Of a DNA stretch of 64,000 bases, positions 1 to 64,000 are shown in pieces. Source of the stretch: Amphiscolops sp. MND2022. Lineage: Eukaryota. The notes beneath the pieces were generated by a model. That model was not told the DNA's origin. It did no database searches and was given only the letters and a program-made list of their open reading frames with translations. Within the stretch, counting starts at the first letter, position 1, and the number at the start of each line of letters is the position of its first letter. The stretch is from positions 22,692,001 through 22,756,000 of the forward strand of contig OZ076415.1 in the NCBI GenBank assembly GCA_964187785.1, in the 5' to 3' direction. The position numbers were made by a program, and so were the translations under genes.

Positions 1-754
1 GGCTACATGGTATAACCTAAGTTAGCTTATTTTGAATGCTGTTTTTTGTCTTCGGGGCTGTTGTCCACAACCACAACCCGAAACCATTTTGGCAAATAGT
101 GGAAGATGGAAGGCTGTCATTAAGTTAGGAAAAACCTTACGATGCACAAAGGTCATTTTTCGGCACTGTGTGATTTATGAATTATTTTAGATTTAGTAGC
201 TCTGAGCTCAACAGAATGCATTGAGATAGAAATAACAGGAACAAAGATCAGTTCAAACGAATGAAAGGATCTTTTCTGTTAATCCCCCCACCACAGTAAG
301 CGCGGAAATTTTAATTCCCCACCACTATCAGCGATGAGTTTCAGTTGCAGTTAGAGTTATAAAATACTGCACTTTTGATTGGTTGTTTCTATTAATTCAA
401 TGATACTTTCTCTTGGCCGCTTAACTGAGGGGGGGATTAAATTGGTGGAGGGAATTAACAGAAAAGATCCGAATGAAACATTGAGTTTCGAAGAAAGATT
501 GATCGAAGTTGAAAACAGTTCCTGCCACAGGAAAGTTTCACAAGCTGCCTCATATACAAGGCAGAGTGAAAAAATATGGGCTACATGGTATAACCTAAGT
601 TAGCTTATTTTGAATGCTGTTTTTTGTCTTCGGGGCTGTTGTCCACAACCACAACCCGAAACCATTTTGGCAAATAGTGGAAGATGGAAGGCTGTCATTA
701 AGTTAGGAAAAACCTTACGATGCACAAAGGTCATTTTTCGGCACTGTGTGATTT
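1..754. repeat. Direct repeat with 578-bp period (1-176 = 579-754; may continue left of the window)
   Basis: ggctacatggtataacctaag...cggcactgtgtgattt occurs identically at 1-176 and 579-754. Confidence 0.9.
267..470. mobile_element. MITE with GG..CC terminal inverted repeats and 8-bp TSD (Merlin-like)
   Basis: TIRs are ggatcttttctgttaatccccccacca / tggtggagggaattaacagaaaagatcc. Both sides are flanked by gaatgaaa (259-266, 471-478). GG termini with an 8-9 bp TSD are typical of Merlin/IS1016. Confidence 0.75.
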
Positions 755-2029
755 TTCAGAAGTTTCATGAAAAGACTTTCAGCAATATTTGAAAGTTAGA
801 ATAAAGCATTTTAGTCCCAACGGGTTCTACCTTCTAGCCTTGTAATTTTTCGGCACTGTGAGATTAACCGCACAGTACCTTACAATTTGAAGTACTTTGT
901 TCCTTTTTGAGCCTTAACCGGGACTTAGCTAGTTCATTACGTTCATCAACCATTCCGACTTTCAAATGTTAACCTTCGCGTTAACACAACCTGTTAAGCT
1001 AATCCTATATTCAACAATTGGTGTTCTTGACAATTGGTGTCCCAGTCACAACATCAATTTTCTTTTCTATTCATTTCATGTTTACTAATTCCGACAAACA
1101 TCAGATCAAATTTTAGAGTGTCTTGAAAACTTCACACCAGCTGCCATAAATTTCAGTCGCAAGTCACTGCACGCTCAATCACCGATTACGCATTATGACG
1201 TCATGATCATAAATTTCAAAACATTTCGAACCCAAATGTGCCAAAAACGACCATAAAACTGTGCAAAATTCGATAGTAAAAATGCTGAAAGTACACAACT
1301 CAATCATCTATTATATATCTAAATCGACTCCTCCGTTTCTACGACTGTATTTTTTGAACCATAAACAGCCAAGAATTAATAAAACGCAGGTAAACAAGAC
1401 CGTGACACAGCCTTGTAATTAATTTTGCTGTGGTAATCCATGCAGACTAAGTATCATAAACATAACTTAAGTCTAAATTAATACCCAGAATGAATTAGAA
1501 AGAACCAGATTCAGGCTGTCATGTAGACTGAGCTCATTGCTACTGCTACAACTAAAGCAGGATTAAAGCTGCAAGTATAAGACTTAAAATTATTTGAGCG
1601 TAGCCGTTGTTTCTAGGAGCTTGATTAAAAAGCTTCCAATATATACACGACATACATTTTCCGTTTCTTCACAAGCAGTCTTATTTGCAACATTCATATT
1701 TATCACTTATATTTCACCAATGAAATTTTTTTTCGTAAAGCATTTTGAAATAAGCTCCGACAGTACAGAAAGAACTCAAGGAAGTTATTTTTTAACTGTT
1801 GAAGGTCAGATGTGACAAAAAATTTTTTAACACTTGGAGACAGAACTTTTGCAATAAAAAAAATCAGATTTAAGCAATGATCTATTTGTAGAGTACTCTA
1901 AAATTCTAGCAAAGAATGTTTTGCGTGAACCGTATGGCTCCTTTTTGGGTTAAATAACACTTCCAAACAAAGCGTACACAACCGAGGAAACCTTTCAATT
2001 CAATAAAAGTTGCTCCCGCTCTGATAGCA

Positions 2030-2100
2030 TTTAATTCCGCGTTAGTGTTCCTCTGAGATCGAACCTGTGGCCCTCTTAATCACCGTGTGCTTTTGGGCCA
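2030..2100 (-). mobile_element. tRNA-derived SINE-like head (degenerate)
   Basis: Minus strand has a B-box-like GGTTCGATCTC but no complete cloverleaf. Similar degenerate heads lie at 2728-2790 (-), 16150-16200 (+, GGTTCGAGTCC) and 57700-57781 (-, A-box TGGCCCAGTGG). Confidence 0.4.
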
Positions 2101-4056
2101 AGAAAGTCGGGCACCAGGTGCGAGGAAGCAGCTGGATCTCAGAGGTATCAGTGGACAGTGGAGTTTCATTTTTTTCACTATTTTCGATTTTGTTTCCTCT
2201 TTCTCGTGTCTCACGTTGTTTGGGATAACTTTCGTATACTAGTAACTCGGGAGAACAAAACTTTACATCACGCTAATTCAAACAGACTCGTGTACTACTT
2301 TTTAAAACCCAAAATTCTCAGTTTCAACTGAAATTCCTCGATTACACAAGAAAATCAAAACTTTTTCTTCTCTTCATCTACAAGTGTTTGCTCGCCTCTA
2401 GCTACGTTGGTAGTAGATGAAGGTTGAATTACAGGAACAAAGGACGACTTTTTGTATTCGACCCCGCGGTTCTCAGGAAGTGGCTTAGGTTTTTCTTACG
2501 TGACCTTTCTGAAGCTTCCATCAAGCGGGCTTTTGCGGCGTCTTGATAATTTTTTCTTCAACTTATTCGCAGTTTTGTTTCTAGCATTCAACATAATTAA
2601 TTATTATTAAGGTACTTTCCCAAAGACTTGATTCCAAGGTCTTGATCTTAACACCGGATCAATACTGTTTTAAGAGAACTGCTTGACAAAGATCATTGAG
2701 CGCAAGCGTACGTTTTAATCTAAAAATTCGACGTTGCCAAGGCTCAAACACACGACCTTTTGACCAGCAACCACGCGCTTAATCCACGGTAATTTCTGTC
2801 GGATTGAAAAAGAAAACGAGTGCCCTTATGATAGCCGGACTATCTTTGATACAGTCCGACTGAAAAGAAATTACTACAATTGCTCTCTCAGATCAAACGA
2901 AAGATAACTGGCCCATTTTTGAGAATTGGCACAAATTTCGACAATTCCTGTCAAATCGTCCACTTATTGCGCATATCAAGTTGTCACTCGAATGAAGGCC
3001 GTTTATTTTCTACGCGAGCAGCCAAAAGTGAATGACCATATGAACAATCTATCACCAGAACTTGTTTCAAACTGGGGCGGCTGCCGAAGAGCAATCCACA
3101 AATCGACATAGCAAACAACGCATCAGTATTGCCAATAGTAATCCTCTTGCGAAGTTAATAAATGTCAGAACTTTTCACTAGTGACATTGGAAAAACTGGC
3201 ATCAGAAAATTCGAAATCTGTCAAAGATTGCCCACTAATAACCGTCAGGGCTGTCAGACATTCAGCGAAATCCGCTCAAATTCGTAGCGCTAGGGACTAA
3301 ATAAAACTTGGCCAATAATAATAAATTACGGATTGAACTGAAAACAATGAATTTTCACCTATGAAAGAGGTATAGGGTATCGGACACATGCCAATCAAAC
3401 AGGTATCCGAATTAATCGGCTTCCAATTACCCCGAGTCCACTGTTTCGGACTGTTGTAATATATCACTACTGCTGTGGACTTTCTCCTTCCGTATGTAGG
3501 ACGGGCCCCATAGAACAAGTTACTAGAGCAATTAGGGACACATAGCTCCGCTCATACATTTGGGGCTGATCAAGAAGTCAAATACACAGACATCCATCTC
3601 GGTTTGTGAATCTTCCAGCAAAAAACCGACCTTCACCCTTGGTAGAATTTTTAAATTTCATTTAAATTTAAATTTTAAAAACACTCGAAAATCACTGAGT
3701 GAAATTCAATCTGAAAGATGACAAAAAAATAAGATGACCAGAAAGCGGCTTCAGGAACAGGTCAATTTGTCGAGTTACTAAAGCGGGAGTTACAATAGAA
3801 CAAAGCGCAATGATTGACAAACAGAAAACCGTGGAGAAAAAATTCTGAAACTATTAAAAATTTCTTAAGAAGACTCGGGTGAAAAACCCAGTGGGAGACG
3901 ACTGCGATGAGTCGCGGCTAAGATGAAATTCGGTTTCACTATGAAACAAAACTTGAAACTCGCGTTACCAGCCTTAAACCATCAATTCATTAATATTTTG
4001 AGCCCATGCAAACCAAAATAGGTTGTAGCTTCATGCAAACTGTTGCTTTAATTTAA

Positions 4057-4595
4057 AACAAGCCGAGAACGGCCAAAGTCGGCGCCATATCTAAGGCTCA
4101 AAATTGAAAAGGGGGGACCCTTCGGGCTTTGTGAAACTCCAGCTGGTTGCAAAAAATTAAAAAAAATGAAGGGGGGGACCCTTTGGGGACATGAAAAAAT
4201 TTCCAAAAAAATTTTTAATGAGATTTTTGAACAGTGTCACAGTGCCGAAAAATGTAAAAGGGGGGACCCTTTGCGATTTTTTGACATCCATTGTGTTGCA
4301 AAATATCGAAACAAATGAAGGGGGGACCCTTTGGTGCAATCCAAAAAGTTTCAAAAAGTCTCATAGTGCCGAAAAAAAGTGGGGGTATGGGGGATCCTTA
4401 GTGTGTTTTCGAGGTTCTGGACGTCTGTTTTGTTTTCGTTTGGACGCGCTTCTGAGGTTTGAGTTGTTGAGGTTTGAAGTTGTTGAGGTTTGACGTTGTT
4501 GAACAAATGAACAAAAAAGTGGACCTTACGCGTCTAAAAAAACTACCCACTGTAATAGTCGGGCTCATTTTCTACTAAAATGCGCCGACTAAAAA
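4057..4595 (+). mobile_element. Helentron-associated (HINE/DINE-1-like) non-autonomous element
   Basis: Starts AACAAG. It has sub-terminal inverted GTCGGCGC/GCGCCGAC, a hairpin near the far end (gtcgggctcatttt..aaaatgcgccgac), internal ggggaccct and cacagtgccgaaaa repeats, A/T-run ends and no TSD. Confidence 0.65.
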
Positions 4596-7500
4596 TATTC
4601 TGTTTTTATGTTAAAACAAACTCAACAGAAGCATTCAGTGAAGAAAAAACTCAAATCTGGGGGTAATCAACACTGCTTAAGCACTGTAGTTAAAACCAAA
4701 GCGCAATCTAGTTTTTGGGTCAACCAACACCCTTTCTCTTCCATATTCAGGCGAATATGTTCTCAAAATTCCAACGCAATTTTACAAGCTACTCTCAACA
4801 CACTGCCGCTGGTGGTATATTAGCCAGTATATGCCTATAAATTCAATTATATTACCAAATGACTGTTCAAAAGGTTCCATTTGTTAAAACTAACGCCATA
4901 AGCCCGTGACAGAGTTCTGGTAAATAAAAATCAAACATAAATTACATGCTTCATTTGTTTTCATTGAAGTGTAGAGCATAAAAGAACGGAGAAAAACAAA
5001 AGCTTTGACAGAATAATAGCAGCCTTTGTCTCAAAACTCACTGTGAATCGAACCAATACTTAGTTCCTTATCTTAATTTCAACCGCATTACCCGTTAAAA
5101 GCCGTCAGCAGCCTTAAGCGGTGAAATTTGCTTCGTCCACAAATATACAAAAAACGGAACTGGGAAATGCACTTTGTAATCACTCTGTACAGTGATAGCT
5201 TGATTATAACAGTTCAGCATTTTATTTCAAGAAAAAAGCTTCAATCATATATTCTTGCTCTGAAGGTTTCCATAGATGAAAAACGACGTAATACTTTACG
5301 ACGGAGAACGTTTTTAGAGAACAAAACTAGCTATACAAAAGTACTCTGAAGTATTGGGGAATAGGAGAAACAGCGTTAGAATAAAAACAAAGAAACGCTC
5401 AGTTTCAAAATCTATCTTTCTGCCTATATTATTAAAAACTGTTAAAAATTCTTGATGTTTTTATGTCCAATATTATCATGTCAATTATTTCATATTTTTA
5501 TCAACCTACCAACAGAAAATTTACTACGTAGCTTCATTATGAATAACTTTTCTCAACTAGTCGCAAAACATAACATGGAGCTAGAACAGCACTTTTTAAA
5601 CCAAAAGCACTTATCATTTAGAACAAGCATATTGGCATTTCTCACGTTAAAAAAGACAAACTGTTGGAAAATGCCGCTGCATTTTTCATAGATACTGAAT
5701 GCGTAAGGAACCCTAATTCCACCACGTACCATTTTTGATTGATCGCTTCAAAGTGACGTTTCACTGATTGCTTTTGTGCCAACAAAATTAAGGCCGTCGA
5801 TATTGGTGCCAAATTACCCATTAATCACTTCCTTTTAGACCATGACAAAACAAACGAACTATTATTATCCATACAACACAGTACCAAAAATAGCCAAAAT
5901 GTTCTCGCCACTCAGAAATGGTCACAAAGAACAGAACAAGGTTGTATTTAAGCAGCTAAAAATGTTACCCACTTTCATGAGTAATAACCTGTCCATTCAT
6001 GTATGGTATACATAGTCATCAATTTGTTTTCAGATCTTACCAACAGTTTAACAAGCCAAAATTTGTCTCCGATATTAATCATTTCCGCGTCTAAATTAGA
6101 AAGCAGCATTCAAACCAATGGGGTAAGTTTCTATTTTTCCTAGATGTAATTACGGCCATAGCTTAGATGCCGTGCAATAGCGCTCGCTGTTGCGAAAGAA
6201 AGAACCCTAATACCCTGTGAACAGATTTAGTTTTCATGCCGCCAGCAAAAAACAGTCCATCAAAAGTAGAATATCTAGTCATGGAGTTCTTCAGCTGACA
6301 TTTCTTTTTATGAAGATAAGTAAAAATGGCGACATCTAACAATAAGTGCTGTGCTGTCAAGCGAAATTTATTTCAGTCTTTTGTTGCGAAATCCACAATA
6401 ATGTATTTTGTATTGTTACCACGTCGCATACTAGTAGCTCTCCTGTAGTTCTATTATTTTGCTCCTTTTATATTTTTCTTCACCGCTGCAGTGGGCAAAA
6501 AGGCTGGAAAAAACGAAACTGTGAGAGCGATCAATTAAAAATCTGAGGAAATGAAGAAAAGTACATGGAAATAGGCGCTGTCATGAATTGCGCAAGTTAT
6601 TTAACATAAAGTTGGATTGGTTCCGGTTTGAATGCATCTGATATCAACAACCAGCGAGAAGTTCAATTCATTTTATTATAACTAAGTCAGTTACCTCGAG
6701 TTTCTATTGCCGTTTTGACCTCCGGGCGGGATACATTCTACGCCAGCCGCTTATTTGTTGGATTAACTTGACCTTCTGAGCAGAAGTTGACGCCAAGTCC
6801 ATTTTCCGCTTTCAAAAGAGAACAAAAAACAGGAGTAAGTTAACTTCATAACGTTACAGCGAACTGTAAACCCGACAGCTTCCTTAGACTGGATTGCCGT
6901 TTGGCTTAATTACCAATTCGCGGTTTATCGCCAGTTATCAGCACTTACTTTTCAATAGCACGGCATATGGCCTCACTTCTACCTGTCATCACGATTACCA
7001 ACTTTGTCATCTCTTAAAGTACGTATTTATTTTTATATAGTTCAAGGGGCTGATCTTTTTACTGGGAGATGAAAACTTGACCTCTTTTTATGTCAGTTAT
7101 AATTCAGCTGAAATTATCAGTTTTTACAAATTTCATTTCCACATAAAGCCATAGTGACGTTAACACAGAAAACCACCAAAGTGGCATTTCCGAAAAACCA
7201 CTGTAGATTGCGGCTGTTACATCTATCGGCTGAGTTTGAATTCATATTATGGTTTAGAAAAGGTTCTCATTAGAGCCTTTTCAAAACCATAATGTGAAGT
7301 CAAAGTTGACAGAGGGATTTTAGAGGCCCAGGTTTGAAAAAGAACATGAACTAAACTAGTGGTATTCCAAAAATGCGATTTAACTGCATGAAATGGCAAT
7401 TTATATTGTCTAGTTTCTCAAAAAGTATTCAAAAACGAGGTTAGCTTCAAAAAATGAAAGTTTCTCAGAACTTCATTGTGATTACAAGGATTTTCATTTA

Positions 7501-9267
7501 AAGTTTCTGCAAGCAGTATTTCAAAAGATATAAAACCCTAACTTTGGCCTATTTAATTGAAACAGCAGTTATTCAATATTTTGAATGTTCCAATGAACAA
7601 TTTTGGTCAAATTTATTTTTGATCATTCAAAAGGAAAATCACTGTGGAGGCCTGTTCATGTGCTACATCTAGAAAACCATCAGAAGAAGTCTGTTAGAAA
7701 GTCTCAATAAGTCCAAGAAAAAAGCCTCAAAAACTACTTTTTTGACTAGTGTGCAACTTTCTTTTGCCCAAAAAATCTAAGCATAAATTTCATCGGAACC
7801 TATTTCGGTCAAAATAGAGCCCAAAGTCTTGCCGAAATTTATACGCAAAACCCAATCGCTACCTAAAATGGTTTACAAAAAAAGGCCTTTGAAAACTTGA
7901 CCGGAGGTCAAAAATGCCTCGAGTCGCAACTATTCATCGCGCTTTGCTCATTTTTAAAAAATGGAATTTCACCTTTGCAAAATCTGTTGGCCAATAAACA
8001 GACGTCGCTCGCCCAAAATATCTTACTTTATATGCTTCTGAAATCTTCGCTTCACTGGTTTCTTTTTCAACTTAGGTTGGTATTTTCTGTTCTTCTGGTA
8101 TTGCGTTGTTCATATTGGAAAAAGACCAGATTATTACAGTGACTAGTTTTCTTCTCCAGCCTCACACTGAAGTGTCCGCTTTTTGTTCAACTTCACATCT
8201 TGGATCATTTCTCAGAATTCACAGCTGGACCAAGCTGAAGTGTATCTAAGTGCATTCACGACATTTACAAGGCTAGACGACACCAAAGGACAACGAAAAA
8301 CGAGCCCAACAATATTTTTTCACCAGTCAGCGAAATTCAATTTATTTCAGCCTCTCCGGAGAGATTAGTTCACATCTTTGAACAGATTTGTAGCTGACAA
8401 CTCAAGGTCAAGATTGCTTGTGACGGCAGCACGACCTTTGACTTTTAGTCTCTTACCCAATTAGCTGCAGAATATTTGACGACTCCGACTATTTTCATGA
8501 GCATCAGTTGTTACAAAAAGCTGTCTACTTAATCCAACTACACAACAATCAGTCAACTGATCAATCAAATCAGTCAACACTTCGTCAGACACAAAACAAT
8601 TTTTCACTTCGAATCTCCACAGACGCAAAAATTAGTTTACATCTTATGAACAAGCGAGTCGGAAGAATAACAACGAAGCAAAATTTATTTATTGATATTC
8701 AGCGCCGAAAAAAACTAAGCACTGGGTAAGCATCGGTGTTATTTTAAACGACCAAATTGATTAAAAACGCGGTTACAGTCAACTTCGGTTACAACAAACT
8801 CGGTAGTAATGAACATTTTAAACGAAAAAAACCGATGTAACGAAATTCGATTATACATTTTTAGGTCTCAAGACTTTTAGATGCATGCGTCAATTCGTTA
8901 GAAACGGAATTGGCTTTTATGTTCGCCTTTGTTTCATGTTCTAATGTTACATGCTTGGAAATCGGAAATAAAAAAACGACTTTAGTTGGAATCCAGCGAG
9001 GTACCTATGCCTTCAGATTCATGAATTCAGGCACACAGACGAAGTTTGTCGAAATTGGATTTGGAAATTTAAAACATGTGAAAGTTGCAGAAAATGAGTT
9101 TTGAGTCGACAATCGAAAGTTTTGCTTGATATGACTTCTGTTGGCCCAGAAACTTTGATTCTGATCAGATATTATGACCCAAAACTTTGATCAAATATTC
9201 AGAAAATGACTTTCAAATTACTGAAAATAATTGAAAATTTTTTGACTAACTTGTTCATATCGCAATA

Positions 9268-9440
9268 CAGTGAACTCCGGTTAATTCGTACCCGGATTTA
9301 TAGGATCTTCGTTTATTTTGCATGTATCTGAAGCCCCAATTCTCGACGACCAAAGTAATATTTTCCGGTTAATTCGTATTTCTAATTACTCGTACTATTT
9401 TATTCGGTCCCTAGCGATCCGAATTAGGCTGATTTAACTG
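9268..9440. mobile_element. Tc1/mariner (pogo-like) MITE
   Basis: Left end TA|CAGTGAACTCCGGTTAATTCG and degenerate right end cgaattaggctgatttaactg. A more decayed relative lies at about 8775-8855. Confidence 0.55.
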
Positions 9441-9554
9441 CAAAAGGCATTCATTTCGTAAACCTCAATAGTGGATGACTACTTTAATGAAAATCCAATG
9501 TACCGCAAAGGAGCTGTTACACTATTTATTTTGAATGATATATATGTCTGTCAG

Positions 9555-11252
9555 ACTGTAGCAAGCAACACGATTGCGCCCGGAACAATGCCAAATTATA
9601 GGACCTCCATCTTACAATACCTATTCATGGCTGTTTCGGGTTGGTGAAGTCTATCTAGGTCAACAGCCTTTGGAACAAATAACGGAATTTGTCAGGAGCG
9701 AAGCAGTCTCTCTCAAACCTAGCGTATTGCATTTAAACACGCCTGTGTGCTTCTGCGCCAGGGCAGATCCGAGTCTTCGACTGTCAAGGAACTTTTTCGA
9801 CAATAGAAAATAAGCAAGGCATCTGAGAACATTCGATACTTTACCTCTAGTGAATTGAAAATCCAAGTCTTTGAAGATGTTTTTATCTTGTTTGCGTCCC
9901 TTTTTTTCGTCAGGGCAATCTTTAAATTCTGAATACTCCAACGGTAAAATCTGCGTCACTGAAACTTTTCGCTTTTTAAACTAGCTCAAGTTCATTTAGA
10001 CCTTTTGATTCCAAAACCCCATTGATTGTTTCAGAATACCACAATGAATAACATTGAACATCGGCAGCCAATGAGGTTAGAATACCTGAGATGACGTCAT
10101 TGCGTGATCTAATTCCCCCTGAACACGTGATCGAGGCGTTCTACGGAACGATGACAGGTAGACATCGCAGAGCCAACTTTCATGATACATTATTGAAGAC
10201 AGGGTTTTTGGAACTCATCTATAACCGCCCGTTTTAGAAACTGCTTTTTCTAATGAAATTACGAAAAAAACTGAAAATTTGAGAAAAAATTCTACTAGAA
10301 ATTTAATCTACGCTAAAATACCTTACATGGGAAATAGTTGAAGGTTTAAAGACCAAAGTTTTAAATGTTTCTCAATCAAGAAGCAGCATTACAGAGCTTA
10401 TGAAACAGCTTTGCTTCGTAGTATTTTGACTAGGAACATTCGATTGGGGAAACGTTTGGGTCCCAATAGGTCGATTAAAGAATGACTTTCTACCTGCGAT
10501 TACCTTAACTTCAGAAAAAATATTCCAGAACACAGAAACTCGTGTTCGAATTTATACCGAAGTTATACAGTTAGCAGTTACATTTGAAGAAGCTTTAGGC
10601 GGTTAGTTGGCGTTGACAAATGCATATCTGCGGTGTCTTATGACAGGGGTGTTTTTCTTCTACTTCGGACTCTTCTGTTCCTTTCTGCTGATAGCAGCCT
10701 GCAATATCATAGGCAAGAAGATGAACGACTTTTTGAAGGACAAAGACTCGGATAATGTTCCTTTCATACTCAATACCTCGCATGGTAAGAAACCAATTCA
10801 TGTTATTTCAAGTCGCCATGAAAGCAGATGTTGTTTAATACATAAAAACATCGTTTCTCAACTGAAAACCCCGTAAAATGTACGTAGGAAATCACTAGTA
10901 TTCCATATTCGGTGCTTGGAATTGACACTTTCAAAAACTTGTAACTGGTTTTTGGAGTCTTAAAACCTCTCGAATCACCCAAACGTCCATCTCTTCTGAA
11001 AAATAATGGTTGATATTCTTAGATCCTCTTTCTTTCACAGATTATTCCAAAGACGACACGGTAGCACGGAAGATTCGGACTCGAAACAACCGATCTCTCA
11101 GTGTGGTCACAGCCACCATGCTCAACACCAACGGCACCACTCGCACGTGCAAGATATCATCCGTGAAGCAGCCGCCCAAAATACAGATAGGGGTCATGAA
11201 GATGAAGAGGAGGGGCGAGGGCGGGGGATCGACACATGGGCATGTCACGTGA
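9555..11252 (+). CDS. 3' exons of an unidentified membrane protein (exons 9555-9639, 10647-10784, 11041-11252)
   Basis: GT-AG joins are phase-compatible (gtcag|act..tcgg|gttggt; gacag|gg..catg|gtaaga; tttcacag|at..tga). They give TVASNTIAPGTMPNYRTSILQYLFMAVSGVFFFYFGLFCSFLLIAACNIIGKKMNDFLKDKDSD...HVT*, a hydrophobic segment followed by KK, with GC3-rich codons. Upstream exons were not resolved. Confidence 0.55.
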
Positions 11253-12190
11253 CCAATGGGTGGGGTGCTTCAATTAATGTCACCAACTTCACCAGTCAAC
11301 TACTTTGAAATGGGAAGATAACTCAGTTTTTGGCTCAACTTGAATTCTTTCGAATTCCAAAGGGACAACTTGAAGCATTTGCGGAAAAAAATACCAACAA
11401 AATGTATATATCTCCTTTATTTTTGGTTTTAAGAGATTGTGCTCCTGTTTCCGTGATGGGGCTTTAATTTCAGCTGTATCACCTTTTCCAAATGAGATGA
11501 TTGATTCAAGAACACCGCTGGTTAACTCAGTCGAAATGACAAACAAATTGATCATTTAAAAAAACGTAGAAAATTAGTCCTAAAGATGAAACTCAGGAGT
11601 TGGTGCATATTCAATTGACAGCCTTTCAAGCAGGCCACTCAAGAGAATAATCCGTTAGTATCACCCAACCCATTAATTGTTCAAAGGATCATCTAGCAAG
11701 TTATGTTACCCGATCCCAATCAATGACGTTCCGACCTTAGCTGGATCAAGAACCTGTTGAATGCTCATGGCAATTGGATACACGGCAATTGGATGTGCAA
11801 TGTTTAACACGGCATTGGATATTTGATGTATATAAGTACCTTTACCATTTACATTTCTAGAATACTTCTGTCAGAAATACAGTCTTTCGTTTCTAAACTG
11901 TTCATTGCTGCAAAGATTGTCGAGAGCGATGGGAATTTCTCAGAGGCAACTAGTTTAAAAGGTTTTTTGTTTCCAACAAAAAAAAGACGAAAGCTACGAA
12001 GACCGATTCTCCTCCCACAAAGACCAAAATCCAACTTTCATTTATCATACAAATCAGCACTTTAACTCAAGGTTTTGAATGAAAAAAATGACTAACTCCT
12101 AGACCACACAAAGGAGTGAAATAAGTAAATCGATTATTGCAGACTCATTACAGACGATGATGATGCAGGACTTTCAGAAGGAAAATTTGA

Positions 12191-12530
12191 TTTTTAGTCG
12201 GCGCTTTTCTAGAGAAAGAGTCGACTATAGTCATGGCTTTTCGTCAGTGTTTTTTCGATTATTCTGAAGTGACCAAAATAGTTCTACAAAATTTCATGGT
12301 GTCAAATTGAACCATTTGGCCTAGCGAACTGAACCAAAAAGGTTTTTCATTTTTTCAGCGTAACATATTACCAGTCGAGACTAAAGGCCCTTTCAGTTTT
12401 TTAGGCATTGTGAGACTTTTTCCAAAAAAATTTCGGGTGCTGTAGAAGAGAATACTTTGACACTTTGAAGTTTTTTTTGCTATTTTTGAGCCTTAGATAT
12501 GGCGCCGACTTGAGCCGGTCCCGACTTGTT
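12191..12530 (-). mobile_element. HINE/DINE-like element copy
   Basis: tttttagtcggcgcttttctag at the left and ggcgccgacttgagccggtcccgacttgtt at the right; same family as 4057-4595. Confidence 0.65.
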
Positions 12531-12715
12531 CACCACTTCCTGAGGCGTTTTTTGCCTTTTATGATATCAGAAGTGAACTACCTTTCTGAAAGTTGAGAAC
12601 ATGACAAAATTACATGGCGCATATCAAACCAGGTATTGACAGATTTTTAGAGAATGTTTTCCAGGAAAAAATTATAGTACTGCAACGAAACTACAGTTAA
12701 ATTATCTTCAGAAAA

Positions 12716-15700
12716 CTAGATAAGATTGAATACTGACTCTAGCCATGAGATGTCGTTTTCATCCTCTTCGCGACAGTCGGCGGGGTCATCGTGTAGCGAA
12801 GGGGGCAGTCTGTCATTGGGGTAGTCCTCGTGAGGCATGAACCTGATAGAGTCAGCTATTCTACGCTCCAGGAACTTGTCGAACTTCAATTGTCTAAAAC
12901 GCACAATCGCACTTACATTGGGAACGGCACGAAATATCTTCTAATTGGTTTAAACTATATATTTTTCGTGTACTAAAAAAACGCCCAAAGCGTAATAACA
13001 TCAAAAGAAAATTACGATAACGTAGTTGACATCAATTTCCAATTTTCACAGGTGCCCTAAATTCAGGAGCGAAGCGGCGTGTCATTACTAGTCGAGCGGC
13101 TGGTTTTGACGAAGGCAAACATGGATCATTATATCATAAAGGCTAGTCGTTGTTTTCCGTGAATTTTTTCCACTCCGAAGTGACAAAAATGGTTCGACAA
13201 ACTTAGACAGATAGTTGGCGCAGTGGTTAAAACGTTAGTTTTCTATACAAAACTTTCGGGGTTCGATTCCCGACAGCTCGATTGACCCGACATTTTATAA
13301 TTTTTGCTTGACCTTTTTTGAATTGCAAAGCTTCATCACACCCCTTTGGTTATCGTTAAGAGCTACTTTTCTGAAACGTTTCTCCGCACAAAAAGGTCGA
13401 AATATTTTTGATATTTTCAGTAACGAAAAAGCATTTTTTTTCGAGGCTTAGGGGTCCCAAATTAGATATTGGCAAAAAGCAGTTAATAGTTTCAAATGTG
13501 AAAGTTACCATTTTATCGGTACAACACAACTAGCTGATGACATTGACATTTTCAGCTGCGAGGGTTATCCGATTGACCCTTAAAGGAACCGAACACGCAA
13601 AGTTTGAAACTGAGTAAAAATTCTCGGGTTTCCAAGCGGACAATTTCATAGAAACATGAGAACATGCATTTCCTGATACTACCAAGAAATTTGAAGTATG
13701 TTGACCAAAATGCAGCAATTCATGATCAATCGATTAAAATATAAAATGATTGAATACTTCGATATTTAATTATTTGATTAATCTCTCGTGACTTACGATA
13801 ATGGCATTGGACTTTAAAGATGGCCGAAAGTACATCTGGACTTGCTACGCTGCAAGTCATTGCAAATCATTTGTTCTCCTCATACTATCATTCCCGAGAC
13901 ACCAAAATTCACTCTTAAGAGTTCCGAAGAACAAAATTATGAGTTCTGGACGACAAAGCAGACGGGAAATTTTCAAATCGATGTGATGAGTGAATTTTTC
14001 AACCATTTGACGAATTTCGCTGACTTGCTTGCTACGTTCCAAAACTGGTAAAAACCGTGGAATGTGATAAATGGGTGGTGACCATCTTGACAAACATCAA
14101 ATTGTAAATATTGAAGTAGGTTTTAGTACCTCAAAGTTAAAAAAATTTGTAAACGCAAGACAGTTTGAAGATACGTGTATGCTCATCTCAAATTAGATCA
14201 ATTATGACAAGAATTTTTTTAAAAGCTAAATAAAAAAGCTAGCTGAAAATTTGTATTAAACGGAGTTTTTGCCAAATTTTCTGAAAACTATTCAATCGAC
14301 CCCAACGTTTACCGAAGCCACTAATATCTTTTGAATCCACTATTATTGTGACACCTCCGGGGCACATTACTATATATGCTTTAATCTTTCATTATTATTA
14401 CACTGCTTTGTTTTAAAACCAAGATGATTTTGTATTTTTAACAAAGGTATAATTCAGTGTTTTTTTAAATAATAGAATCATATCTGGAATACCAATACAG
14501 TGTTTAATCATTATTTAGCGCACAATTATTCACTGTACAAGTTTACACCGCAATTAACTCTTCTCGGACTAAAGAAAATATAACTACTAAGCGTAGACGA
14601 AGTTTCGCATTCGCATTGGAATGCAGGCGAAACTCTCCGGGAACGAATAATTAACACTTATTCGCTTCATCTCAATGACGTCAGCGTACGAATGCATAAT
14701 TACCACTCGCTCGTTCCATCGCACGAGTATTGAAATGTCTTTGGCAGCTTGAGAAATTTAATTCTCACGCTTACAGTCACTGCCGAACAAATATCTGAAT
14801 TATTGAGTATCGTGCGAATAATTGTACTAAAAAAAGTAGACATCTTGAGATTTAAATAATATTCCTGCTATCGCAGAAATAATAATAAGCTCTATAAAAA
14901 GTTTTTGGAATACAACAAAACAAGTTCATACTAAATACAGTTTGCGCTTTCTGCAAAAAATCTCATTGGCTAATTAAGGTCTCACGTCCTCATTTCATTG
15001 GTCGAGAGCTATATTCAAAACATCATTTTTCGAAATATTGACCCACTCACTTTTTTGATTCCACAGAAATTTCGACAAAAACATTTCGATAATGAGAAAA
15101 AGACTTCTCGGAAATATTCTAGTGTATTAGTATGAGCTTGATTTTACAGCGTACTTTTTCAAGAATTTAGAATGATTTCTGAATCAAAACATCAGGGGAT
15201 TCGGTAAATTCAGATGGTCGATTAAATATCAAATTTCTCAAAATTTTTGAGCAAAAGCAGTCCAAAAACTTCAATTTGAACTGAAATATGGCTTAAAATG
15301 GCCTAGCGTAACTTTTACAATTTTCATCGCATAATTTCCAAAGAAACATCTGTAGACTAGATAAAACTCTTACCATTTTTCAAAAATCACTTTTTGAGTT
15401 TTCCTTTATGCTTGCTTCTTCAAGAATCACTACTGGATATTCATGCATCTACACTCTATATAGATATGGATTTCTTTTTAGTGCGAAACGCCCATTTAAT
15501 TTCTAGCATCAACGGGATGAAAAACGAACGAATTAAGCTTTTGGTGCCTTTTCAAAACAAGATGCCGGGTAGATGTCTCTGCTTTACATTGCTTCGAAGT
15601 AGAGAGTAAATTGCCAATCGAAATCTTCATTTTATTATACTGCAAAACGGACGAGATTATTCCGTAATTTGATACACTTGTAAACTAGTTCTATCAAAAC

Positions 15701-18700
15701 GGTAATAACACATAACAACCATTAATAACCAGGATGTGAGAAGTATCATTTTTAAAAATACTGTCACTGACAAAGTTTTCATACACGAACATGTCCAGTC
15801 ACGAAGAATTATACAAGAACAGAAACTGAAGTTTCGGAACTAAGTTAATGAAGTACTTTCAAATTCACTATATATTTTCACTCCATAGATCTGTTTCACA
15901 TTATTGGGCTAGATATTCAGTGTTTGCGTACACGTCGTGTATTTCAAATCAATTGTGTACAGTTGCATATATAATTGAATCTGCCGGGAACTGTTTCATG
16001 CTGCTTCCATGCATGCCAGGCTATTTTTAGTCGGCGCTTTTCTAGTGAAAAGAGCCAGACTATTACAGTGGCTAGTTTCTCTTTTTTCGGCAGACCACAG
16101 ACCTCATCGTGTATATACCACTTTTTAGTACCTACTTTACTCGATTTACGGTGAACCCAGCGGTAACGGGTTCGAGTCCTTGCTTTAGCCAGAAACTTCT
16201 TCGAGCATTTGCGAAAGCGGACGACAGTAAAGGATCTCGTTCAATTTTTTTCGGCACTGTGCGACTTTTTTCGAATTTTTTTTTGCCTTCAAAGGGTCCC
16301 ATCTTCAAGTTCTTTTGATATTTTGCTGCAATCTAAAGTGCCAAAAAGCCCAAAGGGTCTCCCCTTTCATGTATTTCGGCACTATGAGACTGTTCAAAAT
16401 TTTCGTTTTTTTTTCGTAAATTTTAAAAAAAAATTTCGAAATTTTTTTGTCACCAAAGGGTCCCCCTTCAATTTATTTGATATTTTGCAACAAATTGGAT
16501 TCTCAAAAAGCCCAAAGGATCCCCCTTTTCACAGGTTTAAAAACTGCGCTTTTTGAGCCATAGATTTAGCGCCGACTTTAGACGTAACCGTCTTGTTTAA
16601 AACAAAACATAGTGCATGGAAGTTTCCTTGAGAGTTCTATAAAATTATGATAAATTAGCTTGGCAACCTACAAAAAAGTTCCAGCAGTTCCAACCAGGGG
16701 ATGTATAATCGTATCTCATATGATGCTAATCATATGATACCAGTTTTTTGGAGTTTTCAGTAAGGGAAAAGCTTTTCTCTGAAGTGTCCACTTTTGAATA
16801 TTTTTCGAAACTGAGATTTCTTGCATATTTTGAGCTTTAAGCCGAACGCCAACTTTAGACGTTCTCGTCGTCTTCCACATAAATTTATTTTGAAGTGCAA
16901 AAATTTATTGATAACATGTCAAAGTGAAATGTCCAAAGTCGGCGCCATATCCAAGGCTCAAAAATAGCAAAAAGACTTCCAAGTGTCAAGTATTCTATTT
17001 TACAGTACTCGAAAATCGAAAATTTTTAGAAAAAAAATGGACCGAGTGGCGCTAAAGTCTCACAATACCGAAAAACTGAAAGGGGGGACCCTTTGAGGTT
17101 TTTCAACATCCATTCTGTCGCAAAACAGTACAAAAATTGAAGGGGGGTTCCTTTGGGGAAAAAAATTTCCGGAAAAAGTCTCGCAGTGCCGAAAAAAATT
17201 GGAAGGGGGACCCTTTGGTCTCCCCGGGTATGGTATGGTACGCGGGAAAACAGGAAAAACCTTTTTGGTTCAGTTCGCTAGACCAAATAGTGCAATTTGG
17301 TGCAATAATATTTTGTAGAACTTTTAATTATTTTGGTCAGTTCGTGTGGATTGAAAAAAAAGAAAAGCCACTATAATAGAAGCGCCGACTAAAAAGGAAA
17401 ATAGCTTGTTACTAACCTTGGAATTTCTTTGGAGACCAAATGTCGAACAATCCAGATCTGAAACATCGATTGCCTTGACAGCCATACTGCTTACTTGAAA
17501 ATATATTTGATTTCACACCAATAATCGTACGAAAAACTACCATCGGACTTGTTAAACGCTATTATTCTCAAATCTCACAGGAGAGCCGAAGCCGAAATCT
17601 CACAACAAATACAAAGTTTGAAACTAAAAATTACAAAGGAATTCACACGAAATGCATTTTGCTTCAAAAAACCTGAATTTTGCTTTCGATGCAAACTTGG
17701 CCACGAGATAAATAAAATATTTTTGAAGTATTCTGCTAAAAGTAGTCCAAAGCATTCATTTTAAAATGCTACAGCATCACACAAGGTAGAAAAGAGTGAC
17801 ATTCTTATTGTATCAAAAAATTTCCATCAACTAACGTGTTTAACGCACCAACAAGTGATTGCTAGCATTCTTCCATTCATCTTCGGCGGATTCTGAAACA
17901 AAATTTAGGTCAGACAGGAAGTTACCTACAAGGAACAGGAAATCAAAAACATAGGGCTCAAGACTGGGCCAGTTCAATCAATTCAATAGTAGCTCTGCTT
18001 TCGTGGCTTCGAAGTTCTCTTCCCTAATAATTCTATTTCCCTAAGCCACCAAAGAAAGACTGTACAATGATTGAAGATCAACACCGCTGACATGTGAAAA
18101 GTTTATCCAACAAAACCATAGTGGACTCGCGAATATAAATGTTCATGAATTCAACGCACAATATTTTTCACTCAGCACATAACCTCTCGATATAGACACA
18201 AGTTCTTCTGTTTATCAATTCTTAAATTGTAAACAGTTAGATGGTTAATTTTTCTGACACATTTTGAAGGCCAATTGAATTCTTCGTAGGTTGGAAATAA
18301 ATCGAATGGGTTTCGCCAATTACGATGATAGAACTATCGTCAGTAACTTGACTTTTCCATTTCATCGTTGGTGAAGGTCAAAACACACTTCTTACTTGAA
18401 CGCCAAAGCCAATCTGTATTTTTGGTACCCTTTCAGTTCAATGAAAGCAACTTTCCAAAACGATTCAATTATTCGACACATTTCGCCAGAAATGTATTCC
18501 AACGGTTTACACAGCAGACTGGCAACCCACACTTCTCAAAAGTCTTTTCGAGATCAATATTGAGAGACATGGAATCTTTGGCATTTTCCAGTGTCTCACA
18601 GTCTACGAAGTGAGCGAGCGATTCCTTTTACTCTAAATCCTTCCTGCTCATCACCAAAAATGCTTTTCTGACAAAAGGTAGATCAATATTGATCCTATTG

Positions 18701-19399
18701 GCGAGTATTCGCTAAGGAGTTTCCCCTAAGTGACTGATTAGTGAAAGTGGTCGATACGAGGAAGTCATCATGTCGACTTTTATACTGCTTCCAGATTCAG
18801 TCCATGGCCATTCTTGGTGTTCCCATCCGAAATTGGAAATGTTTAGCAGACTTGAGAACGCCCTCATGTCTAACTTCCTTATCATCGTCAGATGCAGTCT
18901 ATCTACATCACAGGATTTAATATTGATTATTATTGAAAAAGCTATCGCTTTTTTTCCATGGATAGAGGTTCACAGGTTTCGTTGAACTTCTACGTCTGCG
19001 TTACAGCGATGCACTCTTATTTTTATTTTTTTCTCCACTATCAGATATCAAGGATCTTCGTCATCAATCAAAGGCCATGTGTATCATCATGTTGGGGGGA
19101 GAAGACACTAACATTGCACTCTTATTGAGTATTTTCTTGCAACGTTTCTTCGCTATCTAGAGTTTTGTCAGTTTTCAAAATTCGATTCATATTTTTCCGC
19201 AGGTTCCGATGTTGAAAGTACTCACTATTTTGTGGATAGTCGAAATGTTTCGTTCATCAGAACTCTCCACCATTGGAATCTCAGGAAACAATTTTTGCCT
19301 CTTCATTTTGACCAGAAATATGTAAATCAGAGGCAAAACTATAACTAAAACTGTGACCACTGTGGCACGGCAGTAGGATTCGTCGACGCTAGTTGCCAT
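12716..19399 (-). CDS. Probable cytochrome P450-like gene, partial model (exons 19399-19226, 17892-17836, 17457-17417, ~14044-13913, 12893-12734/12716)
   Basis: Exon 1 encodes an acidic N-terminus, a TM anchor, KMKRQK and FPEIP (P450-type signal-anchor and proline hinge) and ends at a GTGAGT donor. Exons 2-3 join in phase (GRMLAITCWCVKHIWIVRHLVSKEI). Later exons resemble helices D-E (EIRQMVEKF..IDL..LIILFFG) and G-H (KFLERRIADS..PND). Middle joins and the heme motif were not found. Confidence 0.45.
13209..13280 (+). pseudogene. tRNA-like pseudogene or SINE head
   Basis: A-box TGGCGCAGTGG and B-box GGTTCGATTCC are present, but the acceptor stem does not pair and the T-stem has an extra G. Confidence 0.55.
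16024..16597 (-). mobile_element. HINE/DINE-like element copy
   Basis: tttttagtcggcgcttttctagtgaaaagagccagac hairpin end and gcgccgactttagacgtaaccgtcttgttt end; contains the family core cggcactgtgcgacttttt. Confidence 0.65.
16935..17395 (+). mobile_element. HINE/DINE-like element copy
   Basis: aaagtcggcgccatatccaaggctcaaaa ... agcgccgactaaaaa. Confidence 0.65.
17950..18930 (-). mobile_element. Decayed LINE reverse-transcriptase fragment in intron 1 of the P450-like gene
   Basis: Minus-strand translation gives WEHQEWPW, SSYRPLSLISHLG, EQEGFR and LNIDLEK across stops and frameshifts. These match ORF2 at 22503-25136 (WEHAVWPW, SSYRPLSISSHFG, KQEGFR, LNIDLEKAFD). Confidence 0.8.
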
Positions 19400-19655
19400 G
19401 ACAACCTAAAGCATATCAAGATCTCTAGTTTGAGCTAGTTTAAGAGCTTGCATACTGCAACAATGTGGCAAAAACGGAAAAACTAGCAGACACCGTAACA
19501 ATACCTGCAAAGATTTCTCCTGTTTTGCTGAATTTCAACCCGAGAAACATCGACCTAGATTCAAAGAATTCGAAGACACGGAAAAGAAAAAATTCGCCAT
19601 CCACTTCACTAAGTGGGATCGCTAATATCGAACCCGACTAGCCCACGATTTCTGT

Positions 19656-20060
19656 ACACCCGTGGTCTGCAACGAAAGGAAGAAACCCCATACCAGACAC
19701 TATCCCAGTCGACCGGTAGAATTAGGTTTCAAGGAAAAAAGCTGCAAAGAAACACATGTTTAAAAACTAAATATGTGATAAATTTCATCAAACGCATCCC
19801 TTTCGCTCACAGTTTCTGGGAAACATGCCGCATTGCCAATCTGAAGAGCCATCGAGATCCGTTGCTTCAAAAAGCTGCCAAAGCGTGGAACAACAGTGCA
19901 ATTTACAGAGACACGTAATTGAATGGAAATTTCAATGCTTTCGCCTAAAAACCGTGTACTACGGCCACCGGTTGAAAAATGTATCCATTGTGTATCGATT
20001 GAATGCTACAAATCGATTGAAAGCTAGCCTAATTGTTGTGATAAACTTATTAAATAGAGA
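19656..20060 (+). mobile_element. Decayed copy of the 'acacccgtggtctgcaa' head plus ORF-X repeat
   Basis: Alignable to 30774-31180 (+) and 33855-33360 (-); shared strings include catgccgcattgccaat and gagatccgttgcttcaaaaagctgccaaa. Confidence 0.7.
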
Positions 20061-20225
20061 CTTTTGATTGAATTGATTGATCTTCATCACATCACTGGAA
20101 GCGTTGTGCAGGACCGATCAAGGCTTTCGGGGGATCTGTGGCTCTTCTGTTGGCTTTTCTCACCAATTGGGTGGACCTATCTAGACAATTCTGTTAGTTT
20201 GTTCCAATTTCCTTATGTGATTCCT

Positions 20226-20831
20226 ATGGTTTATATAGTTGGAGCTAGCTCATTACACGTAACAGTAGAATCAACTACTTACAAATTCAGAAAAACTATT
20301 CGGAACTTCATTACCGCAATACCAGGTCTCAGTTTCTGTCACAACTCGAGACTGAAAAATTTGCAGCATCTTCTATCTCAAGGAAAACTGAAATATCAAC
20401 ATAACCTGCTCCTCTGGCACGACCTGATAAATAATACTTTATCCCCACATTCAAGCAACAATCATAAACCCTGGACCCCTCAGCAACTAGTTACGGCATT
20501 AAAACAGCAAAGTCATCGAATAACTGCAGTCATTTACTGCAGAAGATTTGGGACTGCAGATATCTTTAACCAATTACTGGCTACTGATATCCTTATAATC
20601 CGGGCTGATAAACACCTTCTATCTCACAGAAAGAGGAACAATCATTGGATTAAAACGCAACTCGCAGAAGTGCATCCCTGCGTCCGCATTGAACTGAACT
20701 TGCTACACACGGTTTTACAGCGGAGCAAAAAGCTGCAGTCAATAGTTATTCAAAACCGCTCCAGAACCAGAAAACGTAAATCCAAGAAAAGATCCACTTC
20801 CGCGAGAAGGAGGAACAAAAAAGCGAATTAG
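20226..20831 (+). CDS. Intact 201-aa SGNH/GDSL esterase-like ORF (ORF0) upstream of LINE ORF1
   Basis: ATG at 20226. Motifs IVGASSL (block I Ser), PGLS, WHDLINN and EVHP resemble SGNH blocks I/II/III/V. The C-terminal tail is very basic and there are no stops. Confidence 0.6.
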   Translation: MVYIVGASSLHVTVESTTYKFRKTIRNFITAIPGLSFCHNSRLKNLQHLLSQGKLKYQHNLLLWHDLINNTLSPHSSNNHKPWTPQQLVTALKQQSHRITAVIYCRRFGTADIFNQLLATDILIIRADKHLLSHRKRNNHWIKTQLAEVHPCVRIELNLLHTVLQRSKKLQSIVIQNRSRTRKRKSKKRSTSARRRNKKAN

Positions 20832-20913
20832 GAATCTCTAACTGGGTAGCTATTTGAGCCTTTGTTGGTTTGGAGCGGCCCGGGGCGAGTAACCTGCTTG
20901 CTTTGAATCAAAA

Positions 20914-22104
20914 ATGACTGGCACACGCAGTAGAAATCAATCCACCTCGGACGAAAAATGTCCGCAGTGCAAAAGTAAGGTAGCTGAAAAATAAAAGAAA
21001 TCAATTCTTTGCAACGGTTGTTTGAATGGTGGCACGGGACATGTGGAGGAATAGAAGTGAAAGATTTGGCAATATTGGCGAAGTACTCGGCTGTGCACTG
21101 GTACTGTCCCAAATGTGAAAACGACACTTTGCAAAAACAAGGTATGACCATCATGAAGTCCTTAAAAACGTTAAATCAATGGTATAATAATGAAAGTGAA
21201 ATTCGCAAACAGGAAACTGATCTATTGATGTCAATTAAAACTGATATCGAAATCATCAAGGAAAAAAACCCCCTCAGGAAACACCTATGCAGAGAAGGCT
21301 AAAATCGCCCGAAAACCTTCGCCCTCTACGAGACAACAAATACGTCGAAACAAAGAGAAAGACTTGAGTACCATATTGATTGTCAGTGGCAATCAAAAGT
21401 ATCGAGATAGCATTGAAATTAAAAGGGCATTTTCAAAAATTTTTCCTATGAAAAAATTGATTGTAGCATTCAATACTGCTCGGGGAAACATTCACTTAGA
21501 ATTCTTGAACTCTCAAGAGGCTGACGAGGTGTTCTCCAACTGGAAAGCTGATTATCTTGGAACGAAAACCAGTATACGAAAAGCTAGCGCTAGAGGTGAG
21601 CAGAGAAACGCTGTCATTAAAGGTGTTCCGAAAGAGATAGAAAAGGTTCATATTACTGAAATTCTCCAGAAGAAGTATCCTGGGATCTATGTGAAAAGAT
21701 TCGTAAAAGCGAATGGAACAATTCTGCAGACAGTGAAACTGACCTTCCAGTCAGAGCTTCAATACAACAATGCACTATCTGAGGGACTCTTTTTGGATTC
21801 CATTTACTACCAGCCATATGCATTTGTTCAGAGAGGCATAAGAATCATTCGATATTACAACTGCCAAAAATTCGGTCACCTTAGCGGAAACTGCCACTCC
21901 AAAACAGCCTGTAAACATTGCAGTGAAGATCACAAAATTGAAGACTGTCCGAATAAAGAATTAGAATGCAAATGTATGAATTGCAAAGGGACTCACGATG
22001 CGGATTCACTTGTGTGCCCAACTTACATTAAACAAAAACAAGTGGTTTATGACGCTCGAGGGCTAACTGATGAAAATCATGCTGGATGGCATGATGGCTC
22101 CTGA
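20914..22104 (+). mobile_element. LINE ORF1: PHD finger, probable RRM region and three zinc knuckles (1 stop, 2 frameshifts)
   Basis: Reconstructed CPQC..CNGC..WWHGTC..WYCPKC; TYAEKAK; YNCQKFGHLSGNC, CKHCSEDHKIEDC, CMNCKGTHDADSLVC. Lesions are TAA at 20992, a -1 frameshift near 21015 and a +1 frameshift in the A-run near 21265. Confidence 0.85.
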
Positions 22105-25100
22105 AAGGAGAATATCATTCTTACAGATCAACATTTGCGGCTTGAGTAATCACAGTAAAATTGCAATTGATGCATATCTTGAAAAACATAAACCAGATGT
22201 GGTTTTCTTGAATGAAACCAAACAACAAATTGCTGATAATGCCTTTACCAATTATACAACTCTCAGTAGTACTCCAAAGAAATCGACAGGCGGTGTTGCG
22301 TTGCTGTTTCGTAACGATGTGGCGTATGCTCAAATAGAGGAATTAGAGACCAAAAACAATGACTATATTGTGGCTGCAGCTAATGTCCGCGGCCTAAAAT
22401 TACTAACTACGACTGCTTATGTAAAACCCGATGACAAAGGTGAACTACTAGAACTCATTTAAAAGACTTGAAGCCTGTAAAGTCTACGCAGATACAAATC
22501 ACATGGAAGGTGTCCTTTTCTTTGGCGACTGCAACGCCAGACACTTATACTGGGGTGATCAGAAGTGCAATGCACTTGGAAATGAGTTAATCAGCCTCGT
22601 ACCAACTTATACTATTTTGAACGATGGCCAACCTACTTTCCTCTCAATCAACGGTCAAAGTGTAATAGATCTTTGCATTTGCTATGGAAACTTCATTAAC
22701 CAATACAAATGCTCGCTTACAACTGATGAAGATACGGAACTATTCACTGGAGCACCCTCCAGGGACCACCTGCCTGTGCTAGTTTCTCTTGTCGAGTCGA
22801 AAAGTGGTTATTTCAAGGAGAAGCCGTGGATTGAGAAAGCAATGTGGGATGACTGGAGCGCACATCTAGAAACTGAAATGCTCGACTGGACAACTTCAGA
22901 TAATGCTCTGGAAATGTGGGAGTTTTTCAAGAACTCCTTAAGAGAGGTCACACTACTTTTCATTCCTTTCAAAAAAGGTACGCAACATAGTAAACCATTT
23001 TGGTGCACCAAGTTAACTATAGCCAGTAAAGAGCTCAGGCAGCTGCGTCGGAACTTCCGATACAAGTCCAATTATGCAAATTTAGAAAAACTAGCAGAAG
23101 CGAAAGAATTATTCAAACGACTACTCAGTGAAAAGGCGTCTGCCTGGATGAAAGACTACTTGAAGACACTGGGACACAAACGAGGCAAAGAATTTTGGGT
23201 ATCGTACGAGAAACTGTTCGCTGGAAGCAGTTCCCAAGTGGATCTCATCAAGAATAAACACGGGAAACTGCTGCTCTCAAAAAAAGATATCGCTCAAGAA
23301 TTCCAAGAGACCTTCTTCGAAGGAAAACATCTGGAAACTCTCAACTTCGACGAGTCAATGTCAAGGACAGTCTCAGGTTATCTGGACTCGTTTGATGATG
23401 CTTCCGAGCATGTTTCGGAAGTTTTTCATGAACCTTTCACAATGGAAGAACTAAACGAAGCAATGAAACAATCTTCTGATACAAACTCCTTCGACCCTGA
23501 CGGGTTCCACGTCAAAATGATCAAAAACTTGGGAGTCAATGCGAAAACTCTTCTGTTGGAGATTTTTAATACATGTTGGGAACATGCTGTATGGCCCTGG
23601 TCTTTATCACGAATTGTGTTTATCAGGAAGCCTAACAAAGACAGATATGACGACTGTTCCAGCTATCGACCGCTATCAATCTCTAGTCATTTTGGAAAGC
23701 TCTTTGAGCGTATGCTGTGCAATAGATTAAATTATTTCACGGGAACCGAGAACATTCTGGCGGACAAACAAGAAGGTTTCAGAAGTAAAAGAAACACAGT
23801 CAGATCTCTGTACAGGCTACATCTTAATCTGGAAAATTCTAAATTAATGAAAACACCGACCGCTCTACTCAACATTGACCTCGAAAAGGCCTTTGACGGC
23901 GTGTGGATAGATGGCCTACTTTACAAACTCAAACATTACAAAATGAACGGTAAAATGTTCTGCATTTTACGAACCTTTTTGAAGAACCGAGAAGCATTCA
24001 TTGAGTTATCTGACTTCCGTTCATCTATGTTCAAAATAGACATTGGTGTCCCTCAGGGCAGTGTCTTGTCACCACTTTTGTTTGTAATTTTCTTGAACGA
24101 TTTTCGGAGTGAGGAACCGTGTCACTACAAGTTCGCTGACGACAGTGCAAGTGCTATTTTAATTCAAGGCTGCAATGAAAATGATATCTCCCAAAAACTC
24201 GAACACTCTTGCAGGGGGATCGAACAGTGGTGCCGCAAATGGAGAATGGGAGTGAATGGCTCCAAGACAGAATTGATTGTTTTCAATGTGGAAAGAAACA
24301 ACATAACTGCGCCGAGCCTGAACAATGAAGCGTGCACTATCACAAAAGCTACAAAATCTCTCGGTCTCCTGATTGATGATAACCTGTGTTACAAAGACCA
24401 CGCCGAAAAATTCTGTAACAAAGCTAAACGCAGCTGGGATAACGCTTCTAGAATTTTGAGATGCAAATGGAGCTTGTCAATTCCAACGTTAATTTTCCTC
24501 TACACTACTATCATTGTACCGCAGCTCTTATATGCATCAGTAATATGGTTTGAAAGAAATAGAAGCTCAGTCATGAGAGTCCAGAATCATATCATCAAAT
24601 CAATCTTTCGACATAGTTTTACTCCTACTATTAGCATCTGCGAAACGCGGCTAGGACTACCCCCTCTGGACATTTACAATGATGCCATAGAAATCAAGTT
24701 TGTCATCAAAGCCAAAAGAGCCAATGACTTGGTGAGTAATACCCACTCTCTTTACATCTCCAACCGAAGTAAAGCTGCAGCATTAGAAAGTAAGTTAAGT
24801 AAATTCAAAAAGTTCCTTGATGACGATACTCGGACAGAATACAACAAGCACGAAATAGATGAATTCATAGAACAAAGTTGGATAAAGAGATGGAAGAACA
24901 CCCAAAACAAAGGCCTCTTGCAATATCTCCCTAACACGCAACCACAATTAAACACCTGTTGTCCTTTAACTATTGGAGATCCTTATGTTGTCAATAAAAA
25001 TTGCGAATTAGTAATTGGGAATTCCTTTGCTCTTGCCGAATATGCCTGGAACATGTGGAAGTGTGAATCGCCAATGTGCATATGTGGAAAGTCAGAAGAC

Positions 25101-25238
25101 AATCTCTATCACTATTTCTTCTCCTGTCCGCACTAGAACGAGATACGCCCAGACATACAGAGCCTAAATTTAATGGAAGCGACTGGTTGTCAAAAACTCC
25201 GAGATTTCATAATGAATACAAATAAACTGAACTTATAG
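22070..25238 (+). mobile_element. LINE ORF2: AP endonuclease, reverse transcriptase and C-terminal CCHC, no RNase H (I-group-like)
   Basis: APE motifs LQINICG, LNETK, GDCNARH, SVIDL; RT motifs YRPLS, DLEKAFD, GVPQGSVLSP, FADD; C-terminal CICG..H..C. There is a +1 frameshift near 22458 and a premature TAG at 25134; the reading continues to TAG at 25236-25238. The 3' end runs into the N gap. Confidence 0.95.
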
Positions 25239-25267
25239 ACTATTGACCTATCATTAACATCCTCCCG

Positions 25268-25467
25268 NNNNNNNNNNNNNNNNNNNNNNNNNNNNNNNNN
25301 NNNNNNNNNNNNNNNNNNNNNNNNNNNNNNNNNNNNNNNNNNNNNNNNNNNNNNNNNNNNNNNNNNNNNNNNNNNNNNNNNNNNNNNNNNNNNNNNNNNN
25401 NNNNNNNNNNNNNNNNNNNNNNNNNNNNNNNNNNNNNNNNNNNNNNNNNNNNNNNNNNNNNNNNNNN
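25268..25467. other. Assembly gap (200 N)
   Basis: Run of N. Confidence 1.
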
Positions 25468-25713
25468 ATGTATCGATTTGCAATACTTCTCAACTTTATT
25501 TTCTTCAGCCTCAGTGGTTCCTAGGTTGCATAAGGTGACTTGTTTCAGGAGGCTACGTGGCATCAGGTCAAATGAAATAGATCGAAGAGAGGGGGCAAAA
25601 TGAGATCTAAATAAATTGATCTGAATAATCAGGTCTAAAAATCTCTTCTAATTTGATCTAATTTGAGAAAAAAAATAAGTCAATTAGGATCTAAAACTAA
25701 AAAGTGATATAAA

Positions 25714-27868
25714 GTATAAAACGTGCCTCGGATATGTTATGTCCCCATTTCCTCTAGTGCCCCGCGGCCCCTTGAGGCCGCTTATATTCCCATCTTGCTA
25801 AGCGAGGTCGAACAGGAGCAAAGACCTAGCGAGAACGGAGATCGCGAAGCGATCGTAGTGGGAGGAATTCCGGACGTTTCGGCAAAAGACGTTTCGGCAA
25901 AAACATGGCGGCGGACGTTTCGGCAAAAAAATATGCCGAAACGTCTCAGGCTAAAAAATTTGCCGAAACGTCTCGCATGATATATGCGATGTATGCACGC
26001 TCGCCCTCACCGTCGCAAAGACCAGCTCCCACTACGATCGCTTCGCGATCTCCGTTCCCGCTAGGTCTTTGCTCCTGTTCGACCTCGCTTAGCAAGATGG
26101 GCATATAAGCGGCCCCAAGGGGCCGCGGGGCACTAGAGGAAATGGGGACATATCCGAGAGGGGAACAGGACGTTTCGGCAAAAGACGTTTCGGCAAAAAC
26201 ATGGCGGCGGACGTTTCGGCAAAAAAAATTTGCCGAAACGTCTCGAATTTTTTTTTGCCGAAACGTCTTTGCCGAAACGTCCTTTTCCCAGTGGGAGCTG
26301 GTGTTTGCGACGGCTTCGGGCAAAAAGTTCGATTTACTAAGTTCGAATTTGAAGTAGTGCAACAAGTTCGAATGGAATAGTTTCGAAACACCAAGTTCGA
26401 ATTTTCATATCGGGCATATCCGGTGTAAACTGGACATCCTTCACACAAGATCCTGAGAGCTCCACCGCCTAGGATCTAAAGGAATCTAAAAACTGAAATG
26501 TGGGGCATATCCGGTGTATGCACGCTCGCCCTCACCGTCGCAAAGACCAGCTCCCACTACGATCGCTTCGCGATCTCAGTTCCCGCTAGGTCTTTGCTCC
26601 TGTTCAACCTCGCTTACCAAGATGGGAACATAAGCGGCCTCAAGGGGCCGCGGGCACGAGAGGAAATGGGGACATATCCGAGAGGGGAACAGGACGTTTC
26701 GGCAAAAGACGTTTCGGCAAAAACATGGCGGCGGACGTTTCGGCAAAAAAAATTTGCCGAAACGTCTCGAATTTTTTTTTGCCGAAACGTCTTTGCCGAA
26801 ACGTCGTTTTCCCAGTGGGAGCTGGTGTTTGCGACGGCTTCGGGCAAAAAGTTCGATTTACTAAGTTCGAATTTGAAGTAGTGCAACAAGTTCGAATGGA
26901 ATAGTTTCGAAACACCAAGTTCGAATTTTCATATCGGGCATATCCGGTGTAAACTGGACATCCTTCACACAAGATCCTGAGAGCTCCACCGCCTAGGATC
27001 TAAAGGAATCTAAAAACTGAAATGTGGGGCATATCCGGTGTATGCACGCTCGCCCTCACCGTCGCAAAGACCAGCTCCCACTACGATCGCTTCGCGATCT
27101 CAGTTCCCGCTAGGTCTTTGCTCCTGTTCAACCTCGCTTACCAAGATGGGAACATAAGCGGCCTCAAGGGGCCGCGGGCACGAGAGGAAATGGGGACATA
27201 TCCGAGGCACATTTTATGCTTTGCATCATTCCTACATTAATGTTCTTATCGTTTTCCTTCTATTCCAGAATTCTACAAACTGGTATTCTACAAACTGGAC
27301 CTTTACCAGTTTGTAGAAAACCAAAAACAATACCAAGGTAATACGGGACGTTTCGGCATGAAAAATTTGCCGAAACGTCTCGAGATTTTTTTGCCGAAAC
27401 GTCTTCGCCGAAACGTCTTTGCCGAAACGTCCTGTTCCCACACGGATGCAGGTAATTTCGCCTTATGCCATTTCGCCTAAAAATTTAGTTGAGTCATTTC
27501 GCCTAAAAAATGGCGAAATGACCAAAGTCAATGACTCCTAAATTAGGCGAACTAAAAACAAAACTATATTTATATACTTGGTTAAATTACATACTTGGTT
27601 TCTTAACACAGAAAATCATTGAAACTGAAATTAAACATGGAAAAAATTTTCAATACGTTCCCTTTCTAATGTAAGGCAAATCCGGTGTATGCACGCTCGC
27701 CCTCACCGTCACAAAGACCAGCTCCCACTACGATCGCTTCGCGATCTCCGTTCCCGCTAGGTCTTTGCTCCTGTTCGACCTCGCTTAGCAAGATGGGAAC
27801 AAAAGCGGCCCCAAGGGGCCGCAGGGCACTAGATGAATTGGGGAAATATCAGAGGCACGTTTTATACT
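25714..27868. mobile_element. Composite foldback element with long TIRs and nested gccgaaacgt-repeat MITEs
   Basis: Left arm gtataaaacgtgcctcggatat...cgatcgtagtggga is the reverse complement of arms at ~26015-26160, 26540-26685, 27065-27210 and 27710-27868 (the last ends gaggcacgtttatac). Internal palindromic arrays of gacgtttcggc/gccgaaacgtc. Confidence 0.7.
26140..27205. repeat. Near-perfect 524-bp tandem duplication
   Basis: Identical ORF starts at 26498/27022; aatggggacatatccgag at 26140, 26664 and 27188; one visible substitution. Confidence 0.9.
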
Positions 27869-28120
27869 TACGGCGGTTTATTCAACACGTGAAACAGAAA
27901 AAGACGTTTCGCCTAAAAAAATTAGGCGAAGTGACCAAACACGTTAGGCGAAATGACTTTAGGCGAAATGGCATTAGGCGAAATGACCATTTTTCTCCCA
28001 CACAGGTGGGCGGAAATAGGTCGAAGGAACGGGATCGAAAATCAGAGTTAGTCCTCAAATCGGCATACCAAATTTTTGAATGGGATCGAAACAACTCGGA
28101 TCGAAAGTTTTATAAGGTAG

Positions 28121-28243
28121 TCAGATATGTTCACATACCCCTAGTGCCCTGAATGCAGGAGCGAAGCGAAGCGGAGCGACGTGTCATATGGCCATGCCTT
28201 AATGTTGCTACTTGGCGAAGGGAGCGAAGCGACCGAGCCATTC
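28121..28243 (+). mobile_element. Short interspersed 'gcgaagcg' element
   Basis: Closely similar reverse copy at 62886-63005; partial copies at ~13051-13130 and ~44065-44110. Confidence 0.75.
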
Positions 28244-28442
28244 AAGAAATACGAGAAAAGTCGACCGCATTCCATTCGATCCCTGCAATTCGATCAAAAG
28301 GTTCGACCTCTGTCCTTTCGACTAGAAAACTTCGACCCATTTACAGCCACCCTTCCCACACATATTAGATCATAAAAGTGTTAGACCTAAATATTTTAGA
28401 TAAAAATAGATCTGAATGTTAGACCTAACAGGTAGATCTAAT

Positions 28443-30710
28443 TCCATTAGACCCAAGCAATTAGATCAAAGGCGTACACTCAATTCAGGAGACGCGATGC
28501 AAGGGCATTCACAACCATGACATCTCCTCACCAGCTGTTTACTCAATTCCCAGTTTATCAATTCAACAACGTCTGGGCGTTTATCAGCTCGATACAGTCC
28601 ACGCGGTTCCAGCCTTAAAGGCAAATCGATTTTCAGCGACTGCTTTTCGAGAGAATTGAGATTATAATGACGTGAGAAGTTGATCATCATCAAGTTTCAG
28701 GACCAGGTTTTTGCAAGGAACAACGTTCAGACACTGAAATCCCAATTTGTTATGATTGGCGTTGTAGACTTTCGAACGTTTTTCATCCACTCTTAAGACT
28801 GAATCTTCGGCGGTTTGGACGTAAACAGGTTTCGTCCACCACAGGTTCCATCGAAAGGACTTTCCTCTTCACTCAGCCATTTCTCAAGCGTTTTTGTGAA
28901 GGAAAAATCTTGGGATGTTTCGGAAAAAATCGCTGTGAGAAAGTCACTCGCGCCAAAAGCTGAGGCCAAAACTGAGGGAAGTGCAAGTATTGATGCGAAT
29001 GAAACCCCAAGACCATCCAATTCACCTGGCAGAGCCAGCTGAGACCCGAAGTTTAGTCAAAATTCACGTTTACACACTTTAGGAAACCAGTCGCGTACAT
29101 TTTGTGAATTTCATTTTCCCCTGTGTTTTTTCTACATTAACAAACTTTTTGAGATCTTCCAAAACAGTTCTGTAATCATCACTCGAAGTTGCATAACTGA
29201 GGAACCATACGTACATCTCGACTCCAAACACTGTAAAAAACAAACTTCGATGTATATAAGTTGAGGTCGGACATCCAGGTGTATTTCAAAAATTTTAGAT
29301 AGCAGATATTGTTGGTTTATCAAATTCAAAACGTTTACGTCAATATTCAAGAACATGTTTTCTTTGAGTTGATGGACTTCTATCGAACAACGGACAAGAT
29401 GTGATGCCAATTCATCAACCAATTTGGTACCCACGCCTACTTGTAGACTTCCTCACTTGCTCGACGTGATTCAAAGACATGGTATCCAACGCAATTTGCT
29501 GATAACCGGCGGAAAAAGTTGCCTACAACGATCGGACATTCCCATCGGGCAATTCTTTCATCAGGAAGTCCTTCATCGGGCATTTTTAACCCAATTAACA
29601 TCATACCAAAGAACTACCGTCGAATTTCTTAAGGTAATGTTGCCTCTAGAATCGCATTCACAAGATTTGTTAGGGCTCTGTAAAAGGTCAGTCCGTTTTA
29701 CCCGTTTAATTTGGCAGTCAAATTGTTCAAAATTTGATGCGAAATCCTATCCAAACCTTCACTAGAGCTGTTGAGGAAGGACATGAGAGCCGTTTGGACG
29801 ACGAACTTTGAGATTGAAAAACAATCGATATCTGTGGAATTCGGAGCCGAGTAAACTTCCCTCTGCGGTTCTTTCTGCTTGACGGTCGCGTTTTTGTCAA
29901 CCGTGAAATCTGCAATTGTATCGCGGTCTAGTGCCATTCTGAATGAGGCCATAACTTTGCCTTCGTCTAAACTAGTGCGAATCGAACGCATTCGTAGATC
30001 TAACTTGCTCTTCTGTTGAGAATTCCTGTCGCGTTTCGGTTTTCTCTCAATGGCACCAGCCCAAATACGCTTGTTGATTGTTGCACTGAGTGATGACCTC
30101 TGACGTTTAACTCTTCTAGGTGGTGTTTCCAAAAAAGCTTGTTATGGAGACCAAATTGAGCCACAAGGTAATCTTTGACGAGGTGTCGCAATTATCAGCG
30201 TTTTTGGGTGTCAAGGTTTCAGCTGAGGGAACCGTGAATTGTTCAGAACTCTTTCCGAACGAACATCGCCTGAAGTGGAAAAAATGGTTTCGGGTCCTAA
30301 TTTGACATCATGACACTGAGGGATAGTGTTTATTCAAGTGCACCTACAACATTGTTATGCTCCGGCCTCCATTCTTGATAAATTGGCGCATTTCATATAA
30401 ACCCATCCGTTGCAAATCTTACATTTTACACAGTCAATTCGCTCTGAGGGCTTCATACTCTTGAGCGCGTTGCAGGTATCAATGTTGTTATCAAAACTCA
30501 ACAACAAAACCTAACCACTTGCAGTATTACCTCATTTATGTGTGTGCCAATCTCGCTGAAACTTACCACCACAGTGATACAATCAGTATACGAAACAAAA
30601 CATTGACTTCTTAAAATGGAATATATAAGGCATCATCTCCCGAGTTGCTATTGTTCTTTCAGCTCGAATGCAGCGAGAAACAAACAAAAAAGCGTCAGAG
30701 ATGCCTTCCA
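28443..30710 (-). mobile_element. Decayed PHD-finger-containing repeat unit A
   Basis: Alignable along its length to 31200-33355; minus-strand CVKCKICNGWVYMKCANLSRMEA (PHD-like); many stops and frameshifts. Confidence 0.55.
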
Positions 30711-31199
30711 GTTTTGTCAAATTCAAATCGTTGCCATCTCTCAAGCCGTTCATGTATCACTGGTGTCATCATGACACCCGTGGTCTGCAACCAAAGAAGT
30801 AAACTCCATACCAGCCACTACCTCAGTATACCAGTAGGAAGGAGAAGCAACATACAGACTTCTAACACCAGCCACTATCCGAGTCGACCGGTTGAAAGAA
30901 GTTCTAAAAACCTACAATGAAGATTTATTTGTTAAAATTAAACAATTTGTGAAAAACTTCATCGAACGCATGTCTCTTGCTCAGGTTCAAGAAAACCGGT
31001 CGCATTTCCAATTCGAAGAACCATTGAGATCCGTTGCTTCAAAAAGCTGCCAAATCGTGGATTGTCAAGCGAACAACAGTGCATTTCACAGAGACTCGTA
31101 ATGGAAACTTCAATGCTCGCGCCTAAAAAAGCTTGTTTTTCTATGGCCATCGAAAGAAAAATGTATCCATTTTGTATCAATTTGTAAAAAGTCTCAAGT

Positions 31200-33855
31200 T
31201 CAGTTGCTTCAGCCTCGGTCGTTCCTATGTTGCATGAGGAGCCTTAATTCAGGAGACTTGGAGCAAGAGCATCCACAACCATGACATCTCCTCACCAGCT
31301 GTTTACTCAATTCCAAGGAATCAATTCAACAACGTCTGGGCGTTTATCAGCTCGATACAGTCCACGCGGTTCGAGCATTAAACGGAAGTCGATTGTCAGC
31401 GTATGCTTTTCGAGAGAATTGACATTAGCATGACGTGTGAAGTTCATCGTCATCAAGTTTCAGGACTATGTTTTTGCAAAGAACAACGTTCATCCACTGA
31501 GACCCGAAATTGTCCTGATGAGCGTTGTAGACTTTCGAGCGTTATTCACCCATTCTAAACACTGACACTTCGGCTGTTTTGGACGTGAACAGGTTTCGTC
31601 CGATTTTTCTGGGTTCCATCGAGAGCACTTTCCTGTTCATTCTCCAAACTCAGTCATTTCTCAAGCACTTTTTTGAACGAAACATCTCCAAATGTTTCCG
31701 AGAAAACTGTTGTGAGAAAAGTTGAAGCGAAAACTCGGGATTCGCTGTTATAGATGCGGATGAGCCCCAAGACCACCCATTCCAACAAGCCGAGGCAGGG
31801 TTACACACTTTGGAAAGCCCGTCGAGTACGATTTTGTCAAACCTTTCCAAGAGAACTGGATGGTTGAAACAAGTTCTCAAGAAGTACAACAATTTTGCAG
31901 ACTGAAGCAACTTTACAATATGAAAAATACAAAATCCGCATCCAATTTTCAACAGTTTTTTTTTACCTTTTTTCCAATTCAAAAGATTTCTTTCCCAAAA
32001 CGACTGCCTGTGATTTCTGGCTCAGCGGTGAACCAAAAAATTTTGATCCGTCTTTCGCTGGTGTTTTGATGCCGGGCAGGTTTTTTGAAAGATGCTAAAA
32101 TGTCGATTGTCGTTTTTCTGTGATGTCACCAAGGCAACAAATTTCATGTTTTGTGACTTCAATTCGATTCCTAGCTTTTATTCTGCTGCAGCATTTTTTT
32201 GAGATCTTTCATAACGGTTTTTTAATCATCCCCTAAGTTCACATATCGAGGTACACATATCGAGGTACACAAACATAAGTTCACATATCGATTTCTCATA
32301 AGTATATTTTTGAATCCAAACCCTCATTCAGATCTTGAAAAGAATCCGAATATGAAGCTGGAGACTGAAAATCTTCTTGCTGGGTCCCTTCACAAAATTT
32401 GACTATTGAATCACTGTACAAGAGGAAAGTTGGCTGACCGTACGCTGAGTGTGAGTACTTATTAACTTCAGGGTGCATTTCAAAAGTTTTCTGAAGCATG
32501 AATTGTCGGTTAATCGAATTGAAAGAGTTTACAAAGTTAATTTCCAGGGTTTCGTTTCCTTTGGGTTTGGTGGCTTTCTATCAGACAACGGAAATCATCT
32601 GATTCCCATTCAGCGCCTTTTTCGTACCTGCATCTAATTGTGCAATACCATATCTTGCTTGACAGGATTCGAAAACAGGGTTTTCGGCATACGTTGCTGA
32701 CAATTGGCCAAAAAGTATTGCCTAGCGCGATCGGACGAGGTACTTCATTGGGCTTTTTTAACAGAATTAATTTGACAAAAAATATGTACGGTCGATGTTT
32801 GAATGGTACGTTTCCTTCGACAATCACAAATACAAGGTGTGCTAAGACTTTGAAAAAAATCAAGCCAGTTTGCCCGTTCGACTTGGCAGTCAAATTGTTC
32901 TACAATTGATGACAATTGCCGTTCAAACCTGCACTAGAGCCGTTGGGGAAGTGCACGAGTGTCCACTGAAGAGCACCTATAAAATATTAATTCGACAAGG
33001 CTTCGGCCTCCATTCTTGTTAAAATGGCTACTTCATAGGGACCCATCCGCTGCAACGCCTTCAATACACCCTGTCAAGTAGCTCGGTGGGCTTCACACAC
33101 TTGAGAGCATTGCCGGTTTCGTTGTTTTTCATCGAAACTGAACCACGAAACTTAACCAAATGCAAGAGAATACCACGTGTGTGTGAGCCAGTCTCCTCAA
33201 AAACCTCCACCACAGTGAAACAATCATAATGTGAATCAAAACATTGATTTCATAGATTGAAATATAAGTGGAAATATCTCTTCGGGTTGCGATTGTTCTT
33301 TCAGCCCAAGTGTAGCGAAAAACTAGCAAAACAGCGGAAGAGACTTTCTCAAGAACTTTTTTCAGTTAGCATTTGTTCAAAATCAAATCATTGTCATATC
33401 CGAAGCTATTCCACAAGTTTATCACAACAATTAGATTCAAAAGTTTTGAACTAAACCTCCCATTTCCCACAGAATTCTCGCAAACATTCCTAATCTTTGT
33501 ATTTCGTTCTTGCAATAGTCCTTGGAACAGCTGTTGCGGCGAAATATTGCCTTGCTGTTTCTCGGTTTCCGGAATGTATATGGCAAATGCAACGTATTTC
33601 AAAAGTTCTACAAATTGGCAATGCGGCATGTGTTTCAGAAACAAAGATGAGCAAGAAAGATGCTTTTTTTGAATACATTTATGATATAATTTTGTTTGTT
33701 GGTTTAAACTTTCTTCTTTGAAACTCGATGATCAGCGTTGATTGTGACATTGTTCTTGTTGTTTTGGTTCTGTCGGGCTACTGGAATAAATGTTGTCTTG
33801 AGTAGTAGTGTTTTATCGTTTGCTTAGTTCCCATTTGTTTGCAGACCACGGGTGT
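31200..33855 (-). mobile_element. Decayed PHD-finger-containing repeat unit B with 5' head and ORF-X
   Basis: Homologous to unit A; begins with the acacccgtggtctgcaa head at 33855-33839. Confidence 0.55.
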
Positions 33856-34039
33856 TTGTCATCTCCCTGCCGACATGATGACCTACACGGCACTAGATTA
33901 TTGACGACGATCCATGTCGTCTGAGAGAGATTAGAAAAAGATTTGAAAAAAAGAAGAGTCTGGCAGTCTTCGATGCTCTTAGATTCAATATATGAAGGGT
34001 TTCAAGTCTCTTATCACATTTAGTTCCCCAATTGAAAAA

Positions 34040-35660
34040 CATTGTGTATTATCTTCGGTTCTTTAACACCCGAGTGCCAAGTCGAATGGGAAAACAAGGG
34101 TTGACATATCTTGTTTATGTGATCATCAAAGGTAAAAAAAATTGCCTCTGAACCGTGCTTGCTATCATGTTTCTAATTGAGACAGAAAGTCGTCAAGTTT
34201 GTGTTGAAAATGAGTATCGCCGAATGGCATTGACACGTTTGCGCACGGTAGTTAAAAGTCCCCAACCCAAAAAAAACGTCATCTTCAGGATAGATTCTGG
34301 AAACGTATTCAACTCTGTCAACAAACAGTTCATGCTTCGGTGAACGTTCGAAATTCCTCCCAAAAGTAACAAGTTGTCACATTCGGCATATTGACATAAG
34401 TCTTTTAGAGGAACAAGATGTCTTGTGTCAGAGCAAGGATATACTGAATCTGCTGCTATATTTTAGACGCCAATCAGAACTGGCTAATTTCGAGTCGCAA
34501 ATAAAACCGTGGTACTTCGACGACAGACCTTTAACAATTGTTGAAGAGGTAAAAAAGCTTGTCTCTAATATCTGTCCCTCAAAAAGCCAATCTTTTGTGT
34601 GATGTCACCGAAACGTAATAATCAACGATTTTATCTGCTTTTAAAAAAGTTTGCCAGTGGATTGAAATTCAGACGAAAAGCGACTTAATCTCTCTAGAAT
34701 TACTGCTAGTCGTAAAGTTACAGGTAAATTTATTGGGGAAAATGATGAACAGAAAAAAATTGGAAAGTGTTGAAAATCTACTATATTGCGCATTACGGAT
34801 TTTACAAATTGAAAAAAAATATTCCAAAGCATCGAAGCTTCTGCAAACGACCACGTTTTTTTAAATAATAACAACAAAACAGGTTTTCCAAAATGAGCAA
34901 CGTAATTTTCGAAAAACCTTTTAGAGTTGAGCTGGCGCTGCCGACTGAATTGGGTGACCTAAGGGTGTCATCCACATCATTGTTTGCACTTCATATCTCT
35001 TTGGGTTTAGTTTTTAAATCAAGTGACTTTCTAAGCACTTTTTTGGGAAAAGTGCAACGATTTTTCGTTTAAAGGTTCGGGAAGTGGTTGGTTATTACAG
35101 AAAAACAGGAGAGTCGTATCAATTGGGCCCACAAAAACTGGACCCAACCCGTGTTCCTGTCAGGTAATCATAATTTGGAAGGGCTAAAATGTGCGGAAAT
35201 GATCGAAGATTTCCAACGCGCTTCAATGTATCCTCGGTTCGCAGTGGTTGAACCTCATTGTCTGTAAAAACTTGGGCCTGGAGCTTGATGACCTGCAGTT
35301 TAAAAATTGTATTGTTCTAAGCCTAGCCTGAACATCTGTGTAGCGACTAATGTCACCGTGGTAAAAAGGTCTAATGGGACGCAGTCCCGAAGGACAGCAG
35401 AAATCACGGAAGGTTGAGAAGTATCCCCGAGTGATAGATTTCGGATACATTTCTCAGCTCGTGGCACTGGAAGAACTGGGTTCCTTGGGTGAAAGGTGTG
35501 ACGTATTGTCACAGCGCCTTTGTAAAATGCTCTGCCATCAGTACCATGATCAGCGAGCAGAAAGCTTTTTAAAGCAACGTATGTCAATTGCTTTACAAAT
35601 GGGCAATTCTGCATGAGGTCTAGGAGCAGTGATCGACAGGGATACGTTTGATTATGGTAC
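34040..35660 (+). mobile_element. CRE-clade (restriction-like endonuclease) non-LTR retrotransposon remnant
   Basis: RIDSGNVFNSVNKQFML (RT D..NAFNS-like), LALPTELGDL (LP..GGLG-like), WLNLIVCKNLGLELDD, and KVEKY..LEELGSLG..FLKQRMSIALQMGNSA (RLE C-terminus). Confidence 0.7.
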
Positions 35661-35879
35661 TGTTTTTTTTTAGATTTGCTTTGTATTTTGGCAACTGGAC
35701 GTTCAGTTTGGATTGTGACTTTCATGTTGTTTTGGTTCTACCAGTTTACTGGGATAGTGGCTGACATGAATAGCAGTAGTGCTTCGTAGTTTATTACGTT
35801 TCCTTTTGTGTGCAGACTAAATGAATTTTTGTTTGCAGACGGGTGTGTGTCTGTCTCCTACAGGATGTTCTATACAAAA

Positions 35880-36118
35880 ATATTGGCACGATCTAAGAGA
35901 TCTTCATATCATTTGCTTGCCAAGATCTTGATAAGATCTTGCCATGATCTTGGCAAGCATTTCCACATGGAACGCTTGTCAAGATCTTGCCAAGATCTTG
36001 CCAAGATCTTACCAAGCGTAGCATGCATCATGTTTTTCCATGCGTCTTGGTAAGCCTACCATGCGTTTCCATGTTTTTCCAAGATCTTGGCAAGGCTACC
36101 AAGATTCGTGTCACTGGG
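35880..36118. mobile_element. caagatcttg-repeat MITE family copy
   Basis: Array of the palindromic 10-mer caagatcttg ending in ..cactggg. Relatives lie at 37840-38001, 38790-38960, 46107-46275 and 61562-61822. Confidence 0.65.
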
Positions 36119-39100
36119 ATGTCATCTGAGATAGGGTTTAAAAATGAACTCGAAACGTTTCTTCTTCCGGTTCAATATTATCAAAATTAAATTCGTTTTT
36201 GTATGTGTCATGTATCAGGTTTCCGCTTATCTCTTTCTTCGTTAGTGTTACATTCAACATACCTAGAAGTACTGGGGAGAAACGTTGAGTTCTTTCATCT
36301 TTTGTATCTGCAGCTGAGACCAAGTATGTTCGGAGTATCTTTGACGACGAAATTACTATCGAGTGATTGTCCAAACAGGTATAACTCTGGAAAGCACAGA
36401 AACCGTTTTGCTAGGGAGCATTTGAACACGAATCGGAAACTGGAGTTTTGGGAGCTGTTTGGACCTTCTATATCTTATGTCTCCATTTAAAACCACAATA
36501 TAAAAAATTAGGCAAAATACAACTGTGAAGATACGCAAGAGTCAGTATGGCGAGTCCATCCATCAGTACATGAATAATATCTAAATGCAAAATAGGAATA
36601 ACGTTTAAAGCTGCGAGAGGATCTTGGCAAGGATATCATGTCTTCGAACAGTGGGATTCAATCTCACAGCAAACAGTTTTAAGCCTTTTCAAAATCTCCA
36701 AGGTTGATACCACGAACAGAACTGTTTTGTCACAGGCGAACTCTCACTGGCTTTTCTGTTCCGAAAGAATAGGTGTTTGGAGCATCATGTTTCCATAGTT
36801 GAGTAATCAGGTTTATGAGTCCGTCAGTCCAAACACTGCTAAAGGCTCTCTGCTTGTGTCTCTCCAAAATCATTGAATTTGCGAGTGAAGACGGTAGAGT
36901 AATTTAAATTGACATGATTCAGTTACTCAAAATTTGTGCTTCTAACATTTGACATCCAGTGTAATTGTAATTTTTACCCTTTTCGATTACAATGACATTT
37001 CAAAAATCGTAGGACTTAGAAATTTTTGTCCAACATTGTAGAATATCAGAAACTGTATCAATAGACTGTTGATAAACAACATCATATCTCTGTTGCTAGT
37101 TTTAGTTTGTTTACTTACAACTATGAGTTTATACTCTAAAAGCTTACATCAGTATACTACATTTGCGATTAGAGTAAACGTTGATTCGTAACTCTTTTAC
37201 CGGCCTATCCTAGAGATATTTCATGGCGCAGTCAGCAATTTAAAACTTGCTGAAGAAAAGAAACGATACAAAACAATGGAGGACGAAGACGGCAATATAA
37301 CTGGACAGACCAGTAGCCAATCAATCCCAAACAACACAACGACGAGATCGGTAGAACATTGAAAACTTGTAAAGTAGTTTTTTTGTCTTTTGGCCACAGT
37401 GCTTGATCATTCACAGTTCAACACCATCACTGTCGTAAGATCGAGTCATTGGTAAGTCTTTCAGGACTATCAAGGTGGTTTTCTTTCATGAAGTCCTTTG
37501 CGCCGAAACTTCTGATGAAAATTAGGTTGTCAATAATATTAGTTTGTACTAAAGCTTCCTTCATATATTTGGTGAACGCCGATTTTATTCTTGAGAATTG
37601 AAGACGTTTATCTAATTTCTGAGTTCGATCTGCATCAGACATTCCACAAAAACAACATTTTGATATTTATCTCAATTACTTTTGTTATTTTTAGGTCTTA
37701 GTGCTTTTTTCCAGGTTCCTAAACAACAATATATCATTGGTGATAGCGGAGATTTCTCCGATGAAAGCTCCAAGCTTGTCATGATGTAAAACGTTTTCCA
37801 ATATTAGTTCAGTAGGACGTCTTCAGACAAATCTTGGAAACATCCTAGAAATAATCCCAATCTAGCAAGAATCTTGCCAGTTGACACAATTCTTGCAAGA
37901 ATCTTGCAAGAAACCTGCCAGGTTAATGCATTGACTTGCAAGACCTTGCAAGAATGCATGTCCCAATTCTCTTGCAAGATATGTATTTCTCTCAACCAGG
38001 GAATAAACTGTTCACTAAGCAGCTAATCGCTTCGTTGTCAAACCCAGTGAAAAAAGTTTCAAAAATTCTATTAAACAATCAAAAAGTGAATTTATTTCAA
38101 GTTTTCTTTTAAAATCTCAACTTTTATATATTTTTAATATATAAAAGATCCACACTACCTGAAAGCAACGAACCCATATTTTTTGCACTGAATGAACGAT
38201 CCTCTTTTCTTAGTATAACTTGGTATATGACAAAATTCATAAGCAACGAGGCGAGAACTACTATTTCATTGATATAAGTGACAAAAAAACTTTTGTTCTA
38301 AAATGATGAATTATCATTGAAGAATGTTCAAAATTGTATTTTTTGTCGAAACCATGTAATACCCTCCCAATCTTATGTCGAATGCCTCGCAAGTAGGGCT
38401 TCATGAGCAACTCAACAACTCCACTCTCTGTTTTACCATCAAATTTTGCAGTTCAATAATCTTCCTTATAAACTGTGAAAACTTTTCTTCGGTCTTTGTA
38501 TCAACGTTCTCGAAGATGTCACGTCATTTAGCACTTCATGAACTCACTTCACTGTTGTTTGTGCGACTTTTAACACTTAAGTTTTTTTATGTGATAAGAT
38601 TTTTCGGAATTGTCTTTTATTGTCAAAGTTTCTGTACTTCTATCAAAATGTTTTTGTTCCAACTTTCCCTGACTATAGTATACTCAACAATATATATAGT
38701 ACTCTAAAAAATGCTGTAAAAATCTTTCTATATGAAAGTTCCAAATTCTTTTATTTTAATTTACTTTTCAAATTCAAGCATTTTCTTCCAAGTTACTCTC
38801 AAGGTTCAGGCATTTTCTTCCAAGTTACTTCCAAGACCAGACATTTTCTTGCAAGATATTGCAAGACCAGACATTTTCTTGCAAGATCTTCCAAGATACC
38901 TGCAAGAATAATGCATTGTCTTCGAAGATCTTGGAAGTGAAATCTGACAGATTCTTGCAGAAAATGTATGAACGTTCGACTAGGGTACTCAACAATTCAA
39001 TAAGACAACCGAAAGACATCTATCGGTCAGGTACAGTTTTGATGCAAGGGAGTATCAAACATCAAAAACGCATCCTACTTCAAGGTCGGGATTGAATTCC

Positions 39101-39870
39101 CGAGTCGTAAAAGCAACAGTCCTTTTCCTATTAGAAACAAACACCTATTGTTCCGATGTTCTCACTGCCACAAACAATCCGAATGATTCTCACGTTTGAA
39201 GGTTACGATTGCTAATTCGGACAAATTGGTCATCATAGGCCATATAACAATTCGATGAGAAAAAAGATGAAAAATAATTACACTTTTAAACAAATTCCGT
39301 CGTCTACTTTCGCAAAATGCAACTTGCATTTCAAAAGTGGAAACATAAACATTAACTTTCATATCTGAGAACCTTTGCACCTCAAAGAATCCCAAAGTTT
39401 TTCACCAATTCGTTTGATATTGAAGACACTAAGATCAATGAATATTACCATTGATGTCATCAACCGAAACTATTTATAACCAGGAAAGACCGAATCTTAT
39501 CACAATCACAACGAGAACCTGAAAATTCAGTTGGCTCCAATTGGAAGTGAAACTAATTTTCTATCTTGACTCGAAAAATTCGGATTAATCAAAATCTCAG
39601 GAATTATTTTGCAAAAATTGCAAAGAAATTCAAGTGACCGAAAAATGTTTCAAAGATTATTATGCGCAAGAACATTCACATAAACTTTTGAGAACTGTAA
39701 ACTGAAAAGTGAAAATAATTGAACAATATGCGCTCATTCAATTATCTGGTTACAAAAATTCGACCCACAACAATAAGGGTTGACTAACTAGAGTTTTTAC
39801 AGTTTTTCTCCGTTCAAATTTCAAATCATCTCGGTTTCACTTCCATTTTGTGCAGGAAACCCGCAGAAGT

Positions 39871-42801
39871 ATGACATCATTCATCTCTTCGTGTGTTTTC
39901 TGGGTTCTGCTTGCTTCTCAGGTCGTGGATGTTCGCTCGGCTCTGTTTAATCGCAATCGAACTGACAGCCAACCAGAAAAGAGTCTCGTGAGTTCTTGAA
40001 AAAGCTAGCATTCACAAAAAATAGTTTTCTGTTGAGTCCGCTATGGAAACTAGATTCCAAATTTTGCACAAGGAAATCAAGATGTAGTTGGTATTTATGT
40101 ACGCCAAGAAATTTGAATAACTGAAATTATCTGATCATTTGAAAGCTAGAATAGGAAAAAAATTGTGTTTTCTAAATCTCAATTTATCTGCTGACTGCAG
40201 GCAGCAGAAAAATTGAGATTCAGAAGAATAAAATTTTTCCTGTCTTTTTCAATTGGATTTTTTGGTGTTTCCAGTTAGGGAAAAGGCGGTTTTCGAGTCT
40301 TACGGGACGTAAAAATTATTGTATCATCAGCATATTAGAAAGAAGGGTAAGATCAATTGAAAAGAGTCTTGAGAAAAACCTCTGATAAACTGATTGAAAT
40401 TGTATTTCCTCAATCAAACAACAAAAAGCAAACGTTTTTCGTAGAAAATGGAGCAACGGAAATAAATAATACCAAAAGTTAATCAAAGTTAATCATAAAA
40501 GAAACAATTAGTTCAGAACTTCAAGAACCCACTGTTGAAAACATTAGCTGGAGCTTCTTGATGGGGGTGCCACTGTGATTCAGTCGGATAAGGAGGAAGA
40601 GGAGTTGGAAAGTGAACCTCCCACAATCTACAATGGTAGAACTTCTCGAAGAGGCCAATTCCCTTTCGTGGTATCTCTCTTTGACTTTGTAGACAGTAAT
40701 AGCGCTTCATTCTGTGGGGCCAGCATCTACGATCGCAAACATGTGATCACAGGCATGTCGAAAATTCGCATCTTTACGTTGCAGTCAAGAGAGCCTATAT
40801 GTAACGTTTTTAATTGGAGCTTTTTAATGTCTCAGATTAAAATACTCACTTTTATCTTCTTTTCTCTCGAGGTAACATTTTTTTCTTCCATCTCGAATCC
40901 TCGGATCCCACACTCGGACGATGGCAACGAGTTTTCAACGACTTGACTACTTTTCAGTTTTTTGTAGCCTTCAACATCCCAGAAACCTCCTTATATGTGG
41001 TTGTCTTGTCTTGTTGAATTGGGTTCCAAACCGGTCGTTCGACAAAAAATTGAAAAGGTTGGTTGGTTTTAGGAATCAAGACAGGGAAAATGTTATCGTC
41101 AAAAACTTTTATTACTATTTTGAAATATACTTTTTCTTGGGTGAGAACCTTCTCTGGAAAGAACTGAGTAAAAATAAAAGATAGGTGGCGCACCATTCCA
41201 TACAATGACCATTTATTTTCATTGTGATATTTGTTGTTGATTCATGAATGCTTCAAAATTTTTCAACGTGCCTCTTGATCATCATAGCCGCTCATTGCGT
41301 TAAAAGAAGGAGACATCACATTAAACTGAGATTTGGCGATTGGGATCGGACGGAAAAGGAATCGGGAGAAGAAGAAAGGTGGGTCAAAAGCGTAACCATT
41401 CATCCCAACTACACGACCGGTAGTGGCAAAAGAAACTTGACATTCGACATTGCCATTTTGGAGCTGAAAGATCCAATTGATTTTTCCAAGTATATTCAAC
41501 CTCTTTGCTTCCCTACAAGGAGGCCCAAACCGAGGGAAAGGACGTTTGCGATTGGTTGGGGCGAGACTGAGCATACTGGAAACAATGCTTTTTTGCGATA
41601 CGCCATGGTACCCGTTATTGACCGCGAAAAATGCAACAAGTTTTGGGGTGGAGGAGTTTATAAAGGACAACTATGCGCGGGTTTCAAAGATGGGCATTCC
41701 AATATCTGCTTTGGTGACTCAGGGGGCCCGTTGGTACGACCAACGGATAATGGCTTTCAGTTGGTTGGAATAGCGTCGTGGATCAAGGCGTGTACCGAGG
41801 GGAGTAGCAACAAGAAGCTGGGAACGGCATAAGTAGGCGCACCGCTTAATGCTCAAAAAGAGCAAAATAAGCCAAAAGGGAGGTACTGTTTAGGCTTTAA
41901 AAGGCTTTTTTGCTTTCATTCTCAAAATAAATCAACCCTTTTCGCTTTTTTCTCACCAGGCGCATAAAAACGAGAATATTTCTGTGAAATAAAAGTTTCT
42001 CGAAAAAGTCACACAGTGCCGAAAAATCCAAAGGTGGGCATTTTTGTTTTTCAATGAAACTTGCCAACTTCACAACTTTAAATTGCCAACAAACTTTGGG
42101 TGAAAATTTCAAACAGCTTGAGAAAAGCTGAATACAACTTTTCACATTAAAGTTTCAGAAGGAGTTTTAGTGAACCTTAAAAATGTTATTGGCAACTTTA
42201 AAGAACATGCAAAAAGTTCAAGCAATTTGAACGATGGTATCTTTTTGATATCTTATTGTATTACTTTGAACCAACGTGTCTTGAAGTTCTTGAACCATTA
42301 TCTTGTTTTCTATAATTTCTAATTGCATGTGAAAAGTACAACCTCCATATTCATGTTAGCTTTTCAAAAACTTCGTCTTAAACTCATAATCACCGTTTTT
42401 GCCTCATTATACCGTTCTCGATGTCGCTTAAAAAGTTCGAAAAACTATGGCTTGTTCGTAAATCTTCATCGTTTGTTAACTGTTGAATGATCTGTAGCTT
42501 ATATATATTGCAGCTTTTGTGATTCAAAAATTTCGAATCTTAGGATATGAAATCAACCAAAGGTGATAAAAAACGATCAAATAATTTGAATTTGTTTCCT
42601 ATAAGTGAATTGTTGCGTCTTGAATGCTTCATTTGCTAAACCCCTGTATGTTATGAACTGAAGGGCCCTGGTGCGTACACTGATGCGTTTTACTATCGCA
42701 AATGGATCAAGAAAACAGCCGGAAAACCGGACTACCACAACTCAACAGTTAAATGTGCTAAGAAGTTCCAAGGTTTGGACGGGTGGGAAGACGAGTTCTG
42801 A
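39871..42801 (+). CDS. Secreted S1 (chymotrypsin-family) serine protease, ~323 aa (exons 39871-39987, 40548-40752, 41288-41799, 42664-42801)
   Basis: Signal peptide MTSFISSCVFWVLLASQVVDVRS; mature start IYNG; FCGAS; triad motifs TAAHC, FDIAIL and GDSGGP; PGAYT..WI. The exon 3 end is inferred from a non-canonical donor. Confidence 0.9.
41809..42050 (+). mobile_element. HINE-like element in protease intron 3
   Basis: aacaagaagctgggaacggcataagtaggcgcacc..gctcaaaaag parallels the 4057 start; contains aaagtcacacagtgccgaaaaa. Confidence 0.55.
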
Positions 42802-43480
42802 ACACGAACCAAGAAGATGGGCAGATTCGGCACCAACTGATGACAACTCCTAAGTCGAGTAGCAGAATCCCAAAAATGAACAATAATGGAAAAAATCTAA
42901 TTCCAGCTTCCAATGAAAATTTAATGATTAATTCTTGGCTTAATATTTATGATGAAACGTTGGATTTGATTTTTCTGAATATAATATAATCTTTTTCAAA
43001 AGATCCAGTTTTTAAATGAGTGATTCAGAATTATTTTATATTCAATGCACTTGATGTTATGATCAACTTTCTGGAAACGTAACTATTTGAAAAACTATTC
43101 ATAAATTTCAACCAAAAAATAACAAGACCTCAGTTATGCTGTCTTGAAAGTCTTCTTTACAAACTAAAGATGAAATTTTTGTTTCGCAACTACATAGTAT
43201 AGTGTTTTTCAGCTACTTAAAATGTTTCTTGATCCATCGAAATTGGTCCAATCCTAAAACTGATAACCGTGAATTATCCGGCAGAGTTTTATTCACATAC
43301 TCTCTGGGGAAAACAGGCGGAAAATCGACTGATTACTTGCCTGAAATTTCCGTAAAATTTGTTGAATATCAGTAGATTTAAATTGATGAATTTGAATTGG
43401 GAATTGCATTAATTTTGTGCGGAGCAGCACATAGTTTATAAATCTTCGCTCTATTAGCAGATAGAGCGTGAACAAAGTCT

Positions 43481-46400
43481 TCAGCGGCAAGAGCATTCAG
43501 TGATATTCCAGTGAACTATTTCTAGCGTGTAGAACAACCATTTTTTCACAGCTCCTTTTTTGTTCTTGCGTTTGTACAGGATAGTGCCATTTCCATATTG
43601 GGAAGGCACACACTCACTGCCGTCGTAATGGTGCAATGACACATTGGGACACCAGCCTTGACACTTCATGGTGGTGAAATACTCGGGAATGATGATGGAA
43701 ACGTCGTCTTCATCTTGCGATATATCCGCTATCATATAATTTGTGGGCAGTTTCAGAATTGCACCTGTAAAAGGCAATAACAGATCATGAAGTTTACTTA
43801 GGGTTAAATTTCTCGAATGCACCACAAAAGGGCCCGTTTTGAGCATAACAAAAGGGCCTACTTTTGAAGTGCAATAACATGGTCGATTCTAACAAAGTTG
43901 CCGATTATGAGAACGTAACACAAAAGCCGATTCAGAAGCGTACTAGAATGACCATTTAGAAGGGGCAGATTTTAACGAAATAATTCTCATTTTTATTGGC
44001 TGCATGACTCGGCCTTGCGCCTCTCCGGTCGGCCTTTGTCAAAACAAGTTGCCAGTCAAAAACTGACGCGTCGCTCCGCTCCTGCATCTAGGGCACTACA
44101 GGCGTGTCTCCTAGCTGATCAGGTCCTTTTGTTACGCTTCAGAAATTGGCCATTTTCTTACCCTTCAGAACAGGAAGTTTTGTCACAGTTGTCACACAAT
44201 CGGCCGTTATGTTACGTTTATTAAAAGGGCGTTTTTTTATCCTAATAATCGGCCATTTTGTGACGTCCCCAATTTCTGCCAAGTATTTCGGAAATCACTA
44301 CGTTTTTATTAACCCATATGGTATTCTGTTCAAACTATTCAAATAAATTACAATTGTGCTGTAGTCGTGAAACCGTTCGAAAAGACTTTGCGCTTTTGGC
44401 GTTTTTTGGCACTGTGCAATTTCTCCGAAACATTTTTCTTCATCAATTTCAGAATTCTTCGATAATTTCAATTTATCGCATCTTCGAAGAAGCGATAAAT
44501 TGAAATTATCGAAAAATTCTGAAATTGATGGTGAAAAATGTTACGAAGAAATTGCACAGTTCCAAAAACCCAAAAATGGTTTGGATGCCAAAAAATTTTC
44601 GATGCCGAAAACTTTGCAAAAAAGGCGAGTCAATAGTTTGCAAAGAAAAACTTTAGTCCTCAACAGATAAAACTGGCAGACGTTTGCTTGAGATTCGCGC
44701 ATAGCCAACGGCGGCTTGGACAAACTTCAACAATGTTGGAAAGTGGACCATTCGCATACATTCTGTTGCCTTACGAAAAAAACGAGTCACTGTAAAAAGT
44801 GGACACATTTCCTCGTCGACAAAATGCGTCGACTAAATTTGGAAATTTTTCGGTTTAACTTCATTACGATACATATCCCCGCAAGCAACTTCCCAGATCT
44901 CGCGACTTGCATTAATAACCAATCACAGTGAGTTATTATGATATATAGTTTTACACTTTTTCTCTTATTACACCAACATGGCCAGAAGTTCTGTTAAATG
45001 GTATTTATAATCACTAGAAAAACATTTTTTTTTGTTTTTGAACAATTGATGCTGTTTTCTTATGAAATGGCGGAAATTACCATTTCCGAGGAATGCTTGT
45101 TGAACGTTATATTTTTACAAATATACGAGTCTATCGCATCTGGCAAAGAAAAGGTTATTTGTCAGAAATGCAAAGCGATAGCTTCTTCATCGCTTCCTGC
45201 TTTCAATTGAGAACTATTTTTCTGAAAAGTGTTCAAATACTCATTTGAATTAATTGAATGTTATCCAGTTTTATTCAAATATCACGAATTTCATTATGGA
45301 AAGTGAAACATTTCCTCTCTCGTCCATTCTACAAGTATCATACTGCATGATGCCTGCCATCTACTTTTGCGGCTACTTTTGTTGAAAAAATGCCGGAAAT
45401 ATATATTTTTCTGATTACCACTAAATTTATCTGCTAGCATCATGAGTCTTTTCGCTTCTCTACAAGAATTTTTGATGTATAGAAAAAAAATTTAGTGTCA
45501 CATCTTGAGTATTTCGACAACTAAACCTGACGAAAAATGCCACAAATATACAGTTTTGAACAAATTTTTAGTTTTTTTCTCAAGTTTTCAAAACATATTA
45601 GCATGTTATTTGCGTAACTAATGTTTTGAAAGAAAATGTAAATATTTCAATGCCGGGTTGTATGTCACTTGAGAAATGGAATTTACTGTGGCAAATGTTA
45701 CACCTACAATTGAAACTAATCTAGTCGAGAAAAAGTAAGGACACAACTGAGCGTAATCTGCCATGTTATCCAAAAAAAACAAATTTAGTTTAACTGATTT
45801 ACATTTCGACAACTGTATTTAACGGAATACCGATTGTCGCCACACTATCATAAATTAGGTATAAATTAGGACGGTGAATTAAGTTCATACGAATTAGGTA
45901 AATAATTACTGTTTCCTGTATTTACTTTTGTTCCTCATACCACAGAAAAAGAACAAAAAAATCATTATTTGGAATAACTTTTGTAAATGATCCCTAAAAT
46001 GACATGTCAATGACAAAAAAAACCGAAAGCCATTATTCGGAATGAACAGCATGTAGTTCTCTACATTCTAACATTCATTTCTGTCATCAACAAAAACGAA
46101 TCATCACCCAGATTTGGAAAAAAGCTGTTCTTGCGAAGATGTTGCAAGAATATTGCAAAATCTTGAAAGAAAATGCATTTCCCTGTCAGATTGTCATGAG
46201 GAATAAATTTACATGGAAGATCTTTCAGTGAATGCATTAAATGCAAAAATAATGCGAGATCCTTGCAAACCTTTTGATCCCTCATCCCCGCAACTATTTT
46301 TTGAGAAATTAGTGAAAATATTTCTCTGAGAATAAAAAATATGAACCAAGCCAGAAACATACAATTCAAATTTAACTTCAAGGTGATAGTTTCAAACCCA

Positions 46401-47010
46401 GATATGAACTTTGTTCACGCTATTTTTCCCATGAAAGTCACGCATTCTTGGTGAGGAAATCAACCGCGTGAATTTTAGAGTCACAAAAAACATAATCACA
46501 GTCCAAGTGTGTGAAAAATGTTTCGTTCAAAGAACTATTCCAATAGAAGTTAACATCCTGTTATGGAAAAAGATTTCACTTTTAATCAGGCATGTTTCAA
46601 ACAAATTTGAAACTTGTGAACAAAAAAGAGACAAAAGAGAGACAAAGAGAAGGTTCACTAACCGCAGCAAGACGTATGCTCTCCACACGGAAGAACTTCA
46701 ACGAAGCGTTTGTGTTGTCTGACTATGTCCTCGAAATTATTGTCCCATTTTTCGGTCTCCGCTTTAGTCATACGCAGTTTGTTATAATCTTCAAATGCAA
46801 CCTTTTCCGTAGAGCCCGTCCAAATTTGGTTTTTGAGGTACGAATAGTGTGCTTCATCATAATCTGTTGAGCTTTTAGCATTGTTGCACCATACTTGAAG
46901 GCATATTGCGACGACTGAAACACAATATTAGTTTAAGCAGCTATCTTCTCATTACAAATAGGCATATTCGAGCGAAGTTTTCTGTCCATTTTTTAAAATT
47001 TACATCGCAT
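43481..47010 (-). CDS. Divergent TGF-beta/activin-like cystine-knot precursor, 180 aa (exons 47010-47004, 46914-46663, 43764-43481)
   Basis: Canonical GT-AG, phase-consistent joins give MRFVAICLQVWCNNAKS...RQHKR|FVEVLPCGEHTSCCGAILKLP...IIIPEYFTTMKCQGWCP...ECVPSQYGNGTILY...ITECSCR*. It has the C..CC, CxGxC, CVP and CxC TGF-beta pattern. Exon 1 (7 nt, caaacATG context) is the least certain. Confidence 0.85.
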
Positions 47011-50000
47011 GTTTGCCAGAAATTTCTAACAGAGCATCAAAACATCCGTTTTTTATGAAAACTCAACCAAAATTGTTGGATCTCAATCGATTGAGGCCCC
47101 TTTCAGCAACAAATTTTGTATTTCAGGTTAATTGATGATCAACTGTTAAAAAAACTTGAAAGGACACATCAGCTCAACCAGCCGGTTCCAATTGATATAT
47201 TGAAAAAAAATCGTATTTAGGCGTTGTTTTGTTCACATTTTTAAAACTAAACCTGCTCCAAAGCAGCACTTTTCAATCATGGTATTGTGAGCGAATTGGC
47301 AAAATCTGTAATGGTTAGAGCATGGTTGTAAGATGCTCGAAGTACGAAGAAATCATTTGAATTAATCCAGGATAATTTGAGCCCTAGAGTTGAATCAAAT
47401 TACCTCGGGCATCCTACAACGAAACTCTGTTTGACAGAGACCTCATAAGTGGCCTCACTATTGGGTTCTTCGTAGAAACAACGCCGCCTGGAACTTTCAA
47501 AAAATACACTCAATGTTTTCCAAAACTTTGTTTTGCGGAGTAATTTTCCTTCCATAGAACAAGTTTGCAACAAGACGCCCACTGACAAGCAAGATAGTTT
47601 CCGTCCAGACTGTTCTACGAATGACAAATTTTTGAGCCTCAAGAGTAGCCATTGCACTATGAAAACTCATAGAAATGTGATATTGACACTTTTTGAATAT
47701 TGTCATCCAATTTCAGAAGGAAACACTTCAAGAACACACTAAACACTTATTTGTTTCTTGTCGGCTTGTCTGGATACCAAAACCTAACCAATCTTTTTTA
47801 AATAACTTTCTGCGAAGTCGCCAAAAACGTCAAAACTTGGAACATTCTGCTTTTTCGACAAATTTCCGGTCATTTGAGGAACTTTTCTGAGAACCTGCAG
47901 ATGTCTTTTTGATAACGCCTATTGGGTACCGGGTCCAGTTGTTCTTGAATCATAAACATGCTTGAAAGGTTAACAAAAAAGTGTGAAAACATTTTGAAGA
48001 AGGAAAAATGAAGTCTCTCTTCATTTGAAATTGTTCTGACGAACGTTTTACATACAAAACTGTAATTAAAAAAACATTCTGCATGCCTCTTTGAGAATTT
48101 AGAGTTTTCGAAAACCACGAAATTTTGGTAGCTTCTAATAAAAGATCTCTAATTTGTCAAACAACTGCCATTTTTTTCGACTATTTCAGGGTCAAAATGA
48201 GGCTCTTTTTAAACATGAAATTGCAATTGACCTCAAAAAAGCCTACTGAATAACGCATTTGATCGCTGTTGAACGTCTTAGTCTTCCAACAAAGGAAACT
48301 TTTTTAAAAAGTTAGAACTTTGCATAAGAAACGTTGAATTTGGACTTTTTCGGCTCGTCAAGGTTGTTTTCGAAGTGTTTTTGAGCAAAACACATGCAGC
48401 TCTTTCTTCAAAAAAGCATACTGGAAAAGTAGTTTGTTCGTTTTCGAGTGTTTTGAACTTTCTTAGACACAAAAATTTTCAAAAATTGTACACAAATTGT
48501 AGGAAAAACGGAAAACGGGAAATATTTGGGTTTTGATATCCTGGGGTGAAATTGAGGCATATCTCTTTTGATAACTTGCATTTATATTTTCAAAAACCTC
48601 ATTGAACAAAACATTCGATAGTTAATTCAATGTTTCAGAGTTCTAAATTACGAAATCGGCTCATTTTTTTAATGGACTGAAACGTCAAAAATATTGAAGT
48701 TTTTTGACTTTTTGATTGTTCTGGGTTCATTTTGAGGCCGTTTCCGATTTTGAAAATGCAATTTTTTTTGCCTTTGTCTACTCTAGTTTGCGTTTGTTTG
48801 CTGTTGAACGTTTTGATTCTTCTAATATACGAAATTGACGAAATTTCCAACGAAAATCATTTCACGGAAAAGTTTCGGATTTTAGACTTTTTTGGATCAT
48901 TCTGAGGTAATGTTCTATCAAGAAACCCACAAAGTGTTCCTTCAAAAAGCGTACTACATAGCTTGATAAATCGTTTGGAGCGTTATGGCCATCTAGTTTA
49001 CAATAAGTTTTACAAGCAATCACTAAAATTGTCGAAAAAAGGAAACCTTCGAAATTGTCGGTATGAATTGAGACTTTTTTCGAACAAAAATCAGCAAATA
49101 CCTCCCACAGAAGCCTCCTGGATATCAACTGCATTTGTTGTTGAACCATTCTAACATTCTAACCATCGAAATGTTTCGAGAAGTTCACAGACTTTGCGCG
49201 AAAACTTTCAAAGTTTCAGTTTTTCCCTTGTAAACAAAATTCAAAGTATTTCTGAATTAAAACACTACTTTTCTCATCAAAAAAAGACAACACAATTCGC
49301 AGTTTATTGTTTTGATCCTTCTAATTTACAAAAATTCTCAAATGTTGTACACGAATGACATGAAAAAGGAACAAAAACTGGAAACTTCGGATTTTTCATC
49401 AAGTTGTGTGTCAAATTAAAGCACATGTTCATCGGAAACTGCCATTTATCCTTTCAAAAAGGTTACTTGTCAACACATTCAGTAGTTGTTGAACATTTTC
49501 AGAGTTCCAATTTGTGAAAACGTTGAAAATGTTACAAAAATTGCTTTGGAAAGTCAATTTTTTTCTGTAGTTAGGACGTTCTGACGCATTTCGGGTAATT
49601 GTGGCAATGTAATCCCATTTCGTTATAATAATTACCATTTCGTTTCCCAATTACCATTATAATACATGTGTTTGGGAGTTGAAACTTCACAGTGCGCGGA
49701 AGAAGTATTGAATGCAACTCATTAAAGCGCGTCAGAAAGCAAAAGGAATGGAACTGAGAACGCATTGTGAGTCGCTGTACTTGTAGCTATTAAGAACACG
49801 GCCGCCGCACACTTATCCCCTCCCGCAATGCAAAGTAAAAATCAAATCAAAACGCGATTTCTCGGAAAAGAAGATATCAACAAACGGTTTTCGGCATTCG
49901 ATAGCCCTTCCAATGGAAAGCTCAAGTTGAAAATATGAGCCCTGTGCAACAACAAGTAATTGGCCGGGTGGCTTTGAAAAGAAGTGCTTGTAAAATTTTG

Positions 50001-50573
50001 ACGACTTTTAAATTAAAAATTAAATTCCTTTGAAAAATTTGTGTGATCGCTATATTTGTCAAACTAGGTTCAATGATGATTGAAATTAAATAACATAAAA
50101 GAATTGCCTGACTTGTGTTGAATGGAAAATAATTAATATTCCGTAGTCTTTGAGATCTCAGCCAGCAAACGTTGAAAAAGCCCAAAACGGCCAAAGTAGC
50201 TGTTTTTCGCATATTATAGCCTGGAACTCCAAGTACAAGAGCCCAATAGCTGCCCTTTTTGCAGCGATTTGAGAATTGAAGTGAACGATTGAATGAAATA
50301 GCAAATAGCGGCGCGCTAGCGGGAAACCCCAAGATTTGAAAGTTGTGTTTTTATTTTGCCAAAGGGAACTTCAACTTCAAAAGGAACACCAAAATTTTAA
50401 CCCTTGGCACTTTTTGGTCAATCTCGAGCTAAAATTTTCAGGGTAGACGCACAAGGGTACTGCACACAGCGTTTAGCAGGAGCGTTTTTCCGAAAAGAGA
50501 TCTGGTTTTGAGATATCGACCTCTGAAATTGTAAGCCAGGTCACGAAAATTTGAAAAAAAGGACTGTTTCCAG

Positions 50574-53500
50574 GTGAAGTGCCCGCAATTTTTGTTGAGA
50601 AAAGATAGAGACCTCATGTAAGTTGCAAAAGACTCCTAAAAGCTTGGGTTAATGATGTATATAAGCTCCCACGCTGTACATATCAAATTGAAGGAGTACG
50701 AACCCTCCATTGTAGAAAGTTTTGCAATTGTTGATACCTGATTTTTTACAAATTTACTTTAAGGCGTTTTCACCGTGAAGGAGTCAGATGGAAAGATCAT
50801 GATAGAGAACGTTTTTGTAGCCCTTTACATTTCTTTCAGCAGGTAGACTTAGTTTTGTCCGAATCGAAACACTTAGTTTTTGGCCTCAGAATGTGTAAGT
50901 TGAAAATCGACTCGATGGGATGTAAAACAAAATAGCCTTTTGGGTCATTGTAAATTGTTGGGATTTTTTTCTTTTAGCTGAAGTTTTCTGAAGAGCGTTG
51001 CCAGGAGTCGTGTGAGAAAAAACACCCTGACAAAAAGTGCAAATATCAATCATAGAGCAAAAGACTAAGTCGTGTTTGCGAAAGTGGGAACAATTGAGTC
51101 AGTGATACCTCCTCTTGAATCTGATTGAAAACGAAATAAAACCACTAGTCTTTATTGACAGAAAGGTAGAACCAGGTCCAACTAGTGATGGGAAAATGTG
51201 CTTCTGATGAACTTTTGGTACTGAAGTAGGAAAATCTGTAGTACTCAACATTAGTGAGGTACCAAAAAAGGAAGCATGACGAAATACCAACATTTAAATG
51301 ACTAAACTGCCGAAAAAGTAACTTAGGCCGAAGGGTACTCCACTGCGAAAGAGCAGAAAGTGAGTTGAGTTCTAGAGAACAGTTTGCTGCTTTGGGTCCA
51401 ATTACATCCCGGATCAGGCACCGGATTATCGAATTTGAAAATTTACTTCGATTGGCCGTTCAGCCCGTGCCTTCAGCCTGACAACCTCAGGTCGTTGCTA
51501 CTCCGCCATACCCTAGTACGAATTTCGACCCGGCAACAGGGTTGCCAGCTGGTCTATCGTATCTCACACGTAATACAGGCTAAGTGGCCTTAGAATACAC
51601 GGAACAGGCTAAGTGGCCTTATAATACACGGAACAGGTTAAGTGGCCTTCGAATATCCGGAAATCATTTTCACTCCCAGACCGATAGAGAAGAAATGCGG
51701 CGAGATGCTTTATCAGATATCTTGGAGATATCACACCGGATCCTCACGGATAGCCAAAATCAACACCTTGCTGAAACCCTTGTTCATTGATTGTTTTTGT
51801 TATTTGTCTTCTAATATTAGTCGTAATGTTCACCGTATTTATCGATGTTATCTCAGAGTACATTCTTTTATTCGTGGTTGTGAATTTGTGTTTGTCTTTT
51901 AATCGTCCTATATTATTATTGTGTTATAATTGATGTTCAAACTGCTTCTTTCATTCTTGAAAGGACACACTAAACAGCTTAAGATTAGCGAGTCAACCCC
52001 CGGAAAAGTGTCATATTTCAAAAAGAGCTAAAGAGCGTGAATTCCTTGTCACACTCACGCCACCGTCTTCGATTGTATTGTTTCTTCTTTGCCTTCGAAG
52101 TTATTAAAATTTTATGTAGATACTAAGCCAGTTCTTGTCTCGTGCATGGTACCTACGGGTTTAATTGAGTTGTAGTGGAGCTATTGGAGTGGAACTGATA
52201 GTTAAAGCTACCGAAGACCAAAAATCTTACACGTTTTTTAAAAGTTTTCCGTGAATGCCAGCGAGAACTTTGATTTTTCCCTCTTGAACTGAGCCAAGAA
52301 GTTTAAGATAATTTTCCGAGAATGTTGGCCATGCATTTTCATAGTACATTACCGTATTGAAAAATATCTTCTGTCAAAGGTACTAACTGAATAACATGGC
52401 TTTCGGCTTGAAGTCTCCAAATTAAAGTGAAAGGACGATTTGACGTAAAGGCAAGCTGTACATAAAAATATTCAAGGCAGGGGCTGAGATTAAACTGAAT
52501 AACAACGGGTTCACGTCAATTCAAAAAGAAGAGATTTGGTAAGAGAAGCTAATGAAGTTGTTTGCATACTTATTGCCATTTGTTCCATTTTTATTGTTTC
52601 GCCTTTTGGAGAATGAACAGCGGAGAACTGATCAGTTCATACTGCAGTGTGGGCAATTCCACATATAATATTCAACGAACCTTGAATAGGGGCAAGACTT
52701 AATTGCTATCAATCAATCCACTGATAGTGGTTATTGTCATGATATTTAATAACTGCTATCATTTTGATTACAATTTTCTCATGTTCAGCACAATTCCAAG
52801 CCTTAAGCAGCCGTTAAAACCAATCTCGTTGATGAGCAAATATATTCATACATTTGCTTCGTAAACGTTAAATTACAATTATTGATGTAAAAGTCCGAGA
52901 TCCTACTTCGATTGACACCATCTATATTCAACAAACCATTTCATGTTGTCAGAGTTTTTTTTTAAAAAAGGTGTAACCTTTAGTTTCTAGAAATAAGTGC
53001 TGATGAATAAAAAGCGCGTATGTAGTAACAACCCGTACTGGCCAATCACCAGTGACCACTCCGGTAGTAAAATCACGTGATTTAGACGTGCTTGACAACG
53101 TGAAGTTCGCTTGTCATCATTTTTCAGTCACATGCTTTTAGAGATTTCTCTGGTTTTGAGCATTTAGTCCTTTTTTCAGAGGGTTACCTCAAGGAACCCC
53201 AAGTTTAAAAAATCCTAACTATCCAGCGGATTCAAGAAACGGGACGCCAGGAACCGTCTTTAATGCTACCCGGGTCCTTGAGGTAACCCTCTGAAAAAAG
53301 GACTAAATGCTCAAAACCAGAGAAATCTCTAAAAGCATGTGACTGTCTTTCTGTTTTTTACAAAATCTTGTTTCTCTAGAAGCATGTGACTGTCTTTCTG
53401 TTTTTTACAAAATCTTGTTTCTCTAGAAGCATGTGACTGTCTTTCTGTTTTTTACAAAATCTTGTTTCACAATCAATTTTTGGGGAATCTTTAAAATATC

Positions 53501-55573
53501 AGCAATGTTGTGAGTTCTTTTGAACTGTTGGCTTCGAAGTTTGAATCTCAGGAACTGTAGTACAGTTCCTGAGATTCAAACTTCGAAGCCAACAGTTCAA
53601 AAGAACTCACAACATTGCTGATATTTTAAAGATTCCCCAAAAATTGATTGTGAAACAAGATTTTGTAAAAAACAGAAAGACAAGTACGTCAAGATGGATG
53701 AACTGAAGCAACGAGGAAAAGATGTCCTACGAAAATAAACACTGATTGATGGCTATGTAGCGAATGTGTTGAAAAGATTAACTCGATACTGATACCTTTG
53801 ACTGTTTTGAAAGTTTGGTCTCTTTGTGTGAGCAGTGTCAAGGTGATAACTTATACAGTGTTTGAGCGCCCCTTCTGGGGATGTCCTTTCTTAGGTTAAG
53901 AAACATTTATATTCGGATTTTTTTCTTTCAGAAAAGCCAAGGTTTGAGTTTTGCGACAAGACCTAATGGTACAAGTGGAAACTGGCGAGTTTTTCTAGAT
54001 AGCCAGGTTCGTGTCCTACAATACATGTGCCCTGTACCAATCAGCAGCAGTCTCTTCAATGACGGTTCGGCATCTGACTTATTCTTCTTTCTCTCTTTGA
54101 GGCAACGAGGACGGTTTGCAAAAACTTCTTCATGGCTAGGCGGCTAAGTGACGTTTCCCGTACTGACACTCCAGTGGACTTAAGTCCTTGCCAGGACAAC
54201 TCAAGCATTCCAAGTCCTTGACAGGATAACTTAAGGATTCCAAGGGCTCCCAATGATTTCCCCAGTTTTCGAAAAATTCGCAAGTTCTTACCAGTCCTGG
54301 TGCAGTCCTTAGCAGTCCTTGAGAAATTTCGATGAAAAATTTGAAGTTGCATACAGGGCGCGGCCATTTTGAATTTGAGTAGGAAAAAACTAGTTGCTTG
54401 TATTTCCTATCACTTCCAAGTGTATTTTGTATCAATTAGCCCCTTGAACATTGGATTATGGTCAGAATACTTGTTCCGGTACTAGACCCATAGTCGAGAC
54501 TCTGTCTGGGCTCAATAGTTCCGGGTATAATGATAAAAAAGGTGTAGGGGGTTAAAAAAAAGGAGAGGGGGAAAATGATTTAAAATTCATTTTGGATTTT
54601 ATTCCCTTAAGAACTTGTTACAGTCCTGGAGTTTTAGTTATTATATGCTTTAGATCTTATTCCAGTCAGGGGAGCGGGAATAACGTCTAAAAGCAAAAAG
54701 GAATAACGTCTAAAGCCAAGTCATGCTCATTCTCTATGTAAAAACAATTGATTTTTAGATCTTCTTCCCTTTAGATCTTATTCCTTTTCAATCTTTATCC
54801 TTGTAGATCTTATTCAATTTAGATCTCATTCTAGTCTCGAAGTATTAGATAGGGACACAGTAATGAGATCCGACTCCTAAGATCTAAAGGAATAAGATCT
54901 AAAAATGTGACATGCTCAATGAACTACCGCCGCCTTAGATCTAATTTGAGCTAACACGGTGCAACCTAAGCGATATCATGGACTGAGCGATAATATACTT
55001 CCAGCATGGAGTTTGTGCTCATTCATTTGATGTATTACTGTGAATGGGGCCTTTTTATGAACCTGCTCGTTGGTAGGCGTGCCAGTGTCGACTGTTTCTC
55101 AGTTGGCCAGACAAAACTATAAAAACGAAAATTTTCGAGGTCGTTTAATGATTATTTGACAAGAGACTATTTTTCCTGATTTTTGTAAGGTAACATTCTG
55201 AAAAATTTCTTCCTGCACCCAATAACAGTTATTTTACATAAATATAGCACCTATTCGGCCGTTACACGCCGTGAATCGGGTTTGGATTTTTCCGTGTTCC
55301 AGTCCTTGGCAGCGTATCTCCACGATTCCCAATGACTGGCAAGGACTGGTCCAGGACTTGTAAGGCTAAAAGTGGCACATGTAGGGACTAGTTCAGAACT
55401 TGACAAGCCCTCACCAGTACTTGGGAATCTTTGGCAGTCCTGGAATTCAAATTTTTGTCAGTAAGGTTTTGTAGATGAAGAGTGAAGTTGATTCTGCGAA
55501 GAATTTGATTTCGCATTTTTTCCGGAGAATCGAAAAGGCTGATAATTGGCGGTTTGTGGGAGACGATTCCTAG
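50574..55573 (+). CDS. Possible small multi-exon gene (candidate exons 50574-50617, 51327-51359, 53932-54006, 55475-55573)
   Basis: Candidate exons have good AG/GT flanks. The last three join in phase 0 (AEGYSTAKEQK KSQG..WRVFLDSQ MKSEVDSAKNLISHFFRRIEKADNWRFVGDDS*). The first exon is out of phase with them, and no family was recognised. Confidence 0.25.
51575..51649. repeat. 29-bp minisatellite (~2.6 copies)
   Basis: aatacacggaacagg(c/t)taagtggcctt repeated. Confidence 0.85.
53125..53345. repeat. Perfect 71-bp inverted repeat with 79-bp spacer
   Basis: 53125-53195 is the reverse complement of 53275-53345. Confidence 0.9.
53334..53468. repeat. 47-bp tandem repeat (~2.9 copies)
   Basis: The unit agcatgtgactgtctttctg...cttgtttctctaga starts at 53334, 53381 and 53428. 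Confidence 0.9.
53438..53682. repeat. Perfect palindrome, 122-bp arms with a 1-nt centre at 53560
   Basis: ...ggaactgta g tacagttcc...; the arms are complementary out to 53438/53682. Confidence 0.9.
54600..54965. mobile_element. agatct-repeat MITE family copy
   Basis: Repeated tagatctt/aagatcta units with a tgcaaccta end. Relatives lie at 25520-25710, 28370-28470 and 63700-63830. Confidence 0.5.
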
Positions 55574-56960
55574 GAAATTGTGTCCCAAAACGATGAAATA
55601 CAATTGTTTGTTCAATCAAAACATCTAAATGTCAAGAGAACGGCATTCGAAGAAAGGTTTCTTTCTCAAACAAACTTCGAAAGAGATACACAGACGGGTC
55701 GGAACGATTCTCAAAAACTGTTTCAACTTTGGGTCAACGTGACGCAAGCAAAAATTCGCGAGGAAATTTGCTTCTCATTAGAGTTTCCTATACAAAAAAT
55801 TAAAAAGTTAGAAAATCCGAAAGCGCGACTTTAAAGACTGGTGAAATTGTTGGCAGGAAGTTAAAATGTAACAACTTCATTTAGTTTCAAATAACCTTCA
55901 AGTAAAAACGAAAACCTGTAAGATGTAAAATTGCAATAAAGAAGAGGAGAAATCTATTGAGGGAGGTATTGTCTTGAATTAGATTGAGTCGTGTTGACAA
56001 ACAAAGTAGAAGTTGATGCCAGAAGTCACGATGAAGAAAGGACGGTGAATAATGTGACAAAGGTCGAAGGAATTTTAAAAAGTAGAGAATGTAGTGACAG
56101 ATTAATAGTTCAAAGAATTGACGAGCTAACTATACAGTAGTTGGTTGATTGAAGAAGAATCATCCGATTATAGTGATAAGCATGAATAAGACGAATATGC
56201 CTTGAAACCTGGAAGTATGGATTCAATGAACGAAAATATTGAGTTTCAAGGAGTATGATGGTAATTAAACACTTATCAAAGTTATCATATCACGGTTCAA
56301 GGATGCCTAAACACTCGTACTAATAATCAACAAGTGTCTAGTAGTTCGCATATTATTGTTACAACAAACCGATCAAAAGTTGGTAGTTTTTTGCGCAAAA
56401 AACCAGGGAAGGGTTTTACCCTTAAAAAAGTCTGCAGTGACGAGTATGTCGTCTTACAATGACATGATTTTAACAAGAAGCGCAGTGGCACTGCGATGTT
56501 TTTCGTATATTCAGCCAACACAAAAAAAGTATCGGACTACTTTGAACATTAAAAAAAGTATTCACAGATCTGAAAACCAGTGCAAGCCCATTTGGAAATA
56601 ACGTTGATAAACCGACTACAGGGCAATTTTATTGATATGTGTTATAACAGAAAACGGTAATTTGGTCATTCAAGTTGAAAAAACGATACAAAAGTTCACC
56701 CAGAGTCGAACCCAAAACCTGACAATACCTAAGACAGCATGGATACAGGTACTGATGATACAGGATACCGTTGATATTCGTCTATAACGTCAACAAATCG
56801 CAAAAGCGCAATTCTCACTGAAGACGTTATATCAGAAAACAGTACTATTATCGTTCAATCCTTTTTATACAATTTTAGCTTGTTCCAAGCATGAATTTCA
56901 GCTATTTGGAGAATAATATCAAAAAATTAGGGTGATTTTTTTTGCCTGATGTGTCAAAAC

Positions 56961-57419
56961 GGACTATGTGTTCATTCTCCCCCTCGGGTCACCTTGCTGG
57001 GAATTCCCCCCCCCCCCCCAACACGAAAGCACATTTTGTTTTGGAATAAAAAATTTGTCACTAATTAGAGACTGTTATATGAATGTAAATACTTGGAGGA
57101 TTGTCTCGACAACTGTTTTGATACTTCAGGCGAAAAAATTATCCTAATTTTTTGATATTATTGTCCAAAATAGCAAAAATTCACGCTTGGATTAAGATAA
57201 AAATGTATAAATTACCTCTTATTTCAACGCAAATGTTCTCCGTGATAAAATTTAATGAGCAGCTTTTAACTGACAGTCAATGTAATGGATAGATTATGTC
57301 GACATCAATTAATTGTTTTGGACCAAAATTTCAACGCAAACGATGTCGACATAATGGTATTTGAACCTTGTGTCTTATTTTCCCCCTGTCGTCGCTTGGG
57401 GGGATTGAACACATGGTCC
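56961..57419. mobile_element. Merlin-like MITE with 8-bp TSD inserted into an older copy of its own family (56860-56960 plus 57420-57544)
   Basis: TIRs are ggactatgtgttcattctcccc / ggggggattgaacacatggtcc; the TSD gtcaaaac is at 56953-56960 and 57420-57427. The joined flanks are the reverse complement of the insert's left part and end in another TIR at 57544. Confidence 0.7.
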
Positions 57420-57860
57420 GTCAAAACAGTTGTAGAGACAATCTTCTAAGTATTAACATTCATATAATATTTTCTAATTAATGAAATAAATTATTCAAGA
57501 ACAAAATCTGCTTTCGTGTGGGGGGGGGATAAAACACATGGTCCAAAGATTTTTTCAAAAGACGCACAGTGTCTAAATCACTCACCGGAGAGTTCTTTAG
57601 GCTTGAAAAGGATATTGTCATCTGAAAGTATGAACAAAAACTGAAGTGATGACCCTTTTTGAAGAAAAATTTCAGAAAAAAAGAAAGCCTTCAAAAACGA
57701 CAGCAAAAAACTTGAGCAAGTTCATAATCCACGAACTTTTGCTTCCATTTTTTCCAGACCGCGCTCTAACCACTGGGCCAAGTGCAGGAAAATACCCGTA
57801 GACGACTGCAATCAAATCAGGCGGAATATTTCGGCAGTTTTTGAAGAACAGCGCTTCATT

Positions 57861-60783
57861 TGTTAAGATCTCGTTGTTGCTTTAAAAACAGTGTTAGTAG
57901 CAAGTAATCTCTTTTCAACTAGCTCGTATCAAAGTATATCCAATATATGATATGTAATGTAGCAACATAAGTAAGACAGAAATCAATTGGATTTTGTTTG
58001 TAAATAAAGTCAAGTAACTCTCTGTCTAAAGTATTTTTCCATTTCAACGGTTGACTATCCGTATTTCACGGTTGGTTTGTTCTTCATTTTGTGGTTGGTC
58101 CAGTTAGCTGGTTTGGTTTGGGCTGGCTGTAAAATACAATCATTATTTGTTTGTTTTATTGTTATTAGTATAAGATGGAAAACCACATATTTTTTCGGTC
58201 TGTTGGTCAAAGGGTATTTTTTTATTTTTTCACCGTTTGGTGGTATTCATCAGACAATAAGCTCGTTCTTATACCTGTTTCTGGGGTCAGTTTTTTTCCT
58301 TTGGCAACAATTATAGCTCGTCGTTTAAGCTGATGTGGACGGGCTTCCCCTCGCTGGTGTTGTAGCATTGAAAGTCGTCTTCAGATACCATGCTTAGTTC
58401 GAGGTCCATTGGTTTTCCTGCCAACTTGTCGCGACCTGTGAATCGACCTCTTTTTATTCTTGGTTGGTCTTTTCTCTTGAGCCAGTTGGAGCTGCTCTCC
58501 GTGTTTTCTGGTCGCGGTGGCTTTTTTCTGCGGTATCCACAAGTTGTCTCAGTTGTTTTTGAACAGGATGGCTTGTCGGTCGTAATTGTCAGTCTGGTGT
58601 TTATTCTCTTCGTCGGTGTAGCTGTTGCCTGAAAGGGTATCGGGTTAGATATTAGTTTCCTGTGTAGAATTTTGTTCTTATCGGTAGTTACTGTGTGTCG
58701 CGTTCCCGAGACCGCGATCTGCGGTTTTTTATTGAATTTGTTTTCAAGCGAGCTTTTTGTTTGGACTTTTTCGAAGAAAGTAAACGGGTATTCAAAGTGT
58801 TTACCGTTACTTACCGCATTTGACGGTTTTTTGTTTCGGGTGAGGGTCATTCCTCTCCGATATTTCGGGTCGTTTGTTTTTTTCTTTAACATCACCAAGT
58901 GGTGTGTATTTTCGCCAACTGAGTTGTGGGTGACGTAGACTGATAATTCCTTTGAATCAGCTGAAATAGCATTTTTTAGATTAGAGATTTTGTCCCGGGT
59001 TCTCGTCCGCAGTGCAATTGGAAAGGGTTTTTCTTTATTTCTGAAAGTATAGTAAAACGGAGGACATATAGTGCTTTGTTCAAGCTTTCCCGTAAACTTT
59101 GGATTTCTTCTATGTTTGTCTTTATCAGGTTCATCAGTGATTGGATGGTTCTCTCGACCCATCTTGTGCCAGTATGTAAATTTGGCCTACCGTATTTACG
59201 GATTTCATCGTAATCTTACCAATTGCCTTTGTATTTCTTTGAAATGAAAGCACTGCCGTTTTCGATTTGAATATTTTCGGTACGCCGTATACGTTTATGT
59301 ATTCCCGTAGAAATGTTATAACTGTATCGTGGTTGGTATTTTTGCAGATCTTTGCTACCGGCCAACGGCTGCTTTTATCTAGGGCTACTAATATATCAGG
59401 GGAGGAGATTAGGTTGTTTACTGTTTAAATTTCCCGTGAAATCGATTTGGATGTCTTCTGCTGGGTTTTTTGGCGGTTCAATTTTTGATTTTTCAGTATT
59501 TGGTAGTTGGGTTTTCAAGTTCTTACCGGCATTTATGCAAGCGGAGCAGGTCTTTGCTTTCTTTTCTATATCGGCCCGCATGTAATTGTCATTGTTGTCC
59601 GGTATTATTTTGCTGATCTGTGTGATTTGAAGTATTCCTTCGGGTTCACTTTCTTCGTTGTCTTCTTCAGAGGTCATATCTAACAGATAGAAAATTCTTT
59701 TTGTTTTGTTTGGTTTCGTGCGACATACCAGTGCAAAGTGCCCTATTGTCCGGCAGTTGTTGCATTTTATTGTTCTAACCGGGCAGCTACATTGGGGTGT
59801 CCAATTTTGTTGTCCGCAGAATCCACAGTTGTTTTTCTATTGTTTTTGTTGATCTCGATATTGTTATGTTTGGATTTTATGGATGGGTTCTTGTTTTATC
59901 TCTTTGTCTTTTGCTAGCGCGGGTGGTATGTCAGATTGTTTATGGTGGCGGTCGTAACTGTCTTGTGTAGAAAGTTCTACGGTGGTTTTTAAATTGAGGG
60001 TTTTTCACGAATGAGTTTTTCCCGAAATTTCTTGTCAGTTATGCTCGTGATGAATTTCGATTTGAGTAACCCTTCTTATTTGATATCTTTGAATACGCAG
60101 TTCTTCTCCAGTGGTATTAGCTTTTTCCAGTGTTCTTCGGGTTTCTCGTTTTCTTCTTGCTAAGCCGAGAAGAAATCTCCACGGCTGTGGTATGTATTTC
60201 TCTTTGGCATATTTTATTCTCAGAATAGTTGTATCAGTTTATCGTTTTTGATTGTGTCAGGATCCGTTTTGAATTCACTTTTTGTGATAATCTCAATTGC
60301 CGACGGTCCGGCGACCCCAAATGAAGTTTTGTCTGATATCTGGTTCTTTTGTATCCCATGGGTCACCGGTAGGTGCTGTGTCATCCGTTAGTATTTGTTT
60401 AATATCAATATTGTGGATTCTTATTATGTAGTGCCGAAATCTTTCGGTCCTTTCTTTGGGTGTATATAATTTGTTCCCGTCGAGTCCGGTGTCTTCTAGG
60501 TATGGTAGTTGTATCTTTGTTGCCACGGCCATTGTATAATAGTCAAAGGGTGATAAATATTTTTGTACCGTGAGAGGAAAATTTGGTAAAAATCTTGCTT
60601 ACTGCGCCATGTTAAGATCTCGTTGTTACTTTATAATCAGTGTTAGTAGCAAGTAATCTTTTTTCAACTAGCTCGTATCAAAGTATATCCAATATATGAT
60701 ATTTAATGTAGCAACATAAATAAGACAGAAATCAATTACAGTTTGCTTGTAAATATAGTTAAGCAACTCTCTGTCTAAGGTAG
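57861..60783 (-). mobile_element. Internally deleted Ty3/Gypsy LTR retrotransposon (gag plus integrase, no protease/RT/RNase H)
   Basis: LTR segments 57861-58033 and 60610-60782 share ~173 bp (about 14 mismatches by hand count) and end in ..TTAACA on the minus strand. PBS TGGCGCAGT at 60609-60601. Gag start 60532, knuckles CGFCG and CNNCRTIGHFALVC; integrase CSAC, IQIDFTG, YGVP and a long C-terminal ORF at 59162-58311. Confidence 0.9.
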
Positions 60784-61561
60784 TTAAGTCTATGTGAAAT
60801 GGTATTTTGACCTCTACATTCCACAATTTTTTTTTGAGAAATTGAAAACACCTAGAGCAAAAATCGGACCGTCGATTGTGTCGATGAAACATTTTTAATT
60901 CTATTGATTGACATTTATTTCACGTTGTGATATGTATAGTGTACCGTTGCGTAATTTAGTATTTGTTATTTGTTTATTTATTAGATAGTATGGCAAGAAT
61001 TGCTGATGCGTTTTGTTGTCATTAATTCGTGCCGACGTTCAATGTAAAACGTTCAAAGGTGACTTGATTTCATTTTCCACTGATATATCTATGTACAGAA
61101 ACGATCGCTTCCGTAACAATCAATAATTAATTGATATAAAAATTATGGTAACATTGTCCTTCATGGTAACATAGTCAATGTGAAGCATTTCGTATATAAT
61201 GACCTTTCAGTTGAGGAATATTCAATGCAAGAGATCACGGAAAACTTGGTTTGGTGAAATAACGTCCAGAAAAGTGACGTCAATGAATGTTTGTTGCACC
61301 AGTTGCTCCGGAAGTTATACCTTGCGGGAGTTTCTGCCAAATTTTCACTGGAGCGTTGCGGCTGTGCTGACCAGAAGAAACAAGGGGGTCATTCCGGTTT
61401 CAAGAGAAAACATTTATTTTCAACGAAAAAAAAACAATTTCGAACTTTTGGCTATTTTCCTATATTTTTTTCAATGATTTCATCGTTATTAGAAGAGTTA
61501 AGATGAGAACGCAATTCAACTTCCACTTGTTCAGACTCCTAGACTCCTCTGATGAAGGCTC

Positions 61562-61822
61562 CCCGGGTTGACCCTTTTACTAGCATCTTGGCTGTCTTGG
61601 CAAGATCTTACCAAATTCCTACTACATCTTGGCGACCATGGAACCGATGGCAAGATTCTCACTAAGATCTTACTAAACTTTTTTTCTTGCCAAATAGGAC
61701 TTTACAATAAAATTTTCCTTGGGAACATGGCTCTCTTGATAAGATCTTACCATGACATCTTGCAATTCTTGGCAATATCTTGGCAAGATCTTACTGAGAT
61801 GTTCATGGAGGGTCGACCCGGG
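61562..61822. mobile_element. CCC-terminal MITE with 2-bp TSD (animal EnSpm/CACTA-like)
   Basis: TIRs are cccgggttgaccct / agggtcgacccggg, both flanked by TC; internal caagatctt repeats. Confidence 0.55.
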
Positions 61823-62299
61823 TCGTTCCTCGGTACACTTCAAGCCCCAAATTTGAAATATACTCACGAAAGTAGTTGCAGTAATTTTTGCTAGGCATGC
61901 AAAACTGTTTCATGTGTTCACTCCAGGAACAAATAGCATGAGAAGTGTTTCTTCTGGAATAGTTTTCGGTGGATCCAGTTTAACCTGTTGAGATCATAAA
62001 ACAACACTGGTTGAGGAAAAACGCGTTCCGTGGAAAGGTCTTTCATGCGAAACAGGCTTTGTCGAACATTAATGGCACATAAAATTGACTGAAATTATTG
62101 GTAAAACTAAGAGATTTAGAAACAATCCAATAATGAAACAGTCGCTGGTTATATTTACATTTAATTTTCAATTATTACATGCAGTCGTTTCAGCCTTTCT
62201 TCGAACTAATTACTTATTTCAAGATGTCGCGCTCTTGAAGCAGCGCATCAAAATTCTCCAATACCATAGGGATTACTTTTGGGCAGATATCACATTGGT

Positions 62300-63500
62300 G
62301 TCTTCCCACGAGTCCAAAAATTAATTTTAGTTACCGCGAGTCCGAAACTTTATTTTATTCCCACGAGTCCGAATGTTATTCTTGCACAAATCAAACAATA
62401 AATTAAGCCGAATTAGCGAAACACTTTTTGCTACTTGGTAATCGGTACATTATATTGGAATGCCATGTCTCATTTGTGCCAAATTAATTAATTAATATAG
62501 ACTTTCGTTTTATTGAGTTTTGGTTACTAGTTATCTGAATTTCATTTTCCTACTGGTTCTTTCGACGTGCAGAATAGTTAATTTTAACTAAATACCGGGA
62601 TAAAAGTGCAATATAACAGTAAAATACAAGTAAAACAGCTCCCCTAGTTGCAGAAACTTTCATGCGAAAATATTTCCCTGTTGTATTTAACTTTTATCAA
62701 GCTGCTTGAAAGATTCATCAAAGTTTTGGCGGCAATTTCAAGCCTAGGAGTTTTGCAGGTTTCATTAAGCAGCAGGATTGCTATTCATTATTCCGAAAAT
62801 AATTTACAGTTCCTTTATTCCGAAAATAAATTTACCGTTCCATCATTCCGAGAAGTTATTTGAAGAGGTTAGCATATTTGTTGTATGGCTCGGTCGCTTC
62901 GCTCCCTTCGCCAAGTAGCAACATTGAGGCATGGCCATATGGCATGTCGCTCCGCTTCGCTTCGCTCCTGCATTTAGGGCACTAGGGGTATGTGAGCATA
63001 GCTGATTACATTATCGTAATTAGTTCACCGCTTGTGCTGTATTCATTTTATTGGAATGTGATTGGTTCATTGAAAGAAATTTTATCGTCTGGCTATGACG
63101 CGCAGTATTTACGTTGCGATCAGTTTTAGCGCAAATTTAACGCAAAATAACTTCAGTTGCGTAATAACCTGCAAATTAGTCATCTTCAGCGTGCTATTTG
63201 AGTAGCGGTGATCAAATGAGATGAGTTGTTGAGAAAACAATGTGTGAATACAAACTGATCAAATTGGTGATGTAGTGGAATTTATTTTCAAATATAATTG
63301 CAGGAGTGGAAAATGCAGTGTAATTGTACATAATTTAACAACTGAAGTTCGCTAAATTTTCTAGGTTTCATCAAAAATTACCCTGCATGCAGGACTGCTG
63401 CATGTAAAAAGTTCCCGCGGTTGCAACTAGGGTCAACGATGTTTCGGACTCGTGGGAATAAAAATTCATTTTCGGACTCGTGAATAGCAATCGCGCTGGC
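62300..63500. mobile_element. Element bounded by inverted cccacgagtccg repeats, with a nested gcgaagcg element
   Basis: cccacgagtccg(a) occurs three times at 62305-62375; the reverse complement (t)cggactcgtg occurs at 63443-63482. Confidence 0.45.
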
Positions 63501-64000
63501 GGACTCGCTTATTTCTGAGAAATACAAGGTCCTAAGCATACACTGTCTTCGTACTCGATTCTTTCGCATACCAAAATTGACAAAGAATAACGTGGGACGG
63601 AAGGTTTCAATTCAAAAACAAGACGTCCGCTATGCACCGGGATATTTTCCTCCTTTTTCGCCTTCATCACTTGAGCCATAGCTATTTTGGGAGGGGAATA
63701 GTATCTAAATAATAAGATCTAAAATTTAGTTATTTTAGATCTTATTCCCTTTAGATTTTATTTCCGTCCTGAAATTTTAGATCTTATTCCCTTTAGATCT
63801 TAATCCCATTTTTACTTTAGATATTATTCCGATCTCACTATGAAGGATGAAGGCTGAGCAGGGAGACTGAGTAAGTGGAGTGGAGTTGTACAAAGTGGAG
63901 TTTTCGCAGAATTTGGAAAAAAACGCAACACAGATGATGATTTTCCTCCCCATTGAAAATGTGGGTCGGAAAATAACAAGCAAAACATTTTACTTTATAT

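Follow-up and report, generated by a model that had tools for sequence, protein, structure and literature searches.

A three-cistron LINE with a predicted SGNH-type esterase-like first gene and an AUG-free path to ORF1

LINEs are the textbook two-gene elements. Within the 64-kb stretch of DNA analyzed here (the window), one dead LINE copy (a non-LTR retrotransposon) departs from this plan and carries three cistrons, ORF0-ORF1-ORF2, rather than two genes. The explanation that we consider probable as a whole is a three-cistron LINE RNA in which ORF0p would serve as an accessory esterase or a membrane-/RNA-associating factor, and from which ORF1 would be translated by leaky scanning. The features of the copy are as follows.

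20027 to at least 25267, + strand: LINE copy; the 5' end is defined and the 3' end runs into an N gap (25268-25467)
20027-20225, + strand: 5' UTR, 199 nt; holds an ATG-TGA start-stop mini-uORF at 20215-20220
20226-20831, + strand: ORF0, 201 aa; TAG stop at 20829-20831
20229-20913, + strand: ATG-free interval, 685 nt in all three frames; the largest such interval of the element
20846-20879, + strand: conserved block and candidate stem-loop in the ORF0-ORF1 spacer, GTAGCTAYYTGAG...TTGGAGCGGCCC
20914-22104, + strand: ORF1, probable type I / IC; PHD finger 20959-21116, presumed RRM in the middle part, three CCHC knuckles 21853-22017; three lesions
22070-25238, + strand: ORF2; APE at about 22124-22721, RT at 23625-24281, C-terminal CCHC motif at 25077-25127, no RNase H; two lesions
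25239-25267, + strand: start of the 3' UTR, ending at the N gap

A first-pass annotation of this DNA had proposed a three-ORF LINE with a stand-alone esterase-like ORF0, and a second insertion bears this out. Positions 9916-15155 of locus L006 align to window positions 20027-25267 at 97.6% identity, the flanks of the two insertions are unrelated, and the 5' homology boundary between them falls at 20027, 199 nt upstream of the ORF0 ATG. The N gap hides the 3' end and target-site duplication of the window element, a decayed copy from a young LINE family. The 5' linkage of ORF0 was likewise recovered beyond this pair: the order ORF0-ORF1-ORF2 recurs with all three frames open in five other contigs (L003, L004, L011, L016, and L029) and in decayed copies (L001, L002, L026, and L028), and several assemblies and metagenomes together yielded at least nine LINE lineages with ORF0 in first position. 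As judged by substitution ratios, ORF0 evolves under purifying selection, with a Ka/Ks of 0.17 (window versus L001, a comparison between subfamilies) compared to 0.14-0.24 for ORF1 and ORF2.

These observations bear directly on whether ORF0 is instead a chance or host-derived ORF beside a two-ORF LINE, acquired by juxtaposition or as a transduced 5' flank and nonfunctional in the element. The window itself would allow such a reading, since ORF0 has no database annotation and just one copy of the element is present (a second copy was looked for within the 64 kb and none was found). It is refuted by the 5' boundary common to the independent insertion L006, the same order in those LINE lineages, the Ka/Ks of ORF0, and an ATG desert that stops exactly at the ORF1 ATG, and we regard it as exceedingly improbable. 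ORF0 is thus treated below as a gene of the element. It had also been described as lesion-free; its reading frame is indeed open, but the stop lies seven codons before that of the sister copy L006, so the window ORF0 is not strictly free of lesions. The five lesions reported for the downstream genes were all recovered, three in ORF1 (a stop at 20992-20994 and frameshifts near 21021 and 21262) and two in ORF2 (a frameshift near 22458 and a premature stop at 25134-25136). The distance from the end of ORF0 to the ORF1 ATG (20914) is 82 nt, as claimed, and ORF1 and ORF2 overlap (ORF2 ATG at 22070, ORF1 end at 22104).

ORF1 appears, from its domain content, to be an ordinary RNA-binding protein of type I (IC), with a PHD finger, a presumed RRM region, and three CCHC knuckles. 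The PHD finger and knuckles lie where the earlier reading had placed them. The former gives a weak Pfam match in the broken window copy and a match at E 8.5e-6 in the intact ORF1 of L006 (396 aa, 10809-11999); the CCHC-type knuckles were read directly, the first of the three being without its first Cys in the window. A Pfam scan of ORF1 gave no match to an RRM. The combination of PHD and three knuckles had been considered unusual for an ORF1, yet Metcalfe and Casane (2014, PMC4120745) had already described it as the type IC ORF1. In the mosquito "CR1 subgroup 3 / L2 subgroup 2" elements that carry this type (PHD, two RRMs, and three CCHC motifs), the domain order, the N-terminal PHD, and the three C-terminal knuckles are the same; an upstream esterase cistron is not reported for them (PMC4120745).

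ORF2 encodes APE (Pfam PF03372, 6e-8; PF14529, 7e-8), RT (RVT_1, PF00078, 1e-29), and a CCHC motif without RNase H, in agreement with the first-pass annotation, and aligns over its full length with the intact ORF2 of L004 at 33% identity. The CR1/L2 framing of the element was not supported by an ORF2 phylogeny, and a word search for named relatives of ORF2 yielded hardly any names. In a quick maximum-likelihood tree of ORF2, with CR1 represented by one bird anchor and no curated Repbase or RTclass1 reference set, the lineage of the window and L004 is sister (support 98) to RNase H-bearing ORF2s, and branches with support of 99 part it from the group of the bird CR1 anchor, the deepest split. 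By this grouping with RNase H-bearing lineages rather than the CR1 anchor, the window ORF2 differs from the mosquito CR1/L2 type IC elements.

We predict that ORF0 is a diverged SGNH/GDSL-hydrolase domain, an assignment that rests on a predicted structure plus motif positions. The AlphaFold model (pLDDT 95, pTM 0.86) has the three-layer alpha/beta/alpha flavodoxin-like arrangement with five parallel strands (residues 3-6, 29-31, 61-63, 99-104, and 123-126) and ends in a long Arg/Lys-rich C-terminal helix or tail. When the SGNH fold suggested by the first reading was checked with this model, it matched only SGNH/GDSL hydrolases: the top 42 rows of an unbiased structure search of 48,161 chains all belong to this class (Z 10.8-7.5), and Foldseek returned a probability of 1.00 against PAF-AH; TM-scores were only about 0.48. 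Both refuting conditions set by the first-pass annotation, copies without ORF0 and an ORF0 without an SGNH fold, turned out in its favor. At the sequence level, neither the window ORF0 nor any of 77 family members gave a GDSL Pfam match at E<=1, just scattered noise, and profiles built from 13 and from 77 aligned sequences matched no PDB sequence at E<=10.

The motifs of ORF0 are GASS (S8), PG (G34), WHDxxNN (N70), and xHP (H150), and the four active-site positions are kept in 86%, 86%, 92%, and 94%, respectively, of 107 family representatives that are otherwise only about 27-40% identical. Block I (G6-A7-S8-S9-L10) directly follows the strand at 3-6, with the Asp of GDS changed to Ala (A7 in 83% of the 107), and the putative oxyanion positions are G34, behind strand 2, and N70, which follows strand 3 in the motif W64-H65-D66-x-x-N-N. 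Judged by its position five residues ahead of the Block III Asn, H65 (90%) is a plausible counterpart of the transposon-specific His of ZfL2-1 (H191); Y104/C105 occupy the position expected for the transposon-specific Ser (S228). In Block V, no acid is conserved three residues before H150. E156 (85%) or D66 (90%) might substitute for this Asp of DxxH; as it is not conserved, the activity could be reduced, changed, or absent.

The absent DxxH acid and the GAS in place of GDS are also what would be expected if ORF0p had the SGNH fold but were non-catalytic, a basic RNA- or lipid-binding scaffold resembling OSK that aids LINE particle assembly or localization. Structural matches include the OSK domain of Oskar (Z 7.9), and a ZfL2-1 esterase with mutated catalytic residues still binds liposomes (PMC3905857). 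The basic tail noted in the first-pass annotation, which is real and family-wide (median 34% K+R over the last 35 residues), fits as well, as does an extreme net charge with a median of +24. We nevertheless find this alternative rather unlikely: OSK has lost the Ser/Gly/Asn/His residues (PMC3905857), whereas in the ORF0 family each of them persists in 86-94% of clusters despite the overall divergence, a pattern not easily accounted for unless there is an active site. Within the LINE particle, ORF0p most likely serves as an accessory esterase or as a factor that associates with membranes and RNA.

Esterase-type ORF1 proteins were reportedly recognized in CR1/L2/RTEX LINEs by Kapitonov and Jurka in 2003, and the role of the ORF1 esterase in some LINEs has been an open question since then. 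An esterase with an arginine-rich motif, binding acidic lipids, has been described for a transposon ORF1 (PMC3905857). ORF0p would do the job of this ZfL2-1-type esterase and arginine-rich motif as a separate protein beside a classical ORF1p. Like the type IV ORF1p of zebrafish ZfL2-1 (Schneider et al. 2013, PMC3905857), ORF0 places an SGNH-fold domain 5' of the RT gene, includes a very basic, arginine-rich peptide, and is predicted to keep the catalytic Ser and His. In type IV, however, the esterase is ORF1 itself, located after a coiled coil or zinc finger-leucine zipper and replacing RRM/CCHC, whereas the window ORF0 is a separate cistron without a coiled coil, has its first strand at residue 3, and coexists with a full type I ORF1. 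Moreover, it has no detectable similarity to GDSL profiles, and the triad Asp is not conserved. The earlier suggestion that the element holds both ORF1 types as separate cistrons therefore stands for the separate esterase-like cistron beside a type I ORF1, but not for homology to the esterase-type ORF1; because ORF0 lacks GDSL or PDB sequence similarity and a coiled coil in front, the phrase describes a functional analogy. Since the esterase-like protein is separate from a normal RNA-binding ORF1, its contribution can be tested by deletion of one cistron without destroying particle formation. Primate L1 ORF0, also an extra small LINE ORF, is unrelated; it lies antisense within the 5' UTR, is confined to primates, and is not known to have an enzymatic fold.

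Between the ORF0 and ORF1 start codons, the window element has 0 ATG where 10.3 are expected. Nine LINE lineages pooled contain a single ATG in the 6.4 kb between these two positions (590-940 nt each), compared to 19.4 ATG per kb elsewhere in these elements; the trinucleotide next in depletion reaches a ratio of 0.65. The base at -3 is a pyrimidine at 8/9 of the ORF0 ATGs and a purine at 9/9 of the ORF1 ATGs. Internal Met is absent from 68 of the 107 family proteins. There is no ATG depletion in the BEL/Pao contexts of the module (L005 and L027), and the decayed LINE copies L026, L028, and L001 have ATGs inside ORF0. The ATG desert, together with a weak first and a strong second ATG context, points to leaky scanning. 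With a pyrimidine at -3, the weak ORF0 AUG would engage part of the 40S subunits, and the remaining subunits would slide through the AUG-free stretch to the ORF1 AUG with its purine at -3; the lack of AUG in every frame down to that codon would let ribosomes bypass ORF0. ORF2 would be reached via its short overlap with ORF1, like other LINEs. We infer where transcription starts, that one tricistronic mRNA is made, and that ORF0 is translated; in a search for RNA support, the element was found only in four DNA runs of one sample and in no RNA run.

Viral mRNAs translated by leaky scanning, such as sobemovirus ORF1/2a and avian reovirus S1, likewise combine a weak first AUG with a stronger one downstream and none in between, an arrangement that allows one capped RNA to yield two proteins (PMC3791421, PMC2978376). 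In the literature searched, leaky scanning is undescribed for LINEs, and a review of LINE protein biogenesis names it solely as a viral strategy (PMC3894237). The AUG-free leader offers a cheap and clear test of how one LINE RNA yields three proteins.

The spacer between ORF0 and ORF1 raises other routes to ORF1, namely termination-reinitiation, an IRES in the spacer, or readthrough of the stop codon that would join ORF0 to ORF1. Its conserved 34-nt block occurs in the window, L006, L001, L002, L003, and L004, and with its candidate hairpin extends across the ORF0 stop and spacer in the group of the window, L003, and L004. The 12-bp hairpin is paired in 5/5 sequences with two compensatory pairs, and 30 of 500 shuffles do as well (z -2.5); we propose this stem-loop tentatively. 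ORF1 is also in the frame of ORF0 in 5/9 lineages, and L004 has no further stop between the two. None of these routes, however, predicts the loss of every AUG in three frames over 590-940 nt or the weak-then-strong Kozak pattern, and L011, L016, and L029 lack the block. Reinitiation behind a 200-codon ORF is known to be inefficient (discussed in PMC3894237), and a readthrough fusion of ORF0 and ORF1 was rejected because most spacers hold further in-frame stops. We consider these routes improbable and retain leaky scanning as the preferred account of ORF1 translation.

Finally, ORF0 is not peculiar to the window LINE but belongs to a large module family that occurs in other LINE lineages and in BEL/Pao elements. 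With clustering at 50% identity, its relatives make up 896 clusters when the cutoff is E<=1e-3 and 142 when it is E<=1e-30; nearly all are stand-alone proteins of 185-235 aa that align from residue 1. A family of about 900 clusters with members in several LINE lineages and in BEL/Pao elements suggests a widespread retroelement accessory function, which annotation pipelines have missed because no Pfam model detects the family. A stand-alone accessory SGNH/GDSL ORF common to different retroelement classes is also seen in the GDSL ORF3 of bdelloid rotifer Vesta LTR retrotransposons and Athena PLEs (Rodriguez et al. 2017, PMC5408684). There the ORF is 3' of pol and recognizable as GDSL; ORF0 is shared by LINEs and BEL/Pao (L005, L027) and comes first among the cistrons; its divergence puts it out of reach of sequence searches, and in LINEs it is coupled to an AUG-free leader.

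A more far-reaching proposal, to which we give slightly less than even credence, is that ORF0 represents a large SGNH esterase family, predicted to be catalytically competent and absent from Pfam and the literature searched, that animal retrotransposons carry as a portable first gene and have swapped between deep LINE lineages and BEL/Pao LTR elements. On this view, the module would have given LINEs a truly tricistronic mRNA that is translated by leaky scanning; neither such a mode of translation nor a stand-alone accessory enzyme would have been described for LINEs before. Topological conflict between the ORF0 and ORF2 trees was dropped as proof of module exchange, since for the five taxa that they share the two trees, taken as unrooted, do not disagree. 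Such exchange is favored only by a reversed distance pattern and by the BEL/Pao contexts.

The LINE copy at window positions 20027-25267 (forward strand) holds three cistrons, and the ORF listing and Pfam scans match the features mapped in the first-pass annotation:

20226-20831, forward strand: ORF0, an open ORF of 201 codons from ATG 20226 to TAG 20831 (ORF listing)
ATG 20914, end 22104, forward strand: ORF1, with a PHD finger and three CCHC-type knuckles at 21853-22017 (ORF listing, Pfam, direct reading)
20992-20994, near 21021 and near 21262, forward strand: ORF1 lesions, a stop and two frameshifts
ATG 22070, forward strand: ORF2, with APE (PF03372 and PF14529, about 7e-8), RVT_1 (1e-29) and a C-terminal CCHC motif (Pfam)
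near 22458 and 25134-25136, forward strand: ORF2 lesions, a frameshift and a premature stop

An 82-nt spacer separates the ORF0 stop from the ORF1 ATG, the ORF2 start at 22070 overlaps the ORF1 end at 22104, and the Pfam scan finds no RNase H domain in the window ORF2. Sister-copy comparison and direct reading place the five lesions earlier ascribed to ORF1 and ORF2, three in the former and two in the latter. ORF0 had been called lesion-free; its frame is open, yet the sister copy reads on for 7 more codons before its stop. From 25268 on, 29 nt past the ORF2 stop, a gap of 200 N hides the 3' tail and target-site duplication. A start-stop mini-uORF (ATG-TGA, 20215-20220) lies 11 nt upstream of the ORF0 ATG and occupies the same place in L006, the sister copy, and in L001, a subfamily copy.

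L006, a locus in a public assembly, is 97.6% identical to window 20027-25267 over 5.2 kb; its flanks are unrelated to those of the window copy, so it represents an independent insertion. The 5' end common to both copies lies 199 nt ahead of the ORF0 ATG, and the L006 ORF1 is intact at 396 aa, with a PHD finger (E 8.5e-6) and three knuckles. A word search returned 12 ORF0 relatives, mostly stand-alone proteins of ~200 aa. The proposed three-cistron architecture holds beyond the window: ORF0, ORF1 and ORF2 stand in this order, each with an open frame, at L003, L004, L029 and the metagenome contigs L011 and L016, and the decayed copies L001, L002, L026 and L028 keep the order too. Between the window copy and the 77%-identical L001, Ka/Ks is 0.17 for ORF0 versus 0.14-0.24 for ORF1 and ORF2 segments. 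The shared 5' end with an independent insertion, the recurring order and the ORF0 Ka/Ks together exclude a chance placement of ORF0 beside the LINE.

Two further features of these copies were observed. ORF0 (20226-20828) differs by only ~0.7% between the window and L006, versus 2.4% over the whole element, and both copies are dead; the low divergence may reflect chance, gene conversion or source-lineage structure. In L026, the 5' part of the LINE (ORF0, PHD ORF1 and an APE fragment) is present as a tandem duplicate at 3136-6008 and 7458-10327, with units 4.3 kb apart.

The ORF0 protein (ORF0p) has no match among Pfam and PDB sequences, including searches with profiles and with 77 members scanned one by one. 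HMMER, run exhaustively against 1.84 billion cluster representatives, recovered 896, 601 and 142 clusters at E-value cut-offs of 1e-3, 1e-10 and 1e-30, almost all of them 185-235 aa long and aligned from residue 1. ORF0p belongs to a large stand-alone family for which Pfam has no model. Its AlphaFold model reached pLDDT 81 with 13 sequences, and pLDDT 95 and pTM 0.86 with 77. The top Foldseek matches were PAF-acetylhydrolase Ib and GDSL lipases (probability up to 1.00, E 7.6e-4), and the best VIA-align score was Z 10.8, over ~150 residues. In an unbiased search of 48,161 chains, SGNH/GDSL hydrolases filled the top 42 rows; the OSK domain of Oskar scored Z 7.9. Across 107 representatives, the canonical positions are conserved (S8 86%, G34 86%, N70 92%, H150 94%), S8 within G-A-S following strand 1 and H150 within xHP. 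These model and residue data support the SGNH-like fold predicted for ORF0. W64, H65 and D66 are ~90% conserved, and H75, Y104, R107 and E156 are likewise conserved; the Asp of the DxxH block shows no conservation among the same 107 representatives. The protein ends in a long basic helix, with K+R making up a median 34% of the final 35 residues, and the median net charge of family members is +24. This recalls the basic esterase of the zebrafish LINE ZfL2-1 and its arginine-rich motif, which binds acidic lipids (PMC3905857). At L004, the N-terminal GASSL block is lost (400-618, with stops upstream of the present ATG 619) in an otherwise intact element, leaving this ORF0 without the nucleophile Ser.

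Esterase domains occur inside ORF1 of CR1, L2, RTEX and Penelope elements (PMC3905857), and the ORF3 known from rotifer LTR elements and Athena is a stand-alone GDSL ORF (PMC5408684). That ORF0 corresponds to the esterase-bearing ORF1 is unproven. The combination of a PHD finger and three knuckles, initially regarded as unusual, belongs to the published type IC ORF1 (PHD, RRM and three knuckles; PMC4120745). In the literature searched, Repbase aside, no LINE is described as carrying an esterase-like first cistron besides a type I ORF1.

The carriers of ORF0 are diverse. The window-family ORF2 is 33% identical to that of L004 over its full length, and only 23-26% identical to those of L003, L011 and L016 in the RT core. 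In a quick ML tree of ORF2, RNase H-bearing ORF2s are the sister group of the window/L004 lineage, contrary to the original CR1/L2 framing; L011, L016 and L029 are sister to a bird CR1 anchor, and L003 stands apart as a third lineage. ORF0 identities follow a different pattern: the window and L003 share 48% in ORF0 versus 26% in ORF2, while L011 and L016 share 28% versus 50%. In the ORF0 tree, L003 is nested in the window group (98/95). Since the unrooted ORF0 and ORF2 trees are compatible for taxa in common, exchange of ORF0 between carrier elements is suggested, not proven. An ORF0 homologue also lies upstream of gag, as the first gene, in two BEL/Pao LTR retrotransposons, of which that at L027 is intact:

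L027 7001-14615: BEL/Pao element with DUF1759 gag, Pao RT and integrase
L005 1016-5255: BEL/Pao element of the same kind

The interval from the ORF0 start codon to that of ORF1 lacks ATG in all three frames; it measures 688 nt in the window and L006, 645 nt in L003 and 594 nt in L004. This is the longest ATG-free stretch in each of these elements (runner-up <=256 nt). The interval is likewise ATG-free in L011, L016, L017, L015 and L020 (666-783 nt), and L029 has one ATG within 941 nt. Pooled over nine lineages, a single ATG occurs in 6.4 kb (0.2 per kb) versus 19.4 per kb elsewhere in these elements; the ratio is 0.01, and for the trinucleotide next in depletion it is 0.65. The -3 base is a pyrimidine at the ORF0 ATG in 8/9 lineages, the exception being L004, whose original start is lost, and a purine at the ORF1 ATG in all nine. 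Internal Met is absent from 68/107 ORF0p family proteins. The homologues ahead of BEL/Pao gag show no ATG depletion. Together, the ATG desert and the -3 pattern carry the signature of leaky scanning. ORF1 could instead be reached by reinitiation, an IRES or readthrough, but none of these predicts either feature. None of the literature searched describes leaky scanning in LINEs. A conserved 34-nt block runs across the family's ORF0 stop and the spacer in the window, L006, L001, L002, L003 and L004; it contains a candidate 12-bp hairpin that pairs in 5/5 sequences compared, with 2 compensatory pairs (z-score -2.5), and is equalled by 30/500 shuffles.

Finally, other repeats surround the insertion. 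A dispersed repeat (74-83% identity) lies at 19656-20000, directly 5' of the LINE, and at 30774-31182, placing the LINE in or beside another repeat. At 25705-27900, a short high-copy repeat, about 130-200 nt long, forms a cluster of direct and inverted copies that are 90-98% identical, with many further copies in L001 and L002. The stretch at about 28100-33500 (minus strand) shows 67-75% homology to RVT-bearing parts of L001 and L002 and is thus a second, unrelated retroelement.

Follow-up and report, generated by a model that had tools for sequence, protein, structure and literature searches.

The window, the whole 64,000-nt stretch of DNA analysed here, carries on its minus strand what we interpret, with roughly even confidence, as a genuine gene, confined to its lineage, whose product is a small cystine-knot protein destined for secretion. 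The protein would be a very distant, heel-less relative of the TGF-beta superfamily, and probably a monomeric modulator or antagonist. If this is true, nature has reduced the TGF-beta fold to a monomer of roughly 12 kDa whose pro-piece is minimal. This would bear on the amount of prodomain needed for knot folding and on the origin of ligand-type antagonists, and would give a poorly sampled group of animals a signalling family that has so far gone unannotated. If the reading fails, the gene would encode one more orphan cysteine-rich secreted protein.

Gene model and predicted precursor

We modelled the gene as three exons on the minus strand (46989-46956, 46914-46663 and 43764-43481), which join in frame to a coding sequence of 570 nt. 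Translation from the first ATG (46989, context aaaaATGG) would give a precursor of 189 amino acids, and translation from an in-frame second ATG (46965) one of 181. The original prediction had the same layout of signal-like N-terminus, pro region, KR and mature domain, which stands, and a length of 180 amino acids, which does not.

Predicted coding exon 1 (46956..46989, minus strand, 34 nt, donor T|GTAATG) exists in the model only and is predicted to encode the charged start of the signal-like peptide. It was placed there because exon 2, which begins with a hydrophobic stretch, would otherwise lack an ATG. Predicted intron 1 (46915..46955, minus strand) runs GTAATG...CTAAT...TTTCAG, in which CTAAT is a branch-like site; at 41 nt it is very short and is the weakest point of the gene model. 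Predicted exon 2 (46663..46914, minus strand) has the acceptor tttcag|TC and a phase-1 donor, G|GTTAGT. The signal peptide's hydrophobic core comes first and extends to about 46877; an acidic pro-region (46706-46876) that ends in KR (46706-46711) follows, and the exon closes with the first 14 residues of the mature domain, including a C-x5-CC motif. Exons 1 and 2 were both placed by splice logic and are to be read as predictions. The pro-region is 57 amino acids long in this model, close to the 55 or so proposed earlier, and a Pfam scan of exon 2 returned neither a TGFb_propeptide match nor a long prodomain. As far as the model holds, then, the prodomain is indeed minimised.

Intron 2 (43765..46662, minus strand) is 2898 nt long and in phase 1; it carries a perfect-hairpin repeat at 44403-44568. 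The last exon (43481..43764, minus strand, acceptor ttttacag|GT) comprises 93 codons and the stop (43481-43483) and, judged by its conservation, is genuinely coding. Its product spans finger 1, the C-x-G-x-C ring motif, a short replacement of the heel, finger 2 and a terminal C-x-C-x. The ring motif itself, C-Q-G-W-C (43649..43663, residues 130-134 of the 189-aa model), is followed by a 12-residue link and then a single knot cysteine (43610..43648), in place of the canonical pre-helix loop and heel helix. Further along the minus strand are a basic patch at the tip of finger 2 (43541..43573, K or R at 7 of 11 residues), the C-terminal C-S-C-R (43484..43495) with the stop immediately after it, and an AATAAA polyadenylation-like signal (43288..43293) 187 nt past the stop.

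In the joined coding sequence, the part after KR has the 108 amino acids and 8 cysteines expected of it, with KR 6 residues ahead of the first cysteine. Six cysteines can be assigned to the knot (94 or 95, 130, 134, 147, 186 and 188 in the 189-aa model), the ring being made of C-x-G-x-C and C-x-C, and as eight is an even number no cysteine is left free. The N-terminal C..CC pair noted before corresponds to the C-x5-CC at the end of exon 2, as in the nine-cysteine TGF-beta subgroup. The border between pro-region and mature part reads Q-H-K-R, and the sole RxxR in the modelled precursor lies in the signal peptide. Since Arg is absent at both P4 and P6, KR does not match the RXXR furin site that TGF-beta ligands normally carry. 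The mature part is not basic overall (pI = 6.06).

Elsewhere in the window, a neighbouring trypsin-like gene has best named matches (horseshoe crab, termite and rotifer) that are only about 34% identical, and scanning the window for Rfam families and tRNAs gave no hits.

Family membership and conservation

TGF_beta (PF00019) was the only Pfam family matched by all three distinct last-exon domains, at 18.2-23.6 bits, all below the gathering cut-off of 27 bits; the scans were made on last-exon fragments, not on the joined mature domain. The window's last exon scored 18.2 bits (E = 0.0043), with residues 21-44 alone aligned, and the best relative 23.6 bits (E = 9.1e-5) over profile positions 6-95 of 104. 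None of the three domains matched another cystine-knot Pfam family (DAN, glycoprotein hormone, Cys_knot, PDGF/VEGF, NGF/Spaetzle, sclerostin or noggin) at E <= 10. Among 13 weak PDB profile matches, 9 were to TGF-beta ligands (Nodal/BMP2, AMH, BMP9, BMP3 or BMP10), which align the motif before the ring and the C-V-P segment. Matches to PDB sequences had E = 0.03-0.4, none significant. AlphaFold2 predictions of the last-exon domain from 2- and 3-sequence alignments reached pLDDT values of 32.5 and 44.2, too low to use. With these low-confidence models as input, the best Foldseek match was BMP9 (E = 1.0), in a weak list where TGF-beta ligands are mixed with VEGF-D, PRDC, sclerostin, gremlin, PDGF-B and Spaetzle.

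A TGF-beta/activin-like ligand had been proposed. The TGF_beta match in all three domains and the predominance of TGF-beta ligands among the PDB profile matches speak for membership of the superfamily. As the scores are below the Pfam cut-off and there is no usable structure model, however, membership holds at the level of remote homology only. On weak but consistent sequence evidence, the window domain is most like a TGF-beta-family ligand.

We searched 1.84 billion representative proteins exhaustively and a collection of 5.8 billion clusters with a word index. Together these searches returned only four family members, all of them unnamed ORFs in two metagenome assemblies, ERZ25074608 (which contains the window's contig as ctg185730) and ERZ26859043. 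The first search returned one relative (E = 2e-10) and the word-index search only one extra member, a decayed paralogue. The last-exon homologues P0002, P0033 and P0032 are three copies in one second eukaryote. Two JGI metagenome contig scans and one IMG/VR viral contig scan added no relatives, and there are no tandem paralogues in the window. We rejected a viral origin, having found no relatives among the IMG/VR viral contigs, and also a 128-aa ORF 14 kb upstream in the second eukaryote, which resembled a tandem copy in length but is unrelated.

The last-exon alignment of the window protein and its relative keeps 29 of 97 columns (~31% identity), among them all five last-exon cysteines, two N-glycosylation sequons and the C-terminal C-x-C-x. 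Within the family, the C, G, W and C of the ring motif are invariant, as are the five last-exon cysteines save in the decayed copy, and intron 2 has the same position and phase 1 in the relatives. The three relatives end in C-G-C-V followed by the stop, so in all copies the chain finishes one residue past the last cysteine. Two paralogues in the second eukaryote are intact and differ in the exon by 4 synonymous and 0 non-synonymous codons, with flanks about 93-95% identical. In the third copy a ring cysteine is gone, and its codon differences are 13 non-synonymous versus 5 synonymous. Within the 18.8 kb upstream of the relative in the second eukaryote we found no convincing counterpart of the upstream exon, either by tblastn with exon 2 of the window gene or by scanning for cysteine-bearing open frames that end on a phase-1 donor (over 10 kb, later 18.8 kb).

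Comparison with the relatives also bears on several features of the original prediction. It had counted 11 residues between CQGWCP and CVP; this is correct after the Pro (12 from the ring cysteine), and the short spacer is conserved, being 14 residues in the relatives. Canonical ligands have about 30 residues at this spacer, including the heel helix. Aligning BMP9 requires about 18 more BMP9 residues at the heel segment, and the relative spans 90 TGF_beta profile positions with 71 residues. The missing interchain cysteine is equally borne out: the window protein has a single cysteine in S-E-C-V-P, and all four loci have a single cysteine there and no paired interchain cysteine. Judged from these sequences, the whole family shares the short heel segment and the lost interchain cysteine, which are not peculiar to the window protein. 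The basic stretch KRKNKK is present as described but is not clearly an insertion: against a solved ligand it lines up with the ordinary finger-2 tip, no gap being needed, and the relative has nothing like it. There the basic patch, on which the suggested heparan binding rests, is replaced by neutral or acidic residues. The suggestion of a gland or toxin-like protein has nothing in its favour beyond the neighbouring trypsin-like gene. The protein may be non-latent and monomeric, as first suggested.

The absence of the interchain cysteine does not exclude TGF-beta membership, as accepted members such as Lefty also lack it. GDF9, BMP15 and GDF3 lack this cysteine and can still form non-covalent dimers, so the monomeric state of the window protein is not certain.

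Alternative explanations

The protein could instead be a hormone or growth factor from a different cystine-knot family (PTTH/Trunk, bursicon, glycoprotein-hormone-like or DAN/CTCK) or from a wholly new one, and an agonist on its own receptor, its TGF_beta likeness reflecting a shared knot motif. A signal peptide, short pro-piece, plain KR and knot domain of ~108 aa is the layout of neuroendocrine knot hormone precursors and not of TGF-beta ligands; moreover, the TGF_beta scores are sub-threshold and driven largely by the ring-cysteine region, and several other knot families share the weak Foldseek list with the ligands. Against this, no DAN, Cys_knot, PDGF, NGF or Spaetzle family was matched at E <= 10 by the three domains, and the relative covers 90 of the 104 TGF_beta profile positions, beyond the ring alone. 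The single residue after the last cysteine in all copies is typical of TGF-beta/GDNF-type ligands, not of DAN, CTCK, PDGF or glycoprotein hormones, and the PTTH-type ring has wider cysteine spacing. We consider this explanation somewhat unlikely. To us it is quite unlikely that exons 1 and 2 are spurious and that the last exon closes an ordinary TGF-beta-family gene whose real upstream exons (long prodomain and RXXR) lie elsewhere, in which case the heel would be short but the protein not minimised. The relatives lend exons 1 and 2 no support, the 41-nt intron is very short, and open frames of ~85 codons are common in this AT-rich window. In the second eukaryote the upstream exon must be over 18.8 kb distant or else too altered to recognise, which indicates that long introns occur in the family. 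Yet the last exon supplies 5 cysteines and needs at least one more from upstream, and exon 2 places C-x5-CC exactly on a strong phase-1 donor. Over both strands of the window (128 kb) there are just three instances of C-x(3-9)-CC that end exactly on a phase-1 GT, and the donor is good only at exon 2. The motif is also preceded by KR, in an exon that opens with a hydrophobic signal-like stretch. Inspection of 47-64 kb revealed no prodomain-like ORF of at least 60 aa, and the three of the minus-strand ones that were scanned against Pfam gave 0 matches.

It is very improbable that this locus makes no product, whether as a chance ORF or as a gene copy that is decaying or has lost its function. Family copies do decay, as is evident from the one of three copies in the second eukaryote with its lost ring cysteine and excess of non-synonymous differences. 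The window copy, however, has an intact frame, 8 cysteines, good splice sites and AATAAA. In addition, cysteines, sequons and intron phase are conserved between proteins that are 31% identical, and the intact paralogues differ by synonymous changes only.

Proposed mode of action and comparison with known systems

Returning to the reading of a heel-less, distant TGF-beta relative, we infer that the protein is secreted and cleaved at KR. In the minimal precursor a signal peptide would be followed by a pro-region of about 57 aa that ends in a dibasic KR of prohormone-convertase type. The mature domain would retain the six knot cysteines, the extra N-terminal disulfide pair, both fingers and the family-typical C-terminus, having dispensed with the interchain cysteine and almost all of the heel (wrist) helix segment. 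Canonical ligands build their type I receptor site across two chains, one contributing the heel helix and the other the fingers. With heel helix and interchain cysteine lost, neither a covalent dimer nor a normal type I site is expected. The finger surfaces, docking sites for the type II receptor and many partners, would still be present, so that most likely a monomer (or weak self-associator) would occupy one receptor or partner without the full signalling complex. Such a protein would act as a modulator or antagonist, like the engineered TGF-beta mini-monomer.

The window protein is like TGF-beta ligands (BMP9/GDF2, Nodal and AMH) in the ring of C-x-G-x-C and C-x-C, the hydrophobic-Pro-x-x-Tyr just before it, the C-V/R-P-S/T segment opening finger 2 and the one residue after the last cysteine, and like the nine-cysteine subgroup in the extra N-terminal C...CC pair. 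It is unlike them in having a pro-region of about 57 aa rather than 200-300 aa, KR rather than RXXR, 12-14 residues rather than about 30 at the heel, no interchain cysteine and a finger 1 about 5-6 residues longer. PTTH/Trunk-type precursors follow the same plan of signal peptide, short pro-piece, dibasic site and knot domain of ~110 aa, but differ in ring spacing and C-terminal tail, and no protein of this type was among the search matches.

Natural antagonists offer a functional parallel. Lefty is a ligand-type antagonist without the dimerisation cysteine that may act as a monomer (PMC340941), and Panda, described as related to Lefty and Inhibins, blocks the type II receptor (PMC11239237). 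Lefty, Panda and inhibin alpha inhibit rather than activate, and by analogy the window protein may do the same. Unlike in our model, all three have full-length prodomains, and the searches run here gave no sequence match to any of them.

In the engineered case, removal of residues 52-71 (the heel helix) from TGF-beta2 together with C77S yields a folded monomer (bioRxiv 10.64898/2026.03.23.713733; PDB 5TX4), which engages the type II receptor, is unable to recruit type I and inhibits competitively (bioRxiv 10.64898/2026.03.23.713733). As in mmTGF-beta2-7M (PDB 5TX4), the heel helix of the window protein is replaced by a short loop and the interchain cysteine is gone, with the knot, the auxiliary N-terminal disulfide and the fingers retained; the mini-monomer is about 10 kDa. 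mmTGF-beta2-7M differs in being man-made from TGF-beta2, with receptor-binding residues tuned for the type II receptor, and the two share no detectable sequence similarity beyond the family level. It also folds poorly in cells without a prodomain, whereas the window protein has a short pro-piece. An unlikely but specific extension of our reading is that the window protein represents a natural mini-monomer. An invertebrate family, heel-less and nearly without a prodomain, would have evolved independently of Lefty, and its members would serve as monomeric decoys on the type II receptor or another finger-binding partner, the same solution as that of the engineered antagonist.

Gene model and relatives of the last exon

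The window DNA is AT-rich and eukaryotic (G+C 36-40%) and is matched in the ENA metagenome assembly ERZ25074608 by a contig of 687 kb. The gene is modelled on the minus strand as three exons, the last of which (43764-43481) lies in an open frame at 43481-43846 that contains its acceptor. This acceptor (ttttacag/GT at 43764/43765) is good and is followed by 93 codons up to the stop, and AATAAA occurs 187 nt past the stop. The frame of exon 2 (46914-46663), 2.9 kb upstream of the last exon, ends in C-x5-CC right on a strong donor (G/GTTAGT, 46663/46662), and the junction gives a split codon, phase 1 on both sides, that makes Gly. Exon 2 has the acceptor tttcag/TC at 46914, directly followed by a hydrophobic stretch, and there is no ATG in its frame. 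Two in-frame ATGs occur in predicted exon 1 (46989-46956, 34 nt), and the 41-nt predicted intron 1 contains a CTAAT branch-like site.

Joined unaltered, the three exons form a 570-nt frame predicted to encode a precursor of 189 aa if translation starts at the first ATG, whose context (aaaaATGG) is good, or of 181 aa if it starts at the second. The N-terminus is charged and followed by an 11-residue hydrophobic core, the pro-piece is acidic (57 aa, ending Q-H-K-R), and the C-terminal part has 108 aa, 8 Cys, three N-x-S/T sequons and a pI of 6.06. The original prediction described this gene accurately in substance, with three corrections. The precursor is not 180 aa long. The KR site has no Arg at P4 or P6 and is thus a plain dibasic site, not the RXXR usual in the family. 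A KRKNKK “insertion” in finger 2 is not demonstrable, as HMMER aligns this stretch gaplessly to the tip of finger 2 in the solved structure of a Nodal/BMP2 chimera.

Support is weaker for predicted exons 1 and 2 than for the last exon. The Cys count of the last exon is odd, so a Cys-bearing upstream exon must exist. C-x(3-9)-CC located exactly at a phase-1 GT, with at least 20 open codons before it, occurs three times on the two strands of the 64-kb window, and only the occurrence at 46662 has a good donor. No counterpart of exon 2 was found within 18.8 kb upstream of a relative's exon in a second organism (assembly ERZ26859043).

When 1.84 billion representative proteins, which stand for ~15 billion proteins, were searched exhaustively with HMMER, the only relative of the last exon besides the window's own ORF was P0002 from this second organism (E = 2e-10, 32% identity). 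Cluster look-up added P0033, and a word-index search with a two-sequence profile added P0032. Neither the exhaustive search nor word-indexed searches of 5.8 billion clusters returned a named relative, and scans of JGI metagenomes and viral contigs gave no further ones. The three proteins are encoded on different contigs of similar coverage that have in common only blocks of 1.6-6 kb with ~88% DNA identity, and hence they are paralogues.

The window protein and its relative keep 29 of 97 aligned columns, including all five cysteines, the ring-motif tryptophan, two glycosylation sequons and the terminal C-x-C-x. The acceptor of the relatives matches that of the window gene in both codon position and phase. 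The exons of the two intact paralogues differ by four synonymous and zero non-synonymous codons, and their flanks are ~93-95% identical. Judged from these comparisons, the last exon is a genuine coding exon. The third copy, P0032 (10001-10387 of its locus on ctg80495), has lost one ring cysteine and differs from its paralogue by 13 non-synonymous and 5 synonymous codons, and is thus probably decaying. Its duplicated block extends just ~1.65 kb around the last exon, and the copy may be a partial, decaying duplicate.

Genomic surroundings

A trypsin-like serine-protease gene (40575-42756, plus strand; Pfam Trypsin E = 3.7e-40) is convergent with the ligand-like gene. Its three exons lie at ~40620-40751, 41278-41799 and 42649-42756, and the last matched exon ends ~700 bp from the stop of the ligand-like gene. 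An intronless paralogue with 45% identity occurs on another contig of ERZ25074608, and the best named relatives are from horseshoe crab, termite and rotifers. Their identity of only ~34% suggests an invertebrate from a poorly sampled group and allows no narrower placement. The relatives' loci in the second organism have no trypsin neighbor, so no significance is given to this adjacency.

Elsewhere, the window consists mainly of repeats and remnants of retroelements. A non-LTR (LINE-type) retrotransposon at ~20064-25136 (plus strand) adjoins a run of N (25268-25467). Its endonuclease (Exo_endo_phos) and reverse transcriptase (endonuclease-reverse-transcriptase and RVT_1) domains are in separate ORFs, indicating one or more interruptions of the coding sequence. 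Right after this assembly gap, a block of ~524-bp direct repeats (25735-27854) looks like a satellite or composite repeat; a 104-130-nt unit is also present there in inverted copies, and similar ORFs occur on both strands. At 57861-60785, a pair of 176-nt direct repeats (91% identity, separated by 2749 bp) flanks minus-strand ORFs, one of 283 aa and rich in lysine and threonine; another ORF has a Cys-x2-Cys motif resembling a retroelement integrase zinc finger. AT skew is strong at 58-60 kb (-0.37). No Pfam match was obtained, and the region may represent an LTR element that is small or truncated.

Intron 2 of the ligand-like gene contains an inverted repeat forming a perfect hairpin (44403-44568; 83-nt arms, 92% complementary, spacer 0). 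This hairpin is MITE-like, and a similar one occurs at 53438-53682 (122-nt arms, 100% complementary). Short tandem arrays on CTTGCAAGAT/CTTGCCAAGAT-like words recur in the window (35916-36016, 37859-37955, 38767-38896 and 54182-54244). In the second organism, positions 9400-10000 of locus L002, which adjoin the relatives' exon on its upstream side, have similarly repetitive translations. This likeness, of translations rather than of DNA words, is a hint of kinship between the two source organisms.

Similarity to TGF-beta ligands

Pfam scans of the last-exon domains matched TGF_beta in all three distinct domains, and no other family recurred. The window's last exon has TGF_beta as its top match (18.2 bits, E = 0.0043, residues 21-44), and it is the sole match of the relative (23.6 bits, E = 9.1e-5, profile positions 6-95 of 104). 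The family assignment made originally recurs in every domain scanned, at scores that are all under the curated cut-off of 27 bits. No other cystine-knot family was matched in Pfam at E ≤ 10. With the two-protein profile, 13 PDB sequences matched at E ≤ 10, none significantly (best E 0.04); nine are TGF-beta-family ligands, namely the Nodal/BMP2 chimera, AMH, several BMP9/GDF2 forms, BMP3 and BMP10. Single-sequence searches likewise gave no significant PDB match. In the profile alignments, the residues preceding the ring cysteines face their BMP9 equivalent and the window's C-V-P-S segment faces the paired-cysteine V-P-T segment of BMP9, and ~18 extra BMP9 residues are needed between them.

Every copy ends one residue past the last Cys, which is characteristic of TGF-beta/GDNF-type ligands. 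AlphaFold2 models from shallow alignments had pLDDT of 32.5 and 44.2. Foldseek searches with these low-confidence models gave no significant match; BMP9 heads the list, with other knot proteins mixed in. Given the sub-cut-off Pfam and non-significant PDB and Foldseek matches, we class the proteins as a cystine-knot family remotely similar to TGF-beta ligands rather than as demonstrated TGF-beta-family members.

Heel deletion and possible action

Across the family, a single Cys stands where canonical ligands carry a pair, the first of which makes the interchain bond, and 12-14 residues replace the ~30 that include the heel (wrist) helix. In canonical ligands, the type I receptor site combines one chain's heel helix with the fingers of its partner chain, and type II receptors and many partners dock on the fingers. 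The 8 Cys of the window protein can form three knot disulfides and an auxiliary N-terminal disulfide, with none spare. A brief literature search found no published natural heel-less TGF-beta-type ligand.

By analogy with an engineered TGF-beta2 monomer, Lefty and Panda, the likeliest role, proposed tentatively and at low probability, would be that of a finger-only ligand acting as a monomer, which engages a single partner but assembles no full complex. A serious rival is an agonist acting on a receptor of its own in the style of neuroendocrine knot hormones, because the precursors of those hormones likewise have a plain KR site and a short pro-piece. The heparan binding suggested originally relied on a basic fingertip patch, at which the relative has neutral and acidic residues; such binding, if real, would thus be species-specific and not a family trait.

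As for the analogues of the finger-only role, antagonists of ligand type occur in nature: Lefty, which is without the dimerization Cys and may work as a monomer (PMC340941), and Panda, an antagonist of a type II receptor (PMC11239237). TGF-beta2 engineered without residues 52-71 and with C77S is a folded monomer that binds the type II receptor, cannot recruit type I and inhibits signaling competitively (bioRxiv 10.64898/2026.03.23.713733). This engineered monomer is in the Foldseek list (PDB 5TX4), and, like the window family, it lacks both the heel helix and the interchain Cys.
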